Positions 1 through 64,000 of a stretch of 64,000 nucleotides of DNA are shown piece after piece (the stretch's first letter is position 1; the number at the start of each line of letters is the position of its first letter). The notes beneath the pieces are model-generated. The model saw only the letters and a list, made by a program, of their open reading frames with translations. It was not told the DNA's origin and did no database searches. A program made the position numbers and the translations under genes. The stretch is from assembly GCA_016194285.1 (NCBI GenBank), contig JACQBZ010000035.1:64385-128384 (forward strand). Reading direction: 5' to 3'. This DNA is from Nitrospirota bacterium. Its GTDB lineage: Bacteria > Nitrospirota > Nitrospiria > JACQBZ01.

Positions 1-823
1 GACTGAAGGACTCGACGTTGAACGACGCCATCACGCTGCCGAAGATGACCGCCCGGCGGATCCCGGCCTCGCTGAGATCGCCGCTTTGGGTTAAATATCC
101 CATAAAGCCGCCGGCAAAGCTGTCCCCCGCTCCGGTCGGATCGAAGACCGCCTCGAGGGGATAGGCCGGGGCCGCAAACGCCGTCTTTTCGTTGAACATC
201 AGCACACCGTACTCGCCCCGCTTAATGATCAGCGTCTTCGGGCCGTTGGACAAAATCTTCTTCGCCGCCGTGACCAGATTGGCCTCGTCGGCCAGCTCCC
301 GGGCTTCTCCGTCGTTGATGATCACGATATCGACCTGTTTGAGCGTCCGCTCCAATTCATCCCGTTTTCCCTCGATCCAAAAATTCATGGTGTCGCAGGC
401 CACCAGGCGGGGTTTTTCGACCTGGCTCAGCACCTCCTGCTGCAAAACCGGATCGATATTCCCCAGGAAGATCATTTCGGACCCCCGATACGATGCCGGA
501 AGAATGGGCAGAAAGCGCTCCAGCACGTTCAATCGGGTCTCCAAAGTACGGGCCTCATTGAGCTGAAAGCCGTACTCCCCCCGCCAGCGGAAGGTCTGAC
601 CCTCAAGGATCTGCAGCCCGGCCAGATCAATCTCTTTCGTCTTAAGAAACCGGAGATGTTCCTCCGGAAAGTCCCGGCCCACCACCGCGACGAGTCGTAC
701 TCGGGTGAAATAACTGGCGGCCGTCGCAAAATACGTGGCCGAGCCGCCCAAGACATCCCGGGCTTCGCCGAACGGCGTCTTCACCGAATCAAGCGCGACC
801 GTTCCCACCACCAGCAAGCTCAT
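1..823 (-). CDS. PfkB-family carbohydrate/nucleoside kinase (C-terminus cut by window edge)
   Basis: Not in the ORF track because it is open at the window edge. My reverse-strand translation from ATG 823 reads MSLLVVGTVALDSVKTPFGEARDVLGGSATYF...IIKRGEYGVLMF...DPTGAGDSFAGGFMGYL (PfkB DPTGAGD motif). ATGA start/stop overlap with mtnP. Confidence 0.8.
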   Translation of the reverse strand, partial: MSLLVVGTVALDSVKTPFGEARDVLGGSATYFATAASYFTRVRLVAVVGRDFPEEHLRFLKTKEIDLAGLQILEGQTFRWRGEYGFQLNEARTLETRLNVLERFLPILPASYRGSEMIFLGNIDPVLQQEVLSQVEKPRLVACDTMNFWIEGKRDELERTLKQVDIVIINDGEARELADEANLVTAAKKILSNGPKTLIIKRGEYGVLMFNEKTAFAAPAYPLEAVFDPTGAGDSFAGGFMGYLTQSGDLSEAGIRRAVIFGSVMASFNVESFS

Positions 824-1716
824 TTTGAACCCGATTTTTTCATGGAGGGCTTTAAGTAATCTCCGAGAATCAGCTTCAGATTTTCCTGGGTCTTTTTCGG
901 AATCAATGAAGGCGGCGTCATCACGGCGTTCTTCAGCGCGGAGCCGCAGGGACAGCGTCGCACCTCGGGGATGTCGGGAATCGCCGCGCGGATGATCTGC
1001 TGAGACAGGACCACATTTTTCTTCAACGTCTCGATCACGGCCTCGACCGTAACGGATTCCATGCTTTCATGCCAGCAGTCGTAATCCGTCACCAACGCGA
1101 GCGTAGCATAACAGATTTCGGCCTCGCGCGCAAGCTTGGCCTCGGTCACATTGGTCATCCCGATCACGTCCACGCCCCATCGCCGGTAAATCTGGGACTC
1201 GCCGCGCGTCGAGAACTGCGGACCCTCGATGCAGAAGTAGACCCCGCCGTCATGCAGGACGGCCCCCCGGCTTCGTCCGACCCGGCCGAGGATGGACCGC
1301 ATCTCGGAGCAGACCGGATCGGCAAACGCGACATGGGCCACGACCCCGTCGCCGAAGAAGGTGCTGATCCGACGTTTGGTGTGATCGTAGAACTGGTCCG
1401 GAAGCACGATCTGGCCCGGCGCGATCGACTCTTTCATGCTTCCGACGGCGCTGACCGAGATGATCCGCTCGACGCCGAGTTTTTTCATCCCCCAGATGTT
1501 GGCCCGGAAATTGATCTCACTCGGAAGGATGCGATGGCCGCGGCCGTGTCTCGTCAGAAAAGCCACGCGGCGCCCCTCCAGCCGCCCGGTGACAAAGGCA
1601 TCCGAAGGCGGGCCGAAGGGCGTCTTGAGACACACCTCTTTTTTCTCGGTCAGGCCCTCCATCTCGTACAGGCCGCTTCCGCCGATGATTCCGATTTCCG
1701 TTTTTTGCATCGTCAT
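820..1716 (-). CDS. mtnP: S-methyl-5'-thioadenosine phosphorylase
   Basis: ORF 820..1839. The conserved block begins at MTMQKTEIGIIGGSGLY...FLTRHGRGH...DVIGMTNVTEAKLAREAEICYATLALVTDYD. Start trimmed to ATG 1716 because the upstream 41 aa are R/G-rich junk. Confidence 0.9.
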   Translation of the reverse strand: MTMQKTEIGIIGGSGLYEMEGLTEKKEVCLKTPFGPPSDAFVTGRLEGRRVAFLTRHGRGHRILPSEINFRANIWGMKKLGVERIISVSAVGSMKESIAPGQIVLPDQFYDHTKRRISTFFGDGVVAHVAFADPVCSEMRSILGRVGRSRGAVLHDGGVYFCIEGPQFSTRGESQIYRRWGVDVIGMTNVTEAKLAREAEICYATLALVTDYDCWHESMESVTVEAVIETLKKNVVLSQQIIRAAIPDIPEVRRCPCGSALKNAVMTPPSLIPKKTQENLKLILGDYLKPSMKKSGSK

Positions 1717-1736
1717 CTTTCTTTGAGCGTGATGAA

Positions 1737-2726
1737 TCACGCCCCTACAATCGCCTGCAATTTGATCTGTTCCTCGACGACGCATTCCGCCTTTTGGTAG
1801 GCTTCCTCGACCCCCTCCGATTCGGACAGGTCGATCCACCGGATGGACGGATCGCGATTAAACCAGGTGAACTGCCGCTTCGCGTACCGTTGGGTGTCGC
1901 GCTGGAGGCGGCGGATCGCTTCCCCCTGATCATATTCCCCGTTGAGATATCCCACGATCTGACGATAGCCCAGCCCTTTCATCGACGGCCGCTCGGCCGA
2001 ATATCCCTTCTCGATCAGCCCGCGGACCTCATCCACCAAACCCTTCGCCATCATGTCCTCCACGCGCGATTCGATCCTCCGGTAGAGATCCGGACGGGAT
2101 CGTCTCAAACCGATTTGGATCGTCTCATACGGTCGTTCGGAAAACCGATGTTCCCGATGAAAATCGGACAGCGGCCGGCCCGTCTTTTCGTACACCTCGA
2201 TGGCGCGCACTATTTTAGACCGGTCCTGTGGCCGGATCGCCCGGGCCGACTCCGGATCGATTTCCGCGAGCCGCCGGTGCAAATGGCCCGCGCCCCGGTG
2301 CCGCTCTTCCGCGATCAACCGTTCCCGCAGCGCCCAGTCCGCCTCCGGTCCCGGCCACAGCCCGTGCACGAGCAGTTTGATATACAGTCCGGTCCCGCCC
2401 ACGACGATCGGGATCCGGCCTTCGTGGTGCAGCCGCTCGATGGCGGCCGCGGCGAGGACCTTAAACCGCCCGGCGCTGAAGGGCGCGTCCGGATCGACGA
2501 CGTCGATTAGGTGATGGACAACACCGGATCGTTCATCCGGTCCGGGCTTGCCCGCCGCGGCGGGCTTGGCCGTTCCGATGTCCATGCCCCGATAGACCAT
2601 CCGGGAATCGGCGCTGACGACCTCGGAGTGAAGTTTGAGCGCCAGCCGGATCGCCACGGCGCTCTTCCCGACGGCCGTGGGGCCGACCAGCACGATCAGG
2701 GGCTTTTTTTCGTTTAATACGTTCAT
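1737..2726 (-). CDS. miaA: tRNA dimethylallyltransferase
   Basis: LIVLVGPTAVGKSAVAIRLA (P-loop), VSADSRMVYRGMDIGTAKP, YAKRQFTWF; typical MiaA length of 329 aa. Confidence 0.93.
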   Translation of the reverse strand: MNVLNEKKPLIVLVGPTAVGKSAVAIRLALKLHSEVVSADSRMVYRGMDIGTAKPAAAGKPGPDERSGVVHHLIDVVDPDAPFSAGRFKVLAAAAIERLHHEGRIPIVVGGTGLYIKLLVHGLWPGPEADWALRERLIAEERHRGAGHLHRRLAEIDPESARAIRPQDRSKIVRAIEVYEKTGRPLSDFHREHRFSERPYETIQIGLRRSRPDLYRRIESRVEDMMAKGLVDEVRGLIEKGYSAERPSMKGLGYRQIVGYLNGEYDQGEAIRRLQRDTQRYAKRQFTWFNRDPSIRWIDLSESEGVEEAYQKAECVVEEQIKLQAIVGA

Positions 2727-2741
2727 AACGAACCAATGGAT

Positions 2742-2867
2742 ACAGGCCGCTCAAAAAGCTCCAGATGCAAGGCCGCAGGAACCGAGGAGACCGCAGCGTA
2801 CTAAGAAGGTACGTGAGGATCTCTGAGGGGCCGAGAACGAAGCAGATGGACTTTTTCAGCGGCCTGT
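2742..2867. repeat. 126-bp element bounded by 17-bp terminal inverted repeats (MITE/REP-like or intercistronic structure)
   Basis: ACAGGCCGCTCAAAAAG (2742-2758) versus CTTTTTCAGCGGCCTGT (2851-2867), 16/17 complementary. Inner hairpin CGTAC-taagaag-GTACG. Fills the mutL-miaA gap. Confidence 0.55.
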
Positions 2868-4648
2868 CAACGCCGTTGAAATAATTTTTCCAAATCCGTC
2901 AATCTAAACCGGACGCGGATCGGGCGGCCGTGGGGACAGGTCGGCGGAACCTCCTGCCGGTAGAGATCCTCCAACAAACGCGCCATCTGTTCCGGCTGCA
3001 ACGGTTGATGGGCCTTGATCGCCGCATGGCAGGCCATCGACGCAATGACCGTTTGAACCGTTTCTTCCGCGGCCGGCGTCGCACCGGCGCTCACATCATC
3101 GAGGATATCCCTCATCAGCGTACGGCCGTCGACCATTCCCAGGAGGGCCGGCACGGCGCGAATCCGGAAACTCCGCTCGCCGAACTCCTCCACCTCCAGC
3201 CCGATCCGGTCGAACAGCGGCAGGATTTCGCGAACCCGCACGGCCTCGGCCGCCGGAAACTCCACGACCTCGGGGATCAGGAGCGGCTGTACCGCCACGC
3301 GGGCGTCCCGCTGCTGGGACAACAGACGTTCGTACAAAAGACGTTCGTGCGCCGCATGCTGGTCGATCAGATGCAGCTCCGGGGCCGAATCCCCTCCGAA
3401 GACCGCCACAATGTAGGTCTGATCCACCTGACCGAACGGCTGGACGCGGACGGGAAGCAACGCCGTTCCGGAAGGCTCCGCCGTGGAATCCAACGGCCGA
3501 TAGACCTCCATGGCCTCGCGAACCTCCCCCGTCGGCCGTCCGGAAAACGGCCGGGCGGCCGTCGGCGTTCCGGCATCCGGCGCCGGGTAGGCGACGGTTT
3601 GCGGCGGCGCGTCCACTCCGGAGCGAATCTCGTACATCCCGGACTCACCCGCAGGCAGGCCCTCCCGCCGGAGCCGGTCCCGCAGCGCGGTCTTGACGAA
3701 CTGATGCACCGCTTGGTTGTCCCGAAACCGGACCTCGCGCTTGGCCGGATGGACGTTGACGTCCACGGTTGAAGGATCGACCTCGATGAACAGGCAGGAG
3801 ACCGGATGCCGCCCCTTTGCCAGCAGCGTCCCGTAGGCCTCGCTCACGGCGTGTGACAACGAGGCGTTCCGAACCGCGCGGCGGTTCAAGAAAAACTCCT
3901 GCTGCTCCCGCGTGGCCCGAAAATTCCCCGGCCGGGAAACCAAACCCTTGAGCTTGAACCGATCCGACTCGGCCGACACCTCCAAAAAATCACGAGGGTC
4001 CTCCGGCCCCATCACCTGCATCGCCCGCTCCATTTCATCCCGGACGATGGGAAGATCGAGAAGGACTTGGCCGTTGTGGGTCAACCGGAAATGGATCCAG
4101 AAATGGGGAAGCGCCTGCTGTTGAACGGCATGGACGATGTGGGCCAACTCGGTCGGGTTGGATTTTAAAAACTTTTTCCGCGCCGGGGTGTTATAAAAAA
4201 GTTCCTCCACCTCCACCAGCGTCCCGGCGGGGGTGGCCGCCTCATGGGTATGAACCCAGGCGCCCCCCTGCACTCGAACCTCGGTTCCGATCGATGCCCC
4301 CGTCGGGGCCGTGACCATTCTCACCCGAGCAACGGCTCCGATGCTGGGGAGCGCCTCCCCGCGAAAACCCATCGTCCGTATCGCCGCCAGATCCGATTCG
4401 GTCCGGAGTTTGCTGGTGGCGTGCCGCTCAAAAGCCTGCCGGGCGTCCTCCGGTCCCATCCCCTCGCCGTCATCCGAAACGCGGATCAGCCTTCGCCCGG
4501 CGTCTTCCGCCTCGACGAAGACCCGCGTCGCCCCGGCGTCGATCGCGTTCTCGACCAGTTCCTTGACGACCGAGGCCGGACGCTCCACGATCTCGCCCGC
4601 GGCGATTTTGTTGGATAAATTTTCGGGAAGAATATGAATTTTCGGCAT
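2867..4648 (-). CDS. mutL: DNA mismatch repair protein MutL
   Basis: IHILPENLSNKIAAGEIVERPASVVKELVENAIDAGAT (GHKL ATPase N-terminus) and C-terminal dimerisation domain. Start placed at ATG 4648 because the ORF-track start at 4666 lies inside a palindromic repeat. Confidence 0.93.
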   Translation of the reverse strand: MPKIHILPENLSNKIAAGEIVERPASVVKELVENAIDAGATRVFVEAEDAGRRLIRVSDDGEGMGPEDARQAFERHATSKLRTESDLAAIRTMGFRGEALPSIGAVARVRMVTAPTGASIGTEVRVQGGAWVHTHEAATPAGTLVEVEELFYNTPARKKFLKSNPTELAHIVHAVQQQALPHFWIHFRLTHNGQVLLDLPIVRDEMERAMQVMGPEDPRDFLEVSAESDRFKLKGLVSRPGNFRATREQQEFFLNRRAVRNASLSHAVSEAYGTLLAKGRHPVSCLFIEVDPSTVDVNVHPAKREVRFRDNQAVHQFVKTALRDRLRREGLPAGESGMYEIRSGVDAPPQTVAYPAPDAGTPTAARPFSGRPTGEVREAMEVYRPLDSTAEPSGTALLPVRVQPFGQVDQTYIVAVFGGDSAPELHLIDQHAAHERLLYERLLSQQRDARVAVQPLLIPEVVEFPAAEAVRVREILPLFDRIGLEVEEFGERSFRIRAVPALLGMVDGRTLMRDILDDVSAGATPAAEETVQTVIASMACHAAIKAHQPLQPEQMARLLEDLYRQEVPPTCPHGRPIRVRFRLTDLEKLFQRR

Positions 4649-4656
4649 GATGACGG

Positions 4657-4704
4657 GTAGGGGCACGGCCTGCCTGCCGGCAGGCGGGCGCGCCGTGCCC
4701 CTAC
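4657..4704. repeat. REP-like palindrome, GTAGGGGC family
   Basis: GTAGGGGCACGGCctgcctgccggcaggcgggcgcGCCGTGCCCCTAC; perfect 13-bp outer arms with a nested CCTGCCGGCAGG core. Confidence 0.8.
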
Positions 4705-4713
4705 GTCCCGGTT

Positions 4714-5631
4714 TTATTTCAATTCGGCCAGCTTGTTCTTCGCCAGTTTTCCTTCGTTGGAAAGCGGGTAATTCTCGACCACTTTTTTGAGATAGGTTCT
4801 CGCCCGGGTCTTATCGCCGATTTCGATGCAGGCATAGCCCGCTTTCAGGAGCGCCCCGGGAACCTTATCACTCTTGGGATAATCGCTGACCACCTTATCA
4901 AACGCCTCGATCGACTTCAGATACTCTTTCTTACCGTAGTACGATTCGCCGATCCAGTACTGGGCATTCGGGGCCAAGCTGGTCGCCTTGAACTGGGTCA
5001 GAAAGCTTTGGAACCCCAGCAGCGAGAGATCGTAGTTGCCTTTGAGGTAGTCGTTGTAGGCCAGTCCGTAGGCCTCCGAAGGGGACATCCCGGTCGCCTT
5101 GTCTTTTTCGGTCGGCCGTCCGGGAAGGACAATCGTCTGATCGGGCGAGGCCGCGCCCTGAGGCGACCTCGCTTCGGGAGTCCCGGACGACTTCAGGTCC
5201 GGCGTCCCGGGACCTCCCTTTCCGATCGTCGGGGCGGTTTTCTCCAGATCGGCCACCGACTTTTCCAGCGCCGCGATCTGGCCGTCGAGCACATCCAACC
5301 GACCGGTCAGCTCCTTCGAACGGAAGGTCAGGTCGTCGATCCGCTGCGAAAAATCGGCCAGGAGATGGCTGTTCTCCTCCAGCTTCCCCTGAGCCGCCTG
5401 GAGGTCCGTCGCGACCTGATCCAGTTTGATGACGATATCGGCCTGACTGCGCTGGACCGTTGTGGAACGCTCCTTGAAATAGCTTTCAACCACCTTGAGT
5501 CGGTTTTGAATCTCGTCCCGCTCCGCCCGGTTTTTTTCCACTTCGGTTTGCAGATCCATCACATCCGCTTGGGTCGCACATCCGGAAAAAACAAGCGGCA
5601 GGAACAAAAGGGCCCAAAACAATCGCTGCAT
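4714..5631 (-). CDS. cpoB: Tol-Pal system protein CpoB/YbgF (coiled coil + TPR lipoprotein)
   Basis: Lipobox LVFSGC, N-terminal coiled coil, C-terminal AYNDYLKGNYDLSLLGFQSFL...APNAQYWIGESYY...YPKSDKVPGALLKAG. Position next to pal. Confidence 0.88.
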   Translation of the reverse strand: MQRLFWALLFLPLVFSGCATQADVMDLQTEVEKNRAERDEIQNRLKVVESYFKERSTTVQRSQADIVIKLDQVATDLQAAQGKLEENSHLLADFSQRIDDLTFRSKELTGRLDVLDGQIAALEKSVADLEKTAPTIGKGGPGTPDLKSSGTPEARSPQGAASPDQTIVLPGRPTEKDKATGMSPSEAYGLAYNDYLKGNYDLSLLGFQSFLTQFKATSLAPNAQYWIGESYYGKKEYLKSIEAFDKVVSDYPKSDKVPGALLKAGYACIEIGDKTRARTYLKKVVENYPLSNEGKLAKNKLAELK

Positions 5632-5640
5632 TTATTCTCC

Positions 5641-6189
5641 CTATTGAACTGCCAAATGGGCTCGGCGGTTTTTTGCGTAGCAGGTTTCGTTATGCTCCGT
5701 GCAGACCGGACGCTCTTCGCCGTAGCTGATGGTGGACAACCGCCCCTTTTCGATCCCGAGCGTGACGAGGAACTGCATCACGGCCTTCGCACGGCGCTCG
5801 CCCAAGGCCAGGTTGTACTCGTTGGTCCCCCGTTCGTCGCAATGCCCTTCGATCTTCACCTTGACCTTCGGGTTGTCTTTCAGCCAGCGCGCATCGTTCT
5901 CCAGCGTCGCGCGCGCGTCATCGCGGATGTTGTACTTGTCGAAATCGAAGTAGGCATCGGTCAGGCCCTGCGAAGGCACCACGGCCTCTTTGACAATCGG
6001 CGTCTCCTCGACTTTCGGTGCGGGCGGCGGGGGTTCGGGCTTGGGCGCCTCCGGCGGCGGCGTCGCCTTCTCTTCCTGGACGGGGGCCGAGGCTTTGGTC
6101 GTCTCGACCTTCTTCGGGCAGCCGGACAGCAATAAAACGGTTCCGATTCCTAGAATGAGTGCGAGATAGACGGAATGACGATTTTGCAT
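5641..6189 (-). CDS. pal: Peptidoglycan-associated lipoprotein Pal (OmpA-C domain)
   Basis: Lipobox LLSGC. YFDFDKYNIRDDA...IEGHCDERGTNEYNLALGERRAKAV...ISYGEERP. Start trimmed to MQNRHSV (6189). Confidence 0.9.
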   Translation of the reverse strand: MQNRHSVYLALILGIGTVLLLSGCPKKVETTKASAPVQEEKATPPPEAPKPEPPPPAPKVEETPIVKEAVVPSQGLTDAYFDFDKYNIRDDARATLENDARWLKDNPKVKVKIEGHCDERGTNEYNLALGERRAKAVMQFLVTLGIEKGRLSTISYGEERPVCTEHNETCYAKNRRAHLAVQ

Positions 6190-6235
6190 AATTCCACTCC
6201 TTTCGTTGTTGGGTGTGCCCATGGGTATCTACGAT

Positions 6236-7546
6236 TTAAGGCGACCAGGATGGACCGTTATTTTTGCCCCCGCTGAACGTCAGGCGCTCCATCTCCATGC
6301 CGTCCGCGTTCATCATGAAAAGATCCCCTTCGCTCATGCGGGTCGAACTGAAGATCAGGTGCTTCCCGTCGGGAGACCAGGTCGGCGACTCGTCCTCACC
6401 GGGACCGTCGGTCAACTGGGCCGTCTTCGCGCCGTCCGGCGAGATCGCGCAGATCCGCAACCGCCCGTCGATGCGGCAGGCGTAGGCGATGGCCGTTCCC
6501 TTCGGCGACCAGACCGGCGAGGTGTTGTAATCGCCGTTGAACGTCAGCCGTCGAACATTGGTCCCGTCCGCGTTCATCACATAAATCTGCGGCCCGCCGC
6601 CTCGATTGGACGTAAACGCCATCTCGGTGCCGGTGGGAGACCAGGCAGGGGAAAGGTTGTCGCTTTGATCCATCGTCAGTCTCCGCAACCCCTTGCCTTC
6701 TTTGTCCACCCAGTAGATTTGCGCCGGCCCGTCCATCGTGCCGGCAAACGCCAACCCTTGTCCCGAGGGCGACCACACCGGCGAAATATTCAATCCGGCA
6801 TACCCGATCATCTTCCAGAGCCGACCGCTCATCAAGTCCAGCGTATAGATGGCCGGCGACCCGCCGCGATAGGACGTGTACGTGATCCAGTTCCCGTCGG
6901 GCGACCACCTCGGCGAAAGGTTCAGGCTCCGATCGTTGGTGATTTTTCGTACATTATACCCGTCATAGTCCATCAAATACAACTCCTTGCTTCCGGTGAG
7001 AACGGAAGAAAAGACCACGCGGGTCCCGGCGATGCCCCGCTCGCCGGTATACTGAAAAACAATTTCATCCGAAAAGCGGTGGATCATGGATCGGAGATAC
7101 TGCGTCTGACTCAGATACCGCTTGCCCATCACCATCAGACCGCTCTTGCCGTCATACACCCGGCCTTCCATCACCAGGTCCTCGCCCTTTTGCGACAGCG
7201 AAATCCAGACGGCGGCCTGGATGTCCTGCTTACCGGCTTTTTGAATCACGTCGGCCGTGGGTTCCGCTCCGTTGGCCAATTCCGGAAACAGGGGCGGATG
7301 GATCAGGCGGAAGACCTGCGAGCGGCGGAGATCGCTTTCGAGGACCGACCGTATCTCGCTCGAATGCTGGACCAGGTTCGACGGCGCGACCACCTGGAGA
7401 ATGCCCAGCGGAATTTTTTCGGCCTCCGACCGGGTCGCGCTCAAGAAGACCTCCGCGCCCATGGCCGGGCGGACCCCGGTCCACAGAAGAGCGAACAGAA
7501 GCAGCCAAACGAGTCGTCGAATTCGGAAAATATTCCCGTGGATCAT
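6236..7546 (-). CDS. tolB: Tol-Pal system beta-propeller protein TolB
   Basis: Repeated SPxWSPDG blades (SPRWSPDGNWI, SPVWSPSGQGL, SPAWSPTGTEM, SPVWSPKGTAI, SPTWSPDGKHL). Sits in the cluster context. Confidence 0.92.
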   Translation of the reverse strand: MIHGNIFRIRRLVWLLLFALLWTGVRPAMGAEVFLSATRSEAEKIPLGILQVVAPSNLVQHSSEIRSVLESDLRRSQVFRLIHPPLFPELANGAEPTADVIQKAGKQDIQAAVWISLSQKGEDLVMEGRVYDGKSGLMVMGKRYLSQTQYLRSMIHRFSDEIVFQYTGERGIAGTRVVFSSVLTGSKELYLMDYDGYNVRKITNDRSLNLSPRWSPDGNWITYTSYRGGSPAIYTLDLMSGRLWKMIGYAGLNISPVWSPSGQGLAFAGTMDGPAQIYWVDKEGKGLRRLTMDQSDNLSPAWSPTGTEMAFTSNRGGGPQIYVMNADGTNVRRLTFNGDYNTSPVWSPKGTAIAYACRIDGRLRICAISPDGAKTAQLTDGPGEDESPTWSPDGKHLIFSSTRMSEGDLFMMNADGMEMERLTFSGGKNNGPSWSP

Positions 7547-7552
7547 ATGCGA

Positions 7553-8332
7553 TCAGCTCTTCTTCATCAGCGCAAAACTGAAATGGATCGTCAGAGAGGC
7601 GTCATGAAACCCCTGAGGAAAGGGCGGCAAGGGGTTGGCCAGATAAACCGCCCGAAGGGCGGCTTGATCAAAGAAAGCGTTTCCGGAGCTCTTTTCGATC
7701 TTGGGATCCCCAATCTTCCCGTTCGAGAACAAGACAAAACCCACAACGGCCTCCTTGGCTTCGGCCGTCGATTCGAGCGGCGGCGGCGACCAATTCATTT
7801 CAATTTTTCGTTGAATCATATCCGTATAATAAGGGAACTTGAAATCCGGAACCTCGATCCCCGTCTGGAGCTTCGGCGCCGGCGCAATCGCCGAAACGTT
7901 TTCGGAAGACTTGGCGTTCGGCGGAGCCGCCGGTGACGCCTCCGACGCGGTCTCTTTCTGCGGAGCCGCTTCTTGCGATTTCTGCGGCGGTTTCGCCGGA
8001 GGCGGAACCGTCGCCGCCGGCTTGATCGCTTTCGGCGGCGGTTGGATCGGCGGTTTTTTGACCTCCACCTTGGGCCGGGCGGCCGGCGGTTTTTGTACCG
8101 GCGGCGGAGGCGCGGCCGGGATCTCTTTGACCGGCGCCGGCGGGGCGGCGGACGGCTGGGGAAGCGTTACCAGATCCACATGATAAACATGCGGACCGAA
8201 TGGATGCGTCGACCGGTTGAGGGCGAGCGCCAGAAGAATCACCAACAGGCCCGCGTGGAACAGCCCCGACAGGATCAACATCTTTTTGAAACCAATGTCC
8301 ATCTCCTTTTCCATATCCGGCCTTGCCTTCAC
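7553..8332 (-). CDS. tolA: TonB-family energy transducer occupying the TolA position
   Basis: N-terminal TM helix, Pro/Ala/Lys-rich linker, TonB-C-like end (GFVLFSNGKIGDPKIEKSSGNAFFDQAALRAV). Lies between tolR and tolB. Confidence 0.75.
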   Translation of the reverse strand: MKARPDMEKEMDIGFKKMLILSGLFHAGLLVILLALALNRSTHPFGPHVYHVDLVTLPQPSAAPPAPVKEIPAAPPPPVQKPPAARPKVEVKKPPIQPPPKAIKPAATVPPPAKPPQKSQEAAPQKETASEASPAAPPNAKSSENVSAIAPAPKLQTGIEVPDFKFPYYTDMIQRKIEMNWSPPPLESTAEAKEAVVGFVLFSNGKIGDPKIEKSSGNAFFDQAALRAVYLANPLPPFPQGFHDASLTIHFSFALMKKS

Positions 8333-8368
8333 TGCGCCATTTCACTCCGGAGGTCATCGGGGAAAGGC

Positions 8369-8794
8369 CTACCTTCGTTCGTCGCGACGGGATTCCGCGG
8401 CGGGCTCGGTGACCATTCCCAGCCGTTCGATTCCCGCGCGCTTGACCGTGTCCATGACCTGAACCACCACCCCGTACGGCACCTGGCGATCCGCGCGCAG
8501 GTAAAGGGAAACCTGAGGCGACCGGACCTTCAGCGTCTCCAGCGCGGCCAGCAGCCGATCCAGGGAGACCGTCTCCTTATCCAGAAAGATCTCCCGCTGC
8601 TTGGTCACGGTCAAGACGACCCGCTCTTCCGGCGCGATGGTGTTCGTGGCCGTCCGGGGCAGATCGATGTCCAGCCCGCGATACAGGAGCGGCGCCGTGA
8701 CCATAAAGATCACCAGCAGCACCAGGACCACGTCCACCAGCGGAACGACGTTGATCTCGGACATGAACCGGCGGCCCTGCGTCCCGTTGATCAT
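8369..8794 (-). CDS. tolR: Biopolymer transport protein TolR/ExbD
   Basis: SEINVVPLVDVVLVLLVIFMVTAP (ExbD/TolR signature); 4-bp overlap with tolQ. Confidence 0.88.
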   Translation of the reverse strand: MINGTQGRRFMSEINVVPLVDVVLVLLVIFMVTAPLLYRGLDIDLPRTATNTIAPEERVVLTVTKQREIFLDKETVSLDRLLAALETLKVRSPQVSLYLRADRQVPYGVVVQVMDTVKRAGIERLGMVTEPAAESRRDERR

Positions 8795-9564
8795 TCGGCA
8801 CCCACCTTGGCCGCGCCCGCCTGTCCGGCAGGCAGGCCCACTTTCCGCGATACCTTGGACGAAATCACCCGTTCCTCAACGAGGCTCAAGAACTCGGTCG
8901 AGAATGTTTCCATCGCGGAGGCCATGACTCGAATTCGGCTGACGTAATAATTGAACGCGACCACGGCCGGGATGGCCGCGAGGAGACCGGCCGCGGTGGC
9001 CACCAACGCCTCCGATACGCCCGGGGCCACGGCCGTGATGCTGGCCGTTCCCTGACGGCTGATGCCCTGAAAGGCCGCGATGATCCCCAGCACCGTCCCG
9101 AAAAGGCCGATGAACGGCGAGACGTTTCCGGTCGTGGCCAGAAACGAAAGGTAAGACTCGAGCGCCCCGATCTGCTCGTCCACCGTCCGTTTTAAAGTCC
9201 GCTCCAGTATTTTAAGACCGGCCGCTCCCCCCAGCTCTTCGACGCTCCGCAGATCGTCCTCCGACTTCAACGCGAAGCCGGGATCGAGGCGCTCCATCCC
9301 GGCCAGGAAGATCCGGGCGACGGGGGACCGCTGCAACCGCATGGCGGCTTTTCGAAGCTCGATCAGGTTCTCCACCTTCCAGTAGAGCGAGAGGAACCGC
9401 CTGTCCTCGGCCGCGGCCTTGCGGAACAAAAAGAATTTTTGGAAGATGATGGCCCACGAAACGAGAGAGAAGAGCAGGAGGACGATCAGGACGGCCTGGG
9501 TGATAATGCTGGCGGAAAGAATAAGGTCGATGACACTGGTGTCGATCGTATCCAGAAGCGGCAC
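8791..9564 (-). CDS. tolQ: Proton channel protein TolQ (MotA/TolQ/ExbB family)
   Basis: C-terminal GLFGTVLGIIAAF...AVAPGVSEALVATAAGLLAAIPAVVAFN, typical of the family. Confidence 0.9.
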   Translation of the reverse strand: MPLLDTIDTSVIDLILSASIITQAVLIVLLLFSLVSWAIIFQKFFLFRKAAAEDRRFLSLYWKVENLIELRKAAMRLQRSPVARIFLAGMERLDPGFALKSEDDLRSVEELGGAAGLKILERTLKRTVDEQIGALESYLSFLATTGNVSPFIGLFGTVLGIIAAFQGISRQGTASITAVAPGVSEALVATAAGLLAAIPAVVAFNYYVSRIRVMASAMETFSTEFLSLVEERVISSKVSRKVGLPAGQAGAAKVGAE

Positions 9565-9617
9565 ATTCTCCTCAACGGCAGCCGCTCCCGGAGAGCGGCG
9601 TATTTTGATAATGAAAA

Positions 9618-9694
9618 TGGCGGGGCCGGCGGGGCTCGAACCCGTGACCTCCGGCGTGACAGGCCGGCGTTCTAACCAGCTGAACTACGGCCCC
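9618..9694 (-). tRNA. tRNA-Asp (GUC), CCA encoded
   Basis: Reverse complement GGGGCCGTAGTTCAGCTGGTTAGAACGCCGGCCTGTCACGCCGGAGGTCACGGGTTCGAGCCCCGCCGGCCCCGCCA. Cloverleaf folds by hand; anticodon loop is CTGTCAC. Confidence 0.93.
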
Positions 9695-9708
9695 GACATT
9701 CTTATATC

Positions 9709-9810
9709 AAATAGAGCAGTAGAACATTGGACGCATTTGAACACCGATCACGCTTATCCAATGCTCCACTGCTCTATTGTTCAAATGCTCTGCTTCGCCC
9801 CCGGCGAAGC
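9709..9810 (-). other. Structured AT-rich spacer between tRNA-Val and tRNA-Asp (two interleaved inverted repeats plus a GC hairpin)
   Basis: IR1: 9709-9730 pairs with 9758-9778 (19/21). IR2: GCATTTGAACA 9733-9743 pairs with TGTTCAAATGC 9778-9788. Hairpin GCTTCGCCcccGGCGAAGC at 9792-9810 abuts the tRNA-Val 3' end. Confidence 0.5.
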
Positions 9811-9886
9811 TGGTAGGCGGAAGGCGACTTGAACGCCTGACCTTCCCGGTGTAAGCGGGATGCTCTGCCAACTGAGCTATCCGCCC
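9811..9886 (-). tRNA. tRNA-Val (UAC), CCA encoded
   Basis: Reverse complement GGGCGGATAGCTCAGTTGGCAGAGCATCCCGCTTACACCGGGAAGGTCAGGCGTTCAAGTCGCCTTCCGCCTACCA. Anticodon loop is CTTACAC. Confidence 0.92.
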
Positions 9887-10068
9887 GATGCCCCCAGACC
9901 CCGCGCCTCTCGCGGCACAGCCGCGAACCGGCTTATTCATTTAAACGTGACGCGGCATTGCAAAAAAATGAAGAGCCGCGTAAAATATTAACAACTTTAT
10001 CCTTATTTGTCAACCCAAATGATCGCCCGTTTTTCGACGGAGATACGATCTTTCTGAGAAAGGCCGAT

Positions 10069-11253
10069 ATGGTTCATTCCCGTTTTGCCGTTTTCCTCGT
10101 CCTCACCGCGCTGTCGTGTTTGTGCCTCGCCGCGTGCAACGCCAAGACGCCGTCCCCGTCCCCCGTTCAGGAAAAACGCGCCCCGGATCCGAGGGCCGTC
10201 CTCCCGAAAGAAGAGGCCTGGGCGAATTTCACCACCGGCGCGAACGTGAAAGCGATGGCCCTGGAAGGAGATCATCTCTGGATGGGATTGCCCAACGGGA
10301 TCATTCGATACGATACGGGCACCGTCGACAGCCACGAAGTCTTTACGCCCGCCTCCACGCAGGGCGGTCTCTTGAGCAAAGGGGTCTATACGCTGAAAGT
10401 GGATCGACAAGGCCTCAAGTGGATCGGGACGTACGGCGGCGGGCTGACCCTGTTCGACGGGAAGACCTGGAAGACCTATACCGTCGCGGACGGCCTCGGG
10501 GATCAATGGATCTACGACATCGTGTTCGACGGGGCCCGGGCCTGGATCGCCACCTGGAAGGGCGTCAGCGTCTTTGATGGAAAACGGTTCAAGAACTATA
10601 CCGAGAAAGACGGCTTGATCGACAAATGGGTCTACTCCATCGCGCTGGACCACGACCATGTGTTCTGGTTCGGCACCGAGTCGGGCGTGAACCGATTCGA
10701 CGGAAAAAACTGGTCCAGCTACACGCACAAAGACGGCCTGGGCGCCGACGTCGAATCGAAGGCCCCGGCCGAATCGGGTCAGACCGCGCCTTCCGAACCG
10801 GTCGTCTCGGCGCTCCCCTCCTCCGAGTCGACCGACTATGGCTCGACCGGAACGCCTTCCATGCACCACCACATGGATCCCGGAAAGAAAAATGTCGGCG
10901 CCAATCCGAACTTCGTCATCACGGCCGCGGTGGGACACGACAACGCCAAATGGTTCGGAACCTGGGGGGCCGGCCTCTCGCGATTCGACGGAAAGACCTG
11001 GACGACCTTCACGAAAAAAGACGGCCTGGGCGGCAATTTTATCCACGCCCTGGCCGTGGACTCCGACGGATTCATCTGGGCCGGGACCAACGGCGGGGCG
11101 AGCTGGTATGACGGACAACGTTGGCGGAACTTCTCTTCGGACGACGGCCTGGTGGACAACAACGTTTTCTCGATCCTCTTCGACGACAAAGGCAACCGTT
11201 GGTTCGGCACCTGGCAGGGCCTGAGCCGCCACCGGGGAAAACTGCCTTCGTGA
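10069..11253 (+). CDS. Lipoprotein with two-component-regulator-propeller (Reg_prop) repeats
   Basis: Lipobox LCLAAC after MVHSRFAVFLVLTAL. About 7 repeats of the type W(I/F)GTxxGxxxFDGKxWxxYTxxDGL. Start trimmed to ATG 10069. Confidence 0.75.
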   Translation: MVHSRFAVFLVLTALSCLCLAACNAKTPSPSPVQEKRAPDPRAVLPKEEAWANFTTGANVKAMALEGDHLWMGLPNGIIRYDTGTVDSHEVFTPASTQGGLLSKGVYTLKVDRQGLKWIGTYGGGLTLFDGKTWKTYTVADGLGDQWIYDIVFDGARAWIATWKGVSVFDGKRFKNYTEKDGLIDKWVYSIALDHDHVFWFGTESGVNRFDGKNWSSYTHKDGLGADVESKAPAESGQTAPSEPVVSALPSSESTDYGSTGTPSMHHHMDPGKKNVGANPNFVITAAVGHDNAKWFGTWGAGLSRFDGKTWTTFTKKDGLGGNFIHALAVDSDGFIWAGTNGGASWYDGQRWRNFSSDDGLVDNNVFSILFDDKGNRWFGTWQGLSRHRGKLPS

Positions 11254-12023
11254 CAAAGAATAAACCGAAACGCCGTTTCCAGCGACACCCTTCCCTTCCC
11301 AACGTTAGTCTATCGCGCGCACTTTCCAAGCTGGGATTCGCATCGCGCAAACAGGCTCGCGACATGATCCGGTCCGGGCGCGTCACGGTCAACGGCCGGG
11401 CGCTCACGAACCCGGAGGTGCGCGTCCATCCCGAACGTGAAACCATCGCGGTGGACGGGCAGATCGTCACACGCGGACGGCGCCTATATATAATGATGCA
11501 CAAACCGGAGGGTTATGTCACGACCCGTTCGGATGAGCGCGGCCGGGCTACCGTATACGATCTGCTCAAAGATCACGACCGATGGCTTTTCCCGGTCGGC
11601 CGGCTCGATCAGGACAGTCAGGGGCTGCTTCTCTTCACCAATGATACGCAATGGGCCAACGCCCTGACGGACCCGGCCTCGAAGGTCACGAAGGTCTATG
11701 AGCTTCGGCTCGACCGTGAGATAACGGATCGGGATATGGACCGTTTTCGAACCGGCGTGACGCTCAACGACGGAGATCGAACGCTCCCGGCGAAGATCAG
11801 GCGATTAAAACCCGCGGACGGTCACGGGGTCGAGGTCACGATTACGGAGGGTAAGAACCGGCAGGTGCGTCGGATGATGGCCGCGCTCGGATATGACGTC
11901 CAAGCCCTCCTCCGAACCCGCATCGGGCCGGTTTCGTTGTCGGGACTTCGGGAAGGCGACGTGCGCCCGCTCACGCCGGATGAAATTCGTACGTTGAAGG
12001 CCGAGCCCCTCCGAAAAAAATGA
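11250..12023 (+). CDS. Pseudouridine synthase, RsuA/RluB family (S4 + PseudoU_synth_2)
   Basis: S4 domain LSRALSKLGFASRKQARDMIRSGRVTVNG. Catalytic GRLDQDSQGLLLFTND; EGKNRQVRRM. GTG 11250 overlaps the upstream stop (GTGA). Confidence 0.85.
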   Translation: MTKNKPKRRFQRHPSLPNVSLSRALSKLGFASRKQARDMIRSGRVTVNGRALTNPEVRVHPERETIAVDGQIVTRGRRLYIMMHKPEGYVTTRSDERGRATVYDLLKDHDRWLFPVGRLDQDSQGLLLFTNDTQWANALTDPASKVTKVYELRLDREITDRDMDRFRTGVTLNDGDRTLPAKIRRLKPADGHGVEVTITEGKNRQVRRMMAALGYDVQALLRTRIGPVSLSGLREGDVRPLTPDEIRTLKAEPLRKK

Positions 12024-12057
12024 AACCCAAAATCCACTTTACATCCGCGGCCTGCTT

Positions 12058-12600
12058 ATGGTATTCATACAACTCATGCAACTCATGCGCTCATACCCCC
12101 GTTCGACCGCGATTGTTTTTTTTGTCATGGCCATGTTCATCGGAATATCCGGATTTTCATCCGCGCGGGCCCAGGAGACAAAGGGCTTCGTCCCGCCGGG
12201 CCAAGAGGTTCCCAGCCTTGGAAACGATCACATCAAGACCCCCAGCGATCCGCACATTTCCTACAACAGTATTCCGCCCACGTCCGGTCCCCATCTATCC
12301 ACCATCGCCAAGTGGGGCGTCTCGAAAACGCCGATTCCCGATGAGCTGCAGGTGCACAACCTGGAGGACGGCGGCGTGATGATTCAATACAACTGCCAAA
12401 ACTGCGACGGCCTGGTCGCCCAGCTTGAAACGTTCGCGGCCAAATACAACAAGGTGATCGTCGCGCCGTATCCCAAAATGAAGGCCGCCATCGCGCTGAC
12501 GGCCTGGGGACGGATCGACACGATGGACCAGCCGGACGAGGCCCGCATCGATCGGTTCATCAAGGCCTATATGGGCATCGATCATCACGTAAGGGAATAG
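12058..12600 (+). CDS. DUF3105-like secreted protein
   Basis: Signal-like N-terminus; YNSIPPTSGPHLS...VHNLEDGGVMIQYN...VAPYPKM...IALTAWGR, as I remember DUF3105. Confidence 0.6.
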   Translation: MVFIQLMQLMRSYPRSTAIVFFVMAMFIGISGFSSARAQETKGFVPPGQEVPSLGNDHIKTPSDPHISYNSIPPTSGPHLSTIAKWGVSKTPIPDELQVHNLEDGGVMIQYNCQNCDGLVAQLETFAAKYNKVIVAPYPKMKAAIALTAWGRIDTMDQPDEARIDRFIKAYMGIDHHVRE

Positions 12601-12604
12601 GAGG

Positions 12605-14188
12605 GTGAAGGCGTATCCCTTGATCCTGGCCTTCCTGGGCGGCGTCCTGTGCTTCCTGAGCTTTCCCCGTTATGATCTTGAAGCGCTCGCCTGGATCGCG
12701 CTCGTTCCCCTCTTCCTCGCGCTCGAAAATCTTACGGTCCGAAAATCCTTCGGACTGGGCTGGGCGACCGGCACGATCTACTTCCTCGGAACGGTCCACT
12801 GGGTCACGAACACGATGATCCGCTACGGAAAGCTCCCGGCCGTCGTGAGCTATCCGATCATGCTGCTGTTCGTGGTCTATCTCGGATTGTACGTCGCGGC
12901 GTTCGCGGCGCTGTTCGTTTTTCTGAGACGGCGGACGACGTTCCCGGCCACGCTGTCGGCCCCGGTGCTCTGGGTTTCCCTGGAGCTCCTCCGGACCTAC
13001 GCACTCACCGGCTTCCCGTGGGCGGCCCTGGGCTATTCGCAATACCTCGCGCTGCCGGTCATCCAGATCGCGGACACCACGGGGGTCTATGGCGTCTCCT
13101 TTCTGATCGTCCTCGTCAACGTCGCCGTCGCGGAAGGGGTGCTGGCGCTGCGCGTTCCACGATTCCGCGCGGCCGCCTGGAGGCCGGTCGCAACGGCCCT
13201 CGTCGCGGTCGCGCTGGTCCTGGGTTACGGGGCTTGGCGACTGTCCCAGGATCGGCTCTCCCACCCGCCGACCCTCCGGGTGGGCGTGGTCCAGGCCAAC
13301 ATCCCCCAGGATAAGAAATGGGACGCCCAATTCCGCCAGGAGACGATCAACCGCTACGAACGGCTCTCCGGCGCGCTCGCGTCCCAATCGGTTCAACTCA
13401 TCGTCTGGCCGGAGGCGGCCATGCCGTTTTTCTTCGAAGAGGACCCGGCCTTCCGTCAACAGGTGGTCGAAACGGTCCGGGAAGACCGCGTCCCCCTGCT
13501 GTTCGGCAGCCCGGCCGTGACGACCATCGGGAGGCAGCTTCGGATGTTCAACAGCGCCTATTTTCTGTCGGCGGACGGCCGGGTGCTGGGACGGTACGAC
13601 AAGATGCACCTGGTCCCGTTCGGGGAGTACGTCCCGCTTTCGACCGTCCTGTTCTTCGTCGACAAGATGGCGGAGGGCATCGGCGATTTCCTGCCGGGCA
13701 ATGATTACACCGTGATGACTCTGCCGTTGATCGATGAACCGCAACAGCGAGCGCAGGCGAGCGCTCCCCCTAAAATGGCCACGGTGATCTGTTTTGAAGT
13801 CATCTTTCCGGATCTCGTCCGGCGCTTCGTCAAACAGGGCGCGCAGTTCATGACCACGATCACGAACGACGCCTGGTTCGGCGACTCGTCCGCGCCGTAC
13901 CAGCATTTCTCGATGGTCGTCTTACGGGCCGTCGAGAACCGCGTCCCCTTCGCGCGCGCGGCCAACACCGGCGTCTCCGGCTTCATCGACCGGACCGGCC
14001 GGATCCAGGAAGCCAGCCGGATCTTCGTCGAGGCCGCGCGGGCCGACGTCCTCCGGCTGCGCACCCAGACTACGTTCTACACACGGTACGGTGACGTTTT
14101 CGCCTATGCCTGTGGTATAATAGCGTTGCTCATGATTTATACCGCGGTACGAACCCGACCGCAAGGGGAGGAGTTTTCCTATGCTTGA
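12605..14188 (+). CDS. lnt: Apolipoprotein N-acyltransferase
   Basis: Multi-TM N-terminus plus a CN-hydrolase domain (VVQANIPQDKKW...IVWPEAA...KMHLVPFGEYVP...ICFEVIFPD). Confidence 0.9.
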   Translation: MKAYPLILAFLGGVLCFLSFPRYDLEALAWIALVPLFLALENLTVRKSFGLGWATGTIYFLGTVHWVTNTMIRYGKLPAVVSYPIMLLFVVYLGLYVAAFAALFVFLRRRTTFPATLSAPVLWVSLELLRTYALTGFPWAALGYSQYLALPVIQIADTTGVYGVSFLIVLVNVAVAEGVLALRVPRFRAAAWRPVATALVAVALVLGYGAWRLSQDRLSHPPTLRVGVVQANIPQDKKWDAQFRQETINRYERLSGALASQSVQLIVWPEAAMPFFFEEDPAFRQQVVETVREDRVPLLFGSPAVTTIGRQLRMFNSAYFLSADGRVLGRYDKMHLVPFGEYVPLSTVLFFVDKMAEGIGDFLPGNDYTVMTLPLIDEPQQRAQASAPPKMATVICFEVIFPDLVRRFVKQGAQFMTTITNDAWFGDSSAPYQHFSMVVLRAVENRVPFARAANTGVSGFIDRTGRIQEASRIFVEAARADVLRLRTQTTFYTRYGDVFAYACGIIALLMIYTAVRTRPQGEEFSYA

Positions 14189-15294
14189 AGAAGAAAAGGC
14201 CCAGTTGAACATGGTCGAGACCCGATTGACCGAACTTCGGGGGCATCTTTGACTTCCCGGGCATCTACGACCGGCTCCGGGAGATCGAATCCCGGATGGC
14301 CGCGCCCGATTTCTGGAACGACGCATCGGCCGCGCGTCACCTCGTCCAGGAGAAAACCCGCCTCGAAAAGACGCTGAAGAAATGGGACGAGCTGGAGCGG
14401 GCGCGGGAAGACCTCTCGGTGCTGCTCCAACTCTCCGAAGAACAGTCCGACGCCTCGGTCCATTCCGAAATCCAGCAGTCGCTTAAATCCCTCCAGGAAG
14501 CGGTCCGTCACCGGGAGGTCGAAATGCTCCTGTCCGGCGAGAAGGACCCGAATAACGCCATCGTCACGATTCATCCCGGCGCGGGAGGGACCGAATCCCA
14601 GGACTGGGCCCAGATGCTCTTCCGGATGTACACCCGGTGGGCCGAGCGGAACGGTTTTCAGACCGAGCTGATCGATCTGCAGCCCGCCGAGGAGGCCGGG
14701 ATCAAGAGCGTCTCCTTCTCGGTGATCGGCGATTACGCCTACGGCCAGCTCAAAGCCGAGGCCGGCGTGCACCGCCTGGTGCGGATCTCCCCGTTCGACG
14801 CCAACAAGCGCCGCCACACCTCGTTCGCCTCCGTCTTCGTCTATCCCGAGATCGAGGACGACGCCGAGATCGAGCTGGACGAGCAGGAGATCAAGATGGA
14901 GGCCTTCCGGTCGAGCGGCCCGGGCGGCCAGAACGTGAACAAGGTCTCCTCGGCCGTCCGGCTCACGCATCTCCCCACCGGCCTCGTGGTCGCCTGCCAG
15001 ACCGAACGGTCGCAGCACAAAAACCGCTCGATGGCGATGAAGCTGCTGCGCGCGAAGATTTACGAGCTGGAACAGGAGAAGAAGAAAAAGGAGATGAGCT
15101 CGATCGTGGGCGAAAAGAAGGAGATCGCCTGGGGCAGTCAGATCCGCTCGTACGTCTTCCAGCCCTATCAGATGGTCAAGGATCACCGGACGAACACCGA
15201 GGTCGGAAACGTCTCGGCCGTGATGGACGGCGACCTCGACGTCTTCATCAACGCCTATCTCGTCCAATCGATGAAGGCGTCGAAGACGACATAG
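14181..15294 (+). CDS. prfB: Peptide chain release factor 2 (requires programmed +1 frameshift at 14247-14253)
   Basis: Frame 1: ATG 14181 MLEEEKAQLNMVETRLTELRGHL then TGA. Frame +1 continues DFPGIYDRLREIESRMAAPDFWND... SPF motif (RISPFD) and GGQ motif (SGPGGQNVNK). Confidence 0.93.
14239..14253 (+). promoter_or_regulatory. RF2 autoregulatory +1 frameshift site
   Basis: GGGGGCATCTTTGAC: an SD-like GGGGG, 3-nt spacer, then CTT TGA C. Same architecture as the E. coli site AGGGGGTATCTTTGAC. Confidence 0.9.
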
Positions 15295-15506
15295 ATGACA
15301 CCGGCCTCTGTTCGGTGAGGCCCTACCTGCTCCGGCGGCTTTTGTTTGACCCGGCTAAGGCTCGGCCGCTAAATTCTGGCAAGGTGAGGCAGCCATAATT
15401 TACCAGAAAGACCTGGCCGCGTCCTTCGCCAAGCCGGGGGCCCAAACAAAAACCGATGTCGCAGTCCGGACCCCGACCGAACAGGTCCTCCTCAAACCGG
15501 CGACAG

Positions 15507-15536
15507 TTGACGTCTTCTTCGGAAAATCAGTATAAT
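15507..15536 (+). promoter_or_regulatory. Putative sigma70 promoter of lysS
   Basis: TTGACG-18 nt-TATAAT, 35 nt upstream of the lysS ATG. Confidence 0.5.
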
Positions 15537-15570
15537 CGGCCACGTTTCCCATAATAGACAAAGGATTTTC

Positions 15571-17073
15571 ATGGACGAACAGAACGACCAGTACCTCCAG
15601 CGGCTTAAAAAATCGGACGAGCTCAAATCCTCCGGCATCGCCCCGTACGGCCGCCGGTTCGAGGCGACCGACACGGCCTGCGCGTTGACCGAGAAATACG
15701 CCGCCGCAACCAAAGAGTCGCTGGAGACCCACCCGGTCTCCTGCAGGCTGGCCGGACGGATCGTCGCGCTCAGGCGGTTCGGAAAGGCGGCCTTCGCCCA
15801 TCTTCAAGACGCGACGGGGCGCATCCAGGTCTATTTCAAAAAAGAGGTGTTGGACGATCCGGCCGTCGCGGTCTTCGAGCAGTTGGACCTCGGCGACATC
15901 CTCGGCGTTTCCGGACGGCTGTTCCGGACGAAGACGGAGGAGTTGACCGTCCAGGTCGAAACCCTCGCGCTGCTGGCCAAGTCGCTCCGTCCGCTGCCCG
16001 AGAAATGGCACGGCCTGACGGACGTCGAGATCCGGTACCGCCAGCGTTATCTCGACCTGATCAGCAATCCCGACGTCCGCCGGGTCTTCGTCCAGCGCGG
16101 CCGGATCATCGCGGCCGTCCGGGAGTTTTTAAACGAACGGGGCTTCCTCGAGGTCGAGACGCCGATGATGCAGCCGATCCCCGGCGGCGCGGCGGCGCGG
16201 CCGTTCATCACGCACCACAACACGCTGGGGATCGATCTCTACCTGCGCATCGCGCCGGAACTGTACCTCAAGCGCCTGATCGTGGGCGGTCTGGAGCGGG
16301 TTTATGAGATCAACCGGAGCTTTCGCAACGAGGGGATCTCGACCGTCCACAATCCCGAATTCACGATGCTCGAGTTCTACCAGGCCTACGCCGATTATCA
16401 GGACCTGATGGCGATGACGGAGGAGTTGTTCGGCTTCGTGGCAACGCGGGTGCTGGGCGGGTTGACGTTTCCGTATCAGGATCATACGATCGACCTGACG
16501 CCTCCGTGGAAACGGATCCCGTTCTTGGAGGCGATCCGGTCGGCCGTCCCGGACCGGTCCGCCTTGGAAAACCGTCAGAAACTTTTGGCCTTCCTTGAGC
16601 AGAACAAAATTCCCGTGAAGGGAAACGAAACGATGGGGAAGCTTCAACAGGCGCTCTTCGAGGCCCGGGTGGAACCGTCGCTGATCCAGCCGACCTTTAT
16701 TATCGACTACCCGACCGAGATCTCGCCGCTGGCAAAGCGGAAGGAGTCCGATCCCGAACTGACCGACCGATTCGAACTCTTCATCACCGGACTGGAACTC
16801 GCGAACGCCTTCTCGGAGCTGAACGACCCGCAGGATCAGCGCCGGCGCTTCGAGGACCAGGCGAAAAGCCGCGCGGCCGGCGATCTCGAGGCGCATCTCA
16901 TGGACGAAGACTATCTGCGCGCGCTGGAGCACGCCATGCCCCCGACCGCCGGAGAGGGCGTGGGGATCGACCGCCTCGTGATGCTCCTGACCAACCAGAT
17001 CTCGATCCGGGACGTGATCTTCTTCCCGCAGCTCCGGCCGGCCGGCTCGTCGGGCCGACAGGAGAAATCATGA
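15571..17073 (+). CDS. lysS: Lysine--tRNA ligase, class II
   Basis: OB-fold N-terminus and class II motifs (FLEVETPMMQ, YLRIAPELYLKRL, RNEGIS..HNPEFTMLEFY, GEGVGIDRLVMLL). Confidence 0.94.
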   Translation: MDEQNDQYLQRLKKSDELKSSGIAPYGRRFEATDTACALTEKYAAATKESLETHPVSCRLAGRIVALRRFGKAAFAHLQDATGRIQVYFKKEVLDDPAVAVFEQLDLGDILGVSGRLFRTKTEELTVQVETLALLAKSLRPLPEKWHGLTDVEIRYRQRYLDLISNPDVRRVFVQRGRIIAAVREFLNERGFLEVETPMMQPIPGGAAARPFITHHNTLGIDLYLRIAPELYLKRLIVGGLERVYEINRSFRNEGISTVHNPEFTMLEFYQAYADYQDLMAMTEELFGFVATRVLGGLTFPYQDHTIDLTPPWKRIPFLEAIRSAVPDRSALENRQKLLAFLEQNKIPVKGNETMGKLQQALFEARVEPSLIQPTFIIDYPTEISPLAKRKESDPELTDRFELFITGLELANAFSELNDPQDQRRRFEDQAKSRAAGDLEAHLMDEDYLRALEHAMPPTAGEGVGIDRLVMLLTNQISIRDVIFFPQLRPAGSSGRQEKS

Positions 17074-18320
17074 TCGCGCCCTACGAATTTTTCATCGGCC
17101 TGCGCTATCTCAAGGGCAAGCGGCGCCACCGGTCGATCTCGCTCAACACCTTCATCTCGATCGGCGGGGTCACGCTGGGGGTGGCCGCGCTGATCGCGAC
17201 GCTGGCCGTCATGACCGGGTTCAAAGAGGACCTCCGGGACAAGATCCTCGGAACGAATTCGCACATCGTGATCTCCGACCGCACGCACGACACGATGAAG
17301 GACTACCGCGCCGTGCTGGACCGGGTCAAACAGATCCCGCACGTCCTCGCGGCCACGCCGTTCATCTATAACCAGGTCCTGCTCACCGCCGGGGGCAGCG
17401 TCTCCGGCGTCGTACTGCGCGGGATCGATCCGGCGCTGGAACCGACCGTCACCGACATCCGGAAAAATCTGGTGCAGGGCTCGCTGTCGGATCTCGCGAA
17501 GCCGCCGGAACATTCTCCCGACGGCCAGCCGATCCCGCCCGGCATCATCGTGGGCAAGGAGCTGGCGGCGCGCCTTGGAACCTTTCTGGGCGACACGATC
17601 AACGTCGTCTCGCCCACCGGAACGCCGGGGCCGCTGGGCATCATCCCGAAGATCCGCAAGTTCGACGTGGTCGGGATCTTCGACTCCGGCATGTACGAAT
17701 ACGACTCGTCGCTGGCCTACATCTCGATCGGGACGGCCCAGGATTTCTTCAACCTGGGCGACGCCGTGACGGGCGTCGAGGTCAAAGTGGACGACATCTT
17801 CCAGGCCGACCGGATCGCGAAGGCGATCGAGGACGCGCTGGGCTTTCCCTACTGGGCCCGCGACTGGATGAAGCTGAATAAAAATTTATTCTCGGCGCTG
17901 CAGCTTGAGAAAATGATGATGTTCATCATCCTGATCCTGATCATCCTGGTGGCCTCCTTCAACATCGTCGGGACCCTCACGATGATCGTGGTCGAGAAAA
18001 GCCGCGAGATCGCGATCCTCAAGGCGATGGGCGCGACGCGGCGGGAGGTGATGCGGATCTTCATGGTGGACGGGCTGGTGATCGGAGGGATCGGGACGAT
18101 CATCGGGATCCCGCTGGGCTATTTCGTCTGCTTCCTACTGCACACCTTCTACACGCTCCCCAGCGACGTCTATTACATCAGCCATCTCCCGGTCACGATC
18201 CGGGCCCTTGACGTGACCGTCGTCTCGCTCTCGGCCGTGACGATCAGCTTTATCGCAACGCTCTATCCGTCCTGGCAGGCCGCGCGCCTCAATCCGTCGG
18301 AGGCGCTGAGGTACGAATGA
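17070..18320 (+). CDS. Lipoprotein-releasing ABC transporter permease, LolC/LolE family
   Basis: [34 protein letters not shown], MacB-like periplasmic domain, C-terminal FtsX domain. 4-bp overlaps with lysS and lolD. Confidence 0.88.
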
Positions 18321-18976
18321 TCAAAGTCACCAACCTCACGAAGACGTTTTTCATGCCCCAGCCGCTGTCCATTCTCAAAGGAATCAACCTGGAGGTTTCG
18401 AAGGGCGAGATGCTCTGCATCGTGGGGGCGTCGGGCGTCGGAAAGAGCACACTGCTTCACCTGCTCGGCGGACTGGACCGGCCGACCTCCGGCACGGTCG
18501 CGTTCGACGGTCAGGACCTGTCCGCACTCAACGACAACCAGCTCGCCGCCTTCCGAAACCGCCGGATCGGTTTCGTCTTCCAGTTCCATCATCTCCTTCC
18601 GGAGTTCACGGCGATCGAGAACACGATGATGCCGGTCCTGATCCAGGGCTGGACGTGGGCGACGGCCGCGAAAGAAGCCGGCGCGCTGTTGAACTCGGTC
18701 GGCCTCGGGGAACGGCTCCAGCACCGGCCGGGAGAGCTCTCCGGCGGCGAGCAGCAGCGCGTCGCCGTCGCGCGCGCGCTGATCTTAAAACCCGGCCTCG
18801 TCCTGGCCGACGAGCCCACCGGCAATCTCGACAGCCACACCTCGGACGAGGTCTTCGCCTTAATGAGAAACCTCAACAAGCAGCTCGGCCATACCTTCGT
18901 CCTCGTCACCCACAACGAGAAGCTCTCGGCCCAGGCCGACCGCATCGTTCGAATGGTGGACGGGAGGATTGAATAG
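18317..18976 (+). CDS. lolD: Lipoprotein-releasing ABC transporter ATP-binding protein
   Basis: Walker [10 protein letters not shown], signature [15 protein letters not shown], Walker [13 protein letters not shown]. Confidence 0.9.
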
Positions 18977-18999
18977 GGGCGACGCATGCGTCGCCCCTA
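18974..18999. repeat. REP-like perfect palindrome (GTAGGGGC family), probable bidirectional terminator
   Basis: TAGGGGCGACGCATGCGTCGCCCCTA lies between the convergent lolD and the reductase gene, overlapping both stop regions. Confidence 0.75.
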
Positions 19000-20190
19000 C
19001 AGGGCATATTCCCCGCGACCCGCACCCAGCCCCAGCATCGACCGGACCGCCGCTCCGAGAAGACCGTTATTTAAGACCGACCGGATGATCGGACCGTGCC
19101 AATCGAAATGAACCTTCCGCTCGATCAGGGGCATTATGCCCTCGATGCGGGCGAGATCGAAGAGGCGGTCCACCTGCCGATCCGAAAGCTCCGAATAGAA
19201 CTGCCGAAGCAGAATACCCAGCCGCAGCTCGGCTCCGAGCCGGGCCCGCCAGCTCCGGTCATACGGCGCGAGCGCCGCGCGTGAGAAGTCGCCCGCGCGA
19301 TAGGCCCCGATCGCCACCCGGGCCGCCTTCTCGGCGCAGAGCAGGCCGTAGTAGATGCCCCCCTGCGTCGTGGTCTTCACCTGGCCGGCCGCCTCCCCAA
19401 TGACCATCAGGCGGTCCGCGACCGTTTCATCGAGCGTTCCCACCGGAATGGGACAGGCCTGGATATGGATCGCACCGTTGGCGTCCGTCTCCCGTCGCGA
19501 TCGGACCTCCGGCCGATTGAGGATCCGCCGAAGATAATGCGCGGCCAGGCGGTCCGTGACAACCCCGACCCGTGCGAGGCCGTCGCCGATCGGGACCGAC
19601 CAGCCGAAACCCCGGGGGGCGAATCGCGAACCGAAATAAATCCCGGCATGATCCTGATCCCGAAACGGCACCACCGCCTGCGCGCCCTGGATACGATGCC
19701 GGGGCCCCGCGAAACCGCATCGCCGGACCAGACCGGATCCGAAGCCGGTCGCGAGCACGCAGAGCCGCGCGCGCAGTTCGTGCGGCTCGCCGCCGGGACG
19801 CAACTCCAGCCGCACGTCCTCCGTCCCGACGGTGATATTCCGGACCTGGCTGCCGGTCCGGAGTTCGGCCCCGGCCTCAACGGCCCTGCGGGCCAGCGCG
19901 GAATCGAATTTTTTGCGGCAGACGATCATCGCCAGCGGCGAGCCGGTCTGATAGTCGACCTCTTTTCCGGACGGGGAATGAAAACGGAACCGATTGATCC
20001 GGCCGAGGGTCGCCCCGTTGGGGAGGTCGAACCGTTCGAAGGCTTCCCGGCCGATCACGCCGCTGCAGATCACGCCGTCCCCGACCTCGGCGTGCTCTTC
20101 GAGCAGCAGGACGTCCAGCCCCTCCTCCGCCAAACAACGGGCCATGGTGGAACCGGCCGGCCCGGCCCCGACGATCACGACATCGCGCAT
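18997..20190 (-). CDS. FAD-dependent oxidoreductase, geranylgeranyl reductase family
   Basis: MRDVVIVGAGPAGSTMARCLAEEGLDVLLLEE (GxGxxG); GEAAGQVKTTTQGGIYYG, typical of the GGR family. Confidence 0.8.
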   Translation of the reverse strand: MRDVVIVGAGPAGSTMARCLAEEGLDVLLLEEHAEVGDGVICSGVIGREAFERFDLPNGATLGRINRFRFHSPSGKEVDYQTGSPLAMIVCRKKFDSALARRAVEAGAELRTGSQVRNITVGTEDVRLELRPGGEPHELRARLCVLATGFGSGLVRRCGFAGPRHRIQGAQAVVPFRDQDHAGIYFGSRFAPRGFGWSVPIGDGLARVGVVTDRLAAHYLRRILNRPEVRSRRETDANGAIHIQACPIPVGTLDETVADRLMVIGEAAGQVKTTTQGGIYYGLLCAEKAARVAIGAYRAGDFSRAALAPYDRSWRARLGAELRLGILLRQFYSELSDRQVDRLFDLARIEGIMPLIERKVHFDWHGPIIRSVLNNGLLGAAVRSMLGLGAGRGEYAL

Positions 20191-20276
20191 TGGCTCCCTC
20201 CGTTCCGATGGGCCGTTATCTTAACTGTCTATGCGCGCGGCGTCAATCTTTTTGTGATTGTTCATCGAATCTTTTG

Positions 20277-20348
20277 TAGGGGCGATCCGGCGGGTTGCCC
20301 AAATTATCGGTACGATGATTAAAGGGCGAGGCATCGCCCCGCCCCTAC
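20277..20348. repeat. REP-like element, two inverted GTAGGGGCG units around an AT-rich spacer
   Basis: GTAGGGGCGATCCGGCGGGTTGCCC ... GGGCGAGGCATCGCCCCGCCCCTAC. Confidence 0.65.
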
Positions 20349-20416
20349 AGATTCGGCGGCCGCAAGGACAGATCGTCTCGACTGGCTGTAATTTGTAATC
20401 GCCATATCGTCGCTTA

Positions 20417-20833
20417 TTAAGACCGAATGACCTTGACACCCGCCTTTCGCGCGGCCTTGATCAGTCGTCGATCCAAAGTCGCAAGCCCCAGACCTCTGCG
20501 CTGGGCTAGTTCCAAGTAAGCCGCATCATAGGCGGACAAGCCGTACTCTTGCGCCAGGGCATGAAAACGCCACATCACATCGGGGACCAGGTGGGTATCC
20601 GTCTGAATGGGAAGCATACCGTACAGTTCAACCAAGCGCATCCGGTCGGCCTCGGCCAGCCTTTGACGGCGCTGCGCCATCGTCAAGGCGTTCGCCATTT
20701 CATACCACCACAACGCCGGGACCCAAAGAACGCTCTTCCGGGGAACTCCCGCCAGAAACCGATCCGCCTGCTTCGACGTTTCATCGGGAAGCGCCCAGGC
20801 CAGCGCCAGGGAACAGTCGAGTACCCAGTCCAT
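20417..20833 (-). CDS. vapC: Type II toxin VapC (PIN domain)
   Basis: WVLDCSLALAW...E...LSAYDAAYLELAQRRGLGLATLDRRL; conserved acidic residues in PIN spacing; 1-nt overlap with the antitoxin. Confidence 0.85.
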   Translation of the reverse strand: MDWVLDCSLALAWALPDETSKQADRFLAGVPRKSVLWVPALWWYEMANALTMAQRRQRLAEADRMRLVELYGMLPIQTDTHLVPDVMWRFHALAQEYGLSAYDAAYLELAQRRGLGLATLDRRLIKAARKAGVKVIRS

Positions 20834-21087
20834 CAGGTGCGGCGACCCTCCTCGATCAACTTTCGGATTTTAACCCGACCGGGGATCCGCTTGCGGATCT
20901 CACGGAAGGAGGCGATAATCCGAACGAGATCCGATGCTCGCCCCTCCCTTACCGGAGGAACCAATCGCGCCACCGCCTTGCCCCGCCTCCGGATCACGAA
21001 AGACCTCCCCCGTTCCGCCTCCCGGAGCAACTCCGAAAGATGGGTCTTGGCCTCGAACGCACTGACCGCAGACGTTTTACCGCTCAT
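20833..21087 (-). CDS. Type II antitoxin, Phd/YefM family
   Basis: VSAFEAKTHLSELLREAERGRSFVIRRRGKAVARLVP. Confidence 0.82.
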   Translation of the reverse strand: MSGKTSAVSAFEAKTHLSELLREAERGRSFVIRRRGKAVARLVPPVREGRASDLVRIIASFREIRKRIPGRVKIRKLIEEGRRT

Positions 21088-21111
21088 AGGGAATCCTCCT
21101 CAGCTATCTAT

Positions 21112-21146
21112 TAAACCAGTTTAATAAACCAGTAGGATAAAGTCAA
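21112..21146 (-). promoter_or_regulatory. Putative vapBC promoter with direct-repeat operator
   Basis: Minus strand reads TTGACT (21146-21141)-17 nt-TAAACT (21123-21118), with RBS GAGGAGG. Direct repeats ACTGGTTTA x2 (plus strand TAAACCAGT at 21112-21120 and 21125-21133) straddle the -10. Confidence 0.5.
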
Positions 21147-21240
21147 GCCTTCCTGCCCCTTGCCCGCGCCTCCAGCCTCTTCCCTCTAACCTCCAACGCC
21201 TTTCATCATCTCCTCAATCGCCTCCGCCACGAGATCCAGC

Positions 21241-21287
21241 ATCGGACTCTTTTTCCCCTCACGCCTCACCCCTTACTCCTCATGCCT
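21241..21287. repeat. GTNAGG-unit repeat (R1)
   Basis: Plus strand ctttttCCCCTCACGCCTCACCCCTTACTCCTCATGCC equals minus strand GGCATGAGGAGTAAGGGGTGAGGCGTGAGGGGaaaaag. Abuts the sugar-transferase stop. Confidence 0.7.
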
Positions 21288-21947
21288 TTAGACCTTCTTC
21301 CCCCTCGCCTCCCACCGGCCGCGGAACGTGATCCAGAACGAAAGCGCGATCAGCTTAAGATCAAGCCAGAAGCACCGGCGCTCAATATACTCTAAATCAA
21401 AGATGAGTTTATCCGCATCAGGCGCATCATAGGGCCTGTATACCTGAGCGAGACCGGTCAGCCCCGGTTGGATCCGATGTCGTTCGTGATAATTCGGGAT
21501 CTGGTCTATCAAACGTACAATGGCTTCCGGCCGCTCCGGGCGCGGTCCCACGAAGCTCATGTCGCCCTTGAGGATATTCCAGAGTTGGGGCAATTCATCC
21601 GTCGCAGTCGCGCGAAGCACACGGCCTATGCGAGTGACACGCGGATCATTTTCTTTCGCCCAGACAACACCGGTCGTTCGCTCTGCATCTACAATCATTG
21701 ATCGGAATTTGATGGCGTCAAACACCCTGCCGCCCAATCCCACACGCCTCTGGCGGTACAAAACCGGCCCGCCGTCTTCTAGTTTAACAGCCGCTGCTAC
21801 CAGAAGCCACAGGGGTGATGAACAGACCAACCCAACGGCGGATAGTCCTACATCCAGGGCCCGTTTGGCCGGTGAGATGGGTAAAAGTTCAACGGTCGGG
21901 ATACGTTCATCAGCAGACGCAGCAAAACACTTCAGAGGCGCATTCAT
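21288..21947 (-). CDS. Small polyprenyl-phosphate sugar-phosphate transferase (Bac_transf, PglC/WbaP-C-like)
   Basis: KRALDVGLSAVGLV...LYRQRRVG..G..F...KFRSM...DPRVTRIGRVLRATATDELPQLWNILKGDMSFVGPRPERPE. Confidence 0.88.
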   Translation of the reverse strand: MNAPLKCFAASADERIPTVELLPISPAKRALDVGLSAVGLVCSSPLWLLVAAAVKLEDGGPVLYRQRRVGLGGRVFDAIKFRSMIVDAERTTGVVWAKENDPRVTRIGRVLRATATDELPQLWNILKGDMSFVGPRPERPEAIVRLIDQIPNYHERHRIQPGLTGLAQVYRPYDAPDADKLIFDLEYIERRCFWLDLKLIALSFWITFRGRWEARGKKV

Positions 21948-21955
21948 CGCTGGAT

Positions 21956-23842
21956 TTATATCCTACCCTCAACCCTTCGCGTGTGCCCACCGTCCATCTC
22001 CAGGATCAGCGCTCCGAGATAGCGCATGAGGCCTTCGCCATCCTGTAGTGAGATGAGGCGGTCGAGGTCTTTGAGGGCCGAGGCCACCCGGTCGGTCTTC
22101 ACCGGCTCCAAGTGGTGATTGGCCCGAATCTGTTTGATCTTTTCATGCTCCGTAGGCAGAATGTCCTCACCCTCGATGAGGAGTTCCTCATGAAGCTTCT
22201 CGCCGGGCCGGAGCCCGGTGAAAAGCAGCTTGATGTCCCGATCTGACTTCAGGCCCGCAAGCGTGATCAGTTTCCTTGCCAGATCAACAATCTTTACAGG
22301 CTGGCCCATGTCCAGGATAAACGTCTCACCGCCCTTCCCCAGAATTCCGGCCATCAGGACAAGTTCGACCGCTTCGGGAATTGTCATGAAGAACCGGCTC
22401 ACATCCGGATGCGTCACGGTCACCGGTCCACCTTCTGCAATCTGGCGCTGAAACAATGGAACGACGCTGCCGTTGCTCCCCAGGACATTTCCAAACCGGA
22501 CCGCCACGGAAGAGAGCCTACCGTTAAGGGAATTTAAGGTGATCATCTCACCGATGCGCTTCGTCATCCCCATGATGCTTGACGGGCGTACAGCCTTATC
22601 GGTGGAGATGTAGATCATCTTCTGAACCCCGTGTCGATTCGCGGTGTCGGCTACACATTGGGTTCCCAGGACGTTTACCTTTACTGCCTCAATGGGATGG
22701 CGTTCCATCATCGGAACATGTTTGTAGGCCGCGGCGTGGAATAACCAGTGCGGCTTGTGTTGCGCCATGACACGGTCGAGCTTTTGGCCGTCTAAAATAT
22801 CGCCCAGAACAGCATACAGACGTCCGCTCGGAACTTTCTTGTTCAACTCCAATTCGATATCGTAAAGCGCACATTCGTTTCGATCATATAGGATGATGGC
22901 CGCAGGGTTAAAGCTTGCAATCTGGCGAGCCAGTTCCGATCCAATGGACCCGCCGGCACCTGTGATCAAGATACGCTGATCCTTCAACGCCCGATGAAGA
23001 AGGCGTTCATCAATACGGACCGGCTGGCGATTCAGTAGGTCTTCCAAGCGAACCTCCCGTAACTGCTCGACCGCGGCCCGGCCTTCCAAGATGGCGCGCG
23101 TGGCCGGCACGGTCTTGAAGGGAATGCCGGTTGAATTGCAAATATTAAAAATCCGCCCAAACGCATCCGGACTGGCGGAGGGAATGGCAATCACGATCTC
23201 GTCTATGCCGTGGCGATGCACGATCTCGGAAATTTCAGAAGAAACGCCTAAGACCGGGACCCCGTGGATTTGAAGACCATCTTTTCTCGGTTGATCATCG
23301 GCAAAACAGACAGGAAGGTAGCCGAGGCCGGGGTTGTTCAACATCTCCCGACAGATCATCTCACCCGCATCGCCTGCGCCGATGATCAAGGCGCGCCGGA
23401 TGGCGTGGCCGTCTTCGACTCTGAGGGTATGATCGAGGTATTTGAGTGTCAGACGGCTACCCGCAATGAAGACCAGTGAGATGAACCAGTCCATTGCGAC
23501 AACCTGGTAGCGGAGGGGTGTAAAAGCGTAAGCACCAATCACAAGAATCAAAGCGGCCCAAGTCGTTGCCTTGAAGATATTGACAAGGTCGTGGGTCTCA
23601 ACATACCGCCAAGATCCTTTGAACAGCGAGAAACGATAGAACAGGAATAATTTAATAGCAAGGACAAACGGGAGAAACGATAGGGCATCCAACACTCCAT
23701 CGGCGATAGTCCCATAGAAGCCCCGGAGCGTGACGGCACACCCAAAAGAGACGCTGATGAACAGGATATGGATTCCCCAAACGAACCATAGTCGATAGTT
23801 GGAGGTTAATGTCCTAAATCGATGATACAGGTTTATTTTCAA
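21956..23842 (-). CDS. Membrane-bound UDP-HexNAc 4,6-dehydratase (PglF/WbpM/CapD family)
   Basis: 4 TM helices at the N-terminus. ILITGAGGSIGSEL; AAAYKHVPMME; STDKAV.P...G.TKR; RFGNVLGSNGSVVP. Confidence 0.88.
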   Translation of the reverse strand: MKINLYHRFRTLTSNYRLWFVWGIHILFISVSFGCAVTLRGFYGTIADGVLDALSFLPFVLAIKLFLFYRFSLFKGSWRYVETHDLVNIFKATTWAALILVIGAYAFTPLRYQVVAMDWFISLVFIAGSRLTLKYLDHTLRVEDGHAIRRALIIGAGDAGEMICREMLNNPGLGYLPVCFADDQPRKDGLQIHGVPVLGVSSEISEIVHRHGIDEIVIAIPSASPDAFGRIFNICNSTGIPFKTVPATRAILEGRAAVEQLREVRLEDLLNRQPVRIDERLLHRALKDQRILITGAGGSIGSELARQIASFNPAAIILYDRNECALYDIELELNKKVPSGRLYAVLGDILDGQKLDRVMAQHKPHWLFHAAAYKHVPMMERHPIEAVKVNVLGTQCVADTANRHGVQKMIYISTDKAVRPSSIMGMTKRIGEMITLNSLNGRLSSVAVRFGNVLGSNGSVVPLFQRQIAEGGPVTVTHPDVSRFFMTIPEAVELVLMAGILGKGGETFILDMGQPVKIVDLARKLITLAGLKSDRDIKLLFTGLRPGEKLHEELLIEGEDILPTEHEKIKQIRANHHLEPVKTDRVASALKDLDRLISLQDGEGLMRYLGALILEMDGGHTRRVEGRI

Positions 23843-23881
23843 TTTTCCGTCTCGATGAGAGAAACCGGGACAAATATCTCT

Positions 23882-25006
23882 TTATCGCCTCTCTACCAAC
23901 GCTTCTTTCAACCTCTCAACCACATACGCCACTTCTTTTTCAAGTAAACCCGTGTAAAACGGAAGCGCGATGGTTCGTTCAGCAATATGTTCCGCAATCG
24001 GGAAGTCCCCTTCTTTGTATCCAAACGTCTTTCTATAAAATGGCTGTAGATGGATTACGGGCAGATACGCGCTGCATCCTATGCCTTTCTGCCGCAATGA
24101 TCGAATAAACGAATTCCGATCTTTAAGAGTAAAATGATCTCCAAGCCGTACCACATACACAAACCAGCTTATCCTTGAGTCATCCGCCGGCGGCGTGATC
24201 GTCACCTCAGGGACTTCCTTCAGTCGGTCGCCGTACCATTCCGCCACCTGGGCACGTTTCTTTAGGATTTCTTCAATCCTCTCAAGTTGGGCTATTCCGA
24301 GCGCACAGTGGATATCGCTCATTCGATAGTTAAATCCAAGCCGCTCGTGGACCATCCACCCGTTATCGTCTCCGCGACCCTGGTTTCTCATGCTCTTGCA
24401 TAGTCTCGCAAGCGATTCATTATCCGTGACGATGATACCACCTTCCCCGGTTGTAATCTGTTTGTTAGGATAAAAACCAAATGCGGCGCAATCACCGAAT
24501 CTCCCCGTTTTCTTTTTCCGGTATTCGGAACCAAGCGCTTCGCAGGCATCCTCGATCAGCTTGAGTTGATATTGAGCGGCCATACCTTCCAACGGCTCCC
24601 ATTGGCATGGTCGCCCAAATATGTCTACTGCGATCATAGCCTTCGTCCGGGGGGTGATGGCCTGTTCGATGCGGGCGGGATCAATGTTCAAAGTTTTTTC
24701 TTCAATATCCACAAAAACAGGCTTGGCACGTTCATAGAGAATGCAGTTGGCCGAGGCAATAAAGCTGAATGGCGTGGTAATGACCTCATCCCCCGGCCCG
24801 ATTCCAAGGGCCCTCACACAAAGATGGAGGCCGCTTGTCCCGCTGTTGACTGCAATCGCGAACCGAGTCCCGATGTACTCGGCCATTCGCCCTTCAAAAG
24901 CTTGGAGCTTTGGGCCAAGACTTAGATTGGGAGTACGAAGCACTCCTGTTACTGCTTCGATTTCCTTTTCAGTAATATCCGGTCTCGATAATGGGATGTT
25001 CAACAA
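23882..25006 (-). CDS. DegT/DnrJ/EryC1/StrS sugar aminotransferase (PglE-like)
   Basis: AVNSGTSGLHLCVRALGIGPGDEVITTPFSFIAS...FYPNKQITTGEGG...GFNYRMSDIHCALGIAQ. Confidence 0.88.
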   Translation of the reverse strand: MLNIPLSRPDITEKEIEAVTGVLRTPNLSLGPKLQAFEGRMAEYIGTRFAIAVNSGTSGLHLCVRALGIGPGDEVITTPFSFIASANCILYERAKPVFVDIEEKTLNIDPARIEQAITPRTKAMIAVDIFGRPCQWEPLEGMAAQYQLKLIEDACEALGSEYRKKKTGRFGDCAAFGFYPNKQITTGEGGIIVTDNESLARLCKSMRNQGRGDDNGWMVHERLGFNYRMSDIHCALGIAQLERIEEILKKRAQVAEWYGDRLKEVPEVTITPPADDSRISWFVYVVRLGDHFTLKDRNSFIRSLRQKGIGCSAYLPVIHLQPFYRKTFGYKEGDFPIAEHIAERTIALPFYTGLLEKEVAYVVERLKEALVERR

Positions 25007-25020
25007 ATCGATCCCCCGGT

Positions 25021-26277
25021 TTATTTTACGATTGCGTTGTTCAATACCCGGTTATGCCACGTGAGCTTGTTTTTAAACTTTTCGGTCAGATAGCGTTGCC
25101 ATTCTTTCAATTGCTGATTTGCAAGGTGATTGGAATTCCAGAAGTCGTTGCTATATTCATCCGCATGCTCCCAATCCACGGAGCGATACTTGTCCGCATC
25201 GTACATTTGCGTCCCCGGATACGGACACAGGAGTGAAAAACCATATTCGTCCATTTCCAGCTCATCGGCGAACGATTCGGTTAACCGGAGATCATCTTCC
25301 GTCTCGTCCGGCATTCCAATAATAAAGTAACCGCGGACGAGAATACCCGCTTTCTTAGCCCAAGCAACGCAACGCCGAATGGAACGTACCGTCGTACCCT
25401 TCGCAATTTGTTTTAAAACTTTCGGTGAGCCCGATTCGATCCCCACAGCAATCTCGTAACAGTTCGCCTCGGCCATCAGGTTGATCATTTCTTCGGTACA
25501 AATTGTTGCATGCATATTGGGGTAAAAGGGCACTGTAAATTCCCTGCGGATCTTTTCCCGGCAGAACTCGATGACCCAGTCGACGTCGGTATTCCATGTC
25601 GGATCGGAGAATTTCATGAGATCGAGGCGGTACCGCCGCGCTACTTCCTGCATCTCATCCAACAGATCCCCAACAGGCCGGTAACGCATCGGGGCCTTCC
25701 TTGCATTTCCGTAAAGAACCTTAAAGTGCCCATCCAAACAATATTTACACATGAAAGGACAGGCCCGGTGGCTTTGAAAGGACGTGATCCTCTTTTTGTT
25801 ATCATCGTATGCCACCTGGATGTTACGCTCATTCCGTATAAGCTCTCTATTCGGCCAGGGCAGCTCCGTGAATTCCATCGTGCGGCCCTGGATAATCCTC
25901 TCCCTCCTGCCATTGACAATATCGAGCATGGCCGCTTCCCCCTCTCCAACCACCACTTGGTCTATACCATTGACCAGGCAGTCCTGTGGAACGGCTGAAG
26001 GGTGATAGTTTCCCACAACAGTATGAATGCCGGGGTTAAGCTGCTTCAGAGCCCGGGCAATCTTCACTGCATATGGAAATGTAGGTGTCGTGCAGGAGAA
26101 GGCCGCGATATCCGAATCCTGGCAACCAGTGATAATAGTCTCATCATCATCAAAGCAGCCCTGGTAAAATCCTATCTCAACATCCCTCACGCGGGCCTGC
26201 AGATAGGCCCCGATATATCCCAAGCCCAGCGCCTCCCATGAATTGAAATACTTTCCGTGGACCAACGCAACTTTCAC
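25021..26277 (-). CDS. B12-binding-domain radical SAM enzyme
   Basis: N-terminal Rossmann-like B12 domain (KVALVH...LGLGYIGAYL), cluster motif CPFMCKYC (CxxxCxxC), and IESGS in the TIM barrel. Confidence 0.8.
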   Translation of the reverse strand: MKVALVHGKYFNSWEALGLGYIGAYLQARVRDVEIGFYQGCFDDDETIITGCQDSDIAAFSCTTPTFPYAVKIARALKQLNPGIHTVVGNYHPSAVPQDCLVNGIDQVVVGEGEAAMLDIVNGRRERIIQGRTMEFTELPWPNRELIRNERNIQVAYDDNKKRITSFQSHRACPFMCKYCLDGHFKVLYGNARKAPMRYRPVGDLLDEMQEVARRYRLDLMKFSDPTWNTDVDWVIEFCREKIRREFTVPFYPNMHATICTEEMINLMAEANCYEIAVGIESGSPKVLKQIAKGTTVRSIRRCVAWAKKAGILVRGYFIIGMPDETEDDLRLTESFADELEMDEYGFSLLCPYPGTQMYDADKYRSVDWEHADEYSNDFWNSNHLANQQLKEWQRYLTEKFKNKLTWHNRVLNNAIVK

Positions 26278-27335
26278 GAATCACCCCCCTGCTGAACAGC
26301 CTTCCTGTGCTTCGCCTTAGCGCCGCCCGACGGGCTACCCCAACCGCTAAATGCCATTCTTAGCAATCCAACCCACGTTCCAATACCATAGCACACATGA
26401 TAGAGAAAGAATATCACCGGCAGAACCCAGATATACTTTGCGCCCTCTCTGAGAGCAATCTGTAACGAGCTAACTCCAGCGGCGCCACCGTACAAACTAA
26501 CTAAAGATAGAAACGCAAATTCCAAACCGGGTTGCAATGGAGCCAGAAACCCCAATGCTAAGAGAGCTGTTACAAAAATAAACGGGACAAAATGCCTCCA
26601 GCGGAAAGAAGCGGGATTGATTCTGATTGTAACGACATTCCACATCCCCGTTATCAAGGCTTGTTTGAGCAAACCCTTGAGGGTCGCTTGATTATAATAG
26701 GTTACCAGCAACTCAGGCGTGAGATAAATCCTACCGCCTTTATTGATGATCCGACTGCTCAGTTCGTTATCCTGATTACGTACTAAACGCTCATCGAAGA
26801 GCCCAACCTTGTCAAACACCTCCCGCCTGTATGCGCCAAAGGGTACCGTATCCACGCATCCTTCCTCATGAGAGGCTCTAAACTTTGAATTTCCGACGCC
26901 GAACGGATGAGAAGTCGCCAAGGCAATGCTTCGACCCATCAGAGTGTCCGCACCAGGCTCCGTATTTACGGGGCCACCGACTACATCTACATCCATTCTA
27001 TCTAGATATTTCATGCAGGTGGAAACATAATGTGGCGGATACTTCGCATGCGCATCCATTCTGATAATAATTTCGCCCTTCGCGTTTGTGATCCCCGTAT
27101 TGAGCGCCGTTGGCGTAATCTTCCTTGGATTGTCTATGAGTCTGATAAATGCATACCGCTTCACATAGTCATCAATTATCGCCCTCGTTCCATCCTCACT
27201 CATCCCATCCACCACGAGGACTTCGATCCGATCCTTTGGATAGTCGCTCGCAATGATGGATTTGAGACATGTGGAAATGAATTTCTCCTCATTTCGACAT
27301 GGGATGATGATTGTAATGAACGGCAACCTTCTCAT
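26274..27335 (-). CDS. Family 2 glycosyltransferase with C-terminal TM helices
   Basis: ITIIIPCRNEEKFISTCLKSI...VLVVDGMSEDGT...RMDAH (DxD / GT-A). Confidence 0.85.
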   Translation of the reverse strand: MRRLPFITIIIPCRNEEKFISTCLKSIIASDYPKDRIEVLVVDGMSEDGTRAIIDDYVKRYAFIRLIDNPRKITPTALNTGITNAKGEIIIRMDAHAKYPPHYVSTCMKYLDRMDVDVVGGPVNTEPGADTLMGRSIALATSHPFGVGNSKFRASHEEGCVDTVPFGAYRREVFDKVGLFDERLVRNQDNELSSRIINKGGRIYLTPELLVTYYNQATLKGLLKQALITGMWNVVTIRINPASFRWRHFVPFIFVTALLALGFLAPLQPGLEFAFLSLVSLYGGAAGVSSLQIALREGAKYIWVLPVIFFLYHVCYGIGTWVGLLRMAFSGWGSPSGGAKAKHRKAVQQGGDS

Positions 27336-27435
27336 TTTTCTCCAATGTCATCATCTTTCAGTAAATTTACATCCCCATTCCTTATTTTCCATTTTTCACA
27401 AATTACAATCTCGATGCATCAGGGGGTGGTCAGCG

Positions 27436-28542
27436 TTACGTTCCTCCGTACATCGTCCTTGATATACCGACAAATGGTGAAAGGTTTAAACAAATTTGTC
27501 TATAAACTTCTTCAGGCTGTAACTCATTTAAACATTTATAGGCTGGGGTTTGAGAACACTTGAAGTTTATCGTATTGAAGTTATAACGACACGAACATTC
27601 AAATTCTGACCGAATAATATATGACTTAGGGCCGTATGGTCTGGTTTTCTTAATATCAGTGGGACCTACAATACAGAAGGTTGGAACGCACTGAGCCGCA
27701 GCAACATGTATTAATCCTGAGTCATTTCCAACAAAAGCATGGCATAACCCAATTAACGCCGCCGATACCATCAAGTCCGTGTCAACAATCTTTATTATTT
27801 TTACAGATTCGTTCACCCCAGAAAGGATATTACTGATCAAATCATTTTCATTACGATCCCCAAAAACAAGCATAGAAGTATTTTGGTCAGATGCAAGCAT
27901 ATTTATCAATGTACTATAGTATCGAGCAGGCCATCGCTTCCATTTTTGTGAGGCGTTTGAACCAGGATGAAATCCGATTATCCTATGCTCACTCTTATAA
28001 CCTTGGGCCGCAAGGTATTGTTTCGCAATTCTTTGTAAATTATCAGGAATGAATACCGCCAAAGTTGAATTGGCATGGCTAGTTGCCCCGAGAGAGCATA
28101 TAATATTTAAATTCTGCTCTACATTGTGCAATTCATCATTTGGCTTCAGTAAATGCGTATACAGAAGCCCTCCTAAACCTCTCAGCAGAGGCATATCAAA
28201 ACCAATGCGAGTTTTTGCCCCTGAAATAAATGCCCATAATGCACTTCGTAATCCCCCGGGATACATCACAATGGCCACATCAAAGCGCATCCGACGCAAC
28301 ACCATGATAAATTCAACCAACCCCCTAAATGATTTAATGCCACGATCATAGGTTATTATTTCCGTAATATCGGGATTATTCAATAAAATCTCATGAGCTC
28401 CGTTTGAAAGCACCATCATGTATATATCGGATTCTGGAAAAGTATCTTTCAACACCTTCAGGGTCGGGGTAAACATCAAAACGTTCCCAATCCCCCCACG
28501 CGCGACAACCAAAATTTTATGCAAATTAAATTCCATGGGCAA
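27436..28542 (-). CDS. Family 9 glycosyltransferase (heptosyltransferase-like)
   Basis: ILVVARGGIGNVLMFTPTLKVLKDTFP ... FVGNDSGLIHVAAAQCVPTFCIVGPTD. Confidence 0.8.
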   Translation of the reverse strand: MPMEFNLHKILVVARGGIGNVLMFTPTLKVLKDTFPESDIYMMVLSNGAHEILLNNPDITEIITYDRGIKSFRGLVEFIMVLRRMRFDVAIVMYPGGLRSALWAFISGAKTRIGFDMPLLRGLGGLLYTHLLKPNDELHNVEQNLNIICSLGATSHANSTLAVFIPDNLQRIAKQYLAAQGYKSEHRIIGFHPGSNASQKWKRWPARYYSTLINMLASDQNTSMLVFGDRNENDLISNILSGVNESVKIIKIVDTDLMVSAALIGLCHAFVGNDSGLIHVAAAQCVPTFCIVGPTDIKKTRPYGPKSYIIRSEFECSCRYNFNTINFKCSQTPAYKCLNELQPEEVYRQICLNLSPFVGISRTMYGGT

Positions 28543-28655
28543 TTTATCTTTCTCTTAATTACTCTATAGCCTAGCCCCCCGCAGCTTATGCCCCCGCGGA
28601 AAATAATGAAGAGTATTTTCACTTGTAACTCTGCCATGTAATTTCCAGATTATCT

Positions 28656-29927
28656 CTATAGCTTCGACCTCGTGAGATCAAGGAGAATATTGTGGGTTTC
28701 TTGTGCTCTTTTATCCCATGTATTTCTTTTTACAAAATCCATTCTATTTTTAAGTGTACTTTCGTTGTTATCATTCAGTGATTGCTCTACCATAGAAGCG
28801 AACTCTTTATGGTTCCTCGCTATGCTTATTACATCCCTGTAGTAATAAGCATCGGGGAAGTCGGTTGAGACAACGGGTCTGCCCGCCGCAAGATATTGAA
28901 GTGTTTTATAAGGATGAGCGTATTGCATAGATTCAATATTATTGTGCGCCAGCATGCATACATCAAAATGTTTTAGATATAAGGGGAGCATTTCGAATTC
29001 CTTGAAACCAAGGAAATGTACATTAGGTAAATCTTTACAAATAACGTAATCCTCGCTCTCACAAAATCCTCTATCGCCGGTTATGCCCCCGAGCATAATA
29101 ATAGACCAGTCGGTGTAGGATTCGGCCAAAAACCTTATTAATGACATATCTACTTTTTCATTTATGTTACCGGAAAACCCGATTCGCGGGCTTTTTATCC
29201 CAATCATGTCCGAAGGCATAGGCGCGGCTTTGTCCAAAGCTCCGTCGAAAGGTTGAACGTCTACGCCAGCCGGCGTGAAATAAACATTTTTATTCTCAAG
29301 GATCAATTCCTTATAGAGATTCGTGCACGGCGTCAATACGATCCCCGCTTCTCCAAGTATCACCTTTTCATACTCGACAATAACTTCTTTTAATCGACGT
29401 GAATACGGTCGTATCCTGTAAAGGTCCCAGCACTTATACACCTTAAATATTTCGTCAACCAGCCCGAAATAAGTATATTGAAGCGGATGATATATCCAGG
29501 ATACCCTTACGGGCGAATCGAAGCCAAGCCTCTTAAGTTGCTTTCTTATCTGTTTCGACAACACGGCTCTATTCATCCTCTGAAGGGCCGGACTATATAT
29601 CGCCATCATGTCATGAATGAATGAAAATGGCGTATAGAGAAATAGATTATCATCGAGCTTCTCCATCCGGGTTCCTTTTAGCCACTGAACAGCCTTTGCC
29701 CTCTTCTTCAGCGTTGTTTCCACCGGCGTAACGGGTTGGTTTACGCAAAGAATTCTTATGCCTGGAAGCCTGGCGAGCGCCCTGATGAAGCCAATATCTC
29801 CAAAGTATCCCTTCCTATTCGCGGAGTACGACTCCCAATCGGTAGACAGATAAATGATCAGGTCTATATATTTATTCGCACTCATTGTGAATCCGTCAAT
29901 GTCAAGATGATTCCGGTTGAACTGCAT
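28656..29927 (-). CDS. GT-B glycosyltransferase (paralogue of 36814..38055)
   Basis: C-terminal half LPLYLKHFDVCMLAH...PYKTLQYLAAGRPVVSTDFP. The start may instead be ATG 29885 (MSANKY), which would remove the overlap. Confidence 0.65.
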   Translation of the reverse strand: MQFNRNHLDIDGFTMSANKYIDLIIYLSTDWESYSANRKGYFGDIGFIRALARLPGIRILCVNQPVTPVETTLKKRAKAVQWLKGTRMEKLDDNLFLYTPFSFIHDMMAIYSPALQRMNRAVLSKQIRKQLKRLGFDSPVRVSWIYHPLQYTYFGLVDEIFKVYKCWDLYRIRPYSRRLKEVIVEYEKVILGEAGIVLTPCTNLYKELILENKNVYFTPAGVDVQPFDGALDKAAPMPSDMIGIKSPRIGFSGNINEKVDMSLIRFLAESYTDWSIIMLGGITGDRGFCESEDYVICKDLPNVHFLGFKEFEMLPLYLKHFDVCMLAHNNIESMQYAHPYKTLQYLAAGRPVVSTDFPDAYYYRDVISIARNHKEFASMVEQSLNDNNESTLKNRMDFVKRNTWDKRAQETHNILLDLTRSKL

Positions 29928-31257
29928 TCAAGATATCGGCCAGATTTCTCGTCAGGTTTTTTCTATCGAACCGATCTAAATCGGCAGTATGGGCTTTTAA
30001 TCCACCGTTTTTATAGTCCACATACATTTCGTAAATGTTTTTTTCTATTTCCCTCACATCATCCGGATCTACAACTCTCCCGGCTCCGGCCTCATTAATC
30101 AACTTCGCGGCATCGGTATCCTTTGGTATCACGGCCAATATAGGCCGCCTTGAAGCCAGATACTCGAACAACTTACCCGTAGACACCTGCGCATTATTAC
30201 TCGGTCCGGAGTTGTTGAGCAACAGAAGAAGCGCATCAGAAGCAAGCATATGTTGAATGCTTTCTCTGTGTGGGAAATACCCGGCGGTTTCAACAATGCC
30301 CTCGAGCCCTAAATCCTTTATCATCCGGCGCACATGATCAGGGACAAATCCCACAAACTTTAGCCTCATGCCGTTTTTCAAATCCGGCTTATCATGAACA
30401 AGAGAGCTGACAGACCTTAAAACATTATCAGGTGACGTGTTTGAATACAGAGTTCCGACGTAGGAAACAATAAATTCATCCTTGCTATTTATTCCCCGTA
30501 CATTCGTAAAATCCATTGGGTCGAACCCGTGGGTTATAAAGGCAAATTTGTTCGGGGGGATTTTCGGATAATATTTGATATACGAGTTTGTTATCTGTTC
30601 GTTGATATTGATTACCTTTTTGGCATATGAAAAGCATGTCTTTTCCCAGAACCGCTCCAACATTTGTTTAATCCCTTCAGAATTGCCGTACGGCGTTATC
30701 GTCCACGGGTCTCTCAGGTCAAGAACATACGGCCTTCCGGTAAGAAGCTTAAGAAACAGAGCTATTAGGAAAGCCGACCAGGGTTTGCCCGTGGCATAAA
30801 TAACATCTATTTTTTCCTTTCTGATAACCCGGAGACCTTTAAATACGGCAAAGGGGATCCACCCGATGTAATCATCCGGGACCAAGAGGAGATTGTTCAA
30901 AACATATCTAATACACTTGAATAACATTCTCGCCGGAGAAAACAGCACTCGCGTAAGAAGTCGTCTGTTACCTGGAACAAGTTCGCGGCCGATAGGCTCA
31001 AAGCGCGACCCCGGCCCATATCTTTTTACCCTGTACCACCGGATCGGGTCGAATGAATATGTCCTGTACACCTTGACGTCTTCGTCAATATCCTCCATGA
31101 GGGACTCATCGAAGATATCGAAATCGGGATTCTTGACCGTCAGGACTACAGGCCTCCACCCGAAGGAAGGCAGGTATTTAACAAATTTAGTTACCCTCTG
31201 AACGCCCCCACCGCCGGTTGGCGGGAAGTAATAGGCTATAACGAGAACATTTTTCAT
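29902..31257 (-). CDS. Family 4-like glycosyltransferase
   Basis: MKNVLVIAYYFPPTGGGGVQRVTKFVKYL; GT-B C-terminal half. Start trimmed to ATG 31257. Confidence 0.78.
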   Translation of the reverse strand: MKNVLVIAYYFPPTGGGGVQRVTKFVKYLPSFGWRPVVLTVKNPDFDIFDESLMEDIDEDVKVYRTYSFDPIRWYRVKRYGPGSRFEPIGRELVPGNRRLLTRVLFSPARMLFKCIRYVLNNLLLVPDDYIGWIPFAVFKGLRVIRKEKIDVIYATGKPWSAFLIALFLKLLTGRPYVLDLRDPWTITPYGNSEGIKQMLERFWEKTCFSYAKKVININEQITNSYIKYYPKIPPNKFAFITHGFDPMDFTNVRGINSKDEFIVSYVGTLYSNTSPDNVLRSVSSLVHDKPDLKNGMRLKFVGFVPDHVRRMIKDLGLEGIVETAGYFPHRESIQHMLASDALLLLLNNSGPSNNAQVSTGKLFEYLASRRPILAVIPKDTDAAKLINEAGAGRVVDPDDVREIEKNIYEMYVDYKNGGLKAHTADLDRFDRKNLTRNLADILNAVQPESS

Positions 31258-31279
31258 GTAGCCACAATACCCGTTCCCG

Positions 31280-32482
31280 TTAATTCGAAGTCTGATGCTG
31301 CAAAAACACCTCTGCAACCCTCTTAATATGCTTCCTTGCATCAAACTCGTTTTCTACCTTCTCCCTTGCCATCTTGCCTATCGCACCGCGTTTTTTGCCG
31401 TCATTGAGCAGCCTTTCTATCGCTTCAGCAAGGGCCTCAGGGTCTTTTTGCCTGACAAGGATCCCGTCTTTGTCGTGCTCTATTAATTCAGAAATGTTTG
31501 GCACATCGCTTGTAACCACGGGAAGGCCCATGGCCATGGCCTCCGCAAGAACATTGGGTATTCCATCCCTGTCACCTTTGTCTGTAATAAAACTTGGCAG
31601 GACAAATATCTTACTCCCAGCATAGACCTGTGGGAGTTCATTCTGCGGACGTCTTGGTTGAATCTCAACCATGCCTCCAAGGCCCAGTTCGTTGATTATA
31701 TTAATAAGGCGCTCTTTCTCAGGCCCCTCCCCTATTATCAGGCATCTTAAAGAGATTCCTTTCCTTTTCAGTATTCCGCATGCCTCGATGAGGTAGCAGT
31801 GTCCCTTCTTCTCAACAAGGTTTCCAATTGACAGAACATCCACTGCCCTACCAAGGGCAACAGACCGAGGACTGAATGTTTCAAGGTCCACACCGTGATA
31901 CACTACGTCCACTTTATCCGCTAAACTATCTCCAAATGTCCTCCTAATATATTCTTTGTTATTCTTTACACATGTCAGCACAAACTTTGCTTCTTTGAGT
32001 TTTCTGCCAAGCTTATCCGGTAAATAGTAAATATCTGCAGCATGAAGTGAAAGGCTGAAAGGGACACCGATAAGACGGGAAACAACTCTTGCAGAGTCTG
32101 CTGCGGTCCAACCAAAATGTGCGTGGATATGCTGAATACCGAGTTTTTTGATGGCCCGTGCAAAATAAGCCGACTTCCAGAAAACAAGTTTACCACCGTA
32201 AGACCTGTTTATGAGCAGACATCTCAGATACGGCACTGGCCTTGCCAGCATAAAAGACAGATGCGACAGGATTATCCCCGGCAGGTTGAACGGCTCTGCA
32301 TAAATAGGATTGAATTCAACCTTACCTTTACCGTTTACCGGGATATGGTGGATCGGACATACATAAACGCCGACGCCTATGCGCTCTAGTTCCTTCATTT
32401 CATTGAGAACGAATGTCTCTATCTTCCCGGGGTAGTTTCCCAGGATATAGGCTATCTTCTTGTCATTAGGAGCTTGATCCAT
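31280..32482 (-). CDS. Family 4 glycosyltransferase
   Basis: GIPNVLAEAMAMGLPVVTSDVPNISELIEHDKDGILV (EX7E region). Confidence 0.85.
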   Translation of the reverse strand: MDQAPNDKKIAYILGNYPGKIETFVLNEMKELERIGVGVYVCPIHHIPVNGKGKVEFNPIYAEPFNLPGIILSHLSFMLARPVPYLRCLLINRSYGGKLVFWKSAYFARAIKKLGIQHIHAHFGWTAADSARVVSRLIGVPFSLSLHAADIYYLPDKLGRKLKEAKFVLTCVKNNKEYIRRTFGDSLADKVDVVYHGVDLETFSPRSVALGRAVDVLSIGNLVEKKGHCYLIEACGILKRKGISLRCLIIGEGPEKERLINIINELGLGGMVEIQPRRPQNELPQVYAGSKIFVLPSFITDKGDRDGIPNVLAEAMAMGLPVVTSDVPNISELIEHDKDGILVRQKDPEALAEAIERLLNDGKKRGAIGKMAREKVENEFDARKHIKRVAEVFLQHQTSN

Positions 32483-32511
32483 ATCTTTTATATTCGCTAA
32501 CTTCCCTGGGT

Positions 32512-33651
32512 TTATCGTCTTCTTCCCTCTACAAGGGAACTATAAAGCCTTTCCATATCCATCGCATATCTCCGGCCGCTGAACCTCGACGCAGCGACTT
32601 CCCGGCCCCTCTCACCCATAGTCCTTGCCAACCCAGGATTCTCGATGAGACTGAGCAGTGCATTTGCCAATGCCTTTGAATCTTGAGGGGGCACTAAAAT
32701 CCCGGTTTCACCGTCTTTTATAATCTCAGGAATTCCACCAACACCTGTCGCAATTACAGGTAATCCCGAATACATTGCTTCTACAATAGCTATTCCAAAT
32801 GGTTCTTCAAGAGACGGCTGAACATAAATATCCATAGACCTCATTAATTCAGGGATATCGTTCCTGCCGGAAAGGAATAATGCATCCAACCCAAATACTC
32901 TGGCTAATTCCTTCAATCTGATCTCTTCAGAACCACTTCCTACAATGAGCATTTTAATTCCACGATATATATTTTTTATCTCTTTACAGGCAATGAAAAG
33001 ATAGTCATGTCCTTTTTGTAGAACTAATCTACCTACAATACCAACAACTATATCATCGTTGGAAAATCCATATAAACTCCTTATATTTTCTCTTGGTTTA
33101 TTAATTGCAAAATGGTCTTCATTAAATGCATTGTAAATGACAACATGTTTTAATGGATCATATGTTTCTCCTTTAAAAATTTCCCTCTGTGATTTTGATA
33201 CATAAATGATACGACTATAAAATTTATCCAATATTCTGTTACAATTAGTTCTTAGGTCTGTCATTATGCCATGTTCAGTCTTACATATTACTGGTACTTT
33301 CGACATATAGGCACCCACGGCCCCCCACATATTTGCTAATATTAAATGTGTGTGCACGATATCAATTTTATCTGCTTTCATTAATCTAACGAGTTCTATT
33401 ATCTTTTTGTAAAAATACCGTTTCCTGTGATTTCCCAGACATACAACCTTAAAACCTTCATCTACTAACCTCTCTGCGACGTATCCTCCATCTATAAAAC
33501 AACAGAAGATAAGATTAAATTTGCTCCTATCAATATTTTTTGCAAGCACCAACAAAAGGTTTTCAGCTCCACCATCAAGCGGTAATCGTTCAATGACATG
33601 CAGAACATTTATCTTCCTTTTGATTGAAAACTCATTTTTATTTTTAAACAT
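32512..33651 (-). CDS. Family 4 glycosyltransferase
   Basis: EEPFGIAIVEAMYSGLPVIATGVGGIPEIIKDGETGILV. Confidence 0.87.
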   Translation of the reverse strand: MFKNKNEFSIKRKINVLHVIERLPLDGGAENLLLVLAKNIDRSKFNLIFCCFIDGGYVAERLVDEGFKVVCLGNHRKRYFYKKIIELVRLMKADKIDIVHTHLILANMWGAVGAYMSKVPVICKTEHGIMTDLRTNCNRILDKFYSRIIYVSKSQREIFKGETYDPLKHVVIYNAFNEDHFAINKPRENIRSLYGFSNDDIVVGIVGRLVLQKGHDYLFIACKEIKNIYRGIKMLIVGSGSEEIRLKELARVFGLDALFLSGRNDIPELMRSMDIYVQPSLEEPFGIAIVEAMYSGLPVIATGVGGIPEIIKDGETGILVPPQDSKALANALLSLIENPGLARTMGERGREVAASRFSGRRYAMDMERLYSSLVEGRRR

Positions 33652-33740
33652 TTTTCCACCGAGTTACCCATCGATTTTAATGCATTAAATTAAGACTTCT
33701 GGGAAAGATGAGAGTTTCCAATAATTGATCCAAGTATTGT

Positions 33741-34745
33741 TTAGATTTCCAGCAGTAAACTCCTATCAGGAGGTTTACGTGCTCTCGCCTCCACTTTGTT
33801 GCCAACGTAAACTGCTTCAATATCGACCATACCATTCTTACGCAAATATAAGTCTATGTCTTCAGAGCTCCTTAAATGCTTATAGAAATCAGTTAAACTG
33901 TCGTGGGTATCAAGTAAAGCCCATTCCTTTAATAACCGAGCTCCAAGTTCTGGATGAACTTCATGATAATCATTAACAGGCGACAAAAAACGACATAGCA
34001 TGGTGCGCATTTTTTTTACAATCAAAAATCGCCTATATTCCCAACTTATTCTATGTAATGGCCATAACAATAGAGTAAGCATTCTACAAAACTGGAATGA
34101 AAAAGTTTTAGGCATTCGTTTAAGAAAAGTGCGCAATAAACGACGCGTGGGAGAGGTATATCTATTTTTATAAGTATAATGGTCAATCACCAATAAACCT
34201 CCTGGTGCTACTTGCGTACATAATGATATTATGGTTTGTTCGGGATCAGGAGTGTGTTGAATAACACCAATACATATCACAACGTCAAAATACTCAGGTT
34301 TTAAAGGTATTTTACAAAGGTCTGCCTGACAGACAAAATAGTTCGAATATTTAATACAGTTTTGGTAATTTGCTTTTACTGCTACTGACAAATCAATAGC
34401 AAACACATGTGCACCGGCAGCAAGTAAAATTTCGGTAAATCTACCTGCGCCACAACCAGCCTCAAGAATCTTTTTTCCTTTCAGAACATCAAGAGACCCG
34501 CCTATTAAACGTGTTAATCGGTCTTTTGAGATTGATGTCCCCGTAAATGAGTCCAATTGAGTTGTCCGATATTTATTCCATTGCAGTCCGAAAGAAGAAG
34601 CGTAATTTTCCGATGAAACAAACCTTGGGATATTATCTATAATGGGAAAAGAACAGCCTTCGCGACAGAGATATTTCTCTCCAAACACATCCAATGTTAA
34701 ATAACAGTGATGAACGGAGCAGATTAACATTGTGGGACTATTCAC
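33741..34745 (-). CDS. Class I SAM-dependent methyltransferase with N-terminal Cys-rich (Zn-ribbon-like) segment
   Basis: CSVHHC...LCREGCSFPIIDNIPRF, then ILEAGCGAGRFTEILLAAGAHVFAIDLS (motif I). Confidence 0.8.
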   Translation of the reverse strand: MNSPTMLICSVHHCYLTLDVFGEKYLCREGCSFPIIDNIPRFVSSENYASSFGLQWNKYRTTQLDSFTGTSISKDRLTRLIGGSLDVLKGKKILEAGCGAGRFTEILLAAGAHVFAIDLSVAVKANYQNCIKYSNYFVCQADLCKIPLKPEYFDVVICIGVIQHTPDPEQTIISLCTQVAPGGLLVIDHYTYKNRYTSPTRRLLRTFLKRMPKTFSFQFCRMLTLLLWPLHRISWEYRRFLIVKKMRTMLCRFLSPVNDYHEVHPELGARLLKEWALLDTHDSLTDFYKHLRSSEDIDLYLRKNGMVDIEAVYVGNKVEARARKPPDRSLLLEI

Positions 34746-34817
34746 TATATCACCGTCGAAATCAAGCGATACGAGCCAATTAATAGACTTTTAATGCCAT
34801 CCATAGACACCTTGATC

Positions 34818-36734
34818 TTATAGGAATTCCTCCATCGAAGTATCTGGCGTAATATCTTTATCAATAAACAATCTATGCCAAAGCTCAAGCCACAATAGTG
34901 ACCATAACTTATATTCATGATCTTTCCCTACTAAATGTTCATTGATAATATGTTGAATATAGTCGTAATTAAAGTAGCCTCGCGTTCTTGCTTTATCGCT
35001 TAATATGATATTATACAAATATGGTTTTAATTCTTTTCTGAACCATGGTCCAACTGGAATTGCAAATCCCCATTTAGACCTGTAGATATTCTCTTTGGGA
35101 AGATATTTCTCGGAGAGTTTTTTTAACAGATACTTTGTCTGTTTTAACTTAATTTTATGACCCGACGGTATTTTAGCAGCAAATTCCATTATACGATAAT
35201 CAAGAAAAGGAGCTCTAACTTCTAAGGAGTTAGACATGGATGCCACATCCATCTTCACTTGATAAGCATCCGGTAAAATAGCATTAAAGTCTACAAATAG
35301 CACTTTATCTATATCATCAACTCCATCAGCATAATCATAAAATTCTTCATAAACATGCGACGGATGATGATATTCTAATCTTTCCATAAATTGATCGGAA
35401 TAGAAGTTTTCTCTATCATAATAATTTCCCATTTCATTTTTATATCGCAATCGAGTGGTTTCATTTATATAATTTTCATAAAGCCTGATACGCTTTAACC
35501 GATAAGATCTATCGGTGGAATCTCCAAAGGTATTAAAAAATGGATAAAGAATATTTTTTGAAATAAAACGAGGAACGAATCTTTTATATTTTAGCGCCCA
35601 ATTAACTGTTTGAGTCCTATCATAACCTGCGAATGATTCATCTCCACCATCGCCAGTCAAGACGACTTTAACATATTCACGTGCTAATTTAGAAATGTAA
35701 TAACTTGGAACAGCGGATGAGTCAGCAAATGGTTCACCGTAATTCCATACCAATTTCGGCAGGATATTAATACAATTAGCATTTAATATTAATTCATGAT
35801 GATCGGTATCATACTTATCAGAAATTTTTTTTGCAAAAGAAAGTTCATTGTAAGGCTGATAATCAAATCCCACAGAAAATGTTTTAACTTTGGATATGTG
35901 ACTGCTCATCAAAGCCACGATTAAACTTGAATCAATACCCCCACTGAGGAATGCTCCGATTGGAACATCACCAATCAATCTGTCTTTAACCGATTGATGT
36001 AACAAGCTGTCTATTACTTGGATATATTGATTCTCATCCATAACTTCTTTTTTCTTGAAGCTGAGATACCAATATCTTTGAATTATTGTTTTATCTTTTT
36101 GAAACACAACATAATGTGACGGTTGAACTTTTTTTATTCCTTTATATATTGTATGGGCCTGGGGAATGCATATATGAGCCAAATAACAATCAATAGCCTT
36201 TTCATCAATCACAAGATTACATACATAACCGCTATTTATTATCGATTTAATATCGGACGCAAATATCACAGACTCATTAACTTCTAAGTAAAATAAAGGT
36301 TTTTTGCCAACCCGATCCCGACATAATATTAACATTTCTTTCCGAGCATCCCAAATTGCCATTGCAAACATTCCATTCAACTTTTCAAAAACTTGTACTC
36401 CCCACTCTTCATATCCATGTATGATTACTTCGCTATCACTCTTTGATTTAAATACATGTCCAGCTTTTACAAGATTCTCCCTTATTTCACCAAAATTATA
36501 TATTTCCCCATTAAAAACCATCCAAAGTTGCTTGTCTTCATTACACATGGGCTGCTGTGCAGCGTCTGATAAGTCTATTATTTTCAATCGACGATGACCC
36601 AAACCAATATGCTCTCCCATATAAATACCGGCACCATCAGGGCCTCGTTCGATCATTATATCTCTCATCTTAATAATATGCTTTTCCAGTACAGGTGAAG
36701 TCCCTTTTATATAAACACCACAAATGCCACACAT
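34818..36734 (-). CDS. Asparagine synthase (glutamine-hydrolysing)-family amidotransferase
   Basis: MCGICGVY (Ntn Cys2), GHRRLKIIDLS, and the PP-loop FLSGGIDSS. Confidence 0.9.
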   Translation of the reverse strand: MCGICGVYIKGTSPVLEKHIIKMRDIMIERGPDGAGIYMGEHIGLGHRRLKIIDLSDAAQQPMCNEDKQLWMVFNGEIYNFGEIRENLVKAGHVFKSKSDSEVIIHGYEEWGVQVFEKLNGMFAMAIWDARKEMLILCRDRVGKKPLFYLEVNESVIFASDIKSIINSGYVCNLVIDEKAIDCYLAHICIPQAHTIYKGIKKVQPSHYVVFQKDKTIIQRYWYLSFKKKEVMDENQYIQVIDSLLHQSVKDRLIGDVPIGAFLSGGIDSSLIVALMSSHISKVKTFSVGFDYQPYNELSFAKKISDKYDTDHHELILNANCINILPKLVWNYGEPFADSSAVPSYYISKLAREYVKVVLTGDGGDESFAGYDRTQTVNWALKYKRFVPRFISKNILYPFFNTFGDSTDRSYRLKRIRLYENYINETTRLRYKNEMGNYYDRENFYSDQFMERLEYHHPSHVYEEFYDYADGVDDIDKVLFVDFNAILPDAYQVKMDVASMSNSLEVRAPFLDYRIMEFAAKIPSGHKIKLKQTKYLLKKLSEKYLPKENIYRSKWGFAIPVGPWFRKELKPYLYNIILSDKARTRGYFNYDYIQHIINEHLVGKDHEYKLWSLLWLELWHRLFIDKDITPDTSMEEFL

Positions 36735-36813
36735 CGGTCTTCAACCTCTTCAAACAAGATAATTATTACCGGACTTTTATATCGTATATACCCACGGTCA
36801 AAGCCCGTGGAAC

Positions 36814-38055
36814 TCAAAGGCGCAAGCAATCATTTAGCTCCTTCTCAATTAATTCAAGCATTTTATTTACCCTTCTATCCCAGGAATTTTCCCTTGCAAC
36901 ACTTTTTCTCTCTATCATTTTTTTTGTATCCAGTCTTTCTGCTATTGCCTTTATTATCGCATCTTCGAAGTCATCTTTATCAAGTACACTTTTCACAAAT
37001 TCACTACATTCTAAAGTATTACCTTGATCTACAGCCACAATAGGCTTACCCGCCGAAAGATATTCCCATAGCTTCAATGGAGCAGAATAAAAGTTAAACT
37101 CATTTTTCTTAAATGGGATCACGCATACGTCTACATAGCGTAGTATCGCTGGAATTAGCACCCTATTTACATGTTTTATATGATAAACATTTTTGAGTGA
37201 TTTCAGTTCATTGAATTTATTCCTGTCTATTTCATTATTTATATGTTCCCTACCAACCAAAAGCATTACCCATTCAGGATGTTTTCTCTTCAAGTACAGT
37301 AAGAGATCGAAATCAATTTTTGCTTGTATAGTACCCACAAAACCGATAACAGGGTGCATAAGATTCTCAAGGAATGACTTTAAATTCGAGGGTAGCATTT
37401 TTTCATTTTCATAGAGACCGTAATCTACACCATGCGGAATAAAGTATGTATGCTTTTTTATCTTACTAAGCTCCGAATATAATTCCTTAGATACTGCAAA
37501 GACAATATCCGCATTGTTAAGGATTCTGTCGCATCTTTCTCTGATACTGTTCAAATAAGTTTCGGAAGTTGCCCAATCCCCAGCATCTTTAGATAAAGGA
37601 GCAATGAAATGATCATACCAATCAGTTACGACCAGCTTGTATTTGAATAGATGATAGTAATCATATTGAATATCGGAGTAATTTACCCACAGAATACAAT
37701 CATTGAATTTCAGAGTTTTTACTTTCTCTTTAATGTCATTAAAAACAATTCTTTTATTAATCTTTTCGTAATTTAATCTTCTTACTAAGCGAATATTACG
37801 TGGGATCAGCCTAAAGGGTGAATACGAATATAAAAACCTCCCCTGGTATTTTAGCCGGCCAAGATTAAGAAGTTGCTTCCAGCTAACATAATCTGATATG
37901 GGTGACATTACAGAATAAGGAGGTTCAATAAAAAGCACCCTGTTTTTCTTTGCCAGATTCCACGCTATGTGATGACGTCTTCGCCACACAGAATTTTCCC
38001 ACGGTTCATTTGCTATAAATATGATGTCATGTTTTTGCATAGATTGTTTTAGCAA
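36814..38055 (-). CDS. GT-B glycosyltransferase (paralogue of 28656..29927)
   Basis: LIPAILRYVDVCVIPFKKNEFNFYSAPLKLWEYLSAGKPIVAVD. Confidence 0.65.
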   Translation of the reverse strand: MLKQSMQKHDIIFIANEPWENSVWRRRHHIAWNLAKKNRVLFIEPPYSVMSPISDYVSWKQLLNLGRLKYQGRFLYSYSPFRLIPRNIRLVRRLNYEKINKRIVFNDIKEKVKTLKFNDCILWVNYSDIQYDYYHLFKYKLVVTDWYDHFIAPLSKDAGDWATSETYLNSIRERCDRILNNADIVFAVSKELYSELSKIKKHTYFIPHGVDYGLYENEKMLPSNLKSFLENLMHPVIGFVGTIQAKIDFDLLLYLKRKHPEWVMLLVGREHINNEIDRNKFNELKSLKNVYHIKHVNRVLIPAILRYVDVCVIPFKKNEFNFYSAPLKLWEYLSAGKPIVAVDQGNTLECSEFVKSVLDKDDFEDAIIKAIAERLDTKKMIERKSVARENSWDRRVNKMLELIEKELNDCLRL

Positions 38056-38145
38056 CTTATTCTCATTTTCTTGAAAAAACTATTTCTTCTATGCCGCTAC
38101 ATAATATATATGCCTGACAAAAAGACTTTACAACAGAAAGAAACT

Positions 38146-40047
38146 TTAAAAAGACTGCCGCAGCCACAACTCCAGATTTATATATTTCCATATCGGGCGT
38201 GGATTTACAGGCTCGCCGTTCACAAACCCCTGAAAGTGCTTTACGACCGCATCACCATCGAAATATCGTCTCTCCCTGAAGCTCTTCGAATGGATTATTT
38301 CCTCTATCTGTTTCCTGCAATCAGTGCGGAACCATAGTATTTCGGGAGTAGCAAATCCTATCTTTTTTATACGTTGATGCACAGCATGAGGAAGGATCTC
38401 TTTAAGCGCATTGCGCAGGACTACCTTCCCTATACCATTTCGAATTTTTTGTCTTGAGGGCAGCGAGAAACAAAATTCCACAAGCCTGTAATCCAGAAAG
38501 GGGAGTCTGGATTCAATAGAAAACGCCATTGAATTCCTATCCTCGTATCTTAAAAGTGAAGGCAGACGCTCAAAGGTCAAAAAATGGTACAGGCTCTGAT
38601 CCATATATCCATTGTATTTTTCCTTTTCTTCAATCCCGCCTCCATGAGTCTTAATGAAATCCTTATTCAGCCAGGAAGGAAACAAACCCATTTCCTCATC
38701 CCCCAGTAAACGTCTTTTCCATCGGAAGGGATGAAAAGGGACAAAGTGCCTGAAAAGTTCTCTGACCAGCCACTGCTTAGGATAACCATGGTATTCGGAA
38801 TACTTGTCAATTTCGTTTTTCAGAGAACTCCACCTGAGTCCTTTGAATAAATCTTTGAAGTTCGCCAAAAAGTAGCTCCCGTATCCAGCCAGAATTTCAT
38901 CCGCCCCCTGACCATTGAGAACAACCGTAATGCCCCGCTCCCTTGCCAGCCTCATAACCATCCATCCCGCCCACTGGCTTGTGCCTGCTACAGGCTCACC
39001 CTGATCTTCAATAAACTTCGGCGCGAGGTCAAACAGTTCCTTCCCTTCAGGGAAAACGTAGTTGGTCTCAACTCTTGTTCTTTCTACGACCGCTTTTATA
39101 AATTCTCTTTCATCACACGCTTTATCTTCAAAGCATGCCGAGAAGGTTTTCTGTCTGCTGCCGATCACGCCGGGGTTAACGCCATCATTCGATATCAGTT
39201 TGCTGATCATGCAGACGATTGATGATGAATCCAACCCGCCGCTCAGACACGTACCCAGCGGAACCTCGCTCTGGAGTCTTAAACGTATTGAATCTTCGAA
39301 AAGGGCATGAAATCTCTGCGCAGCTTCTTGGTCTGAAATACGCACAATCTTTTTTGACGGATCCAGGTCCCAGTGTCTCGAAATTTTGCAGCCGCCATTT
39401 ATATCAACAACCATGCGGTGGGCAGGCACGAGCCTTTTAATCCCGTCAAAGAAAGTTTCCTCCGTATGGTCAATGTAGTCGTTATTTTCGTAAGCAAGGT
39501 AGTCAAAAATAACACGGTCGTTTGGCCCGCAAGGTATTTTTTTATCCGTGAGGATCGTCTTTATTTCTGAGGCAAAGATGAAGCGGTTCTCATCTAAAAA
39601 GTAATAGAACGGTTTTATTCCGAACCTGTCTCTCGCGCAAAATAATTGTTTTTTTCTCGTATCCCACAATGCAAAAGCCCACATGCCGTTAAATTTGTTA
39701 AGACAATCCTCTCCCCATTCCTCATACCCGTGAATAATTACCTCGGAATCCGTCCTGGATTTAAAAACATGGCCCCTCGCTTTAAGTTCAGACGCAAGTT
39801 CCGAATAATTGTATATCTCGCCATTATAGGTCAGCCATATCGTCTTGTCTTCGTTGCACATAGGCTGGTGACCGGCGGCGGTCAAATCAATGATCGAAAG
39901 GCGTCTATGAATCAAGGCAATTCCGTCGTCTAAATAGAACCCCGCGTCATCGGGTCCTCTGCGATAGAGGCTGTCACTCATCGCCTTTAGGGTCTCTTTA
40001 CCTATCGGCCGATCATTAAAATTCAATATTCCAGCTATTCCACACAT
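38146..40047 (-). CDS. Asparagine synthase (glutamine-hydrolysing)-family amidotransferase, second copy
   Basis: MCGIAGILNF...IHRRLSIIDLT...CLSGGLDSS. Start set to ATG 40047 so that Cys is residue 2. Confidence 0.9.
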   Translation of the reverse strand: MCGIAGILNFNDRPIGKETLKAMSDSLYRRGPDDAGFYLDDGIALIHRRLSIIDLTAAGHQPMCNEDKTIWLTYNGEIYNYSELASELKARGHVFKSRTDSEVIIHGYEEWGEDCLNKFNGMWAFALWDTRKKQLFCARDRFGIKPFYYFLDENRFIFASEIKTILTDKKIPCGPNDRVIFDYLAYENNDYIDHTEETFFDGIKRLVPAHRMVVDINGGCKISRHWDLDPSKKIVRISDQEAAQRFHALFEDSIRLRLQSEVPLGTCLSGGLDSSSIVCMISKLISNDGVNPGVIGSRQKTFSACFEDKACDEREFIKAVVERTRVETNYVFPEGKELFDLAPKFIEDQGEPVAGTSQWAGWMVMRLARERGITVVLNGQGADEILAGYGSYFLANFKDLFKGLRWSSLKNEIDKYSEYHGYPKQWLVRELFRHFVPFHPFRWKRRLLGDEEMGLFPSWLNKDFIKTHGGGIEEKEKYNGYMDQSLYHFLTFERLPSLLRYEDRNSMAFSIESRLPFLDYRLVEFCFSLPSRQKIRNGIGKVVLRNALKEILPHAVHQRIKKIGFATPEILWFRTDCRKQIEEIIHSKSFRERRYFDGDAVVKHFQGFVNGEPVNPRPIWKYINLELWLRQSF

Positions 40048-40051
40048 ACCG

Positions 40052-41236
40052 TTAATGACCTCTCGAAACTTCTTCAAAAAGCCTGTTCAGCCGTTTCGTA
40101 ACGACTTCATGGCCGAAGTTTTTCACGGCGTACTCCCGGATTTCCTCCTGATCATACCTTTCATAATTTACGATTACGTGCCTGATGCTCTCGGCCAGGG
40201 CTTGGGGATTGGCCTTTTCAACAAGAACACCTACTTTTTCATTCACCACCCCATCCGGACCGCCGGACTTCGTTGCCACTACCGGCTTCCCGCACGCAAG
40301 GGCCTCTATGATCGTAACGCCGAATGTCTCGAAGAGGCTGGCCGATACAAGAATGTCGTGCTCGTTTATAAGCGACGGCAATTCGCTATTAGCGCAGATG
40401 CCTTTGTAAGCAACATTCTTCTCCAATCGCATCTTCTCGATGGAAGCCAGCAGCTCTTGACCGCATTGGCCGAGAGGACCCACGATGCTAAGCTGAATAT
40501 CAGGAAACTCCTTGATGACGATCCGAATCGCCTCCAACAAATACCGGATGCCCTTTTCTTCCTCGACCCTGCCGACCACCAACAATCTAAACCTTCCGCG
40601 CGCGGTCTCGCTCCTCCTGCGTTGGGCGCCTTCCCTGTCGAGAGAGAATTTGTTTGTGTCAATTCCATAATAGGCTATCCCCAGCCTGTCGCCTTTAATG
40701 CCACAGGCCTGAATTTCCCTGAGCTGAAAACCGGTATAGATCGTGCGGTCGACATGATTGATGGTCTTCAGAACCCTACTCCCCCGATACGGTTCGTTAA
40801 AATAACTTGAAAACGGCCCTTGGAATTCGATGGTTACAACTGGAGCATTATATTGTTTTTTGAGCTTCCAGCCAACATAACCGGCAGGAAAGGATTTGTG
40901 GGCATATATCAAGTCCGGTCGGAAACCTGTTTCATTTAACTTCTTAGATGCAGTAACATAGGCAATGAACCCGTCGAGAATATAAAGCGCCTTCTTAAAT
41001 ACTATAAATACAGGGTATTTAATCCTGATAATACCCTCCTCGTCTCTTTTATCTGAATGTTCTCTAAATATGTGCCTTAGAAAAGACCTGACACCTATTC
41101 TCACAAATCGTCTCTCGACGACCATTACGCGCACCTCGTGGTCTTTTTTAAGATGTTCAACCTGTTCCTTAATAAAAATCCCTGCTATAGGATTTTCATC
41201 TGAAGGATAAATGTCGGTGATGATCAGAAGCTTCAT
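40052..41236 (-). CDS. Family 4 glycosyltransferase
   Basis: FETFGVTIIEALACGKPVVATKSGGPDGVVNEKVGVLV. Confidence 0.87.
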   Translation of the reverse strand: MKLLIITDIYPSDENPIAGIFIKEQVEHLKKDHEVRVMVVERRFVRIGVRSFLRHIFREHSDKRDEEGIIRIKYPVFIVFKKALYILDGFIAYVTASKKLNETGFRPDLIYAHKSFPAGYVGWKLKKQYNAPVVTIEFQGPFSSYFNEPYRGSRVLKTINHVDRTIYTGFQLREIQACGIKGDRLGIAYYGIDTNKFSLDREGAQRRRSETARGRFRLLVVGRVEEEKGIRYLLEAIRIVIKEFPDIQLSIVGPLGQCGQELLASIEKMRLEKNVAYKGICANSELPSLINEHDILVSASLFETFGVTIIEALACGKPVVATKSGGPDGVVNEKVGVLVEKANPQALAESIRHVIVNYERYDQEEIREYAVKNFGHEVVTKRLNRLFEEVSRGH

Positions 41237-41248
41237 GATAATTTCCGC

Positions 41249-42436
41249 TTAAATAACCCCCATGTACTTTTGGAGTATAGTCGATACCGCTAACCCGTCA
41301 TGCATCTGAACCGTCTTCAAAGCGTTTTCGACCAACTGTTCTCTTAAAGTCCCATTGTTTAATAGATTCCATATGGCCTCTTTTAACAACTCGGGGGACG
41401 GTTTATCTACCACAAGCCCCCATCTATATGTTTTTGCGTACCACGAGATATAAGCATCTTCCGGTGCGTGCACTAAAACCGGTGCGCCAGAAGCAAGATA
41501 CTCCGGTAATTTCCCGGGAGAGGCCGTTTTGATGATATCAGGATAAGGGCTATTAAAAGCCATGGGAAGAAAGAGGATATCCGCCTCTCTCTGAATGGAT
41601 GAAATCTTTGACGGATCAACATACCCGTGGTGAATGATATTGCTTCCGGATAGTCCCATGGTGATTAATTTTGGCACTGCCCTTTGGGAATAGATATGGA
41701 ATTCCACTTCGGACAGTTCATTTACAGCGCTAACCAGGTTCTGCAAGGCGTCCAACTGTGCTTCATAAATCATTCCGGTAAAGACGATCGTCTTTTTTGT
41801 ATTCCTATTTATCTTTACTTTTTTTGCAATTCGACTACCATTTTGTGGCAGCTCGATAGGGTGACGAAGTAATACAGTTTGAATGTTGTATTTCCTCTTG
41901 TAAAAATCTTGAAGCGCTTCGCTCATAACAAACACTTTTTTTGAAGCCCTCATAACCAACCTTTCTATGGGCACCGACATTAATTTTCTAATTTTAAAGG
42001 TCTGAGCAGCGCTGTAAAGATCAAGCATATAGACATAAAGAGGAATTCCTGTCAGTCTGTGCAAAATATATGAAGCCAACAGGAAATTTCCTGATGTCGG
42101 ATGTATTAGGATGTCTGTAACTTTTTCCTTTCTTATTATGGAAAGACCTTTTGCAACCATAGAGGGAACGTCAAGCCATTCCCGGATGGAGGACCATCGT
42201 GTATAATCCCCGAAGATAGTTTTGCCCACATAATAATGACCACATCGCAATTTATCACCCAGATCGGCTGCTGCGATGTTATTTTCATAACGGCTTGTTA
42301 GAACAATGTATGAATCCTCTGGGAAATATTTAAAAAGCCTCAGGAATATAGACGACGGACTATAAGGTATCGGTGGTACGCAGTGGGACATGAAAAGGAT
42401 TTTCGACACATTTCGCTCTGTAATATTGTTACACAT
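41249..42436 (-). CDS. GT-B glycosyltransferase (divergent)
   Basis: C-terminal ASPGKLPEYLASGAPVLVHAPEDAY; overall two-Rossmann layout. Confidence 0.6.
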   Translation of the reverse strand: MCNNITERNVSKILFMSHCVPPIPYSPSSIFLRLFKYFPEDSYIVLTSRYENNIAAADLGDKLRCGHYYVGKTIFGDYTRWSSIREWLDVPSMVAKGLSIIRKEKVTDILIHPTSGNFLLASYILHRLTGIPLYVYMLDLYSAAQTFKIRKLMSVPIERLVMRASKKVFVMSEALQDFYKRKYNIQTVLLRHPIELPQNGSRIAKKVKINRNTKKTIVFTGMIYEAQLDALQNLVSAVNELSEVEFHIYSQRAVPKLITMGLSGSNIIHHGYVDPSKISSIQREADILFLPMAFNSPYPDIIKTASPGKLPEYLASGAPVLVHAPEDAYISWYAKTYRWGLVVDKPSPELLKEAIWNLLNNGTLREQLVENALKTVQMHDGLAVSTILQKYMGVI

Positions 42437-42441
42437 AAAAT

Positions 42442-43596
42442 CTAAGCGAAGACTTTTCCTGGAACCAATCGGTAATATAGCCTTTCCATCTTTTCCATTT
42501 CTTTTGTAAAGTCAGCTTTTTCTTTTACGATATTAAGATTTCTCTCTATAAATACTTGTTTTGTGGCTTCATCCATTTCTATTGCTTTAACAATGCCGGC
42601 AGCTATTTCTGATATATTTTCAGGTTCTACTAAAAACCCATTAAAATTATCTTCTAAGTAAACTTTGATCGGAGGGATATCCCCCATAACAGGAATGACT
42701 CCCATCGCCATAGCTTCTAATACTGACTGCGGAAAAGTTTCTATTAATGATATCGAGACAAATACATCGGCTATAGATAAATATGAGGGTATTTTTTCTC
42801 TATCAACGCTCCCTATTAAGCGAACGCATTTACTTATCTTTAACCTGTCAACTAAATCTTTTAGTTCAGTTTCGAGTGGGTCGTTTGGTGGCCATATAAA
42901 AATAAATCTTGCATTAGGGATTTGTTTTATTACGTAAGGGATCGCCCTGACAATATTCAAAACATTGTAACTTATATTCCTGGTACTAATTGCAATCGAA
43001 TTATCGTTCAATTGCAGGTCGTTCCTGAGTTTATCTTCCTTAATATCCTTCTTGAATTTATCAAGTTCTACTCCAAATTGTATAATATTTATTTTATCCG
43101 GCCTGGCTCCATATTTAACAATACATTGCTCCCGCAGGTATTCAGTCTGCGCGGATATTACATCCGCTTTCCACAAGGCATATCTGACAAGAATAGGACG
43201 GAAAATGGAACGATTTTTTTTCCAGATAATGTCACCATTCCAGGGCATGACAATCAATGGCCTTCTCCTCGTGAAAACACCCAGTTGAGCTGGAAAATAT
43301 AAAGTATGCAGATGGATAATATCCGGGTTCTCTTTCTTAATTATTGTCCTGATTTTTGCAAGATTGGAAAGTCTTCTGAATAATTTAAAGTTATAATAAA
43401 AATAATTATAGACATATTCAATCCTCTTGTTTCTAAATTTATGGCTATCTACCTCGTATTGTTTGACGCCATCTATTGGAGAATACCTATCAGTAATCAA
43501 AGTTATTTCGTGGCCTCTTTTGGCAAACCATCCGGCAAATCTTTGCAAATGAATTGAATATGCCCAACCTATATAACAAATCTTCAATTTTCTCAT
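42442..43596 (-). CDS. Family 4 glycosyltransferase
   Basis: ETFPQSVLEAMAMGVIPVMGDIPPIKVYLEDNFNGFLV. Confidence 0.82.
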   Translation of the reverse strand: MRKLKICYIGWAYSIHLQRFAGWFAKRGHEITLITDRYSPIDGVKQYEVDSHKFRNKRIEYVYNYFYYNFKLFRRLSNLAKIRTIIKKENPDIIHLHTLYFPAQLGVFTRRRPLIVMPWNGDIIWKKNRSIFRPILVRYALWKADVISAQTEYLREQCIVKYGARPDKINIIQFGVELDKFKKDIKEDKLRNDLQLNDNSIAISTRNISYNVLNIVRAIPYVIKQIPNARFIFIWPPNDPLETELKDLVDRLKISKCVRLIGSVDREKIPSYLSIADVFVSISLIETFPQSVLEAMAMGVIPVMGDIPPIKVYLEDNFNGFLVEPENISEIAAGIVKAIEMDEATKQVFIERNLNIVKEKADFTKEMEKMERLYYRLVPGKVFA

Positions 43597-43636
43597 CTAT
43601 GTCTGTATGGACATTAAATTAGGCTGAATAGTTACA

Positions 43637-44833
43637 TTATATTTTCAATTGAATGTCACAGGCGGCCCTCAAGTCAGCTATTCCTTGTCGAGATGTAGTT
43701 TCTTTGACAGAGAATACGAAGGCATTATTCATATATTCCAAAAACTCCACAGGACCGCCATCCATTGACCTCGCAATATTGCAGCCTAAGCTGTATATAC
43801 CTTTTAACAGATTAACAATAAACTCAAATTTCACTAGTATGGTCTGGCCGGCTTCGCAAATAATATACTTGCCGGTCAGCAGATCGCTGCTGGTATCATA
43901 TACAACCAGCCCATCGGAGTATCTTATAAACATGCTGATAAATGCACTTTCCACTTTGGCATTGCAGGCTATTTTCAACTCAAAGACTGCCTTTTCACCC
44001 GCTTCAAATGTCTTCACCTCTTGACCTGAGCTGTTAGTCAGTCGCAATTCAATAAATCTAAAGGATCGAGCAAGCTTTTCACCTTTCTGCTTTTCTGACA
44101 TAACTTCATAGTACATTCTAATCGCCTCTTCGATTGCTCCATCATACGCCACCCGGCCTTCCTTGAGGAGTATCGCCCTGCCGCATAATTTTCTCACCGA
44201 ATCCAGGTTATGGGAAACGTATATAATGGTCTTATTGGAATCTCTGAAATCCTTCATCTTGCTGATGCATTTATCCTGGAATATATAATCTCCCACCGAA
44301 AGAACCTCATCGACCAGCAGGATATCAGGATCCAGATGCGCTGATACAGAAAATCCCAAACGCGCATACATGCCTGATGAATACCTTTTTATAGGTGTGT
44401 CAATGAACTTTTCTAAACCGGAAAATTCTATAATCTCATCGTACTTCCGATCTATATCAGACTTTTTCATCCCAATGATGGCCCCATAGAGATAGATGTT
44501 TTCCCGGCCGGTAAGCTCAGGGTGAAACCCTGCAGAAAGCTCAATCATGGCCCCGATCTTGCCTTTCGTCATAACCGTACCGGATGAAGACTTGGTGGCT
44601 CCGGCAAGGAGTTTCAGGATTGTGCTCTTGCCCGCCCCATTCGGGCCGATGATACCAACCGCCTCGCCTCTTTTAAGCTCAAAGGAAACATCTCTCAGTG
44701 CATAGAAGCACTCTGAATGAGCGTTACGCCTCATGAAGATGTTTACAATATCCTCTCTCAGGGAGCGATAACCTGTCTGCCCAAGCCTATATTGCTTGGA
44801 AACCTTTTCCATCTTTATTGCTAAATCACTCAT
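43637..44833 (-). CDS. wzt: Polysaccharide ABC exporter ATP-binding protein with C-terminal glycan-binding-type extension
   Basis: Walker A GPNGAGKST, signature YSSGMYARLGF, Walker B ILLVDEVLSVGD. Carries about a 150-aa beta-rich tail, as in Wzt/TagH. Confidence 0.85.
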   Translation of the reverse strand: MSDLAIKMEKVSKQYRLGQTGYRSLREDIVNIFMRRNAHSECFYALRDVSFELKRGEAVGIIGPNGAGKSTILKLLAGATKSSSGTVMTKGKIGAMIELSAGFHPELTGRENIYLYGAIIGMKKSDIDRKYDEIIEFSGLEKFIDTPIKRYSSGMYARLGFSVSAHLDPDILLVDEVLSVGDYIFQDKCISKMKDFRDSNKTIIYVSHNLDSVRKLCGRAILLKEGRVAYDGAIEEAIRMYYEVMSEKQKGEKLARSFRFIELRLTNSSGQEVKTFEAGEKAVFELKIACNAKVESAFISMFIRYSDGLVVYDTSSDLLTGKYIICEAGQTILVKFEFIVNLLKGIYSLGCNIARSMDGGPVEFLEYMNNAFVFSVKETTSRQGIADLRAACDIQLKI

Positions 44834-45631
44834 TTAGATCTTATCCGCAAAGGACAACTCAACGATCTTGAAGTACTTATACGATAAAAACAGCGTGATC
44901 AGCGATATAAAAGCCGATATTCCAAGGTAATAAAGATCAGGCGAGGCGCCTAATACCAGCACCTTTCTGTAACCGCCTATGATGGGCGCCATCGGGTTTA
45001 GCATATAGAGGGATTTGAATCCATCTGGCACTGAACTCAGAGGATAGATTACCGGACTTAGATACATCCAGAGCTGAATAAAAAAGGGCAATGCGTATTT
45101 TACATCTCGATAAAAAACATTCAATGCCGATGAAAATAACGCCACGGCGAGGGTAAGCAGCACCTGTATCAATAGTATGGGAATGACATAAAAAGCATAC
45201 ACGGTAAGCGTAACGTCATAAAAAACCAATAGGGCGATAAAGATGACTGCTGCAATACAGAAATCGACAGAGGCCGCAAGAATTGAGGCGATGGGGAATA
45301 TCTCCCTTGGAAAATATATCTTTGAAAGCAGATTGGCATTTGAAACAAGGCTGGGTATGGCAAAAGACAATGATGTAGCAAAAAATGTCCAGGGAAGGAG
45401 CGCCGTATAAGAAAATAAAGGATAAGGGATTCCATCACTGGGTATCTTGGCAAAGCGAGAAAACACGATAGTAAATACCATCATCATTAAGAGGGGCTGG
45501 AGTATCGACCAGAATATGCCGAGGACCGATTGTTTATACCGAACCTTTATCTCCCTTACAGTAATACTCAGCAGCAACTCTCTATACTTTAGAAGCTCTC
45601 TTATCTTCTCAATCATTTTATATCTCTCCAT
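44834..45631 (-). CDS. wzm: ABC-2 type polysaccharide exporter permease
   Basis: 6-TM ABC-2 profile, RYKQSVLGIFWSILQPLLMM, directly abutting wzt. Confidence 0.85.
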   Translation of the reverse strand: MERYKMIEKIRELLKYRELLLSITVREIKVRYKQSVLGIFWSILQPLLMMMVFTIVFSRFAKIPSDGIPYPLFSYTALLPWTFFATSLSFAIPSLVSNANLLSKIYFPREIFPIASILAASVDFCIAAVIFIALLVFYDVTLTVYAFYVIPILLIQVLLTLAVALFSSALNVFYRDVKYALPFFIQLWMYLSPVIYPLSSVPDGFKSLYMLNPMAPIIGGYRKVLVLGASPDLYYLGISAFISLITLFLSYKYFKIVELSFADKI

Positions 45632-45655
45632 TTCCAGTCAGGGGTTCCTTCTGAA

Positions 45656-47386
45656 TTACATCGATACGGGAGAAACATCTGAAGCTCGTCCTCTATCAGG
45701 CACATGTCCTCCCTGTGCTTTTCCCATTGCCCCATAGCTCATGATTACCGCTGCGATACTCCAGAAGACTAATCCTTTGTCTATTTCCTTAACATAGGCA
45801 AATGTAATCCCATCAGTAAGATTATTGCTCAGAAAAACAATCATAGAGATCAATAAAGAATACTTAAACACACCATCGCTGTCAGCCTTTTTAACAAGAC
45901 GGATGCCCTTGGCTACAATCGTGGATAAAATTGTCAGTAACAGTAAAACGCCCGGCATGCCCGTTTCAGCGAGATAGTTAAGGTATAGGTTATGGTCTGA
46001 AATCATGGAGACATAACCCGACGCCCAAGGAGCATAATAGAGCGTTTCATAATTTGCATATTCTTGATTAAATCTTCCGATTCCGACCCCTGTCAGAGGA
46101 TGGTCTCGGAACATTCCCAGAGCAGCTCTCCAGCCTCCATAGCGCTCTTCCATGCTCGATGTATGGACGACATCTTCTAACGATCTCAGGTTATTATATT
46201 TGCTCAAATAGGGATCCAATTTCTCAGAGTTAAAAATAAATACAAGCCCACCCACGGCTACAGTTAATACCGCGTACTTTCTTATATTTTTGTTGAGCCC
46301 AAATAGTAATAGCCCAACCGCCATGCTTATCTGCGCCATTCTTGCAAAAGACAGTACGAGACCTACTATTCCCATGGCTGCTATAACGCAGAACAACAGC
46401 TTCAAACTTTTTGCACGCGCACTGGCCAGGAAAGCAATGACAATCGGTATCACCATGATCAATCCATTTGCGACAAAAACTCCATCGGCAAAATTGAGAT
46501 ACAGTGCGTATCGATTATCAATAAGCTCTGAGCCTCCATATTTTGCGAAGTAATACAGAACCAATGTCAGATTTAGAAAAACACCGGCAACAAGATACGC
46601 CATAAACCTCCGGATATCCGTTTCATATTTGATACTGTTTATGACAATAAAATACACTACGATGGGATAAATGATCTCAAACAACCATCGTTTGAGACTA
46701 TACGCAATATCTATAGAAAGGACAGCGGAGAAAAATGTCACAAGGATAAACATCAGAACAAGGACATTAAATTTTCCTTTCACGATAGTTTGTTTATTGA
46801 TAAAATAGTTGACAATAAACCAAATTAGTGCAAAGAGCATGATGATGGCTATTTTTATTGTAATCCATTCAAGGCTGAATTCTATTTTCCTTGTTATCTC
46901 GAATTCAGCGTAAGTCATGAGCGGCAGTGAGATCAGCAACAGGCCAATGCCGTCAATCGATTTATCATTTAAAACCATATAAACCGCGTACAGAAACAAA
47001 AAGATAATGATGCCGATCAAAATGGGAACGATAAAATCAAAGGGGTTCAAAGCGACGGAAGCACCCAGTGCGACTGCCAGCACAATGATGACCGGGAAAA
47101 CCTGCCAGCCGATGTTAAGCGGTGATAAACTGAAAAACGCAGAGATTTTGAGACCCTCCTGAGCGCTTACCTTTATGACGGCAATCGATATACCAAGGAC
47201 AATGACCGGTCCAAGCGCAAAAATCCATCCACTGACGCTCACGCCGGGGTTGTCAGCTATCATCAATCCCAAACGATAGGCCACAATTCCCCCCAGCAAC
47301 TGAAGGGCGACGTTCAGATAATTTTTACGCAGGTATTCCAATTCGATTAAACCCCGCAATAATCTTGACCACAGTGGATGACACAT
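45656..47386 (-). CDS. O-antigen ligase/polymerase-family (Wzy_C) membrane protein
   Basis: More than 10 TM helices. Loop ERYGGWRAALGMFRDHPLTGVGIGRF. The ORF-track start overlaps the epimerase by 62 nt; GTG 47284 (preceded by GGGGGA) is a more likely start. Confidence 0.75.
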   Translation of the reverse strand: MCHPLWSRLLRGLIELEYLRKNYLNVALQLLGGIVAYRLGLMIADNPGVSVSGWIFALGPVIVLGISIAVIKVSAQEGLKISAFFSLSPLNIGWQVFPVIIVLAVALGASVALNPFDFIVPILIGIIIFLFLYAVYMVLNDKSIDGIGLLLISLPLMTYAEFEITRKIEFSLEWITIKIAIIMLFALIWFIVNYFINKQTIVKGKFNVLVLMFILVTFFSAVLSIDIAYSLKRWLFEIIYPIVVYFIVINSIKYETDIRRFMAYLVAGVFLNLTLVLYYFAKYGGSELIDNRYALYLNFADGVFVANGLIMVIPIVIAFLASARAKSLKLLFCVIAAMGIVGLVLSFARMAQISMAVGLLLFGLNKNIRKYAVLTVAVGGLVFIFNSEKLDPYLSKYNNLRSLEDVVHTSSMEERYGGWRAALGMFRDHPLTGVGIGRFNQEYANYETLYYAPWASGYVSMISDHNLYLNYLAETGMPGVLLLLTILSTIVAKGIRLVKKADSDGVFKYSLLISMIVFLSNNLTDGITFAYVKEIDKGLVFWSIAAVIMSYGAMGKAQGGHVPDRGRASDVSPVSM

Positions 47387-48422
47387 TGTTCATGAGGTAT
47401 TCCCTCGGTACGACCCAGTCCTTTTTTTCTGCAAGGACCACACCCACGCATCTCATCATATCATCCGGCTCATTGCCCGTTATTATATTACTTCCCACCT
47501 CAACAGTCTCCGGTCGTTCAGTCACATCCCTTATTGTCACGTTTGGAATTTTAAAGATACAGCACTCTTCCTGAACCGTGCCGCTATCGGTGATGACACA
47601 AAAGGCCTTCTGTTCAAGGGCAACGAAATCAAGAAATCCGAGTGGTCGAAGGAAATGGATATTCTTATGGCCTAAGGTCAGCCCAAAAGCTTTCATCCTG
47701 CTTTCCGTTCTCGGATGGAGGCTGCATATAACCGGCATTTTATATTTAGTCTGTATTTTATCGAGCACAGTTAATATGTTGGACAAACGGTGCTTGTTAT
47801 CAACATTCTCCTCCCGATGCATCGTAACAAGAAAATAGCTCTGAGGTTCTATTCTTAACCTTTCATGAATATTGCTCCCCTTTATTTTTTTGCCATGCGT
47901 ATTGATAACTTCATAGATCGGGTTCCCGATAACATAAATTCTATTGATCTCAATTCCCTCTCTGAGCAGATTTTCCTTGCTGTTATGCGTGTAAGGCAAA
48001 AGAACGGTGCTCGAATGATCGATAATCCTGCGGTTCACCTCCTCCGGGACACGATCGTCGAAGCATCGGTTGCCCGCCTCCAAATGATAAACAGGAATCC
48101 CCATACGTTTGGCTACGATACTGACCAAGCCGCTGTTCGTGTCTCCTAAGATGAGAATTTTATCCGGTTTTGCTTTCTTGACGGCCTTTTCGGATTCTAT
48201 AAATAGTTTGCCGATTTGTTCGCCAAAAGTCTTTCCTTTTACACGAAGATATAAATCAGGTTGACGTAGTTGTAAGTCATCAAAGAATATTTTGTTAAGG
48301 CTGTCATCATAATTTTGCCCGGTATGGACAAGGATGTGATCACAGTGATGATCAAGCTTTTTGATAATAAGAGATAGTCGGATGATCTCCGGACGCGTAC
48401 CCAGAACCGTCATTACTTTCAT
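47325..48422 (-). CDS. UDP-HexNAc 2-epimerase, FnlC/WbvD/CapG type
   Basis: MTVLGTRPEIIRLS...HTGQNYDDSLN...EAGNRCFDDRVPEEVNRRIIDH. Confidence 0.85.
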   Translation of the reverse strand: MKVMTVLGTRPEIIRLSLIIKKLDHHCDHILVHTGQNYDDSLNKIFFDDLQLRQPDLYLRVKGKTFGEQIGKLFIESEKAVKKAKPDKILILGDTNSGLVSIVAKRMGIPVYHLEAGNRCFDDRVPEEVNRRIIDHSSTVLLPYTHNSKENLLREGIEINRIYVIGNPIYEVINTHGKKIKGSNIHERLRIEPQSYFLVTMHREENVDNKHRLSNILTVLDKIQTKYKMPVICSLHPRTESRMKAFGLTLGHKNIHFLRPLGFLDFVALEQKAFCVITDSGTVQEECCIFKIPNVTIRDVTERPETVEVGSNIITGNEPDDMMRCVGVVLAEKKDWVVPREYLMNNVSSTVVKIIAGFNRIGIPA

Positions 48423-48460
48423 ATTAAAATCCTTATGACAGAAAAACCGAAGAGATATTA

Positions 48461-49507
48461 TTAGGAATCTATTAAAAGATTGTTCTTCCTAAGCAGGTCC
48501 CTGATTTCATCCTTGCTCATTAAAGCCTCCGCTGAGGTGTACTCTTTTTTAAGGCAAGGGGTGATCTCTTCAGATGATCTTAATTCTGGAAGTATGGGTT
48601 GAATGGCGAAACAACCACCCCGATCAATCGTTCGATAACACTCCTCATCAGAAATGAGCACTTCATGTACTTTTTCACCCGGACGGATGCCGATGTATTC
48701 TATTTTTATTCTTCTCCGATCAACCAGAACTTCAACAACATCTGTGATTTTAGCCGACGGGACTTTGGGAATATAGGTCTCTCCCCGATCCGCACTCTTT
48801 ATAGCAGCGAATACAGTATCAACGGCCTTATCCAGGCTCATCATAAACCTCGTCATATCGGGATCCGTAATCGTTACAGGGCCTCCTCTTTTTATTTGAT
48901 CAATAAACAATGGAATGACCGAGCCCCTTGAAGCCAAAACATTCCCATATCTTGAGCAAATAAATCGTGTTTGGGGGCACTTTAGATTCCCGCCAATCAA
49001 AATCCGCTCTTGGATTGACTTCGTCATTCCCATAACGTTAACCGGTTTGCAAGCCTTATCGGTCGAAACGGCGACTACGGTTTCCACCTTGAAGTCATTA
49101 CACGCAATGGCCGTTACGATATTATTCGCTCCATGAATATTCGTCTGAACGGCCTCAAAGGGGAAATATTCACACGTCGGCACCTGTTTCAAGGCGGCCG
49201 CATTGATAACAATGTCCACGTCTTTTAACGCCATTTGAACCGAGTGAAAGTTACGGATATCCCCGATCTGGAATTCCAGGACATCAGTGGGTTCCCGGTA
49301 AATAATTTCATCTGTGGCCGATAATTTATGCTTCCACTCCAACCTCATTTGATGCTGCTTCGCTTCATCACGGGAAAAGACGATTACCTTGGAGGGGAGG
49401 CCAAGTTCGCCGGTCAGAATCCTTGAGATCAGCTTCTGCCCTAAGGAACCGGTGCCGCCCGAGATCAGTATTTTCTTGCCTTTAAATATCAATCGAGCTC
49501 CTTTCAT
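48461..49507 (-). CDS. UDP-GlcNAc 4,6-dehydratase/5-epimerase, CapE/FnlA/WbvB/PseB family
   Basis: ILISGGTGSLGQKL...AAALKQVPTCEYFPFEAV...STDKAC.PVN.MG.TK...RYGNVLASRGSVIPLFIDQIKRGGPVTITDPDMTRFMMSL. Confidence 0.85.
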   Translation of the reverse strand: MKGARLIFKGKKILISGGTGSLGQKLISRILTGELGLPSKVIVFSRDEAKQHQMRLEWKHKLSATDEIIYREPTDVLEFQIGDIRNFHSVQMALKDVDIVINAAALKQVPTCEYFPFEAVQTNIHGANNIVTAIACNDFKVETVVAVSTDKACKPVNVMGMTKSIQERILIGGNLKCPQTRFICSRYGNVLASRGSVIPLFIDQIKRGGPVTITDPDMTRFMMSLDKAVDTVFAAIKSADRGETYIPKVPSAKITDVVEVLVDRRRIKIEYIGIRPGEKVHEVLISDEECYRTIDRGGCFAIQPILPELRSSEEITPCLKKEYTSAEALMSKDEIRDLLRKNNLLIDS

Positions 49508-49538
49508 TTTTAGATCGTCCTTCGCTTGATTGGACCCT

Positions 49539-50423
49539 TTAAAAACGCCACTCTTCGTAAGCCGGAACCCTTTGAGCCAAGTCCTCTATCATTTCATTCC
49601 ATGTGGGAATACGGATGTGTGTCATCTCTCTGAACTTTGTTGAGTCAAGACTTCTGTTCATAACAACGAAATCATCCGGAATAACGTCCATGCCTAACTT
49701 TAATGTCTTGTCAAGTTTTTTTAATAGATCATACTTATTAATCGCTTCAGTTGAAACATGGAGCAGGCCATTCACGTTCGAATGTTTTTCAATGAGAATT
49801 CCAATAATTTCAGCGATGGCATAGGTCGTTAACCCGGAGAAAACTGCCTTTCGGTAACCGCGGACCTTCCCTTTCTGTGAAAGGAACCACTCCAGAAGAC
49901 CTTTCGACCCCGATAATTGCCTTCCCACAATGGATGCCCTGAGTGTCAAGCATCTATTCCCGGTCACCTCCCCCAGATATTTCGTCCTGCCATATAAGTC
50001 ATCCGCATCCGGAAAATCATTTTCCACATAGTTTCCTTTTTCGCCTGAAAACACGCAATCCGTACTCATATGTATTAAGCGTATATTTCCATCGTCGCAC
50101 AGCCTCGCCAGCTTGTGTGGAAACAGAGCATTCAAAGAAATGGCCGCAATAGGATATTTTCCTTCCGGCAACTGTTTTACGATACCCACACAATTTACAA
50201 TAACACTTGGCCTTGCAATCTCCAACGCTCTTTTCAAATCATTGTCGTCAAGCACATTAACTTCATCGATAATGCTCTTGTCATCCCTGCTAAAAAACAA
50301 ACAACTTCTCCTAAGTTCCTTAAGGCCGCCACGGATAGATCCGAACGTTTCAAGTTTATCCCTTAAATGTGACCAAATAGCATGTCCAAGCATGCCGGTT
50401 ACGCCTAAAATCAAGATTCTCAT
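49539..50423 (-). CDS. RmlD-like (dTDP-4-dehydrorhamnose reductase family) SDR
   Basis: MRILILGVTGMLGHAI...STDCVFSG..G.Y.E.D...LYGRTKYLGE. Start trimmed to ATG 50423. Confidence 0.8.
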   Translation of the reverse strand: MRILILGVTGMLGHAIWSHLRDKLETFGSIRGGLKELRRSCLFFSRDDKSIIDEVNVLDDNDLKRALEIARPSVIVNCVGIVKQLPEGKYPIAAISLNALFPHKLARLCDDGNIRLIHMSTDCVFSGEKGNYVENDFPDADDLYGRTKYLGEVTGNRCLTLRASIVGRQLSGSKGLLEWFLSQKGKVRGYRKAVFSGLTTYAIAEIIGILIEKHSNVNGLLHVSTEAINKYDLLKKLDKTLKLGMDVIPDDFVVMNRSLDSTKFREMTHIRIPTWNEMIEDLAQRVPAYEEWRF

Positions 50424-50532
50424 CTCTCTTTCCTGGTCATCCTCCGGAAGAGGCTTGCACACAATCTTTGAGCCGGGTCGTGTGGTCTCGATCGATGTTC
50501 GTAACCGCCTCGCCCATGATGTGTTCACAGGA

Positions 50533-50544
50533 CAAGCTACCGCC
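50533..50544 (-). promoter_or_regulatory. ops (operon polarity suppressor) element
   Basis: Minus strand reads GGCGGTAGCTTG. This matches the enterobacterial ops consensus GGCGGTAGnnTG in all specified positions. It lies 85 nt after the rfaH-like stop and 110 nt before the first glycan gene. Confidence 0.7.
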
Positions 50545-50628
50545 ATTCCGGTCTATGACCGGCAGGCCGCCACTCGTTTCCATGTTGCCTTCAACTGCAA
50601 TTCCACCGGTACTTGCGCCGGCTTTCCT

Positions 50629-51162
50629 TTAGTGAACGCCTGCCCCGACAGCCACGACCTTTTCCCGTTCAATGACCACGCGGGCCTGATAGGCCAGGGC
50701 CTGAAGGAGCAGCACCACACGCTCCCCACCGCTCATCGGCCGCTCAAAGACGGCCAATAAACCCTTTAAAGGCCCTTCCTGGATCGTGACGGGGCCCTGA
50801 GGTTGAAGAGGAGGTTCAGGAAGGGTCACAAATCCTTCCTTCACACTTGCCCTCAGGCTATGGATGATCTCCGGATCTATGGGCTCCGGATGCGGGCCAA
50901 AGGCCACCACCCTTCGGACGCCCCTGGCATACTGCACGGTACGATAGTGTGATTCCAGACTGAATCGAGCGAAGAGATATCCCGGAAAGAGCGGGCCGGT
51001 CGCCACCTTCCGGCTTCCCCGAATCCGTTTACTCTCCCGAAGTTTCGGATAGAACATCTCAATCCCTGCGCGGCCCAGAAGCCACACCACCTGCTCTTCC
51101 TGATGCGGCTTGGTGTTCACGGCATACCATCGGGTACTGTCTTTCGCTCTCTCCAGAATCAT
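50629..51162 (-). CDS. RfaH-like specialised NusG paralogue (NGN + KOW)
   Basis: WYAVNTKPHQEEQV...PLFPGYLFARFS...ARGVRRVVAFG...IIHSL...VTIQEGPLKGLLAVFERPMSGGERVVLLLQAL aligns by eye along the whole length of E. coli RfaH (PLFPNYLFVEFD, TRGVSHFVRFG, VIITEGAFEGFQAIF). Confidence 0.8.
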   Translation of the reverse strand: MILERAKDSTRWYAVNTKPHQEEQVVWLLGRAGIEMFYPKLRESKRIRGSRKVATGPLFPGYLFARFSLESHYRTVQYARGVRRVVAFGPHPEPIDPEIIHSLRASVKEGFVTLPEPPLQPQGPVTIQEGPLKGLLAVFERPMSGGERVVLLLQALAYQARVVIEREKVVAVGAGVH

Positions 51163-51233
51163 CGACCATCATCCCTTGAGCTTGGCCTCGATTCTTGTGC
51201 CTTCCCTTCATACCGTTGCCTTATCTCTCCTAC

Positions 51234-51263
51234 AAATCTTAACAGGCCTGCGATGCCGCACAT
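51234..51263 (-). pseudogene. Relic 5' end of an asparagine-synthase gene (F1, 10 codons)
   Basis: ATGTGCGGCATCGCAGGCCTGTTAAGATTT = MCGIAGLLRF; compare MCGIAGLLKF in F3. Confidence 0.6.
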
Positions 51264-51335
51264 TTGCGTATATCGCGTTTTTGCGTTTGTCGCGTTTCTT
51301 GAGTTTATTGCGTTCATAGCGTTTGTAGCGTTTGT
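51264..51335. repeat. Eight tandem 9-bp units, consensus nGCGTTTnT
   Basis: TTGCGTATA TCGCGTTTT TGCGTTTGT CGCGTTTCT TGAGTTTAT TGCGTTCAT AGCGTTTGT AGCGTTTGT. Confidence 0.85.
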
Positions 51336-51343
51336 TTATATTA

Positions 51344-51372
51344 TTGACATTTGTGACATTAAATGCCATAAT
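51344..51372 (+). promoter_or_regulatory. sigma70 promoter of TA cassette 1 with TGACATT direct repeat
   Basis: TTGACA-17 nt-CATAAT. TTGACATTTGTGACATT contains TGACATT twice. RBS AAGGAGG precedes ATG 51396. Confidence 0.65.
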
Positions 51373-51395
51373 TGACGCAAAAGGAGGTTAAGACC

Positions 51396-51704
51396 ATGGC
51401 ACTGACAGCCCAGTATGAGAAAACGTACACCGCCGAGGAGGTGGCGGAACTCCTCCACTGCAGTCCCGGCGGAGTTCGATCCATGATCCGTCGAGGAAAC
51501 TTGCGAGCCATTAAGGTCGGTCGGCGATATCTCGTCCCCGAATCGGCAATTGATGCCCTTGGATTTTCCAATCTTAAACTCTTTTCAGACATTAAGGATG
51601 CCTCGGCATATGTCCGTAAAATACGCAGGGCGGCGGAGATGAAACCCGACGGCCGCAAGAAGTCGGCCAAGGAGTTCATCAATGAGATTAAGTCCGCTAA
51701 ATGA
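51396..51704 (+). CDS. Excisionase/MerR-type HTH antitoxin (cassette 1)
   Basis: YTAEEVAELLHCSPGGVRSMIRRGNLRAIKVGRRYLVPESAIDAL; ATGA overlap with the PIN gene. Confidence 0.75.
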   Translation: MALTAQYEKTYTAEEVAELLHCSPGGVRSMIRRGNLRAIKVGRRYLVPESAIDALGFSNLKLFSDIKDASAYVRKIRRAAEMKPDGRKKSAKEFINEIKSAK

Positions 51705-52141
51705 GGCCGGAGCTCCGTGAGCGGGTGCGCCCGCCGGCCCAGAAGGGCCTTCTCCTGGACACCGACGTCCTGATTAACATTCTGAAACATATCCCTGGTT
51801 ATGCTTCCCTTTTCCACCGGCAGTCCCGTCGGCTTTACTATGCCTCAATCTCTAAAAAAGAACTCTACGGCAAGCACGGACTGACAAGATCCGAGGCCAT
51901 TGCCATTGCCGAGCTTCTTACAAAAATACGTAAAGTCGATCTGGACCGTTCGATTCTGCGACGTTATGATTCCCTGCTTCGCAGATATCATCATCGCCGC
52001 CTCCTTAAGGCGGATGCCCTCATCGCAGCCACGGCCTGGGCCAAGGGCCTCATCCTGATCACGGGTAATGTGACCGACTTTTCCTTCATTGAGGAAATCC
52101 AAGTTGTCTCCCCCGATGATCTTCCGGTTCGGCCGCTTTAA
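51701..52141 (+). CDS. PIN-domain toxin (VapC-like, cassette 1)
   Basis: LLLDTDVLINIL...SKKELY...KADALIAATAWAKGLILITGNVTDF. Confidence 0.8.
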   Translation: MRPELRERVRPPAQKGLLLDTDVLINILKHIPGYASLFHRQSRRLYYASISKKELYGKHGLTRSEAIAIAELLTKIRKVDLDRSILRRYDSLLRRYHHRRLLKADALIAATAWAKGLILITGNVTDFSFIEEIQVVSPDDLPVRPL

Positions 52142-52144
52142 ATG

Positions 52145-52270
52145 CCGTAAGGCATTAGGCGTGAGGCGGAAGGCGTGAGGGGGAAAAAACCGTGAAGCGT
52201 GAGGCGGGAGGCGTTAGGAGAGTTGATGAGCTACCCCCTGACCCCTTACGCCTTACGTCTTTTACCCCTT
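52145..52270. repeat. GTNAGG-unit imperfect palindrome (R2)
   Basis: CCGTAAGGCATTAGGCGTGAGGCGGAAGGCGTGAGGGGGaaaaaaCCGTGAAGCGTGAGGCGGGAGGCGTTAGGAG ... CCCCCTGACCCCTTACGCCTTACG. Confidence 0.8.
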
Positions 52271-52272
52271 CC

Positions 52273-52302
52273 TTGACACCCCGCCCCAAATCCTGATATT
52301 CT
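52273..52302 (+). promoter_or_regulatory. sigma70 promoter of TA cassette 2
   Basis: TTGACA-18 nt-TATTCT. RBS GGAGGG precedes ATG 52350. Confidence 0.5.
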
Positions 52303-52349
52303 ATATTTCAGAAATTCCAACTTTTTACCTTTTGGCATTGGAGGGTCCC

Positions 52350-52631
52350 ATGAGTCAACCCAAACCGCTCACCAAGCTGGTCAGGCCGCTTCCGAAGGGA
52401 CAGATCACGCTCCCGATCGAGTTCCGGCGCCGCTTGAAGATCGATGATAAAACAATTTTGAGCCTTTCACTCAAGGGCTCCAAGATCGAGATCCTCCCGC
52501 TTCGCCCCATGTCCCGCAAGGCGGATCTGCGGGAATACGAAGAGGATGAGATCCAGACGTTTCTAAATGAAGACCGGCTCGATCCAAAGACGGCAGGGAA
52601 AGTCCGTCGTCTCCTCAGGAAAACGGCGTGA
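52350..52631 (+). CDS. AbrB/SpoVT-type antitoxin (cassette 2)
   Basis: LPKGQITLPIEFRRRLKIDDKTILSLSLKGSKIEILP (swapped-hairpin motif); GTGA overlap with the PIN gene. Confidence 0.78.
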   Translation: MSQPKPLTKLVRPLPKGQITLPIEFRRRLKIDDKTILSLSLKGSKIEILPLRPMSRKADLREYEEDEIQTFLNEDRLDPKTAGKVRRLLRKTA

Positions 52632-53074
52632 AGCCGGTTCCCCGCCTGTTTCTGGACGCCAGCGTATGGATTGCGGCGGCCGGTTCGACGACCGGTGGTT
52701 CCGCGGCGACCCTCGAACTGTGCCGCCGGAATAAAACCCGGGCCGTTGCCAGCCGCTTCGTCCTTCTCGAGGCCGAGCGCAACATCCGGAAGAAACTGGG
52801 CCGCGAGGCCCTGCTCCGTTTCTACCGGGAGATCGCCTCTCTCGAAATCAAGGTGATCGAGACACCGACTTCGCGCGAGATCGCCGCTCAAAACCGGACC
52901 ATCGACTCCAAGGATGCCCATGTCCTGGCCGCAGCCGTGAAGAGCCACGCCGAATTTCTTCTGACTCTGGATCGCAAGGACTTTATGACGTCGAAGGTGC
53001 TTCATGCCGGACTTCCTTTCCAGATCATGACGCCGGGTGATTTTCTGCGATTCTGGCTTGAAAAACAAACATAG
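52628..53074 (+). CDS. PIN-domain toxin (cassette 2)
   Basis: LFLDASVWIAA...VLLEAERN...SKDAHVLAAAV...LTLDRKDF. Confidence 0.8.
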   Translation: MKPVPRLFLDASVWIAAAGSTTGGSAATLELCRRNKTRAVASRFVLLEAERNIRKKLGREALLRFYREIASLEIKVIETPTSREIAAQNRTIDSKDAHVLAAAVKSHAEFLLTLDRKDFMTSKVLHAGLPFQIMTPGDFLRFWLEKQT

Positions 53075-53104
53075 TGCCTCGCCCCTCTTGCCCCACTTGA
53101 TCAT

Positions 53105-53260
53105 CCCCTTGCCATCCGGCCCCCGATGGACCCGGGCGTCGATCATCCTCCGCACGGCCGAGACGTCTTCGGGCCTGCTTGCCGCCCGCCTGCCGGACAG
53201 GCAGGGACAGGCGGGCGTCATGGAAGCGTTAAATTTTAAGATGCCGGCGATGCCGCACAT
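53105..53260 (-). pseudogene. Relic 5' end of an asparagine-synthase gene (F2, 52 codons including a 39-nt palindromic insert)
   Basis: MCGIAGILKFNASMTP[ACPCLSGRRAASR]PEDVSAVRRMIDARVHRGPDGKG. Similarity stops 30 nt from the cassette-2 PIN stop. Confidence 0.8.
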
Positions 53261-53283
53261 TTTTAATACCCCGACCCTCTTTC

Positions 53284-53312
53284 TTGACACCGGCCACGTA
53301 ATCTTTTATAGT
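53284..53312 (+). promoter_or_regulatory. sigma70 promoter of TA cassette 3 (possibly leaderless)
   Basis: TTGACA-17 nt-TATAGT. ATG 53320 lies 7 nt after the -10; a second ATG at 53338 has AAGGA upstream. Confidence 0.6.
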
Positions 53313-53319
53313 TACTCAT

Positions 53320-53529
53320 ATGAAAAAGGAATCCGCCATGAAACCATTCAAAACAACGCCTCATTCTTTGTACTCCAAAGAGATGGAGAAGTTCATCGAA
53401 AAAATAAAGAAACTGGCCCAGAAAGGAAAACTGAACTACGAACAGGATCCCTTCTGGTCCGCCGCTCCTCAGAAACTGGGACGAACCAACAGCTCCAAAC
53501 TCGACGCCCTCCTCTATCGAAAATCTTGA
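53320..53529 (+). CDS. Putative antitoxin of cassette 3 (family not recognised)
   Basis: 69-aa ORF whose TGA overlaps the ATG of the PIN gene (TGATG). Assignment is by position only. Confidence 0.55.
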   Translation: MKKESAMKPFKTTPHSLYSKEMEKFIEKIKKLAQKGKLNYEQDPFWSAAPQKLGRTNSSKLDALLYRKS

Positions 53530-53960
53530 TGGAACTGATCTTCCTCGACACTTCTTTTCTTTTCGCCTACTATAACCAAAACGATAAACACCATCAAAGG
53601 GCCCATCGTTTCTTCCAAGAGGTGATTCAAAACCACTCGGCCGAAATCGGCTGGGTCCTCACCGACTATATCTTCGATGAATTAGTCACCCTGATTCTCA
53701 TACGGACCAAGGATAAGACCAAAGCCATTTTCACGGGAAAGTCCCTTCTCAATTCCAAAACCATTCAGCTTTTCCATTTAAAACCTGAAACGATTGACCG
53801 CTCATGGACTCTTTTTACAAAGTATCGAGATAAATTGTGGAGTTTCACGGATTGCACCTCGATTACGTTCATGCAAGAAAACCGTATCTCTAAAGTCGCC
53901 ACCTTTGATGTCCACTTTAAAGAAGCCGGCCTCGTCTCCGTCCCGCTCGTTCGCGGTTAA
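53529..53960 (+). CDS. PIN-domain toxin (VapC-like, cassette 3)
   Basis: MELIFLDTSFLFAYYNQND...DYIFDELVTL...FTDCTSITFMQENRISKVATFDVHF. Only the last 143 aa of ORF 53037..53960 are gene-like. Confidence 0.8.
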   Translation: MELIFLDTSFLFAYYNQNDKHHQRAHRFFQEVIQNHSAEIGWVLTDYIFDELVTLILIRTKDKTKAIFTGKSLLNSKTIQLFHLKPETIDRSWTLFTKYRDKLWSFTDCTSITFMQENRISKVATFDVHFKEAGLVSVPLVRG

Positions 53961-53997
53961 CGAGGGGACTTAACCGCTACGCGTATCGCCGCTTTTT

Positions 53998-54026
53998 TTG
54001 ATTTTCACAGCCGACTCTTTTATAAT
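53998..54026 (+). promoter_or_regulatory. sigma70 promoter upstream of the small hydrophobic ORF
   Basis: TTGATT-17 nt-TATAAT. Confidence 0.55.
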
Positions 54027-54105
54027 CAATCCATCCGGAATATTAATCGCATTCATTGTTTTAGGTCTCGGATTAGTCATCACGCCCGAAGAAAAGGAGT
54101 GACTC

Positions 54106-54207
54106 ATGGAGATCATCATCTTGATCCTCGCAGGCTTGGCGCTTTTTGCCGCGGTCGCCGCTGGTTACTTTAAGTACTCCGAGTGGAGAAATAAACATCA
54201 GCATTAA
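54106..54207 (+). CDS. 33-aa hydrophobic peptide (single TM helix + basic tail)
   Basis: Below the ORF-track cutoff. RBS AAAAGGAG lies 6 nt before the ATG. Sequence MEIIILILAGLALFAAVAAGYFKYSEWRNKHQH. Confidence 0.5.
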   Translation: MEIIILILAGLALFAAVAAGYFKYSEWRNKHQH

Positions 54208-54308
54208 TCATCCCTCCTTGCCCTCGACCCGAACAGAAGAATATGCCGCACGGATGGCCCCGGTCTCCGCCGCAACTCGGCCGCATATTCTTTCACAACC
54301 TGATCCAT
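54204..54308 (-). pseudogene. Truncated MNT-type nucleotidyltransferase fragment
   Basis: RBS GAGGAGG. MDQVVKEYAAELRRRPGPSVRHILLFGSRARRDD then stop; the LFGSxARG motif is present but the catalytic DxD part is missing. Confidence 0.4.
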
Positions 54309-54438
54309 CTTGACGCCCTCCTCATTTCCCAATCATCTTATCAAAGCGGACGGGATACATTGTACCTTACATTCTCCTATAAAGTCCCGCATCCCTTGAA
54401 GCCTTCGCTCGATTTCTCCCGTCTCGCGCAGATCGATA

Positions 54439-54555
54439 CAGTCCCTCCCCATCCGGCCCGCGATGGATATGGGCGTTGATCATCCGTCGGACGGCCGAGA
54501 CGTCTTCGGGCGTCGTGGGAGCGTTAAATTTTAAGAGACCGGCTATTCCACACAT
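54439..54555 (-). pseudogene. Relic 5' end of an asparagine-synthase gene (F3, 39 codons)
   Basis: MCGIAGLLKFNAPTTPEDVSAVRRMINAHIHRGPDGEG, after which the reading frame loses all AsnB character. Confidence 0.8.
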
Positions 54556-54610
54556 GGGTTAACTACCGTGAGGCGTGAGGCGGAAAGCGTGAGGGGGAAA
54601 AGATTAACCC
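54556..54610. repeat. GTNAGG-unit repeat (R3) enclosed by GGGTTAA/TTAACCC arms
   Basis: GGGTTAACTACCGTGAGGCGTGAGGCGGAAAGCGTGAGGGGGAAAAGATTAACCC. Confidence 0.8.
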
Positions 54611-54643
54611 CGCACACTCAAAACCTTACGCAATTTAACGCCG

Positions 54644-54672
54644 TTGACTTTCATGGGTCTTCATCTTACAAT
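54644..54672 (+). promoter_or_regulatory. sigma70 promoter of cassette 4
   Basis: TTGACT-17 nt-TACAAT. Confidence 0.55.
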
Positions 54673-54725
54673 GATTACACTAACATTGACATCAATCCTT
54701 TCATTAAACAGAAAGGGCTCCGACA

Positions 54726-55016
54726 GTGAAACTCTTGAAACTTAAAACCAAAGACCCTGAGCAAGCCTCGACTCTGCTCCAAGAAGCCATCTCGAATGAA
54801 TTGAAACTGATCCAAACCGGCATTGATCAACTCCAGGCGGAGATTCGTACGTTTGAACAAAAATACCGTCAATCCTCGAAAGAGTTCTTCCGCAAGTACC
54901 AGCAAGGAAAAGCCGGCGATCAGTCGGACTTTATCGATTGGGCCGGCCTTTATCAACTGCTGCTCGATCTCCGACAAGAGTCGCTCCAGCTCAAGGAGAT
55001 TGAGATCTGCAATTAG
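54726..55016 (+). CDS. Hypothetical coiled-coil protein (possible antitoxin of a decayed cassette)
   Basis: 96-aa ORF with GTG start and a heptad-like sequence (IQTGIDQLQAEIRTFEQKYRQSSKEF). The downstream 190 nt hold only broken frames. Confidence 0.5.
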   Translation: MKLLKLKTKDPEQASTLLQEAISNELKLIQTGIDQLQAEIRTFEQKYRQSSKEFFRKYQQGKAGDQSDFIDWAGLYQLLLDLRQESLQLKEIEICN

Positions 55017-55208
55017 ACGAATACATCCGGACACTCGAAGCGGCTCTTGCCGCCTGCAGACCTCTTGTTTCTCGTCAACTGACTTTTTCAAAAGTGACCA
55101 GCCATAACCTTCCCTCACCACAAGCACATTGGAGAAGAGGAGACGGTTCATGCCTCGGCATCTCCAACCCTTCCGGAGGTACTGGACGAAATAGCCCGCC
55201 ACTTTAAG

Positions 55209-55289
55209 TACCGTGAGGCGTGAGGCGGAAGCGGCTTTTCCATTCTTTCCCCTTACGCCTTACCCTTTACCCCTGACGTTTTTCACCCC
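55209..55289. repeat. GTNAGG-unit imperfect palindrome (R4)
   Basis: TACCGTGAGGCGTGAGGCGGAA ... CCCCTTACGCCTTACCCTTTACCCCTGACGtttttCACCCCTCACG; runs up to the stop of the ligase gene. Confidence 0.8.
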
Positions 55290-57155
55290 TCACGTCTTCT
55301 TCAGCTTCTCCTCGATCTCCGCCGCCTTCGCCGGCTGGCCCGACTCCCGCAACTGTCGCGCGAGCCCGAGCGCACGATCCGTCTGCCCGGTCGCGGCAAA
55401 CCAAAGGCCGACGTAATGCTGAAAGAGGGGGTTCGTCGGGTCCAGTTTCAAGACACGGTTAAACTCCTCCGTCGCGGAGGCCGTCTCGCGGAGCTGCGCG
55501 CGGATCCAGCCCAGATGCAGGTGCGGCTCGGCCAGCGTCGGGGCCAGCGCGGCGGCGCGCTCGATCTCGGACCGGGCCGCCGGAAGAACCGAGGCGTCGC
55601 CCTGAACGTAGCGACGCTCGTCCAACTCGCCCATGGCCATATGGTACAGGGGATGGGCCGGGTCCCAGCCGATCGCACGACGGTAATCCTCACCGGCCCG
55701 ATCGAGCTTTCCTGCCTTCTCCAGCTCCAGACCGCAACGGTAATACCGGTCGGCCGCAAACGCGGCCGTCGTTTGAGCCGCCAGCAGACCGATCACGGCC
55801 AGTCCCGCGACGGCCGCCGACGGCCGACTCCGGTCGAAAACCGACTCGGAAGCCGTATCCTCCTCCCGCTCCGGCCGTGCGAGATTCCAGGCCAGCCCCA
55901 ACAGAACCGCAAACAACACCGCATTGGCCGGGATATGGAAATTGAAATCGGTGAGGCCGTGGATCAGCAGCGCGACGAGCCCGGTCACGAGGCCCATCAG
56001 CAAACCCTTCGCCCACGGGCTCCTCCGCCAGCGCCAGCCGGCGATAATGAATCCGAAGAGGACCCCGAGAATTCCGACGCTCAATCCGAATCCGACCCAG
56101 CCCGTCTCGGCCAGGAGTTGAATGTAATCATTGTGCGTATGCTCGTAGAAGACCTGATCCGGAAGCGTCTTGTAGGCCGGATAGACCACTCCGAAGGTTC
56201 CGAGCCCGGATCCCATCAAAGGATGGTCCGACACCAGCTTCGCGGTGTCCTTCCAGACCTCCACGCGCGCCAGCATCGAGTGGTCCTCTGTAATCCGAAG
56301 GAGGGTCTGGACACGATCGATGATCGGCCCCAGGCCGAACCAGGTGAGGGAGATCAAAAGAACCGTGAACAGGATCCCCGGCAGGAGGAGCCACTTCTGC
56401 GTGGCCCGGCCCAGCAGCAGGATCATGCCGATCAGGATGACGGCCACAAGGAAACTGAGGATGCCGGTGCGCGACAGGCTCAAAACGAGCGAGACCGACA
56501 TCACCAGGGTCATGAACAACAGCAGCGTCAATCGGTTGGCCCGCTCGCTCGTCAGCCGATCGATGAATCGCCGCCAGGCCGTGTCGCCCTTCGCCGGCAC
56601 GCCCGCGAACGCGGCCACGGTGTATCCGATCGAAAGCGGAATCAGCATCTCTATATAGCCGGCGAAATGGTTCCGGTTGACGAATGGGCCGAAGACCGCT
56701 CCGCTCTCCCGGACCTCGCGCAGCCAGAACATCTTCCCGTTCCAGGTATACCGCTGAAAGATGGCGAACAGCGCCACGCCGAATCCGATCACAACCAGGG
56801 CCAGGGTCAGGCGGTTAAACTCCCTTTCGGTCCGGACGGTCGAGACGACCAGCGCAAAGATCACGGCATAGGCGATTCCGAGGACCAACGCGTCGCGCGT
56901 GCCGCGCGGATAAAGCGAGGCTGCAGCGGTCTGTTGGACCAGCACCCATCCCGCGAACAGCGAGAGCATGACCCAAACCGGCCCGGGGAGCTTCGCCGGC
57001 GCTTTCCGGGCAAAGCCGTATTGGATCAGCCACAGACCGGCCAGGCCGAAGACGGCCAGCTCCAGGATGGACCGGGCCCAGACCTCGACAGACCCGAAGG
57101 CCAACGGCGCGAAAACGAGCAGGCTGATGAGGCCGATTTGGATGATGAGTGTCAT
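55290..57155 (-). CDS. O-antigen-ligase-family (Wzy_C) membrane protein with C-terminal TPR domain
   Basis: 12+ TM helices. RVEVWKDTAKLVSDHPLMGSGLGTF. C-terminal TPR-like repeats (YYRCGLELEKAGKLDRAGEDYRRAIGWDP...). Confidence 0.82.
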   Translation of the reverse strand: MTLIIQIGLISLLVFAPLAFGSVEVWARSILELAVFGLAGLWLIQYGFARKAPAKLPGPVWVMLSLFAGWVLVQQTAAASLYPRGTRDALVLGIAYAVIFALVVSTVRTEREFNRLTLALVVIGFGVALFAIFQRYTWNGKMFWLREVRESGAVFGPFVNRNHFAGYIEMLIPLSIGYTVAAFAGVPAKGDTAWRRFIDRLTSERANRLTLLLFMTLVMSVSLVLSLSRTGILSFLVAVILIGMILLLGRATQKWLLLPGILFTVLLISLTWFGLGPIIDRVQTLLRITEDHSMLARVEVWKDTAKLVSDHPLMGSGLGTFGVVYPAYKTLPDQVFYEHTHNDYIQLLAETGWVGFGLSVGILGVLFGFIIAGWRWRRSPWAKGLLMGLVTGLVALLIHGLTDFNFHIPANAVLFAVLLGLAWNLARPEREEDTASESVFDRSRPSAAVAGLAVIGLLAAQTTAAFAADRYYRCGLELEKAGKLDRAGEDYRRAIGWDPAHPLYHMAMGELDERRYVQGDASVLPAARSEIERAAALAPTLAEPHLHLGWIRAQLRETASATEEFNRVLKLDPTNPLFQHYVGLWFAATGQTDRALGLARQLRESGQPAKAAEIEEKLKKT

Positions 57156-57165
57156 AGGCTAAAAC

Positions 57166-57268
57166 CCGTAAGGGGTAAGGAGAGCGTATACGCTCTCTCG
57201 TCTTTTTCCCCTAACGCCTCCCGCCTAACGCCTTACGTCTTTTCACTCCTCACGCTCTCACCCTTTAC
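57166..57268. repeat. GTNAGG-unit imperfect palindrome (R5)
   Basis: CCGTAAGGGGTAAGGAGAGCGTATACGCTCTC...tttttCCCCTAACGCCTCCCGCCTAACGCCTTACG...CACTCCTCACGCTCTCACCCTTTACG; overlaps the last 11 codons of cpsB. Confidence 0.8.
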
Positions 57269-57997
57269 GATTTTTTCTGGGGTTTCAAAAACCATTGCCC
57301 GCGCCGCTTCGACGCCCACCAGCGTCTCCGCCCGACGCCATGCGCGGGACAGGATCGGCGGACGCTTCTCGGTGTCGTGGGCGTCCGTCGCGATCAGATG
57401 CACCCGGCCTTCCTTCAGGTACCGCTCCGCGACGGCCTGCGCGCGCGGCCCGAACTCTCCCGTGAGACTCATCGCCGTAATCTGAACGAGACAACCCATC
57501 TTTACAAACGGCTCCAGTTTTTCCGGCCGTCGCTGGAGCTCCATGTTCCGCTCCGGATGGGTGATCACCGGGACCAGCCCCCGGCCGCAAAGGGTCTCGA
57601 CGAGCCGTTCGCTGCCCGGCGGGACGAGGTCATGCGGAAACTCGAACAGGAAATACGGCGTGTCCTCATTGATGCAGAGGTAGCGGGGGCTTCCGTTGAG
57701 CAGCTCCGGCGACATCCGGACATCCGCGCCGGGAATGATCCGCAGCGGGATGCCTTCATTATAAAGCCGGTCGCCGAACGCCGCCGCGGCCGCGACGATC
57801 CGTCCCGGGGAATTATCGTAAACGCCTGGCGTGATGTGGGACGATGCCACGAGGGTATCGATCCCGTCCACCGCGGCCATGCGGGCCATCGCGAGCGCCT
57901 CGTCCATCGTCCGGGCCCCGTCGTCCAGTCCGGGCAATATGTGACAGTGGATATCGATCATGTGCACCCGTGAGGAGTGAGGAGATAAAAAGTCCAT
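57233..57997 (-). CDS. cpsB: PHP-family protein-tyrosine phosphatase (CpsB/CapC type)
   Basis: MIDIHCHILPGLDDGA...SSHI...ITHPERN...ATDAHD. Start is either ATG 57997 (GAGG RBS) or ATG 57961. Confidence 0.88.
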   Translation of the reverse strand: MDFLSPHSSRVHMIDIHCHILPGLDDGARTMDEALAMARMAAVDGIDTLVASSHITPGVYDNSPGRIVAAAAAFGDRLYNEGIPLRIIPGADVRMSPELLNGSPRYLCINEDTPYFLFEFPHDLVPPGSERLVETLCGRGLVPVITHPERNMELQRRPEKLEPFVKMGCLVQITAMSLTGEFGPRAQAVAERYLKEGRVHLIATDAHDTEKRPPILSRAWRRAETLVGVEAARAMVFETPEKIVKGESVRSEKT

Positions 57998-58075
57998 TTC
58001 GCCTCGACGCCGGCCATTCCAATTTGTTTTTACTCCTTACTACTCACTCCTTACGCCTTTTCCCCTTTTCCTCTT
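57966..58075. repeat. GTNAGG-unit repeat (R6)
   Basis: CCCGTGAGGAGTGAGGAGATAAAAAG ... TTTTTACTCCTTACTACTCACTCCTTACGCCTTTTCCCC; overlaps the 5' end of cpsB and the last codons of the kinase. Confidence 0.7.
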
Positions 58076-60041
58076 TCCCGTAATACTGGTAGTACGGATA
58101 GTAATGATAGCCGTCTTTTCGCAGATCCACGTCGTTGAGCACGACGCCCAACAGCTTGGCCTTGGCCTCGTCCAGCCGCTTTCGGCCGTCCATTGCGTGA
58201 TGCTTTGTGGTCTGCGACCCCTTCACCACAAGCACCACGCCGTCGCAAAGGGTCGCGAGCAGCGTGGCATCCGTCACCGGGACCAGCGGCGGGGAATCGA
58301 TGATGATCCGGTCGAATTTCCGGCCCAGCTCCCCGATCAGCTCCCGCATCCGCTGCGAGCCCAGCAAATCGGCCGGGTTCGGCGGAATCGGCCCGGAGGT
58401 CAGCACGCTCAGCAACGGGATGGGGGTTTGCCGGATCGCGGCCTCCGGGGTGGTCTCGCCCACCAGGACCGGGCCCAGGCCTTTGATGTTGTCATTCCAT
58501 TTTCCATCCGAATCCTTACGGGGGATATCATGGCTTTCTTGGGCGAAGAGCTGATGGATCCTCGGCCGACGCAGATCGGCGTCGATCAGGAGCGTCGAGC
58601 TCCCGGCCTGGGCCATCGCGATCGCCAGGTTCGCGGCGGTCGTGGTTTTTCCCTCGACCGGTCCGGGACTGGTGACCAGCACCACTTTTGGCGGCCGCTC
58701 GGCCGAAGACAGCAAGACGCCGGTACGGATCGTCCGGTAGGCCTCGGCGTGCGAGGACTTCGGATCGGCGGACAGGATGGTTTCGATCGGATGGATCGGT
58801 TTCTTCGCCCGTCCCGCCGAGGGCACGATTCCCAAGAGGGGCGCGGCGAGCACGCGCTCGATGTCTTCGGGGCCCTTGATCGTGTTATCAAGGTACTCGA
58901 AGAAGAAGGCCAGGCCCGTGCCCATCGCCAGGCCGACGATGACGGCCAGCAGGAGGTTCATGCCCTTCCTCGGCTTGATCGGGCTCTCGGACGGCTGGGC
59001 CGGATCCACCACCTGGATATTGCTCCGAGGGAGATTCTCGGTCAGGGCCGTCTCCTTCAGACGCTTGAGCAGGACTTCGTAGAGCTGGCGGTTGGCATCC
59101 GCCTCGCGCTTCAAGAGCAGGTACTGCGGCGATTCCTCGATCTTCACCGCGCCCACCAGCCGCTTGATTTCCCGCTCCAGCCTGTCGCGAAGCGTCGCGA
59201 GCTCCGAGCGGACCTGGATCATCTGGGGATGTTTCCGGCCGTACTTCTTCGACAATTCCGAAAGCTTCGCCGTCAGACGGATCTCTTCCGTCCGGATCTC
59301 CTGAATGAACTTGTTGTTGACCACCTCCGGACGGGACTCCATCTCCTTCATCGCCTTCCGGGACTCGGCTTTGGATTCGACCTGGGTCGTGATCTGGGTC
59401 GGAATGCTTTCTTTGAACTTCTCGAAGGCCTCCTCCGACTCTTTGACCTTGGCCTGCATCTCGTCCACGCGCTGGCGGAGCCAGTCGCCGGCCTGTTGGG
59501 CCGCCTTGATCTTGAGCTCCATGTTGTAATGGATGTACTCATCGGCCAGCGTGTTGGCTACCTGAGCGGCGAGCTGAGGATCATGCGAATCGTACTCGAC
59601 CTTGACGAGGCGGCTGTTCCGGATGGGACTGATCGTCAACTCAGACAGGAAGGACTTCAACAACCGCCGGTTTTTTTGTTCGGGGTCTTGATCCGTCGAA
59701 TTTCCGGACGGCGCAGCGGCATCCTGAAAATCGGGCTGGCGGTCCAGATGCAACCGGTCGATCACCCGCCGGGCCAGCGTCTCGCTCTTCAATATCTCGT
59801 ACTGCGTCTGGTAGTAATCGGTCGCGGTGGCATCGATCGCGAGCACCTCCTGAATCGAAACCACGTTGGAATTCTCCCGTTCGATCAGGATCTGAACGGT
59901 GGACCGGTAGACCGGCCGCGCCGTGAAGGTGCCCACCGCCACGGTGGTGACCAGGATCACGAAGAAGGCGATCACGGTCCAGCGCCGCTTTTGGAGGACG
60001 CGGAGATAATCGCGGAGATGGACTTCGGGTTCGGTTTGCAT
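58044..60041 (-). CDS. Polysaccharide co-polymerase / BY-kinase (Wzc/GumC/EpsG type)
   Basis: Wzz-like N-terminus with 2 TM helices and a coiled coil. Walker A SPGPVEGKTTTAANLA. C-terminal Tyr cluster YHYYPYYQYY. Confidence 0.9.
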   Translation of the reverse strand: MQTEPEVHLRDYLRVLQKRRWTVIAFFVILVTTVAVGTFTARPVYRSTVQILIERENSNVVSIQEVLAIDATATDYYQTQYEILKSETLARRVIDRLHLDRQPDFQDAAAPSGNSTDQDPEQKNRRLLKSFLSELTISPIRNSRLVKVEYDSHDPQLAAQVANTLADEYIHYNMELKIKAAQQAGDWLRQRVDEMQAKVKESEEAFEKFKESIPTQITTQVESKAESRKAMKEMESRPEVVNNKFIQEIRTEEIRLTAKLSELSKKYGRKHPQMIQVRSELATLRDRLEREIKRLVGAVKIEESPQYLLLKREADANRQLYEVLLKRLKETALTENLPRSNIQVVDPAQPSESPIKPRKGMNLLLAVIVGLAMGTGLAFFFEYLDNTIKGPEDIERVLAAPLLGIVPSAGRAKKPIHPIETILSADPKSSHAEAYRTIRTGVLLSSAERPPKVVLVTSPGPVEGKTTTAANLAIAMAQAGSSTLLIDADLRRPRIHQLFAQESHDIPRKDSDGKWNDNIKGLGPVLVGETTPEAAIRQTPIPLLSVLTSGPIPPNPADLLGSQRMRELIGELGRKFDRIIIDSPPLVPVTDATLLATLCDGVVLVVKGSQTTKHHAMDGRKRLDEAKAKLLGVVLNDVDLRKDGYHYYPYYQYYGKEEKGKRRKE

Positions 60042-60056
60042 GTTTCCTCTCGGTGT

Positions 60057-60119
60057 CGTAAGGCGTCAGGCGTGAGGAGATAATATTTTCCCCTTTACGC
60101 CTTATCCCTCACCCCTTAC
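60057..60119. repeat. GTNAGG-unit imperfect palindrome (R7)
   Basis: CGTAAGGCGTCAGGCGTGAGGAGataatattttCCCCTTTACGCCTTATCCCTCACCCCTTAC. Confidence 0.8.
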
Positions 60120-60124
60120 ATCTC

Positions 60125-60862
60125 TTAAAAGAAACTCTCCGGGACGACGATGACATCCTCCGGCTGGGTCGAATCCTCCATCTTGGCGCGGATCGTGGTC
60201 TCCTTGCCGTCCGCCTTCCGGATGATCTGCGTCCGGTTTGGCGCGGCCTTGTCGGTCAGTCCACCGGCCAGCGTGATCGCCTTCAAGATCGTCATCTGAT
60301 CATCATACAAATACGAGCCCGGCTTCTTGACCTCGCCGGTCACATAGACCCACCGCTTCTCGGCGACCTGCAGCACGTCGTTGGCTCGGATCAGATCATG
60401 GATCCCGACCTGAAGCGTAGTCTCCTCGCCCCCCTGCTCCTTTCGGGTCACCTTGATTTTTCCATCGGCCGCTCTCTCGGTCAGTCCTCCGGCCAGGCTG
60501 ATCGCTTTGATCACGGTCATCCCCTCTTCATAAGGGTAAGAACCCGGCTTCCTGACCTCGCCGGTCACGTAGACCACGACGCGGAACTCTTCCACGAAGA
60601 CGCCCACGTGGGGATCAACGATGTAGCCGTTCGCCAGCAGGGACGTGATCTTCCGCTCGAGCCGCTGGACCGTGAGGCCGGACACCGAAATCTCGCCCAG
60701 GAGCGGGAAGGTGATCTTGCCGTCTTCGCTGATGCGGACCTTGGTATCGAGGTCTTTGTGGTCGTAAACGGTGATGTTGAGGACGTCGCGCGGCCCAAGA
60801 ACATAATCTTGGGACCATGCCGGTCCGGAGAGAATGAGCCCTGCGCCAATCAGCAAGGCCAT
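60125..60862 (-). CDS. Polysaccharide export protein (Poly_export + 2 SLBB, Wza-like)
   Basis: YVLGPRDVLNITVYDH...GKITFPLLGEISVSGLT. Two copies of V(Y)VTGEV(R/K)KPGSY.Y...MT..KAI.LAGGLT. Start trimmed to ATG 60862 (signal peptide MALLIGAGLIL). Confidence 0.88.
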   Translation of the reverse strand: MALLIGAGLILSGPAWSQDYVLGPRDVLNITVYDHKDLDTKVRISEDGKITFPLLGEISVSGLTVQRLERKITSLLANGYIVDPHVGVFVEEFRVVVYVTGEVRKPGSYPYEEGMTVIKAISLAGGLTERAADGKIKVTRKEQGGEETTLQVGIHDLIRANDVLQVAEKRWVYVTGEVKKPGSYLYDDQMTILKAITLAGGLTDKAAPNRTQIIRKADGKETTIRAKMEDSTQPEDVIVVPESFF

Positions 60863-60902
60863 GAGCCGTCTCAGCGCGGACGCGGGAATCTCCGAGGCCC
60901 TT

Positions 60903-62204
60903 CTACAACACGGCCCCGACGCTGAAGGCATACAGATTGTCCACATATCCAAAATCGCTAAAGGTCGACCGGCGCTGGGAATGATCGTACCCGAGCCCCA
61001 GATTCAGCCAGGGCTGCATTCGATATTCAATTCGGCCGCCCATGTCCCAGGTGTCGTCCATCCGCTTTCGGGTCTCCGTACCGATCGTCGTCGTCCCGGG
61101 ATATTGGTCCCGGCTGAATCCGGTGTTCAATTTGAACGAGACCTTCGGATGAATCTTGTGGACCAACTCCAGACGGCCGCCGGTGGTCAGATAGAAAGAT
61201 TGCGACCCAATGTTGCTTTCCCGAACGTCCCGCACGGCGTCAAATCGCAGCGAGGTGCGCTGGGCCAGATCATGACTCAGTGCGATCGATACGGCGCCGC
61301 CTTTGAACTCGTTGAGGCCGGACTCCTGAAATTGCTTTCGGGTGTAGCCGACCTTCACCGTTCCCTGCGATCGCGCGGTGATGTCCCAGGTCAGACCGAG
61401 ATAGCCGCGCTGGGCCTTGTTGTCCAGTTTAATGTTCGTGAGGTTCGCGTTCCCCACCGGGCCGGGGTCGGCTTCATCGAACTTAACCGATGTAAAATCG
61501 TACTCCAGCAGCGCGGAGGTTTTCGGCAAAAACTTGTAATAAATCGTTCCGGCGACGGTATTGTCCGTTCGATCCCGAAACCCGTTCCGGGCGTCGTCCG
61601 CATAGTTCAGGATCATATTCGTATAATCGACGGCCACGCGCAGGTTCGGTCCGACCTGCATCTCCACTCCGGCCCCCGCCGTGTTCCGATGGAATAAGTC
61701 AATCTGGATATTCTGCGCATAGCCGGGGGCGTCATGGCCGCTGGTCCAGTCTTCTTTAAGCCGGACCGAAAGCCCGCCGGGAAAGTTGAGGGCGAGATCG
61801 CCCTTCAGCGTGTTGTCGCTGTAGTTCTCGGTCTTGAACTCGCGATGCCGCCCGAAGTCTCCCCGATACTCCGCCTGAAACCGGTGATCCTGCAGAGGGA
61901 GCGCGAGCTGAATCCCTGGACTGAAGACGGTTACGTTGTCCTTCCCGTTTTTCGTCTTGGTCGAATCGTTCGGGTCCTCACAGACCTTCTTTACCGTCCG
62001 GCAGACATTGTCATCATAGGATTCGGAGATCTGAAAGAACGGATGAAGCTCAGCCGGACCCAGTTGGAGATTCCCGACCGCCGATACCGGAGGGGTCCAT
62101 CCGATCACGAAAATGAAACTCAGAACAAGACTGATCAAAACCACCGGACAGGTTTGCGCGGGGGATCGATAAGAAGACATACGAGACCTCCTGGGCTGAA
62201 TCAT
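60903..62204 (-). CDS. Outer-membrane beta-barrel protein of EPS loci (EpsL/BBP2-like)
   Basis: Signal peptide, alternating beta-strand pattern throughout, terminal aromatic-rich strand (YAFSVGAVL). Family name is from memory only. Confidence 0.6.
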   Translation of the reverse strand: MIQPRRSRMSSYRSPAQTCPVVLISLVLSFIFVIGWTPPVSAVGNLQLGPAELHPFFQISESYDDNVCRTVKKVCEDPNDSTKTKNGKDNVTVFSPGIQLALPLQDHRFQAEYRGDFGRHREFKTENYSDNTLKGDLALNFPGGLSVRLKEDWTSGHDAPGYAQNIQIDLFHRNTAGAGVEMQVGPNLRVAVDYTNMILNYADDARNGFRDRTDNTVAGTIYYKFLPKTSALLEYDFTSVKFDEADPGPVGNANLTNIKLDNKAQRGYLGLTWDITARSQGTVKVGYTRKQFQESGLNEFKGGAVSIALSHDLAQRTSLRFDAVRDVRESNIGSQSFYLTTGGRLELVHKIHPKVSFKLNTGFSRDQYPGTTTIGTETRKRMDDTWDMGGRIEYRMQPWLNLGLGYDHSQRRSTFSDFGYVDNLYAFSVGAVL

Positions 62205-62255
62205 CGTGTTTACCGATGAGGATTTGCATTCTATCTGAGTGAGCCTCGTTTTTTC

Positions 62256-62771
62256 TTATGGACTGAATGGACTGGCTTGCCCCAAACCGTTTCCGACCTC
62301 AAAGAAAGACGGGGGGAATAGACTCACGGACGGTTCCGCCGGTGTCTGGGCTTGGAAAAAGGCCGCCCGGACTTCGGATGGGGTCGCCCCGGCTTGAACA
62401 AGCGCCGCCGTAATCGCGTCGCGGCCGGCCCCTGCCGCCTCGGCCGTACCCACGACCAAGGAAAGCGGAACGCCCGCGCGATAGGCCGCCGTCACGACTA
62501 CGGACGGATCGTAACGGCAGGTCTGGATGGCATGATGGATCGTGGTCCTGCGAAGGGAGTCGAGCGACAAAGAATCTTGAGGTTGAATGGCCCGTATAAC
62601 GGTTTGAATGGCCTCCTCCAAAGACCGTCCTTTGGCCTTTTCCTGATTGACCCGATGGCACACATTGAGCTCGCCTTCGAAAAGCGGGGGGGGTTCGGCT
62701 AGAGAGGGGAAAGAAGAGAGCACAAACATCGAAGCGATTGAAACCGCCACAGAAAGATTCGCATTATGCAT
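62256..62771 (-). CDS. Secreted hypothetical protein, first gene of the EPS export string
   Basis: Signal peptide MHNANLSVAVSIASMFVLSSFPSLA; RBS AGGAGG; no family recognised. Confidence 0.6.
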   Translation of the reverse strand: MHNANLSVAVSIASMFVLSSFPSLAEPPPLFEGELNVCHRVNQEKAKGRSLEEAIQTVIRAIQPQDSLSLDSLRRTTIHHAIQTCRYDPSVVVTAAYRAGVPLSLVVGTAEAAGAGRDAITAALVQAGATPSEVRAAFFQAQTPAEPSVSLFPPSFFEVGNGLGQASPFSP

Positions 62772-62847
62772 CTACGTACCTCCTGTTATTCAATCCCAGC
62801 CTTTTCACTGCTATGGGCTACAACGGCCGCTTCTGGTGGCGGGACAT

Positions 62848-62875
62848 CTTATACATGGCTGTATAATGTTGTCAA
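62848..62875 (-). promoter_or_regulatory. Putative promoter of the EPS export genes
   Basis: Minus strand TTGACA-16 nt-TATAAG, about 75 nt upstream of ATG 62771. Confidence 0.4.
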
Positions 62876-62983
62876 GAAAAAAAGAAGTCTCCTTGCAATG
62901 GGAAGCTTCACCGGACAAATAGGAGCCGACTCCGCATCGTGCCACGGCAGATCACAAAAAGGTCAATTTCGGTAACCGATCAC

Positions 62984-63013
62984 TTGACAACGGTCCCAAC
63001 GGCCTGATAGGAT
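62984..63013 (+). promoter_or_regulatory. Putative lexA promoter
   Basis: TTGACA-18 nt-TAGGAT, immediately followed by the palindrome. Confidence 0.5.
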
Positions 63014-63033
63014 AGGTCTACAAATGTAGACCT
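63014..63033. promoter_or_regulatory. Candidate LexA operator (SOS box)
   Basis: Perfect 20-bp palindrome AGGTCTACAAATGTAGACCT between the -10 and the RBS of lexA. Confidence 0.6.
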
Positions 63034-63039
63034 AAGGAA

Positions 63040-63678
63040 ATGAAAGCCGTGAAGGAAGCGTTAACTCCTCGCCAGGAAGGCGTTCTCGCCTTCATCAAGG
63101 AATCATTCGAACAGAACGGCTTCCCGCCCACGATACGGGAAATCGCCCGGCATCTTCGTCTGCGGGGACCCAAAGGCGCACAGAAACATTTGGCCGCACT
63201 GGAGGATAAAGGCTACATCCGACGCCGATCGAGATTGTCCCGTGCGATGGAAGTCGTCGGCTGGTCCGGCGAAACCGCCTCCCCGACCGTTGCCGTCCCG
63301 TTGCTGGGCCGCGTCCGGGCGGGCGCGCCGCTGCTGGCGACGGAAGAGGTGGAGCAACACCTCCGGCTGGACCGAAGCCTTGCGCCGTCCGGATCCTTTA
63401 TCGTTCGGGTGACAGGCGACAGCATGGTCGATGCCGGCATCCATTCGGGCGACTACGCCGTTGTGCGGCCCCATCCCCAGCCGCGCAACGGAGAGATCGT
63501 GGTCGCGCTCTTGTCCGCCTCCGGCGGAGACGAGGCCACGGTGAAACGGTTTTACAAAGACCGCGACGCGATCCGACTGGAACCGGCGAACGCCCAGATG
63601 AAACCGATCGTGGTGAGACCGAACCAGGAGGAGGTTCGCATCCTCGGCAAGGTCGTGGCGATTATACGTAAATTGTGA
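63040..63678 (+). CDS. lexA: LexA repressor
   Basis: LTPRQEGVLAFIKESFEQNGFPPTIREIA (wHTH); cleavage region VPLLGRVRAGAP; S24 peptidase VTGDSMVDAGI...ATVKRF. Confidence 0.93.
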   Translation: MKAVKEALTPRQEGVLAFIKESFEQNGFPPTIREIARHLRLRGPKGAQKHLAALEDKGYIRRRSRLSRAMEVVGWSGETASPTVAVPLLGRVRAGAPLLATEEVEQHLRLDRSLAPSGSFIVRVTGDSMVDAGIHSGDYAVVRPHPQPRNGEIVVALLSASGGDEATVKRFYKDRDAIRLEPANAQMKPIVVRPNQEEVRILGKVVAIIRKL

Positions 63679-63716
63679 GGGAAAAGGACGTAAGGCGTGA
63701 GGAGTAAGGAGTAGGG
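63675..63716. repeat. GTNAGG-unit repeat (R8)
   Basis: GTGAGGGAAAAGGACGTAAGGCGTGAGGAGTAAGGAGTAGGG; starts in the lexA stop codon. Confidence 0.7.
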
Positions 63717-63722
63717 AAAATC

Positions 63723-63971
63723 ATGATCACCGAGATCGGAGAATCCGTAACCGTGGGCGTGGTATTTGATCCCGAGAAGATCATCGTTCCGAAATGGTTC
63801 GTCTGGAACGGCCGCAAATACGCCATCCAGAGAGTGACCTTTTCTTGGAAAGTCCGGGACGGGCAAAAGCTCTTCCATCACTTTGCCGTGACGGACGGGG
63901 CGAACCTGTATGAGTTGACCTATGAGGCCTCCGCTCTGTCCTGGAAACTGATGACGGTGAGCCCGATGTAA
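63723..63971 (+). CDS. Hypothetical 82-aa protein downstream of lexA
   Basis: ORF with AAGGAG upstream; no family recognised. Confidence 0.5.
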   Translation: MITEIGESVTVGVVFDPEKIIVPKWFVWNGRKYAIQRVTFSWKVRDGQKLFHHFAVTDGANLYELTYEASALSWKLMTVSPM

Positions 63972-63976
63972 CGCGT

Positions 63977-64000
63977 GTAGGGGCACGGTGCGCCGTGTTT
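63977..64000. repeat. REP-like element, GTAGGGGC family (cut by window end)
   Basis: GTAGGGGCACGGTGCGCCGTG...; same left arm as 4657-4669. Confidence 0.5.

Follow-up and report, generated by a model that had tools for sequence, protein, structure and literature searches.

Organisation of the locus

The window, that is, the whole 64-kb stretch of DNA analysed, carries on its minus strand a gene for a NusG paralogue, a leader with a hairpin and an ops element, and a long string of glycan genes (Table 1). An identical protein is recorded in NCBI as HY203_05195, annotated as a hypothetical protein and belonging to a Nitrospirae MAG. The host, which the initial annotation of the locus took to be high-GC and non-enterobacterial, is this Nitrospirae MAG.

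On the minus strand, 23 open reading frames make up the glycan genes between 50423 and 21288; no gap between them exceeds 113 nt, and Pfam assigns all of them to glycan metabolism. Some 25 co-directional genes following a 205-nt leader had been described at first; the leader, the strand and the span stand, and the number is 23. By its gene content, the string is an ABC-transporter-type O-antigen/LPS locus. GC content is 0.58 in the rfaH-like gene and 0.57 in the leader, falls to 0.43 in the first cargo gene and to 0.34 in mid-operon, and rises again to 0.50-0.56 in the last three cargo genes, with flanks at approximately 0.60 or higher. The GC break noted earlier just after the ops leader is real and sharp. 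A long, tightly packed, low-GC LPS operon of this kind belongs to the classic RfaH target class.

Table 1. Features of the locus, with their positions in the window and the basis of each assignment
Feature	Position	Strand	Basis
AT-rich divergent intergenic region, 209 nt, GC 0.43	51163..51371		GC; weak promoter-like site
rfaH-like gene, 177-aa NusG paralogue, NGN + KOW	50629..51162	-	ORF, NCBIfam, Pfam, PDB match, AF2
Leader, rfaH-like stop codon to first cargo gene, 205 nt, GC 0.57 (host-like)	50424..50628	-	ORFs, GC
Stem-loop CCGGT(C)-ata-(G)ACCGG, separated from ops by 3 nt	50548..50562	-	folding, covariation
ops element GGCGGTAGCTTG	50533..50544	-	reading, pattern search, covariance model
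Cargo, 23 co-directional glycan genes, 29 kb	21288..50423	-	ORFs, Pfam
Cargo: FnlB-like reductase, FnlA/CapE-like dehydratase and UDP-GlcNAc 2-epimerase (FnlC-like), sugar-nucleotide genes			Pfam
Cargo: Wzm + Wzt (with Wzt_C), ABC exporter			Pfam
Cargo: Wzy_C/WaaL-type protein			Pfam
Cargo: glycosyltransferases, about nine GT4, one GT9 heptosyltransferase, one GT2			Pfam
Cargo: two AsnB-like amidotransferases, methyltransferase, B12-radical SAM enzyme			Pfam
Cargo: DegT aminotransferase, PglF/WbpM-like dehydratase, Bac_transf priming transferase			Pfam

The extent of the leader depends on the start of the first cargo gene, which lists of open reading frames extend to an ATG at 50546, overlapping ops. 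That ATG arises where the spacer 'aAT' meets the initial G of ops. In the shorter protein, which starts at 50423, the Pfam match to RmlD_sub_bind runs from residue 1. We therefore reject the longer reading frame as spurious and take the leader to be the interval given in Table 1.

A minus-strand scan of this leader found no sigma-70-like promoter and no terminator; the scan was of the sigma-70 type, and Nitrospirota promoters may differ. An independent operon promoter in the leader is accordingly unsupported, there being no convincing sigma-70 promoter between the regulator stop codon and ops. Directly upstream of the regulator gene lie the AT-rich divergent region and three PIN-type toxin-antitoxin modules. 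The AT-rich region contains a weak promoter-like site (51369-51340, minus strand) and a 9-bp tandem repeat (51264-51336), and is likely to be the promoter region for both the rfaH-like gene and the operon. Since neither a sigma-70-like promoter nor a terminator separates the regulator stop codon from ops, regulator and operon are likely to be co-transcribed in the window, which is assumed in what follows.

The regulator resembles RfaH and is predicted to lack autoinhibition

Among NCBIfam models, RfaH scores highest, with 104.9 bits for TIGR01955 (cut-off 144.5) and 89.9 bits for NF006534 (cut-off 124), both scores lying under the curated cut-offs for membership of the RfaH equivalogs. The models for UpxY (NF033644; 66.3 bits, cut-off 100), LoaP (NF033641; 38 bits, cut-off 125) and housekeeping NusG (TIGR00922; 26 bits, cut-off 135.7) are likewise not reached. 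A Pfam search recovers the NusG NGN domain in the 177-residue protein, and the best PDB sequence matches are entries for E. coli RfaH (E of about 9e-16, residues 11-156), with NusG entries at E of about 1e-3. BLASTP against E. coli RfaH gives 33% identity over 146 residues. The protein thus combines an NGN domain with a single KOW domain and is nearer to RfaH than to NusG, UpxY or LoaP, as expected of the RfaH-type NusG paralogue proposed initially; nor does it cluster with housekeeping NusG, a comparison that had been suggested as a check.

In the crystal structure of RfaH with ops9, the side chains that contact ops directly are K10, H20, R23 and R73 (PMC5995543). Alignment with E. coli RfaH indicates that three of these are kept (K10 as K18, R23 as R31 and R73 as R80), while L28 stands in place of H20, and A32 in place of Q24, a residue of the T6 pocket. 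Residues tied to autoinhibition include E48, I93 and F130 (PMC7593976). Here I93 is kept as I100 and F130 as F139, as is R138 (R148), and the position of E48 is occupied by G56.

AlphaFold2, run on a 92-sequence alignment of the family, yields a model with a pLDDT of 89.4 in which the C-terminal domain is a five-stranded beta-barrel; a shallow alignment of 10 sequences likewise leads to a beta fold for this domain, with less confidence (pLDDT 75). When the model is compared with the PDB using Foldseek, the top match, over the full length, is 8phk_P, the fully recruited RfaH on the ops-paused complex, and the autoinhibited RfaH structures 5ond, 2oug and 8pfg match over the NGN domain only. An E. 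coli-style autoinhibited alpha-helical C-terminal domain, held by the E48-R138 salt bridge, is thus not what is predicted, given the beta fold of the model and the change of E48 to G56. We would expect the protein to lack autoinhibition of the E. coli style, with its C-terminal domain in the active beta-barrel state, and the structural model would place it in the 'monomorphic', constitutively active class by the criteria of PMC13015549. Neither this predicted state nor the conserved hairpin 5' of ops, described below, had been picked up by the initial annotation.

The ops element is conserved beside homologous genes

Both direct reading and a pattern search place GGCGGTAGCTTG on the non-template strand of the leader, beginning 85 nt past the rfaH-like stop codon, so that the full consensus match claimed for this site (50544-50533, minus strand) is borne out. 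The form GGCGGTAGnnTG, by which an ops element is recognised in the non-template strand of a target leader, is found at the same place, and pausing would be expected at T11 (50534). The pattern GGCGGTAGNNTG has no other match in the window, although chance alone would give only 0.08 on the two strands together; a single strand of the 205-nt leader should by this reckoning hold about 1e-4 matches, as had been estimated earlier. The bare 8-mer GGCGGTAG recurs once, at 26738-26731 (minus strand) within the GT2 gene, at roughly the rate expected by chance. This copy reads GGCGGTAGGATT; as there is no TG at positions 11-12 and its frequency is that of chance, we regard it as noise and reject it as an internal reloading site.

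Conservation was assessed in 160 loci encoding homologues, drawn from species-representative genomes and metagenomes, and in five annotated contigs. Enrichment was measured in 163 loci by counting GGCGG[T/C]AG, on the strand that encodes the homologue, in a near zone reaching some 300 nt upstream and 350 nt downstream of the gene. In the 100 kb of this near zone, 76 matches were observed against 8.1 expected from the background elsewhere in the same loci (206 matches in 2,554 kb, both strands), an approximately nine-fold excess (Poisson P~1e-46). Among close homologues, with at least 38% identity, the motif is present near the gene in 40 of 64 loci, the exact core being missing nearby in the other 24. 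Conservation of the 12-mer and its frequency relative to background had both been put forward as checks: it is kept in related loci, on the same strand and adjoining the homologous gene, and in the sequence available it lies far above background. By this comparison the ops motif in the window is not a product of chance.

Across 34 non-identical related elements, G1, G2, C3, G4, G5, A7 and G8 are invariant, and position 6 is T or C, or A in a few loci. In E. coli, the changes G4C, G5A, A7T and G8C abolish recruitment and T6A costs about three-fold (PMC5995543); the invariant positions and the variable position 6 seen here mirror that mutational profile. When mutual information was calculated between ops base 6 and the columns of the protein, the column equivalent to Q24 ranked second, and R16 and E19 were among the first 12. 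Covariation of this base (T/C) with columns of helix alpha1 is suggestive only, since it is confounded by phylogeny.

The element and the gene occur in two layouts. In the first, which is that of the window, ops lies 59-222 nt past the stop codon of the homologue; in the second it lies about 80-100 nt before the conserved W12 codon, placing the regulator inside the ops-led unit. Two loci (L001 and L163) have a copy on both sides of the gene. The arrangement extends beyond Nitrospirota to Nitrospinota, to Chloracidobacterium (Acidobacteriota), to one alphaproteobacterial MAG, and to Marinobacter and other Gammaproteobacteria. On the Nitrospirota contigs, the homologue sits inside EPS clusters after Wza-like, Wzc-like and Bac_transf genes, often at intervals of just a few nucleotides, and is followed by the hairpin and ops and then by variable glycosyltransferases and modification enzymes. 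The regulator in these relatives is evidently co-transcribed with the upstream genes, and the module falls at a conserved/variable boundary, export and priming genes preceding it and the variable glycosyltransferase part following.

These data also bear on whether the 12-mer could be a chance occurrence, or a coding part of a first gene extended to 50546, with the protein being an ordinary copy of NusG. The reading frame from 50546 does exist and does overlap the motif, and GGCGGTAG has its second copy at close to the chance rate. However, that copy has no TG at positions 11-12, the leader should hold only some 1e-4 matches, the motif is conserved across loci independently of the downstream gene and its reading frame, and in many loci the spacer forms no ATG. 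The start of RmlD_sub_bind at residue 1 of the shorter protein and the low score against the NusG model (26 bits, cut-off 135.7) point the same way. The comparative data effectively refute this explanation, which we regard as scarcely credible.

A conserved hairpin precedes ops

Immediately 5' of ops, the window reads CCGGTC-ata-GACCGG-aat-GGCGGTAGCTTG, and the local minimum-free-energy fold is a hairpin of -9.5 kcal/mol with a stem of 5-6 bp. Local folding predicts a hairpin at the equivalent position in all 34 elements (mean z -2.1), with a spacer to ops that is usually 2-3 nt. Support is limited to this local hairpin, as the fold of the whole leader is not significant (z = -1.17). The stems are lineage-specific in sequence, as seen from the 5' and 3' arms in seven related loci: ACGGCGG and CTGCCGT (L082), CCGGCG and CGCCGG (L006), CTGGT and ACCAG (L021), AAACGG and CCGTTT (L024), TTCATGCGT and ATGCGTGGA (L025), CGGGTGAAC and GTTCACCCG (L037), and ACGGTGT and GCACCGT (L116). 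Compensatory changes, and G-U pairs in some stems that fit an RNA read from the sense strand, argue that the hairpin acts at the level of RNA.

A covariance model built from seven hairpin-ops elements has a single match in the window, of 49 bits, the next best reaching 8 bits. Searched against 100 sources at E<=0.01, it returned 40 copies, all on the strand of the gene and 39 within about 300 nt of it; the cluster of L165 holds a second hairpin-ops element at a distance of 8.5 kb. Because an alignment made with MAFFT was ungapped and left the 5' stem arms out of register, covariation was examined in an alignment fitted to the covariance model (A5), which leans towards the modelled structure; in it, four of the five pairs show double (compensatory) changes and 98.8% of cells are paired. 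None of 500 shuffles reached the observed values, and slid controls collapsed.

The hairpin-then-ops layout is that of the JUMPstart element of E. coli (PMC2864571); here, too, a stem-loop immediately precedes ops in a 5' UTR ahead of polysaccharide genes. The E. coli JUMPstart 39-mer, CAGTGCTCTGGTAGCTGTAAAGCCAGGGGCGGTAGCGTG, which is found exactly in 2,123 genomes and over at least 80% of its length in 5,426 of 5,426, has a CTGG/CCAG stem that ends 0-1 nt before ops. The Rfam model for JUMPstart, RF01707, gave no match at E<=10 in positions 50300-51400 of the window, nor, at E<=1, in five loci from relatives, Marinobacter among them. The only Rfam matches in the leader and these five loci, a chance mir-763 and an unrelated gabT RNA, were dismissed. 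As the Rfam model detects the element neither here nor in the five relatives, we call it JUMPstart-like: it shares the JUMPstart architecture and is not, by the model, a member of RF01707.

LoaP-type paralogues use leader RNA hairpins. With this precedent, the paralogue here might likewise bind the leader hairpin in the nascent RNA, ops being only a consensus pause, and the compensatory changes and G-U pairs of the stem would fit such recognition. Stem and loop sequences vary freely by lineage, however, whereas ops positions 1-5, 7 and 8 do not vary at all, and the LoaP model scores 38 bits against a cut-off of 125. Moreover, pausing alone requires the flanking G and TG and not the central GGTAG (PMC5995543). 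Recognition of the hairpin RNA in place of ops is on these grounds improbable.

A model for the locus

We consider it likely that the locus is a self-contained operon-polarity-suppression module of the RfaH/JUMPstart type, and the sequence evidence supports the original interpretation of an RfaH-like factor and an ops element heading the operon. The model is built on the parts themselves, their conservation, their linkage and the covariation of the hairpin, all of which are observed; from these we infer pausing, loading of the protein, antitermination, co-transcription and a role for the hairpin.

Transcription would probably begin in the AT-rich stretch ahead of the rfaH-like gene and continue through the gene. 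About 70 nt past its stop codon, the short hairpin would form in the nascent RNA. Polymerase would then arrive at ops and pause at U11 (50534), where a small loop of G4 to A7, closed by a C3:G8 pair, would be exposed on the non-template strand. The RfaH-like protein, whose message lies a few dozen nucleotides upstream on the same transcript, would bind this loop and the polymerase clamp through its NGN domain, remain bound and exclude NusG, and in this way Rho-dependent and silencing-type termination would be suppressed over the whole 29 kb of the low-GC O-antigen/LPS operon. In addition, polymerase may be coupled to the lead ribosome by the KOW domain. Within the RNA exit channel, the hairpin may stabilise the pause or act against backtracking. 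With the 3-nt spacer, its stem ends 14-15 nt from the expected 3' end of the paused RNA, a position that would fit either role but is slightly beyond the distance of classical pause hairpins and of the E. coli JUMPstart stem, so that we propose the role only tentatively. If E. coli-style autoinhibition is lacking as predicted, specificity would come from recognition of ops together with local production in cis.

Alternatively, the protein could be an autoinhibited, trans-acting factor like E. coli RfaH, with several ops-led targets across the genome, in which case its adjacency to this element would be incidental, or this operon would be one target of several. The ops element is indeed canonical, I93, F130 and R138 of the E. 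coli autoinhibitory interface are conserved, and the distant second element of L165 makes action beyond the adjacent leader plausible. Set against this are the beta-barrel C-terminal domain obtained from both deep and shallow alignments, the restriction of the autoinhibited structures to the NGN domain of the model, and the replacement by glycine of E48, a key salt-bridge residue. Linkage of gene and element is, furthermore, kept across Nitrospirota, Nitrospinota, Acidobacteriota and Pseudomonadota. We therefore judge a trans-acting, autoinhibited factor to be unlikely, and retain the self-contained module as our preferred reading.

Relation to known systems

The ops site at which RfaH acts in E. 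coli and Salmonella is part of the JUMPstart element and serves operons for LPS, O-antigen and capsule as well as hly and tra. The present locus resembles this system in its NGN+KOW NusG paralogue, in a 12-nt ops identical at all specified positions, in the stem-loop directly 5' of ops, and in the nature of the target, a long, low-GC, horizontally acquired glycan operon; as in enteric O-antigen JUMPstart, the element marks a conserved/variable boundary. It differs in several respects. E. coli RfaH is monocistronic, trans-acting and encoded elsewhere, whereas the regulator here is encoded 85 nt upstream of the element. The predicted C-terminal domain is a beta-barrel where E. coli RfaH has an autoinhibitory alpha-hairpin, and other residues replace E48, H20 and Q24. 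The stem-loop is also shorter-looped than that of E. coli JUMPstart and ends 2-3 nt, not 0-1 nt, before ops; the Rfam model gives no match, and the host phylum is Nitrospirota.

UpxY in Bacteroides capsule loci, TaA in Myxococcus and LoaP in Bacillus are recruited by signals other than ops. They too are specialised NusG paralogues in or beside a long polysaccharide or secondary-metabolite operon that is antiterminated, but the UpxY and LoaP models score 66 and 38 bits with the present protein, against 105 for RfaH.

Closer parallels are found among cis-encoded RfaH homologues. RfaH clusters CL2-CL8 neighbour cell-envelope genes, and the order of evolutionary steps proposed for the family is one of early action in cis, with ops contacts and autoinhibition arising late (Wang et al. 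2020, PMC7593976). Monomorphic homologues, predicted by AlphaFold2 to have a beta C-terminal domain, adjoin long LPS operons (Tabilo-Agurto et al. 2026 preprint, PMC13015549); they were reported to be ops-independent in an E. coli reporter, and targeting by cis production alone has been proposed for them. The protein described here is like these homologues (PMC13015549; CL2-CL8, PMC7593976) in being cis-encoded beside a long LPS operon, in its AlphaFold2 active state, in loss of the E48 salt bridge and in lacking some of the ops contacts. Unlike the monomorphic homologues of PMC13015549, however, a canonical ops and a hairpin are strictly kept beside the gene, both here and in relatives. A third parallel is PrfaH of IncX plasmids, a cis-encoded RfaH paralogue that activates a long neighbouring operon and has an ops-like site close to its own gene (PMC11880322). 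There the operon is a plasmid conjugation operon of Enterobacteriaceae and ops lies upstream of the regulator gene, a layout that we see in some Nitrospira relatives such as L008, L011 and L017 and not in the window.

The cis arrangement that the initial annotation singled out as unusual is thus real, but its unusualness was overstated, since it is largely precedented by Marinobacter and other Pseudomonadota, by CL2-CL8, by the monomorphic homologues and by PrfaH. Nitrospirota are not mentioned in the main text of PMC7593976 or PMC13015549, and a literature search combining RfaH with Nitrospira returned nothing relevant.

Implications

What we describe is probably the known RfaH/JUMPstart anti-polarity system, now in a new phylum and in a cis-encoded arrangement. 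New are the phylum range of the RfaH/ops system, a JUMPstart-like hairpin-ops element outside Gammaproteobacteria with support from covariation, and a strictly conserved ops beside cis-encoded regulators that structural modelling predicts to be non-autoinhibited. Retention of ops beside regulators of this predicted kind bears on the proposed order of evolutionary steps. A broader and more doubtful proposal, which we put forward tentatively, is that there exists a widespread, cross-phylum lineage of cis-encoded, non-autoinhibited RfaH-like factors that still need a canonical ops and an RNA hairpin; as proposed, the lineage spans Nitrospirota, Nitrospinota, Acidobacteriota and some Pseudomonadota. 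If so, ops recognition and the hairpin-ops module would predate, or be independent of, the alpha/beta fold switch, contrary to the proposed sequence, in which cis action came first and ops recognition and autoinhibition came late, and the lineage-specific T/C change at position 6, tracking changes in NGN helix alpha1, would amount to a natural specificity code.

At the practical level, the element flags the boundary of variable O-antigen/EPS cargo in these genomes and misleads gene callers into starting the first cargo gene too far upstream. Conservation of the hairpin-then-ops architecture goes well past what the Rfam model detects. Cis-encoded regulators of predicted constitutive activity that strictly keep ops are natural test cases for the current model of RfaH evolution, and paired variants (T6 versus C6; ops upstream versus downstream of the regulator) could be used to dissect recognition and autoregulation. 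The RfaH/ops/JUMPstart paradigm, which has been almost wholly enterobacterial, extends to Nitrospirota and neighbouring phyla, including environmentally important nitrifiers.

Extent of the first cargo gene and copies of the ops core

The longest open reading frame of the first cargo gene begins at an ATG that is composed of the leader spacer 'aAT' and G1 of ops, the 12-nt element in the leader between the rfaH-like gene and the glycan operon, and its 41-aa N-terminal extension is thus spurious. Gene calling is similarly affected in L161, one of the related loci encoding homologues of the rfaH-like protein (L001-L165), where the gene that follows has its start called at 10605, upstream of ops at 10617, placing ops inside the called gene. 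A second copy of the core, GGCGGTAG, occurs in the window on the operon's sense strand; as its context reads GGCGGTAGGATT, this copy is without the TG pause dinucleotide, and the motif occurs here at the chance rate.

Features in the window and in related loci
Feature	Locus	Position	Strand	Remarks
B12-binding radical SAM enzyme	window	25021-26277		inside O-antigen operon
Second GGCGGTAG	window	26731-26738	-	within GT2 gene
Two AsnB-like glutamine amidotransferases	window	34818-40077		643 and 638 aa; inside O-antigen operon
Longest ORF, first cargo gene	window	49539-50546	-	
Tandem repeat	window	51264-51336	+	9-bp unit TTGCGTTTG, 8.2 copies
Three PIN-type toxin-antitoxin modules	window	51372-53960		HTH_17+PIN; MazE/AbrB-like+PIN; a further PIN
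Hairpin-ops pair	L163	9961-10001; 10603-10643		one each side of rfaH-like gene
Hairpin-ops pair	L001			as in L163
Additional hairpin-ops	L165	1437-1482		33.6 bits (covariance model); ~8.5 kb upstream of rfaH-like gene, same EPS cluster

Variation of ops among related loci

Across L001-L165, the base at ops position 6 tracks lineage: 40 loci have T there, 17 have C and five have A. The protein columns most strongly associated with this base include those corresponding to Q24, R16 and E19 of the E. coli protein, residues in helix alpha1 of the ops pocket; the association is confounded by phylogeny. In place of ops, six loci of Candidatus Binatia type (L033, L046, L113, L076, L029 and L107) carry a conserved GGGCGGAGCYATG, which lies downstream of the rfaH-like gene at a distance of 70-120 nt and could be either ops minus one base or a Shine-Dalgarno sequence followed by ATG.

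Genes and repeats around the regulator

Immediately upstream of the regulator, where the glycan island has its high-GC edge, are the PIN-type modules. Between the HTH_17/PIN pair and the rfaH-like gene is a divergent, AT-rich intergenic region (GC 0.43) harbouring the 9-bp repeat array, which may be an operator array or an element of promoter architecture. Within the operon, GC drops to 0.34 in the part encoding the AsnB-like and radical SAM enzymes, and the presence of the AsnB-like pair together with a B12-binding radical SAM enzyme suggests unusual sugar amidation or methylation chemistry.

Additional hairpin-ops elements

Both members of the hairpin-ops pair (a short stem-loop directly 5' of ops) in L163 share an identical 3' flank, TCATGAGC, and the same is true of the pair in L001, suggesting local duplication. 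With an element on either side of the rfaH-like gene, autoregulation is possible in these two loci. The additional element in L165 precedes a gene whose 405-aa product has no Pfam match, and the regulator there may act on two or more transcription units.

Follow-up and report, generated by a model that had tools for sequence, protein, structure and literature searches.

Organization of the locus

The window, meaning the whole 64-kb stretch of Nitrospirota DNA that was analyzed, contains a conserved Wzy_C-TPR gene that is the last core gene before a variable region, as well as a gene for an RfaH/UpxY-like NusG paralogue that heads a low-GC glycan island. Between these two genes lie three short 5′ fragments of asnB (F1, F2, and F3), here called stubs, which reside on the minus strand and are interspersed with plus-strand toxin–antitoxin (TA) cassettes. 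The features of this region are as follows.

50629–51162, minus strand: RfaH/UpxY-like NusG paralogue (Pfam NusG), first gene of the low-GC glycan island
51234–51263, minus strand: F1, terminal asnB stub, MCGIAGLLRF; 10 codons of homology inside a 34-codon ORF reaching 51159
51274–51342, plus strand: array of about seven 9-nt tandem repeats (GCGTTTNNN) separating F1 from the TA1 promoter (repeat search)
51344–52141, plus strand: TA1; sigma-70-like promoter (51344–51372), HTH_17/excisionase-family antitoxin (51396–51704), PIN toxin (51701–52141)
52139–52290, plus strand: REP-like hairpin of GGCGTGA-type heptamers directly past the TA1 stop codon
52273–53074, plus strand: TA2; promoter (52273–52302), MazE/AbrB-type antitoxin (52350–52631), PIN_3 toxin (52628–53074)
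53105–53260, minus strand: F2, internal asnB stub, 38 codons (MCGIAGILKFNASMTP and EDVSAVRRMIDARVHRGPDGKG) interrupted by a 14-codon insert
53171–53216, minus strand: the 42-nt in-frame palindromic insertion within F2 (repeat search; DNA hairpin, z-score −2.7)
53284–53960, plus strand: TA3; promoter (53284–53312), 69-aa putative antitoxin (53320–53529), PIN toxin (53529–53960)
54204–54332, minus strand: 5′ relic comprising 42 codons of an MNT-type nucleotidyltransferase gene, with its own ATG start and cut after the GSRAR motif
54439–54555, minus strand: F3, internal asnB stub, MCGIAGLLKFNAPTTPEDVSAVRRMINAHIHRGPDGEG; 38–39 codons
54556–54600, plus strand: half REP-like heptamer element abutting the F3 ATG
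54644–55215, plus strand: cassette X; promoter (54644–54672), TumA-like antitoxin (54726–55016), toxin remnant
55201–55300, plus strand: REP-like hairpin overlapping the stop codon of the Wzy_C-TPR gene
55290–57155, minus strand: conserved Wzy_C-TPR gene, used as the anchor for comparing relatives

The sequence bears out the three minus-strand fragments listed in a preliminary description of this DNA, except that the F2 insert, given there as 13 amino acids, is 42 nt (14 codons) long. A copy of the insert with 89% identity is present in a related locus, L002, where it adds 14 aa in frame to the Wzz-kinase gene. TA cassettes had also been placed between the stubs, and three PIN-type pairs of unrelated families are indeed found there, as are cassettes in relatives. 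A strong promoter of its own is predicted for every cassette. TA1 is 87.5% identical to positions 6908–7771 of L002 and 93.7% to positions 1–809 of L007. TA2 is 81.5% identical to L002 positions 9074–9931, and the matching block extends over the final 44 nt of the stub next to it. In the cassette X region, window positions 55234–55106 and 55106–54443 match L006 positions 690–818 and 988–1644, and approximately 170 nt of the toxin gene that are present in L006 are deleted in the window.

At the two borders, the Wzy_C-TPR gene is 100% identical to MBI3596538.1, named ‘Nitrospirae/Nitrospirota bacterium’, and the NusG paralogue scores 105 bits with the RfaH model and 66 bits with the UpxY model of NCBIfam, each below its own cut-off. 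The ATG of this RfaH-like gene (51162–51160) overlaps the stop codon (51161–51159) of the ORF that begins with F1. The MNT relic has no Pfam match at its length of 42 codons, and it resembles the N-terminus of the L002 NTP_transf_2 protein (BLASTP, 46% over 35 aa, E = 7e-10).

Sequence and family of the stubs

An NCBIfam search identifies F2 and F3 as N-termini of AsnB-family proteins, as had been proposed, with TIGR03108 as the best model (E = 6e-7 to 2.5e-6) followed by TIGR01536. The stubs have no Pfam match because the Pfam domains begin after residue 32. F3 and the intact 638-aa AsnB of a relative share 70% identity over 44 aa (tblastn E = 2e-15) and 83% over 118 nt, and the homology of F3 to the intact L016 allele extends to nt 118; that of F2 to intact alleles stops at approximately nt 116–120. 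F1 is too short for any HMM, and 23 to 27 of its 30 nt are identical to those of the other stubs. The upstream flank of F1 (70 nt) and that of a complete stub in L006 are homologous, and F1 with its flank is 81% identical to L006 positions 457–550 over 95 nt. All three fragments are genuine remnants of the 5′ end of an AsnB-family amidotransferase gene.

With the insert removed, F2 and F3 are 84% identical over 114 nt. A recount of their 17 differing codons reproduces the 10 synonymous changes noted earlier, leaving 7 that are nonsynonymous, with differences by codon position of 6/2/10. With about 25% of random single-base changes expected to be synonymous, the binomial P is approximately 0.003. 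When all stubs are considered together, 28 third positions vary, compared with 19 and 17 for the others. These data support the conclusion that the stubs are remains of functional asnB alleles. Signs of decay are visible among them: the ATG is gone from L002b, the motif in L006c has become HCGPEGEG, and P0127 carries G3D. Intact stubs carry no frameshift or internal stop within their 38 codons, the in-frame insert of F2 aside.

Two intact copies in the island (34818–36734 and 38146–40047) were also reported as AsnB-family genes, an assignment confirmed by Pfam and NCBIfam. These copies are ruled out as donors of the stubs because they are low in GC and their N-termini are only 41–45% identical to the stubs.

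The same locus in related genomes

In close relatives, an intact asnB lies just downstream of the conserved Wzy_C-TPR gene, and its first 38 codons are 70–83% identical to the stubs. The Wzy stop codon of L016 overlaps the ATG of an intact gene for a 638-aa AsnB (TIGR01536, 446 bits versus a cut-off of 267), with one cassette located downstream beside a 3′ asnB relic. In L013, a REP-like element followed by a deleted AbiEii cassette separates Wzy from an intact asnB that encodes at least 472 aa. Therefore, asnB as the head gene of a variable glycan locus is supported for L016 and L013, whose arrangements we take as the ancestral state. L010 and L013 share 98.8% identity over 597 nt, after which L010 breaks at asnB nt 127 into an epimerase-headed island; on this sequence comparison, L010 may be taken as a recent stub-forming event.

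At least four other arrangements assembled from related metagenomes carry one to three stubs each and TA cassettes in different orders. L002/L003 and L006/L007 have three stubs each, along with homologues of TA1 (87–94%), TA2 (81%), and cassette X (81–88%) in an order unlike that of the window, and they contain additional RHH/PIN_3, MNT/HEPN, DUF433/PIN_10, 23S_rRNA_IVP, and AbiEii cassettes. Cassettes are also present between Wzy and the first stub. L020, L021, and L023 have neither asnB nor TA cassettes at this position. The association of stubs with TA cassettes in the preliminary description does not hold throughout, since a 40-codon stub in L104 is joined directly to rmlA by an ATGA overlap with no element between them, and the window also holds the MNT 5′ relic.

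Internal stubs start at the ATG and end at asnB nt 112–135, with at least six distinct junctions, whereas terminal stubs, those joined to a new island, end at nt 30 (F1), approximately 117 (L104), 127 (L010), approximately 156 (L105), and approximately 285 (L002c). These internal junctions and five terminal ends agree with the earlier proposal that the 5′ end of asnB at the head of the glycan locus has served repeatedly as a breakpoint or anchor, and they support the view that the same asnB position was broken again and again, independently. The window and L002 have in common the junction at which the 3′ end of the stub meets TA2, whereas the 5′ halves of stubs cluster by genome (82–91% identity within the group formed by the window and L006; 50–60% between this group and L002). 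We take this contrast as probable recombination inside stubs. Between lineages, the 3′ halves of stubs are 72–91% identical, and those of the functional alleles L013 and L016 are 89% identical.

The upstream flanks had been described as unrelated to each other. This is true within the window, but in relatives they fall into recurrent classes, at least four in all, although each stub begins exactly at its ATG. Instead of random sequence, the flanks in other loci consist of recurrent elements, namely a REP-like hairpin, 9-nt repeats, or TA promoters. The 9-nt repeat class also abuts the ATG of L002b, L006a, and L006b, and the class of the half element at 54556–54600 recurs upstream of L002c and L006c. 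The start-codon boundary is probably not a breakpoint.

REP-like heptamers are also found near the other end of some stubs. A full heptamer hairpin comes directly after L006a, and next in line is cassette X, which in the window comes after the Wzy stop codon and its hairpin. Heptamer-like sequence occurs at nt 120–165 of the L013 and L002c alleles, and it is recognizable at the break of L006a, L006b, and, weakly, F2. The element is dispersed through the core genome, and its best fold is that of plus-strand RNA, as in a terminator or REP element (for the hairpin at 52139–52290, RNA z-scores are −4.4 on the plus strand and −2.8 on the minus strand).

Recombinase and assembly checks

Pfam results for ORFs of the window, which is the sole representation of the source genome, include no recombinase gene, with 60 of 63 ORFs matching an unrelated family or none. 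The set of 63 comprises 53 of the 85 ORFs of at least 150 aa plus ten shorter ones; the remaining large ORFs are mostly overlapping alternatives, and the three ORFs outside the 60 results are the plus-strand TA ORFs at 51396–51704, 52350–52631, and 53320–53529. No recombinase is called in any related array, where the comparison loci are short metagenomic contigs of at most 10.4 kb through the arrays, such that a recombinase encoded several kb from the arrays, or at another place in the genome, could be missed. A search of viral contigs gave no match. No promoter-like site is directed at any stub, and internal stubs have no evident Shine-Dalgarno sequence or promoter upstream.

The window derives from a metagenome-assembled genome, and 114-nt repeats can mislead assemblers. 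An assembly chimera or collapsed repeat is nevertheless highly improbable. An independent Logan assembly of SRR12113410 is 100% identical to the window along 3,146 nt that take in Wzy, the REP-like element, and cassette X. Similar arrays also emerged in independent JGI, ENA, and Logan assemblies of at least five other samples. Moreover, the stubs differ by 14–16% and therefore are not collapsible repeats.

A model for the origin of the stubs

The region from 51.2 to 55.3 kb (4 kb) is a lineage-wide zone of recombination and decay at the boundary between core genome and island. Decay extends beyond the stubs that are visibly altered, and includes the MNT relic and the 170-nt deletion in the cassette X toxin. 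We favor, with a probability of roughly one half, an explanation in which stacked recombination scars formed at this junction, addiction modules were kept, and other genes decayed. New DNA would have been joined repeatedly into the resident asnB shortly past codon 38–45. The incoming DNA would have consisted of TA cassettes with promoters of their own, in most cases accompanied by a new asnB allele and in some by an entire new glycan island. Upon each event, a stub of some 40 initial codons would remain of the resident gene, and the incoming copy would become the head gene. Differences among stubs would be mainly synonymous because each was a working allele until displaced, and the cassettes would survive while their neighbors decay because they are independently expressed addiction modules. 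The preliminary description held that each event left a stub and trapped such modules; on the second point, the cassettes may equally have come along with the incoming DNA.

A dedicated recombinase would be unnecessary if one end were joined by homologous pairing and the opposite end by ectopic or microhomology pairing. The REP-like heptamer motif located in frame just after GPDGEG in several alleles is a plausible hot spot, and elements of this kind also border cassettes and the Wzy stop codon. Later recombination between repeated stubs could have shuffled and deleted units. The last event in this genome would have fused the low-GC island, with its RfaH-like head gene, at asnB codon 10 to give F1.

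Some observations count against this model. The uniform ATG start is not cleanly explained by recombination without a recombinase, which requires either that cassettes always entered a zero-length gap between Wzy and asnB or that the boundaries descend from one founding unit. There is no recognizable heptamer sequence at the breaks of F3, L002a, L002b, and L006c. Finally, the clustering of ends at nt 112–135 and the stub length of about 38 codons closely resemble the 5′-end att sites of elements in dusA and prfC.

In an alternative that we consider unlikely, though far from negligible, the array is a graveyard of site-specific integrative elements. Here, a recombinase that is encoded elsewhere or lost would act at a core site near codon 33–38 of asnB (the CCATCGCGGGCCGGATGG region), each element would replace codons 1–38, and accretion would leave stubs while the elements decay to TA modules, integrase-less like the cis-mobilizable elements (CIMEs) of streptococci. 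Stubs that begin at the ATG and end within a 24-nt window, their coding-type divergence, and a distal copy that is intact or longest (L013, L002c) all conform to this scheme. Also consistent are the excisionase-family TA1 antitoxin (TIGR01764), the 9-nt direct repeats beside several stubs, and a CCATC-N8-GATGG inverted repeat seen by eye at the stub 3′ end, which partly follows from the HRGPDG codons. A precedent of similar size exists in dusA elements, which supply 35 new N-terminal residues with 61% identity to the native ones, and in SXT, which does likewise in prfC (PMC8409611). However, neither the Pfam-searched ORFs of the window nor the calls in related arrays include an integrase, breakpoints spread across nt 112–135 rather than falling at one nucleotide, no promoter-like site is aimed at a stub, and viral contigs give no match. 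Cassettes between Wzy and the first stub are not predicted by this scheme, which also is at odds with the L016 cassette located downstream of an intact gene next to a 3′ relic and with the L104 stub fused straight to rmlA. Tandem duplication in place is rather more doubtful. Unequal crossing-over between REP-like repeats at the Wzy stop codon and after asnB codon 40 would have copied units of a cassette plus the asnB 5′ end, followed by cassette replacement or deletion. Such copying fits the lineage-specific 5′ half common to stubs of one genome, the REP-like elements at the Wzy stop codon, at cassette ends, and at nt 120–165 of some alleles, and the L006a 3′ junction that mirrors the Wzy-stop/REP/cassette X junction of the window. 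Yet the cassettes between stubs belong to unrelated families and are not duplicates, the synonymous-site bias is unexpected for copies diverging as dead DNA, and REP sequence is not recognizable at several junctions.

The remaining possibilities assign a role to the stubs or repeats. Stubs could act as leader cistrons that hand translation over to the gene that follows, or as portable homology for cassette capture by transformation, and in the window (F1/RfaH-like), in L104 (rmlA), and apparently in L105 the ORF of the terminal stub ends in a stop codon overlapping the ATG of the following gene. Uninterrupted reading of intact stubs and the similarity of their 3′ halves between lineages, which approximates that of functional alleles, point in the same direction. 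We judge such a function very unlikely, as internal stubs meet convergent TA genes and have no gene for coupling, several are visibly decaying (L002b, L006c, P0127), and the internal ones have no evident Shine-Dalgarno sequence or promoter upstream. An integron-like cassette array without integrase (CALIN), with the stub or the heptamer hairpin as attC, would account for co-oriented TA cassettes that are each followed by a repeat, and TA cassettes are known in chromosomal integrons. This idea is disfavored to the point of being barely credible: single-stranded DNA structure of F3 is not significant on either strand (z-scores of +0.3 and +1.3), the heptamer element is scattered in the core genome with a plus-strand RNA as its best fold, every cassette has its own strong promoter, IntI was not found, and Rfam gave no match.

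Comparison with known systems

Stacked scars at asnB, the explanation we favor, have counterparts in several systems. Sedentary chromosomal integrons likewise have co-oriented TA cassette arrays that stabilize a variable region, but the array described here has no attC structure and no IntI, and its cassettes have their own promoters. In homology-facilitated illegitimate recombination during natural transformation, a homologous anchor is combined with a microhomology junction, and foreign DNA is similarly added while a resident gene is truncated; we know of no case in which this process gives ordered arrays or a recurrent hot spot. O-antigen and capsule loci are replaced by recombination between conserved flanking genes, with remnants at the junctions, and ‘minimal mobile elements’ of Neisseria are comparable. 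These systems share with the present locus a variable glycan island between conserved genes whose contents differ among close relatives, the absence of dedicated mobility genes, and border relics. Clean homologous replacement leaves no stacked gene ends, whereas up to three are stacked here, with breaks in a narrow window.

Integrase-less CIMEs form accretion arrays next to ICEs in streptococci, and these too are tandem small units bounded by repeated copies of one target-gene end. The boundaries of CIMEs are genuine att sites, located at the 3′ end of fda and recognized by a known ICE integrase, in contrast to the asnB array, for which neither an integrase nor a defined core site is known.

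The site is best viewed as the repeatedly recombined head of a swappable polysaccharide gene cluster, and the array as an unusually clear recombination scar field in an uncultured Nitrospirota lineage rather than a new molecular machine. The preliminary description knew of no mechanism matching this pattern, but close precedents exist in the elements that target the 5′ ends of dusA and prfC (PMC8409611) and in accretion arrays. The dusA islands and the SXT/R391 elements in prfC differ from the units described here, for which no integrase was found, any recombination directionality factor is putative, no promoter is aimed at the restored gene, breakpoints extend over 24 nt, and 0.8–2 kb of TA genes stand in place of 20–100-kb elements. 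What these systems have in common is a duplicated short 5′ coding segment (about 35 codons in dusA and 38 here), a displaced original 5′ end that remains as a stub, and a replacement N-terminus that is divergent and of the same length (PMC8409611).

Fragments of the resident asnB gene at the glycan-locus boundary

The window has a G+C content of about 60%, except for an island of 33–50% G+C at ~21 to 51 kb. This island encodes an RfaH/UpxY-like protein, sugar-nucleotide enzymes, a second Wzy_C protein, Wzm/Wzt, many glycosyltransferases, two AsnB-family proteins and a priming transferase. Core export genes for Wzy_C-TPR, CpsB phosphatase, Wzz-kinase, Poly_export, BBP2 porin and LexA lie to the right of the array that adjoins the island. 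Wzy_C-TPR, encoded by the last core gene before the variable region, has 100% identity to MBI3596538.1 of a Nitrospirae/Nitrospirota MAG.

Features of the array (window coordinates)
50629–51162, minus: RfaH/UpxY-like gene, first gene of the island
51263–51234, minus: asnB fragment F1
51274–51342: tandem 9-nt repeats GCGTTTNNN, ~7 units
51344–52141, plus: toxin–antitoxin (TA) cassette TA1
52273–53074, plus: cassette TA2
53260–53105, minus: asnB fragment F2
53171–53216: palindromic 42-nt element, in frame inside F2
53284–53960, plus: cassette TA3
53998–54207, plus: hydrophobic 33-codon ORF MEIIILILAGLALFAAVAAGYFKYSEWRNKHQH
54204–54332, minus: 5′ relic (42 codons) of an MNT-type nucleotidyltransferase gene
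54555–54439, minus: asnB fragment F3
54644–55215, plus: cassette X, a TumA-like antitoxin with a downstream toxin remnant
55290–57155, minus: Wzy_C-TPR gene
GGCGTGA/GGCGGAA-type heptamer hairpins (with complements): 52139–52290, 54556–54600, 55201–55300, 21240–21290, 57165–57240 and 63685–63715

The preliminary description had read F1, F2 and F3 as 5′ ends of asparagine-synthase genes, and all three positions and readings were confirmed; the insert in F2, put there at 13 amino acids, measures 42 nt, or 14 codons. Both F2 and F3 carry the N-terminal Met-Cys (Cys2 nucleophile) with GIxG, and HRGPD at approximately residues 30 to 36, while F1 has the MCGIAG motif only. When compared with NCBIfam profiles, F2 and F3 score as AsnB-family N-termini with E-values of 6e-7 to 2e-5, aligning to TIGR03108 positions 1–37 and TIGR01536 positions 1–36 (for the latter, 2e-5 for F3 and 3.9e-6 for F2 with the insert removed). 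The ten homologous codons of F1 are too short for a match to these profiles. No stub peptide is matched by Pfam, because the GATase models begin after residue 32. F1 is nevertheless identical to other stubs at 23 to 27 of 30 nt, and together with ~70 nt of upstream flank it matches a complete stub of a related contig, L006 (81% over 95 nt).

The top-scoring model for the stubs is TIGR03108 (XrtA/PEP-CTERM amidotransferase). The intact orthologue in a related locus, L016, reaches only 434 bits against the equivalog cut-off of 816.9 bits, and neither exosortase XrtA nor PEP-CTERM proteins were seen among the window ORFs scanned. This orthologue has the full GATase and Asn_synthase architecture (TIGR01536, 446 bits against a cut-off of 267). 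The stubs fall short of that architecture at 10 to 39 codons and are therefore relics rather than genes, namely relics of the resident head gene of the locus. The two AsnB-family genes of the island, which are low-GC and 41–45% identical, were ruled out as donors.

The synonymous excess reported between F2 and F3 also holds. Without its insert, F2 differs from F3 at 18 of 114 nt (6, 2 and 10 at codon positions 1, 2 and 3). Among the 17 codons affected, 10 changes are synonymous and 7 are not, when ~25% synonymous would be expected from random single-base changes in these codons (P ~0.003).

The same locus in related genomes

To find related loci, both Wzy_C-TPR and the stub peptides were used. 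Letters a, b and c denote successive stubs.

Arrangement of related loci, starting from Wzy where it is named
L016 (Wzy 71% identical): Wzy stop overlapping the ATG of an intact 638-aa AsnB with N-terminus MCGIAGILKFGSPTAAEDLAAVRRMMDAQIHRGPDGEGLFRDERVVLGHRRL
L013: Wzy, REP-like element, AbiEii cassette (internally deleted), intact asnB
L010: 98.8% identity to L013 across 597 nt, break at asnB nt 127, then an epimerase-headed island
L002, L003, L014, L015, L018: Wzy, RHH/PIN_3, stub a, TA1 homologue (87.5%), MNT x2/HEPN, stub b (ATG lost), TA2 homologue (81.5%), stub c, epimerase-headed island
L006, L007, L008: TA1 (93.7%), 23S_rRNA_IVP, stub a, REP hairpin, cassette X, stub b, DUF433/PIN_10, REP, stub c
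L104: 40-codon stub joined straight to rmlA
L105: 56-codon asnB copy, with the ATGA at its end coinciding with the contig end
L020, L023, L021: sugar genes immediately after Wzy, without asnB or TA cassettes

F3 is 83% identical to the intact L016 gene over nt 1–118. One near-identical pair of strains differs only in carrying a stub or an intact gene, and the L010 break is a recent stub-forming event. Relatives whose TA1 copies share 94% identity have their units in different orders, and one terminal stub, L002c, reaches ~95 codons and contains a stop. In L009, the first ORF encodes an epimerase rather than AsnB, and a candidate asnB 3′ relic in L013 proved to be the upstream flank of the AbiEii cassette.

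Profile searches of JGI, ENA and Logan data recovered further stubs as predicted proteins of 31 to 71 aa (P0001–P0003, P0125–P0134); protein searches with stub queries return short ORFs only, so full-length orthologues are not enumerated by them. A strict stub DNA pattern gave 0 matches among genome contigs and 5 loci among metagenome contigs, three of them previously recovered, and a looser pattern gave 0 matches among viral contigs. A Wzy-anchored scan of genome contigs returned one close relative, already in hand, and 79 other loci that are at most 36% identical and carry no stubs. Given the arrays of the relatives, the further stubs and the 80 stub-free distant Wzy loci, the phenomenon is real and recurrent; it is polymorphic and restricted to this lineage.

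In L016 (14480–14632), an AbiEii cassette located downstream of the intact asnB precedes an asnB 3′-end relic, which agrees with the 3′ end of that gene at 28 of 34 nt. The flank after this relic is the sequence found directly 3′ of stub b in L006 (1650–1761). The relic and its shared flank suggest that some stubs may derive from internal deletion of once-complete second copies.

Stub boundaries and break points

The similarity had been described as starting precisely at the start codon, with upstream flanks unrelated to each other. Stub homology does always run from the ATG onward, and in L016 the ATG is the native boundary, because it overlaps the Wzy stop. Outside L016, the flanks fall into a few recurrent classes among the loci compared. 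One class consists of the REP-like heptamer element and a GGTAnTTAA linker (F3, L002c and L006c, with F2 having the linker without the REP element), another of 9-nt AAACGC repeats (F1, L002b, L006a and L006b), and a third of a small ORF of the AbiEii cassette (L009, L010 and L013). The flanks hold the promoters of neighboring TA cassettes; transcription of these cassettes runs divergently to the stubs.

For internal stubs, homology to intact alleles ends at nt 112–135 in at least six different junction contexts, an estimate blurred by the hypervariability of asnB past nt 114 among intact alleles. The chance of such clustering for independent random breaks in a 1.9-kb gene is ~3e-10, a rough value that ignores selection. 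Terminal stubs, which are fused to an island, break at nt 30, ~117, 127, ~156 and ~285.

Stub 5′ halves group by genome (82–91% identity within the group of the window and L006, and 50–60% against L002), the 3′ halves are 72–91% identical throughout, and the junction of a stub 3′ end with TA2 is common to the window and L002. These patterns indicate that recombination or gene conversion has occurred inside stubs. Some stubs are decaying, as seen in the lost ATG of L002b, HCGPEGEG in L006c and G3D in P0127. DNA-level selection on the CCATCGCGGGCCGGATGG palindrome was considered and rejected: codon usage (GGG 27%, GAT 40%, CAT 61%, CCG 67%) does not support such a claim, because the sequences are related by descent.

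Cassettes and other parts of the array

As had been proposed, TA cassettes fill the segments between stubs, and three PIN-type pairs were found. Their antitoxins are an excisionase-family HTH_17 protein (TA1), a MazE/AbrB-type protein and an unassigned 69-aa protein, and their toxins are PIN, PIN_3 and PIN, respectively. Antitoxin and toxin genes overlap by 4 nt or 1 nt, and each pair has its own sigma-70-like promoter (10 to 11 of 12 consensus positions); promoter-like sites number 13 in the array region against 2.9 expected. By gene organization, the pairs are type II (VapBC-like) systems with predicted toxins. A further TA pair is likely at ~20410–21090 (minus), at the left end of the glycan island and adjoining the heptamer element at 21240–21290, where a putative Phd/YefM-like antitoxin followed by a PIN-like ORF was read by eye.

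The tandem 9-nt repeats directly adjoin the TA1 promoter at its −35 box. Repeats of the same class occur in L002 (7712–7773, 8926–8975) and L006 (449–510, 1481–1530), adjoining the ATG of several stubs even without TA1 alongside, and could be an operator array or recombination-directionality sites. The MNT relic, with 46% identity to the L002 NTP_transf_2 N-terminus, begins at its own ATG and is truncated just past the GSRAR motif; thus, 5′ stubs in the array are not exclusive to asnB. In cassette X (690–1644 in L006), the antitoxin scores 49 bits, below the cut-off. Its toxin appears to have been inactivated with the antitoxin retained, because the window lacks ~170 nt of the toxin region present in the L006 homologue. 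The 33-codon hydrophobic ORF, behind a promoter-like site (10 of 12 positions) and with no family match, could encode a small membrane toxin or peptide. An 89%-identical copy of the F2 palindrome at L002 2117–2160 forms a 14-aa in-frame insertion, SSRLSLPVRQAGGR, in an apparently intact Wzz-kinase gene whose window orthologue lacks it; the palindrome is a tiny element, with a length that is a multiple of three, able to reside in coding sequence.

The ORF set submitted to Pfam comprised 63 window ORFs, namely 53 of the 85 ORFs of at least 150 aa and ten shorter ones, the omitted large ORFs being mostly overlapping alternatives. Results cover 60 of the 63, the exceptions being the TA ORFs window:51396-51704:+, window:52350-52631:+ and window:53320-53529:+. 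These 60 ORFs belong to an unrelated family or to no family, with none in a recombinase family, and no recombinase gene was called in the related arrays. Rfam gave no match over 50–56 kb.

A dispersed family of hairpins near the break region

The heptamer hairpins have 9 matches in the window against 0.01 expected, among them core intergenic sites at 21252, 57219 and 63689. They are located directly after stop codons, including the Wzy stop, and at both ends of the glycan island, with folding z-scores of −2.4 to −4.6. As short imperfect palindromes at many intergenic sites after stop codons, they conform to the definition of REP/BIME-like elements. Their plus-strand RNA folds better owing to G-U pairs, and for this reason the family looks like a lineage-specific REP or terminator element.

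Heptamer-like sequence also lies right after GPDGEG in the alleles of L013, L002c, L006a and L006b, and is in frame in some asnB alleles. Stub L006a is followed by a full hairpin and then by cassette X, mirroring the window order of Wzy stop, hairpin and cassette X. It is possible that the heptamer-resembling sequence past GPDGEG serves as a hot spot for breakage.

Coupling of the terminal stub to the island

The ORF that begins with F1 (51159–51263, minus) ends in a stop that overlaps the ATG of the RfaH/UpxY-like gene (ATGA), and the same ATGA overlap joins the L104 stub to rmlA. This coupling suggests that selection may favor expressing an incoming island by way of the old asnB start. An ops-like sequence, an exact GGCGGTAGCTT, is present at 50534–50544 (minus), just 3′ of the RfaH/UpxY-like gene and before an RmlD-like gene. 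A search for the ops element gave two exact GGCGGTAGNNT matches in the window, a number within chance expectation.

How the array may have formed

The proposal that the asnB 5′ end has been repeatedly broken is supported by the recurrent junctions: this site has been broken recurrently. We favor, at a probability of about one half, a model of scars left by repeated additive recombination that needs no recombinase of its own. Incoming DNA, consisting of cassettes, usually a new asnB allele and sometimes a new island, would be joined just after codon 38–45 of the resident asnB, whose start would be left behind as a stub. Recombination between stubs would then reshuffle the units, and the last event in the window would be the fusion of the RfaH-headed low-GC island at asnB codon 10. 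The synonymous bias fits this model, because each stub would have been a working allele until displaced.

An assembly artefact is excluded, as an independently assembled sequence matches 3.1 kb at 100% identity and at least five other samples yielded similar arrays. We also rejected an integron-like (CALIN) array with the stub as attC: F3 has no significant single-stranded DNA structure (z-scores +0.3 and +1.3), IntI is absent from the window ORFs scanned, and the heptamer hairpins are a dispersed family, far above its expected frequency, with some members at core intergenic sites and better folding as plus-strand RNA. A site-specific system that targets gene 5′ ends in the manner of dusA/prfC elements, with the elements later decayed to TA modules, would account for the start of stubs exactly at the ATG, the narrow range of break points, and the excisionase-family antitoxin beside 9-nt direct repeats. 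We consider it unlikely, given that no integrase occurs in the window ORFs scanned or in related arrays, the break points are scattered, cassettes sit at positions it does not predict, and some stubs have no attached element.

A further reading, which we regard as somewhat less probable still, is that the ~38-codon asnB start, bounded by REP-like repeats, is the portable recombination site of an integrase-free (or trans-acting) cassette system. Recombination between two stubs would release units of a self-promoted TA or defense cassette plus a stub, each able to insert again at the asnB 5′ end in any genome of the lineage. The outcome would be an integron-like, shuffleable defense array heading the surface-glycan locus, in which the terminal stub would also serve as the leader cistron of any island inserted there.

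Implications and comparison with known systems

The locus offers an unusually detailed view of how the boundary of a swappable surface-polysaccharide region evolves in an uncultured Nitrospirota lineage. A gene start is repeatedly left behind, addiction modules accumulate in the scar zone, and new islands are fused so that a leftover mini-ORF and the first island gene are predicted to be coupled in translation. If the hot spot is an active site (REP-mediated or served by a trans-acting recombinase), it would represent a new way of building cassette arrays and a useful metagenome marker for turnover of glycan and defense islands; if not, the locus is a well-documented case of ordinary recombination scars. 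The stubs also call for caution in annotation, since they are deposited publicly as predicted proteins, some of them under the names ‘asparagine synthetase B’ and ‘glutamate synthase domain-containing protein 1’, which is an artefact.

Integrative elements that target the 5′ ends of dusA and prfC provide a new N-terminus of ~35 residues (PMC8409611). The 38-codon stubs and the intact distal copy in L013 resemble this arrangement, a pattern that is also expected from recombinase-free models. In contrast to those elements, a tyrosine recombinase gene beside the att junction is absent from the window ORFs scanned and from related arrays. A single fixed crossover core would be expected of the dusA/prfC type; homology here ends anywhere from nt 112 to 135, an estimate that hypervariability past nt 114 among intact alleles blurs. 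The statement that no described mechanism matches the pattern was too strong, since gene remnants at glycan-locus borders, TA build-up in variable regions and 5′-end replacement by integrative elements are already known. What is unusual here is that several related genomes carry stacks of up to three copies of one 38-codon gene start, that the window of break points is narrow and the break region is associated with REP-like repeats, and that the terminal stub is coupled to the first gene of the new island.
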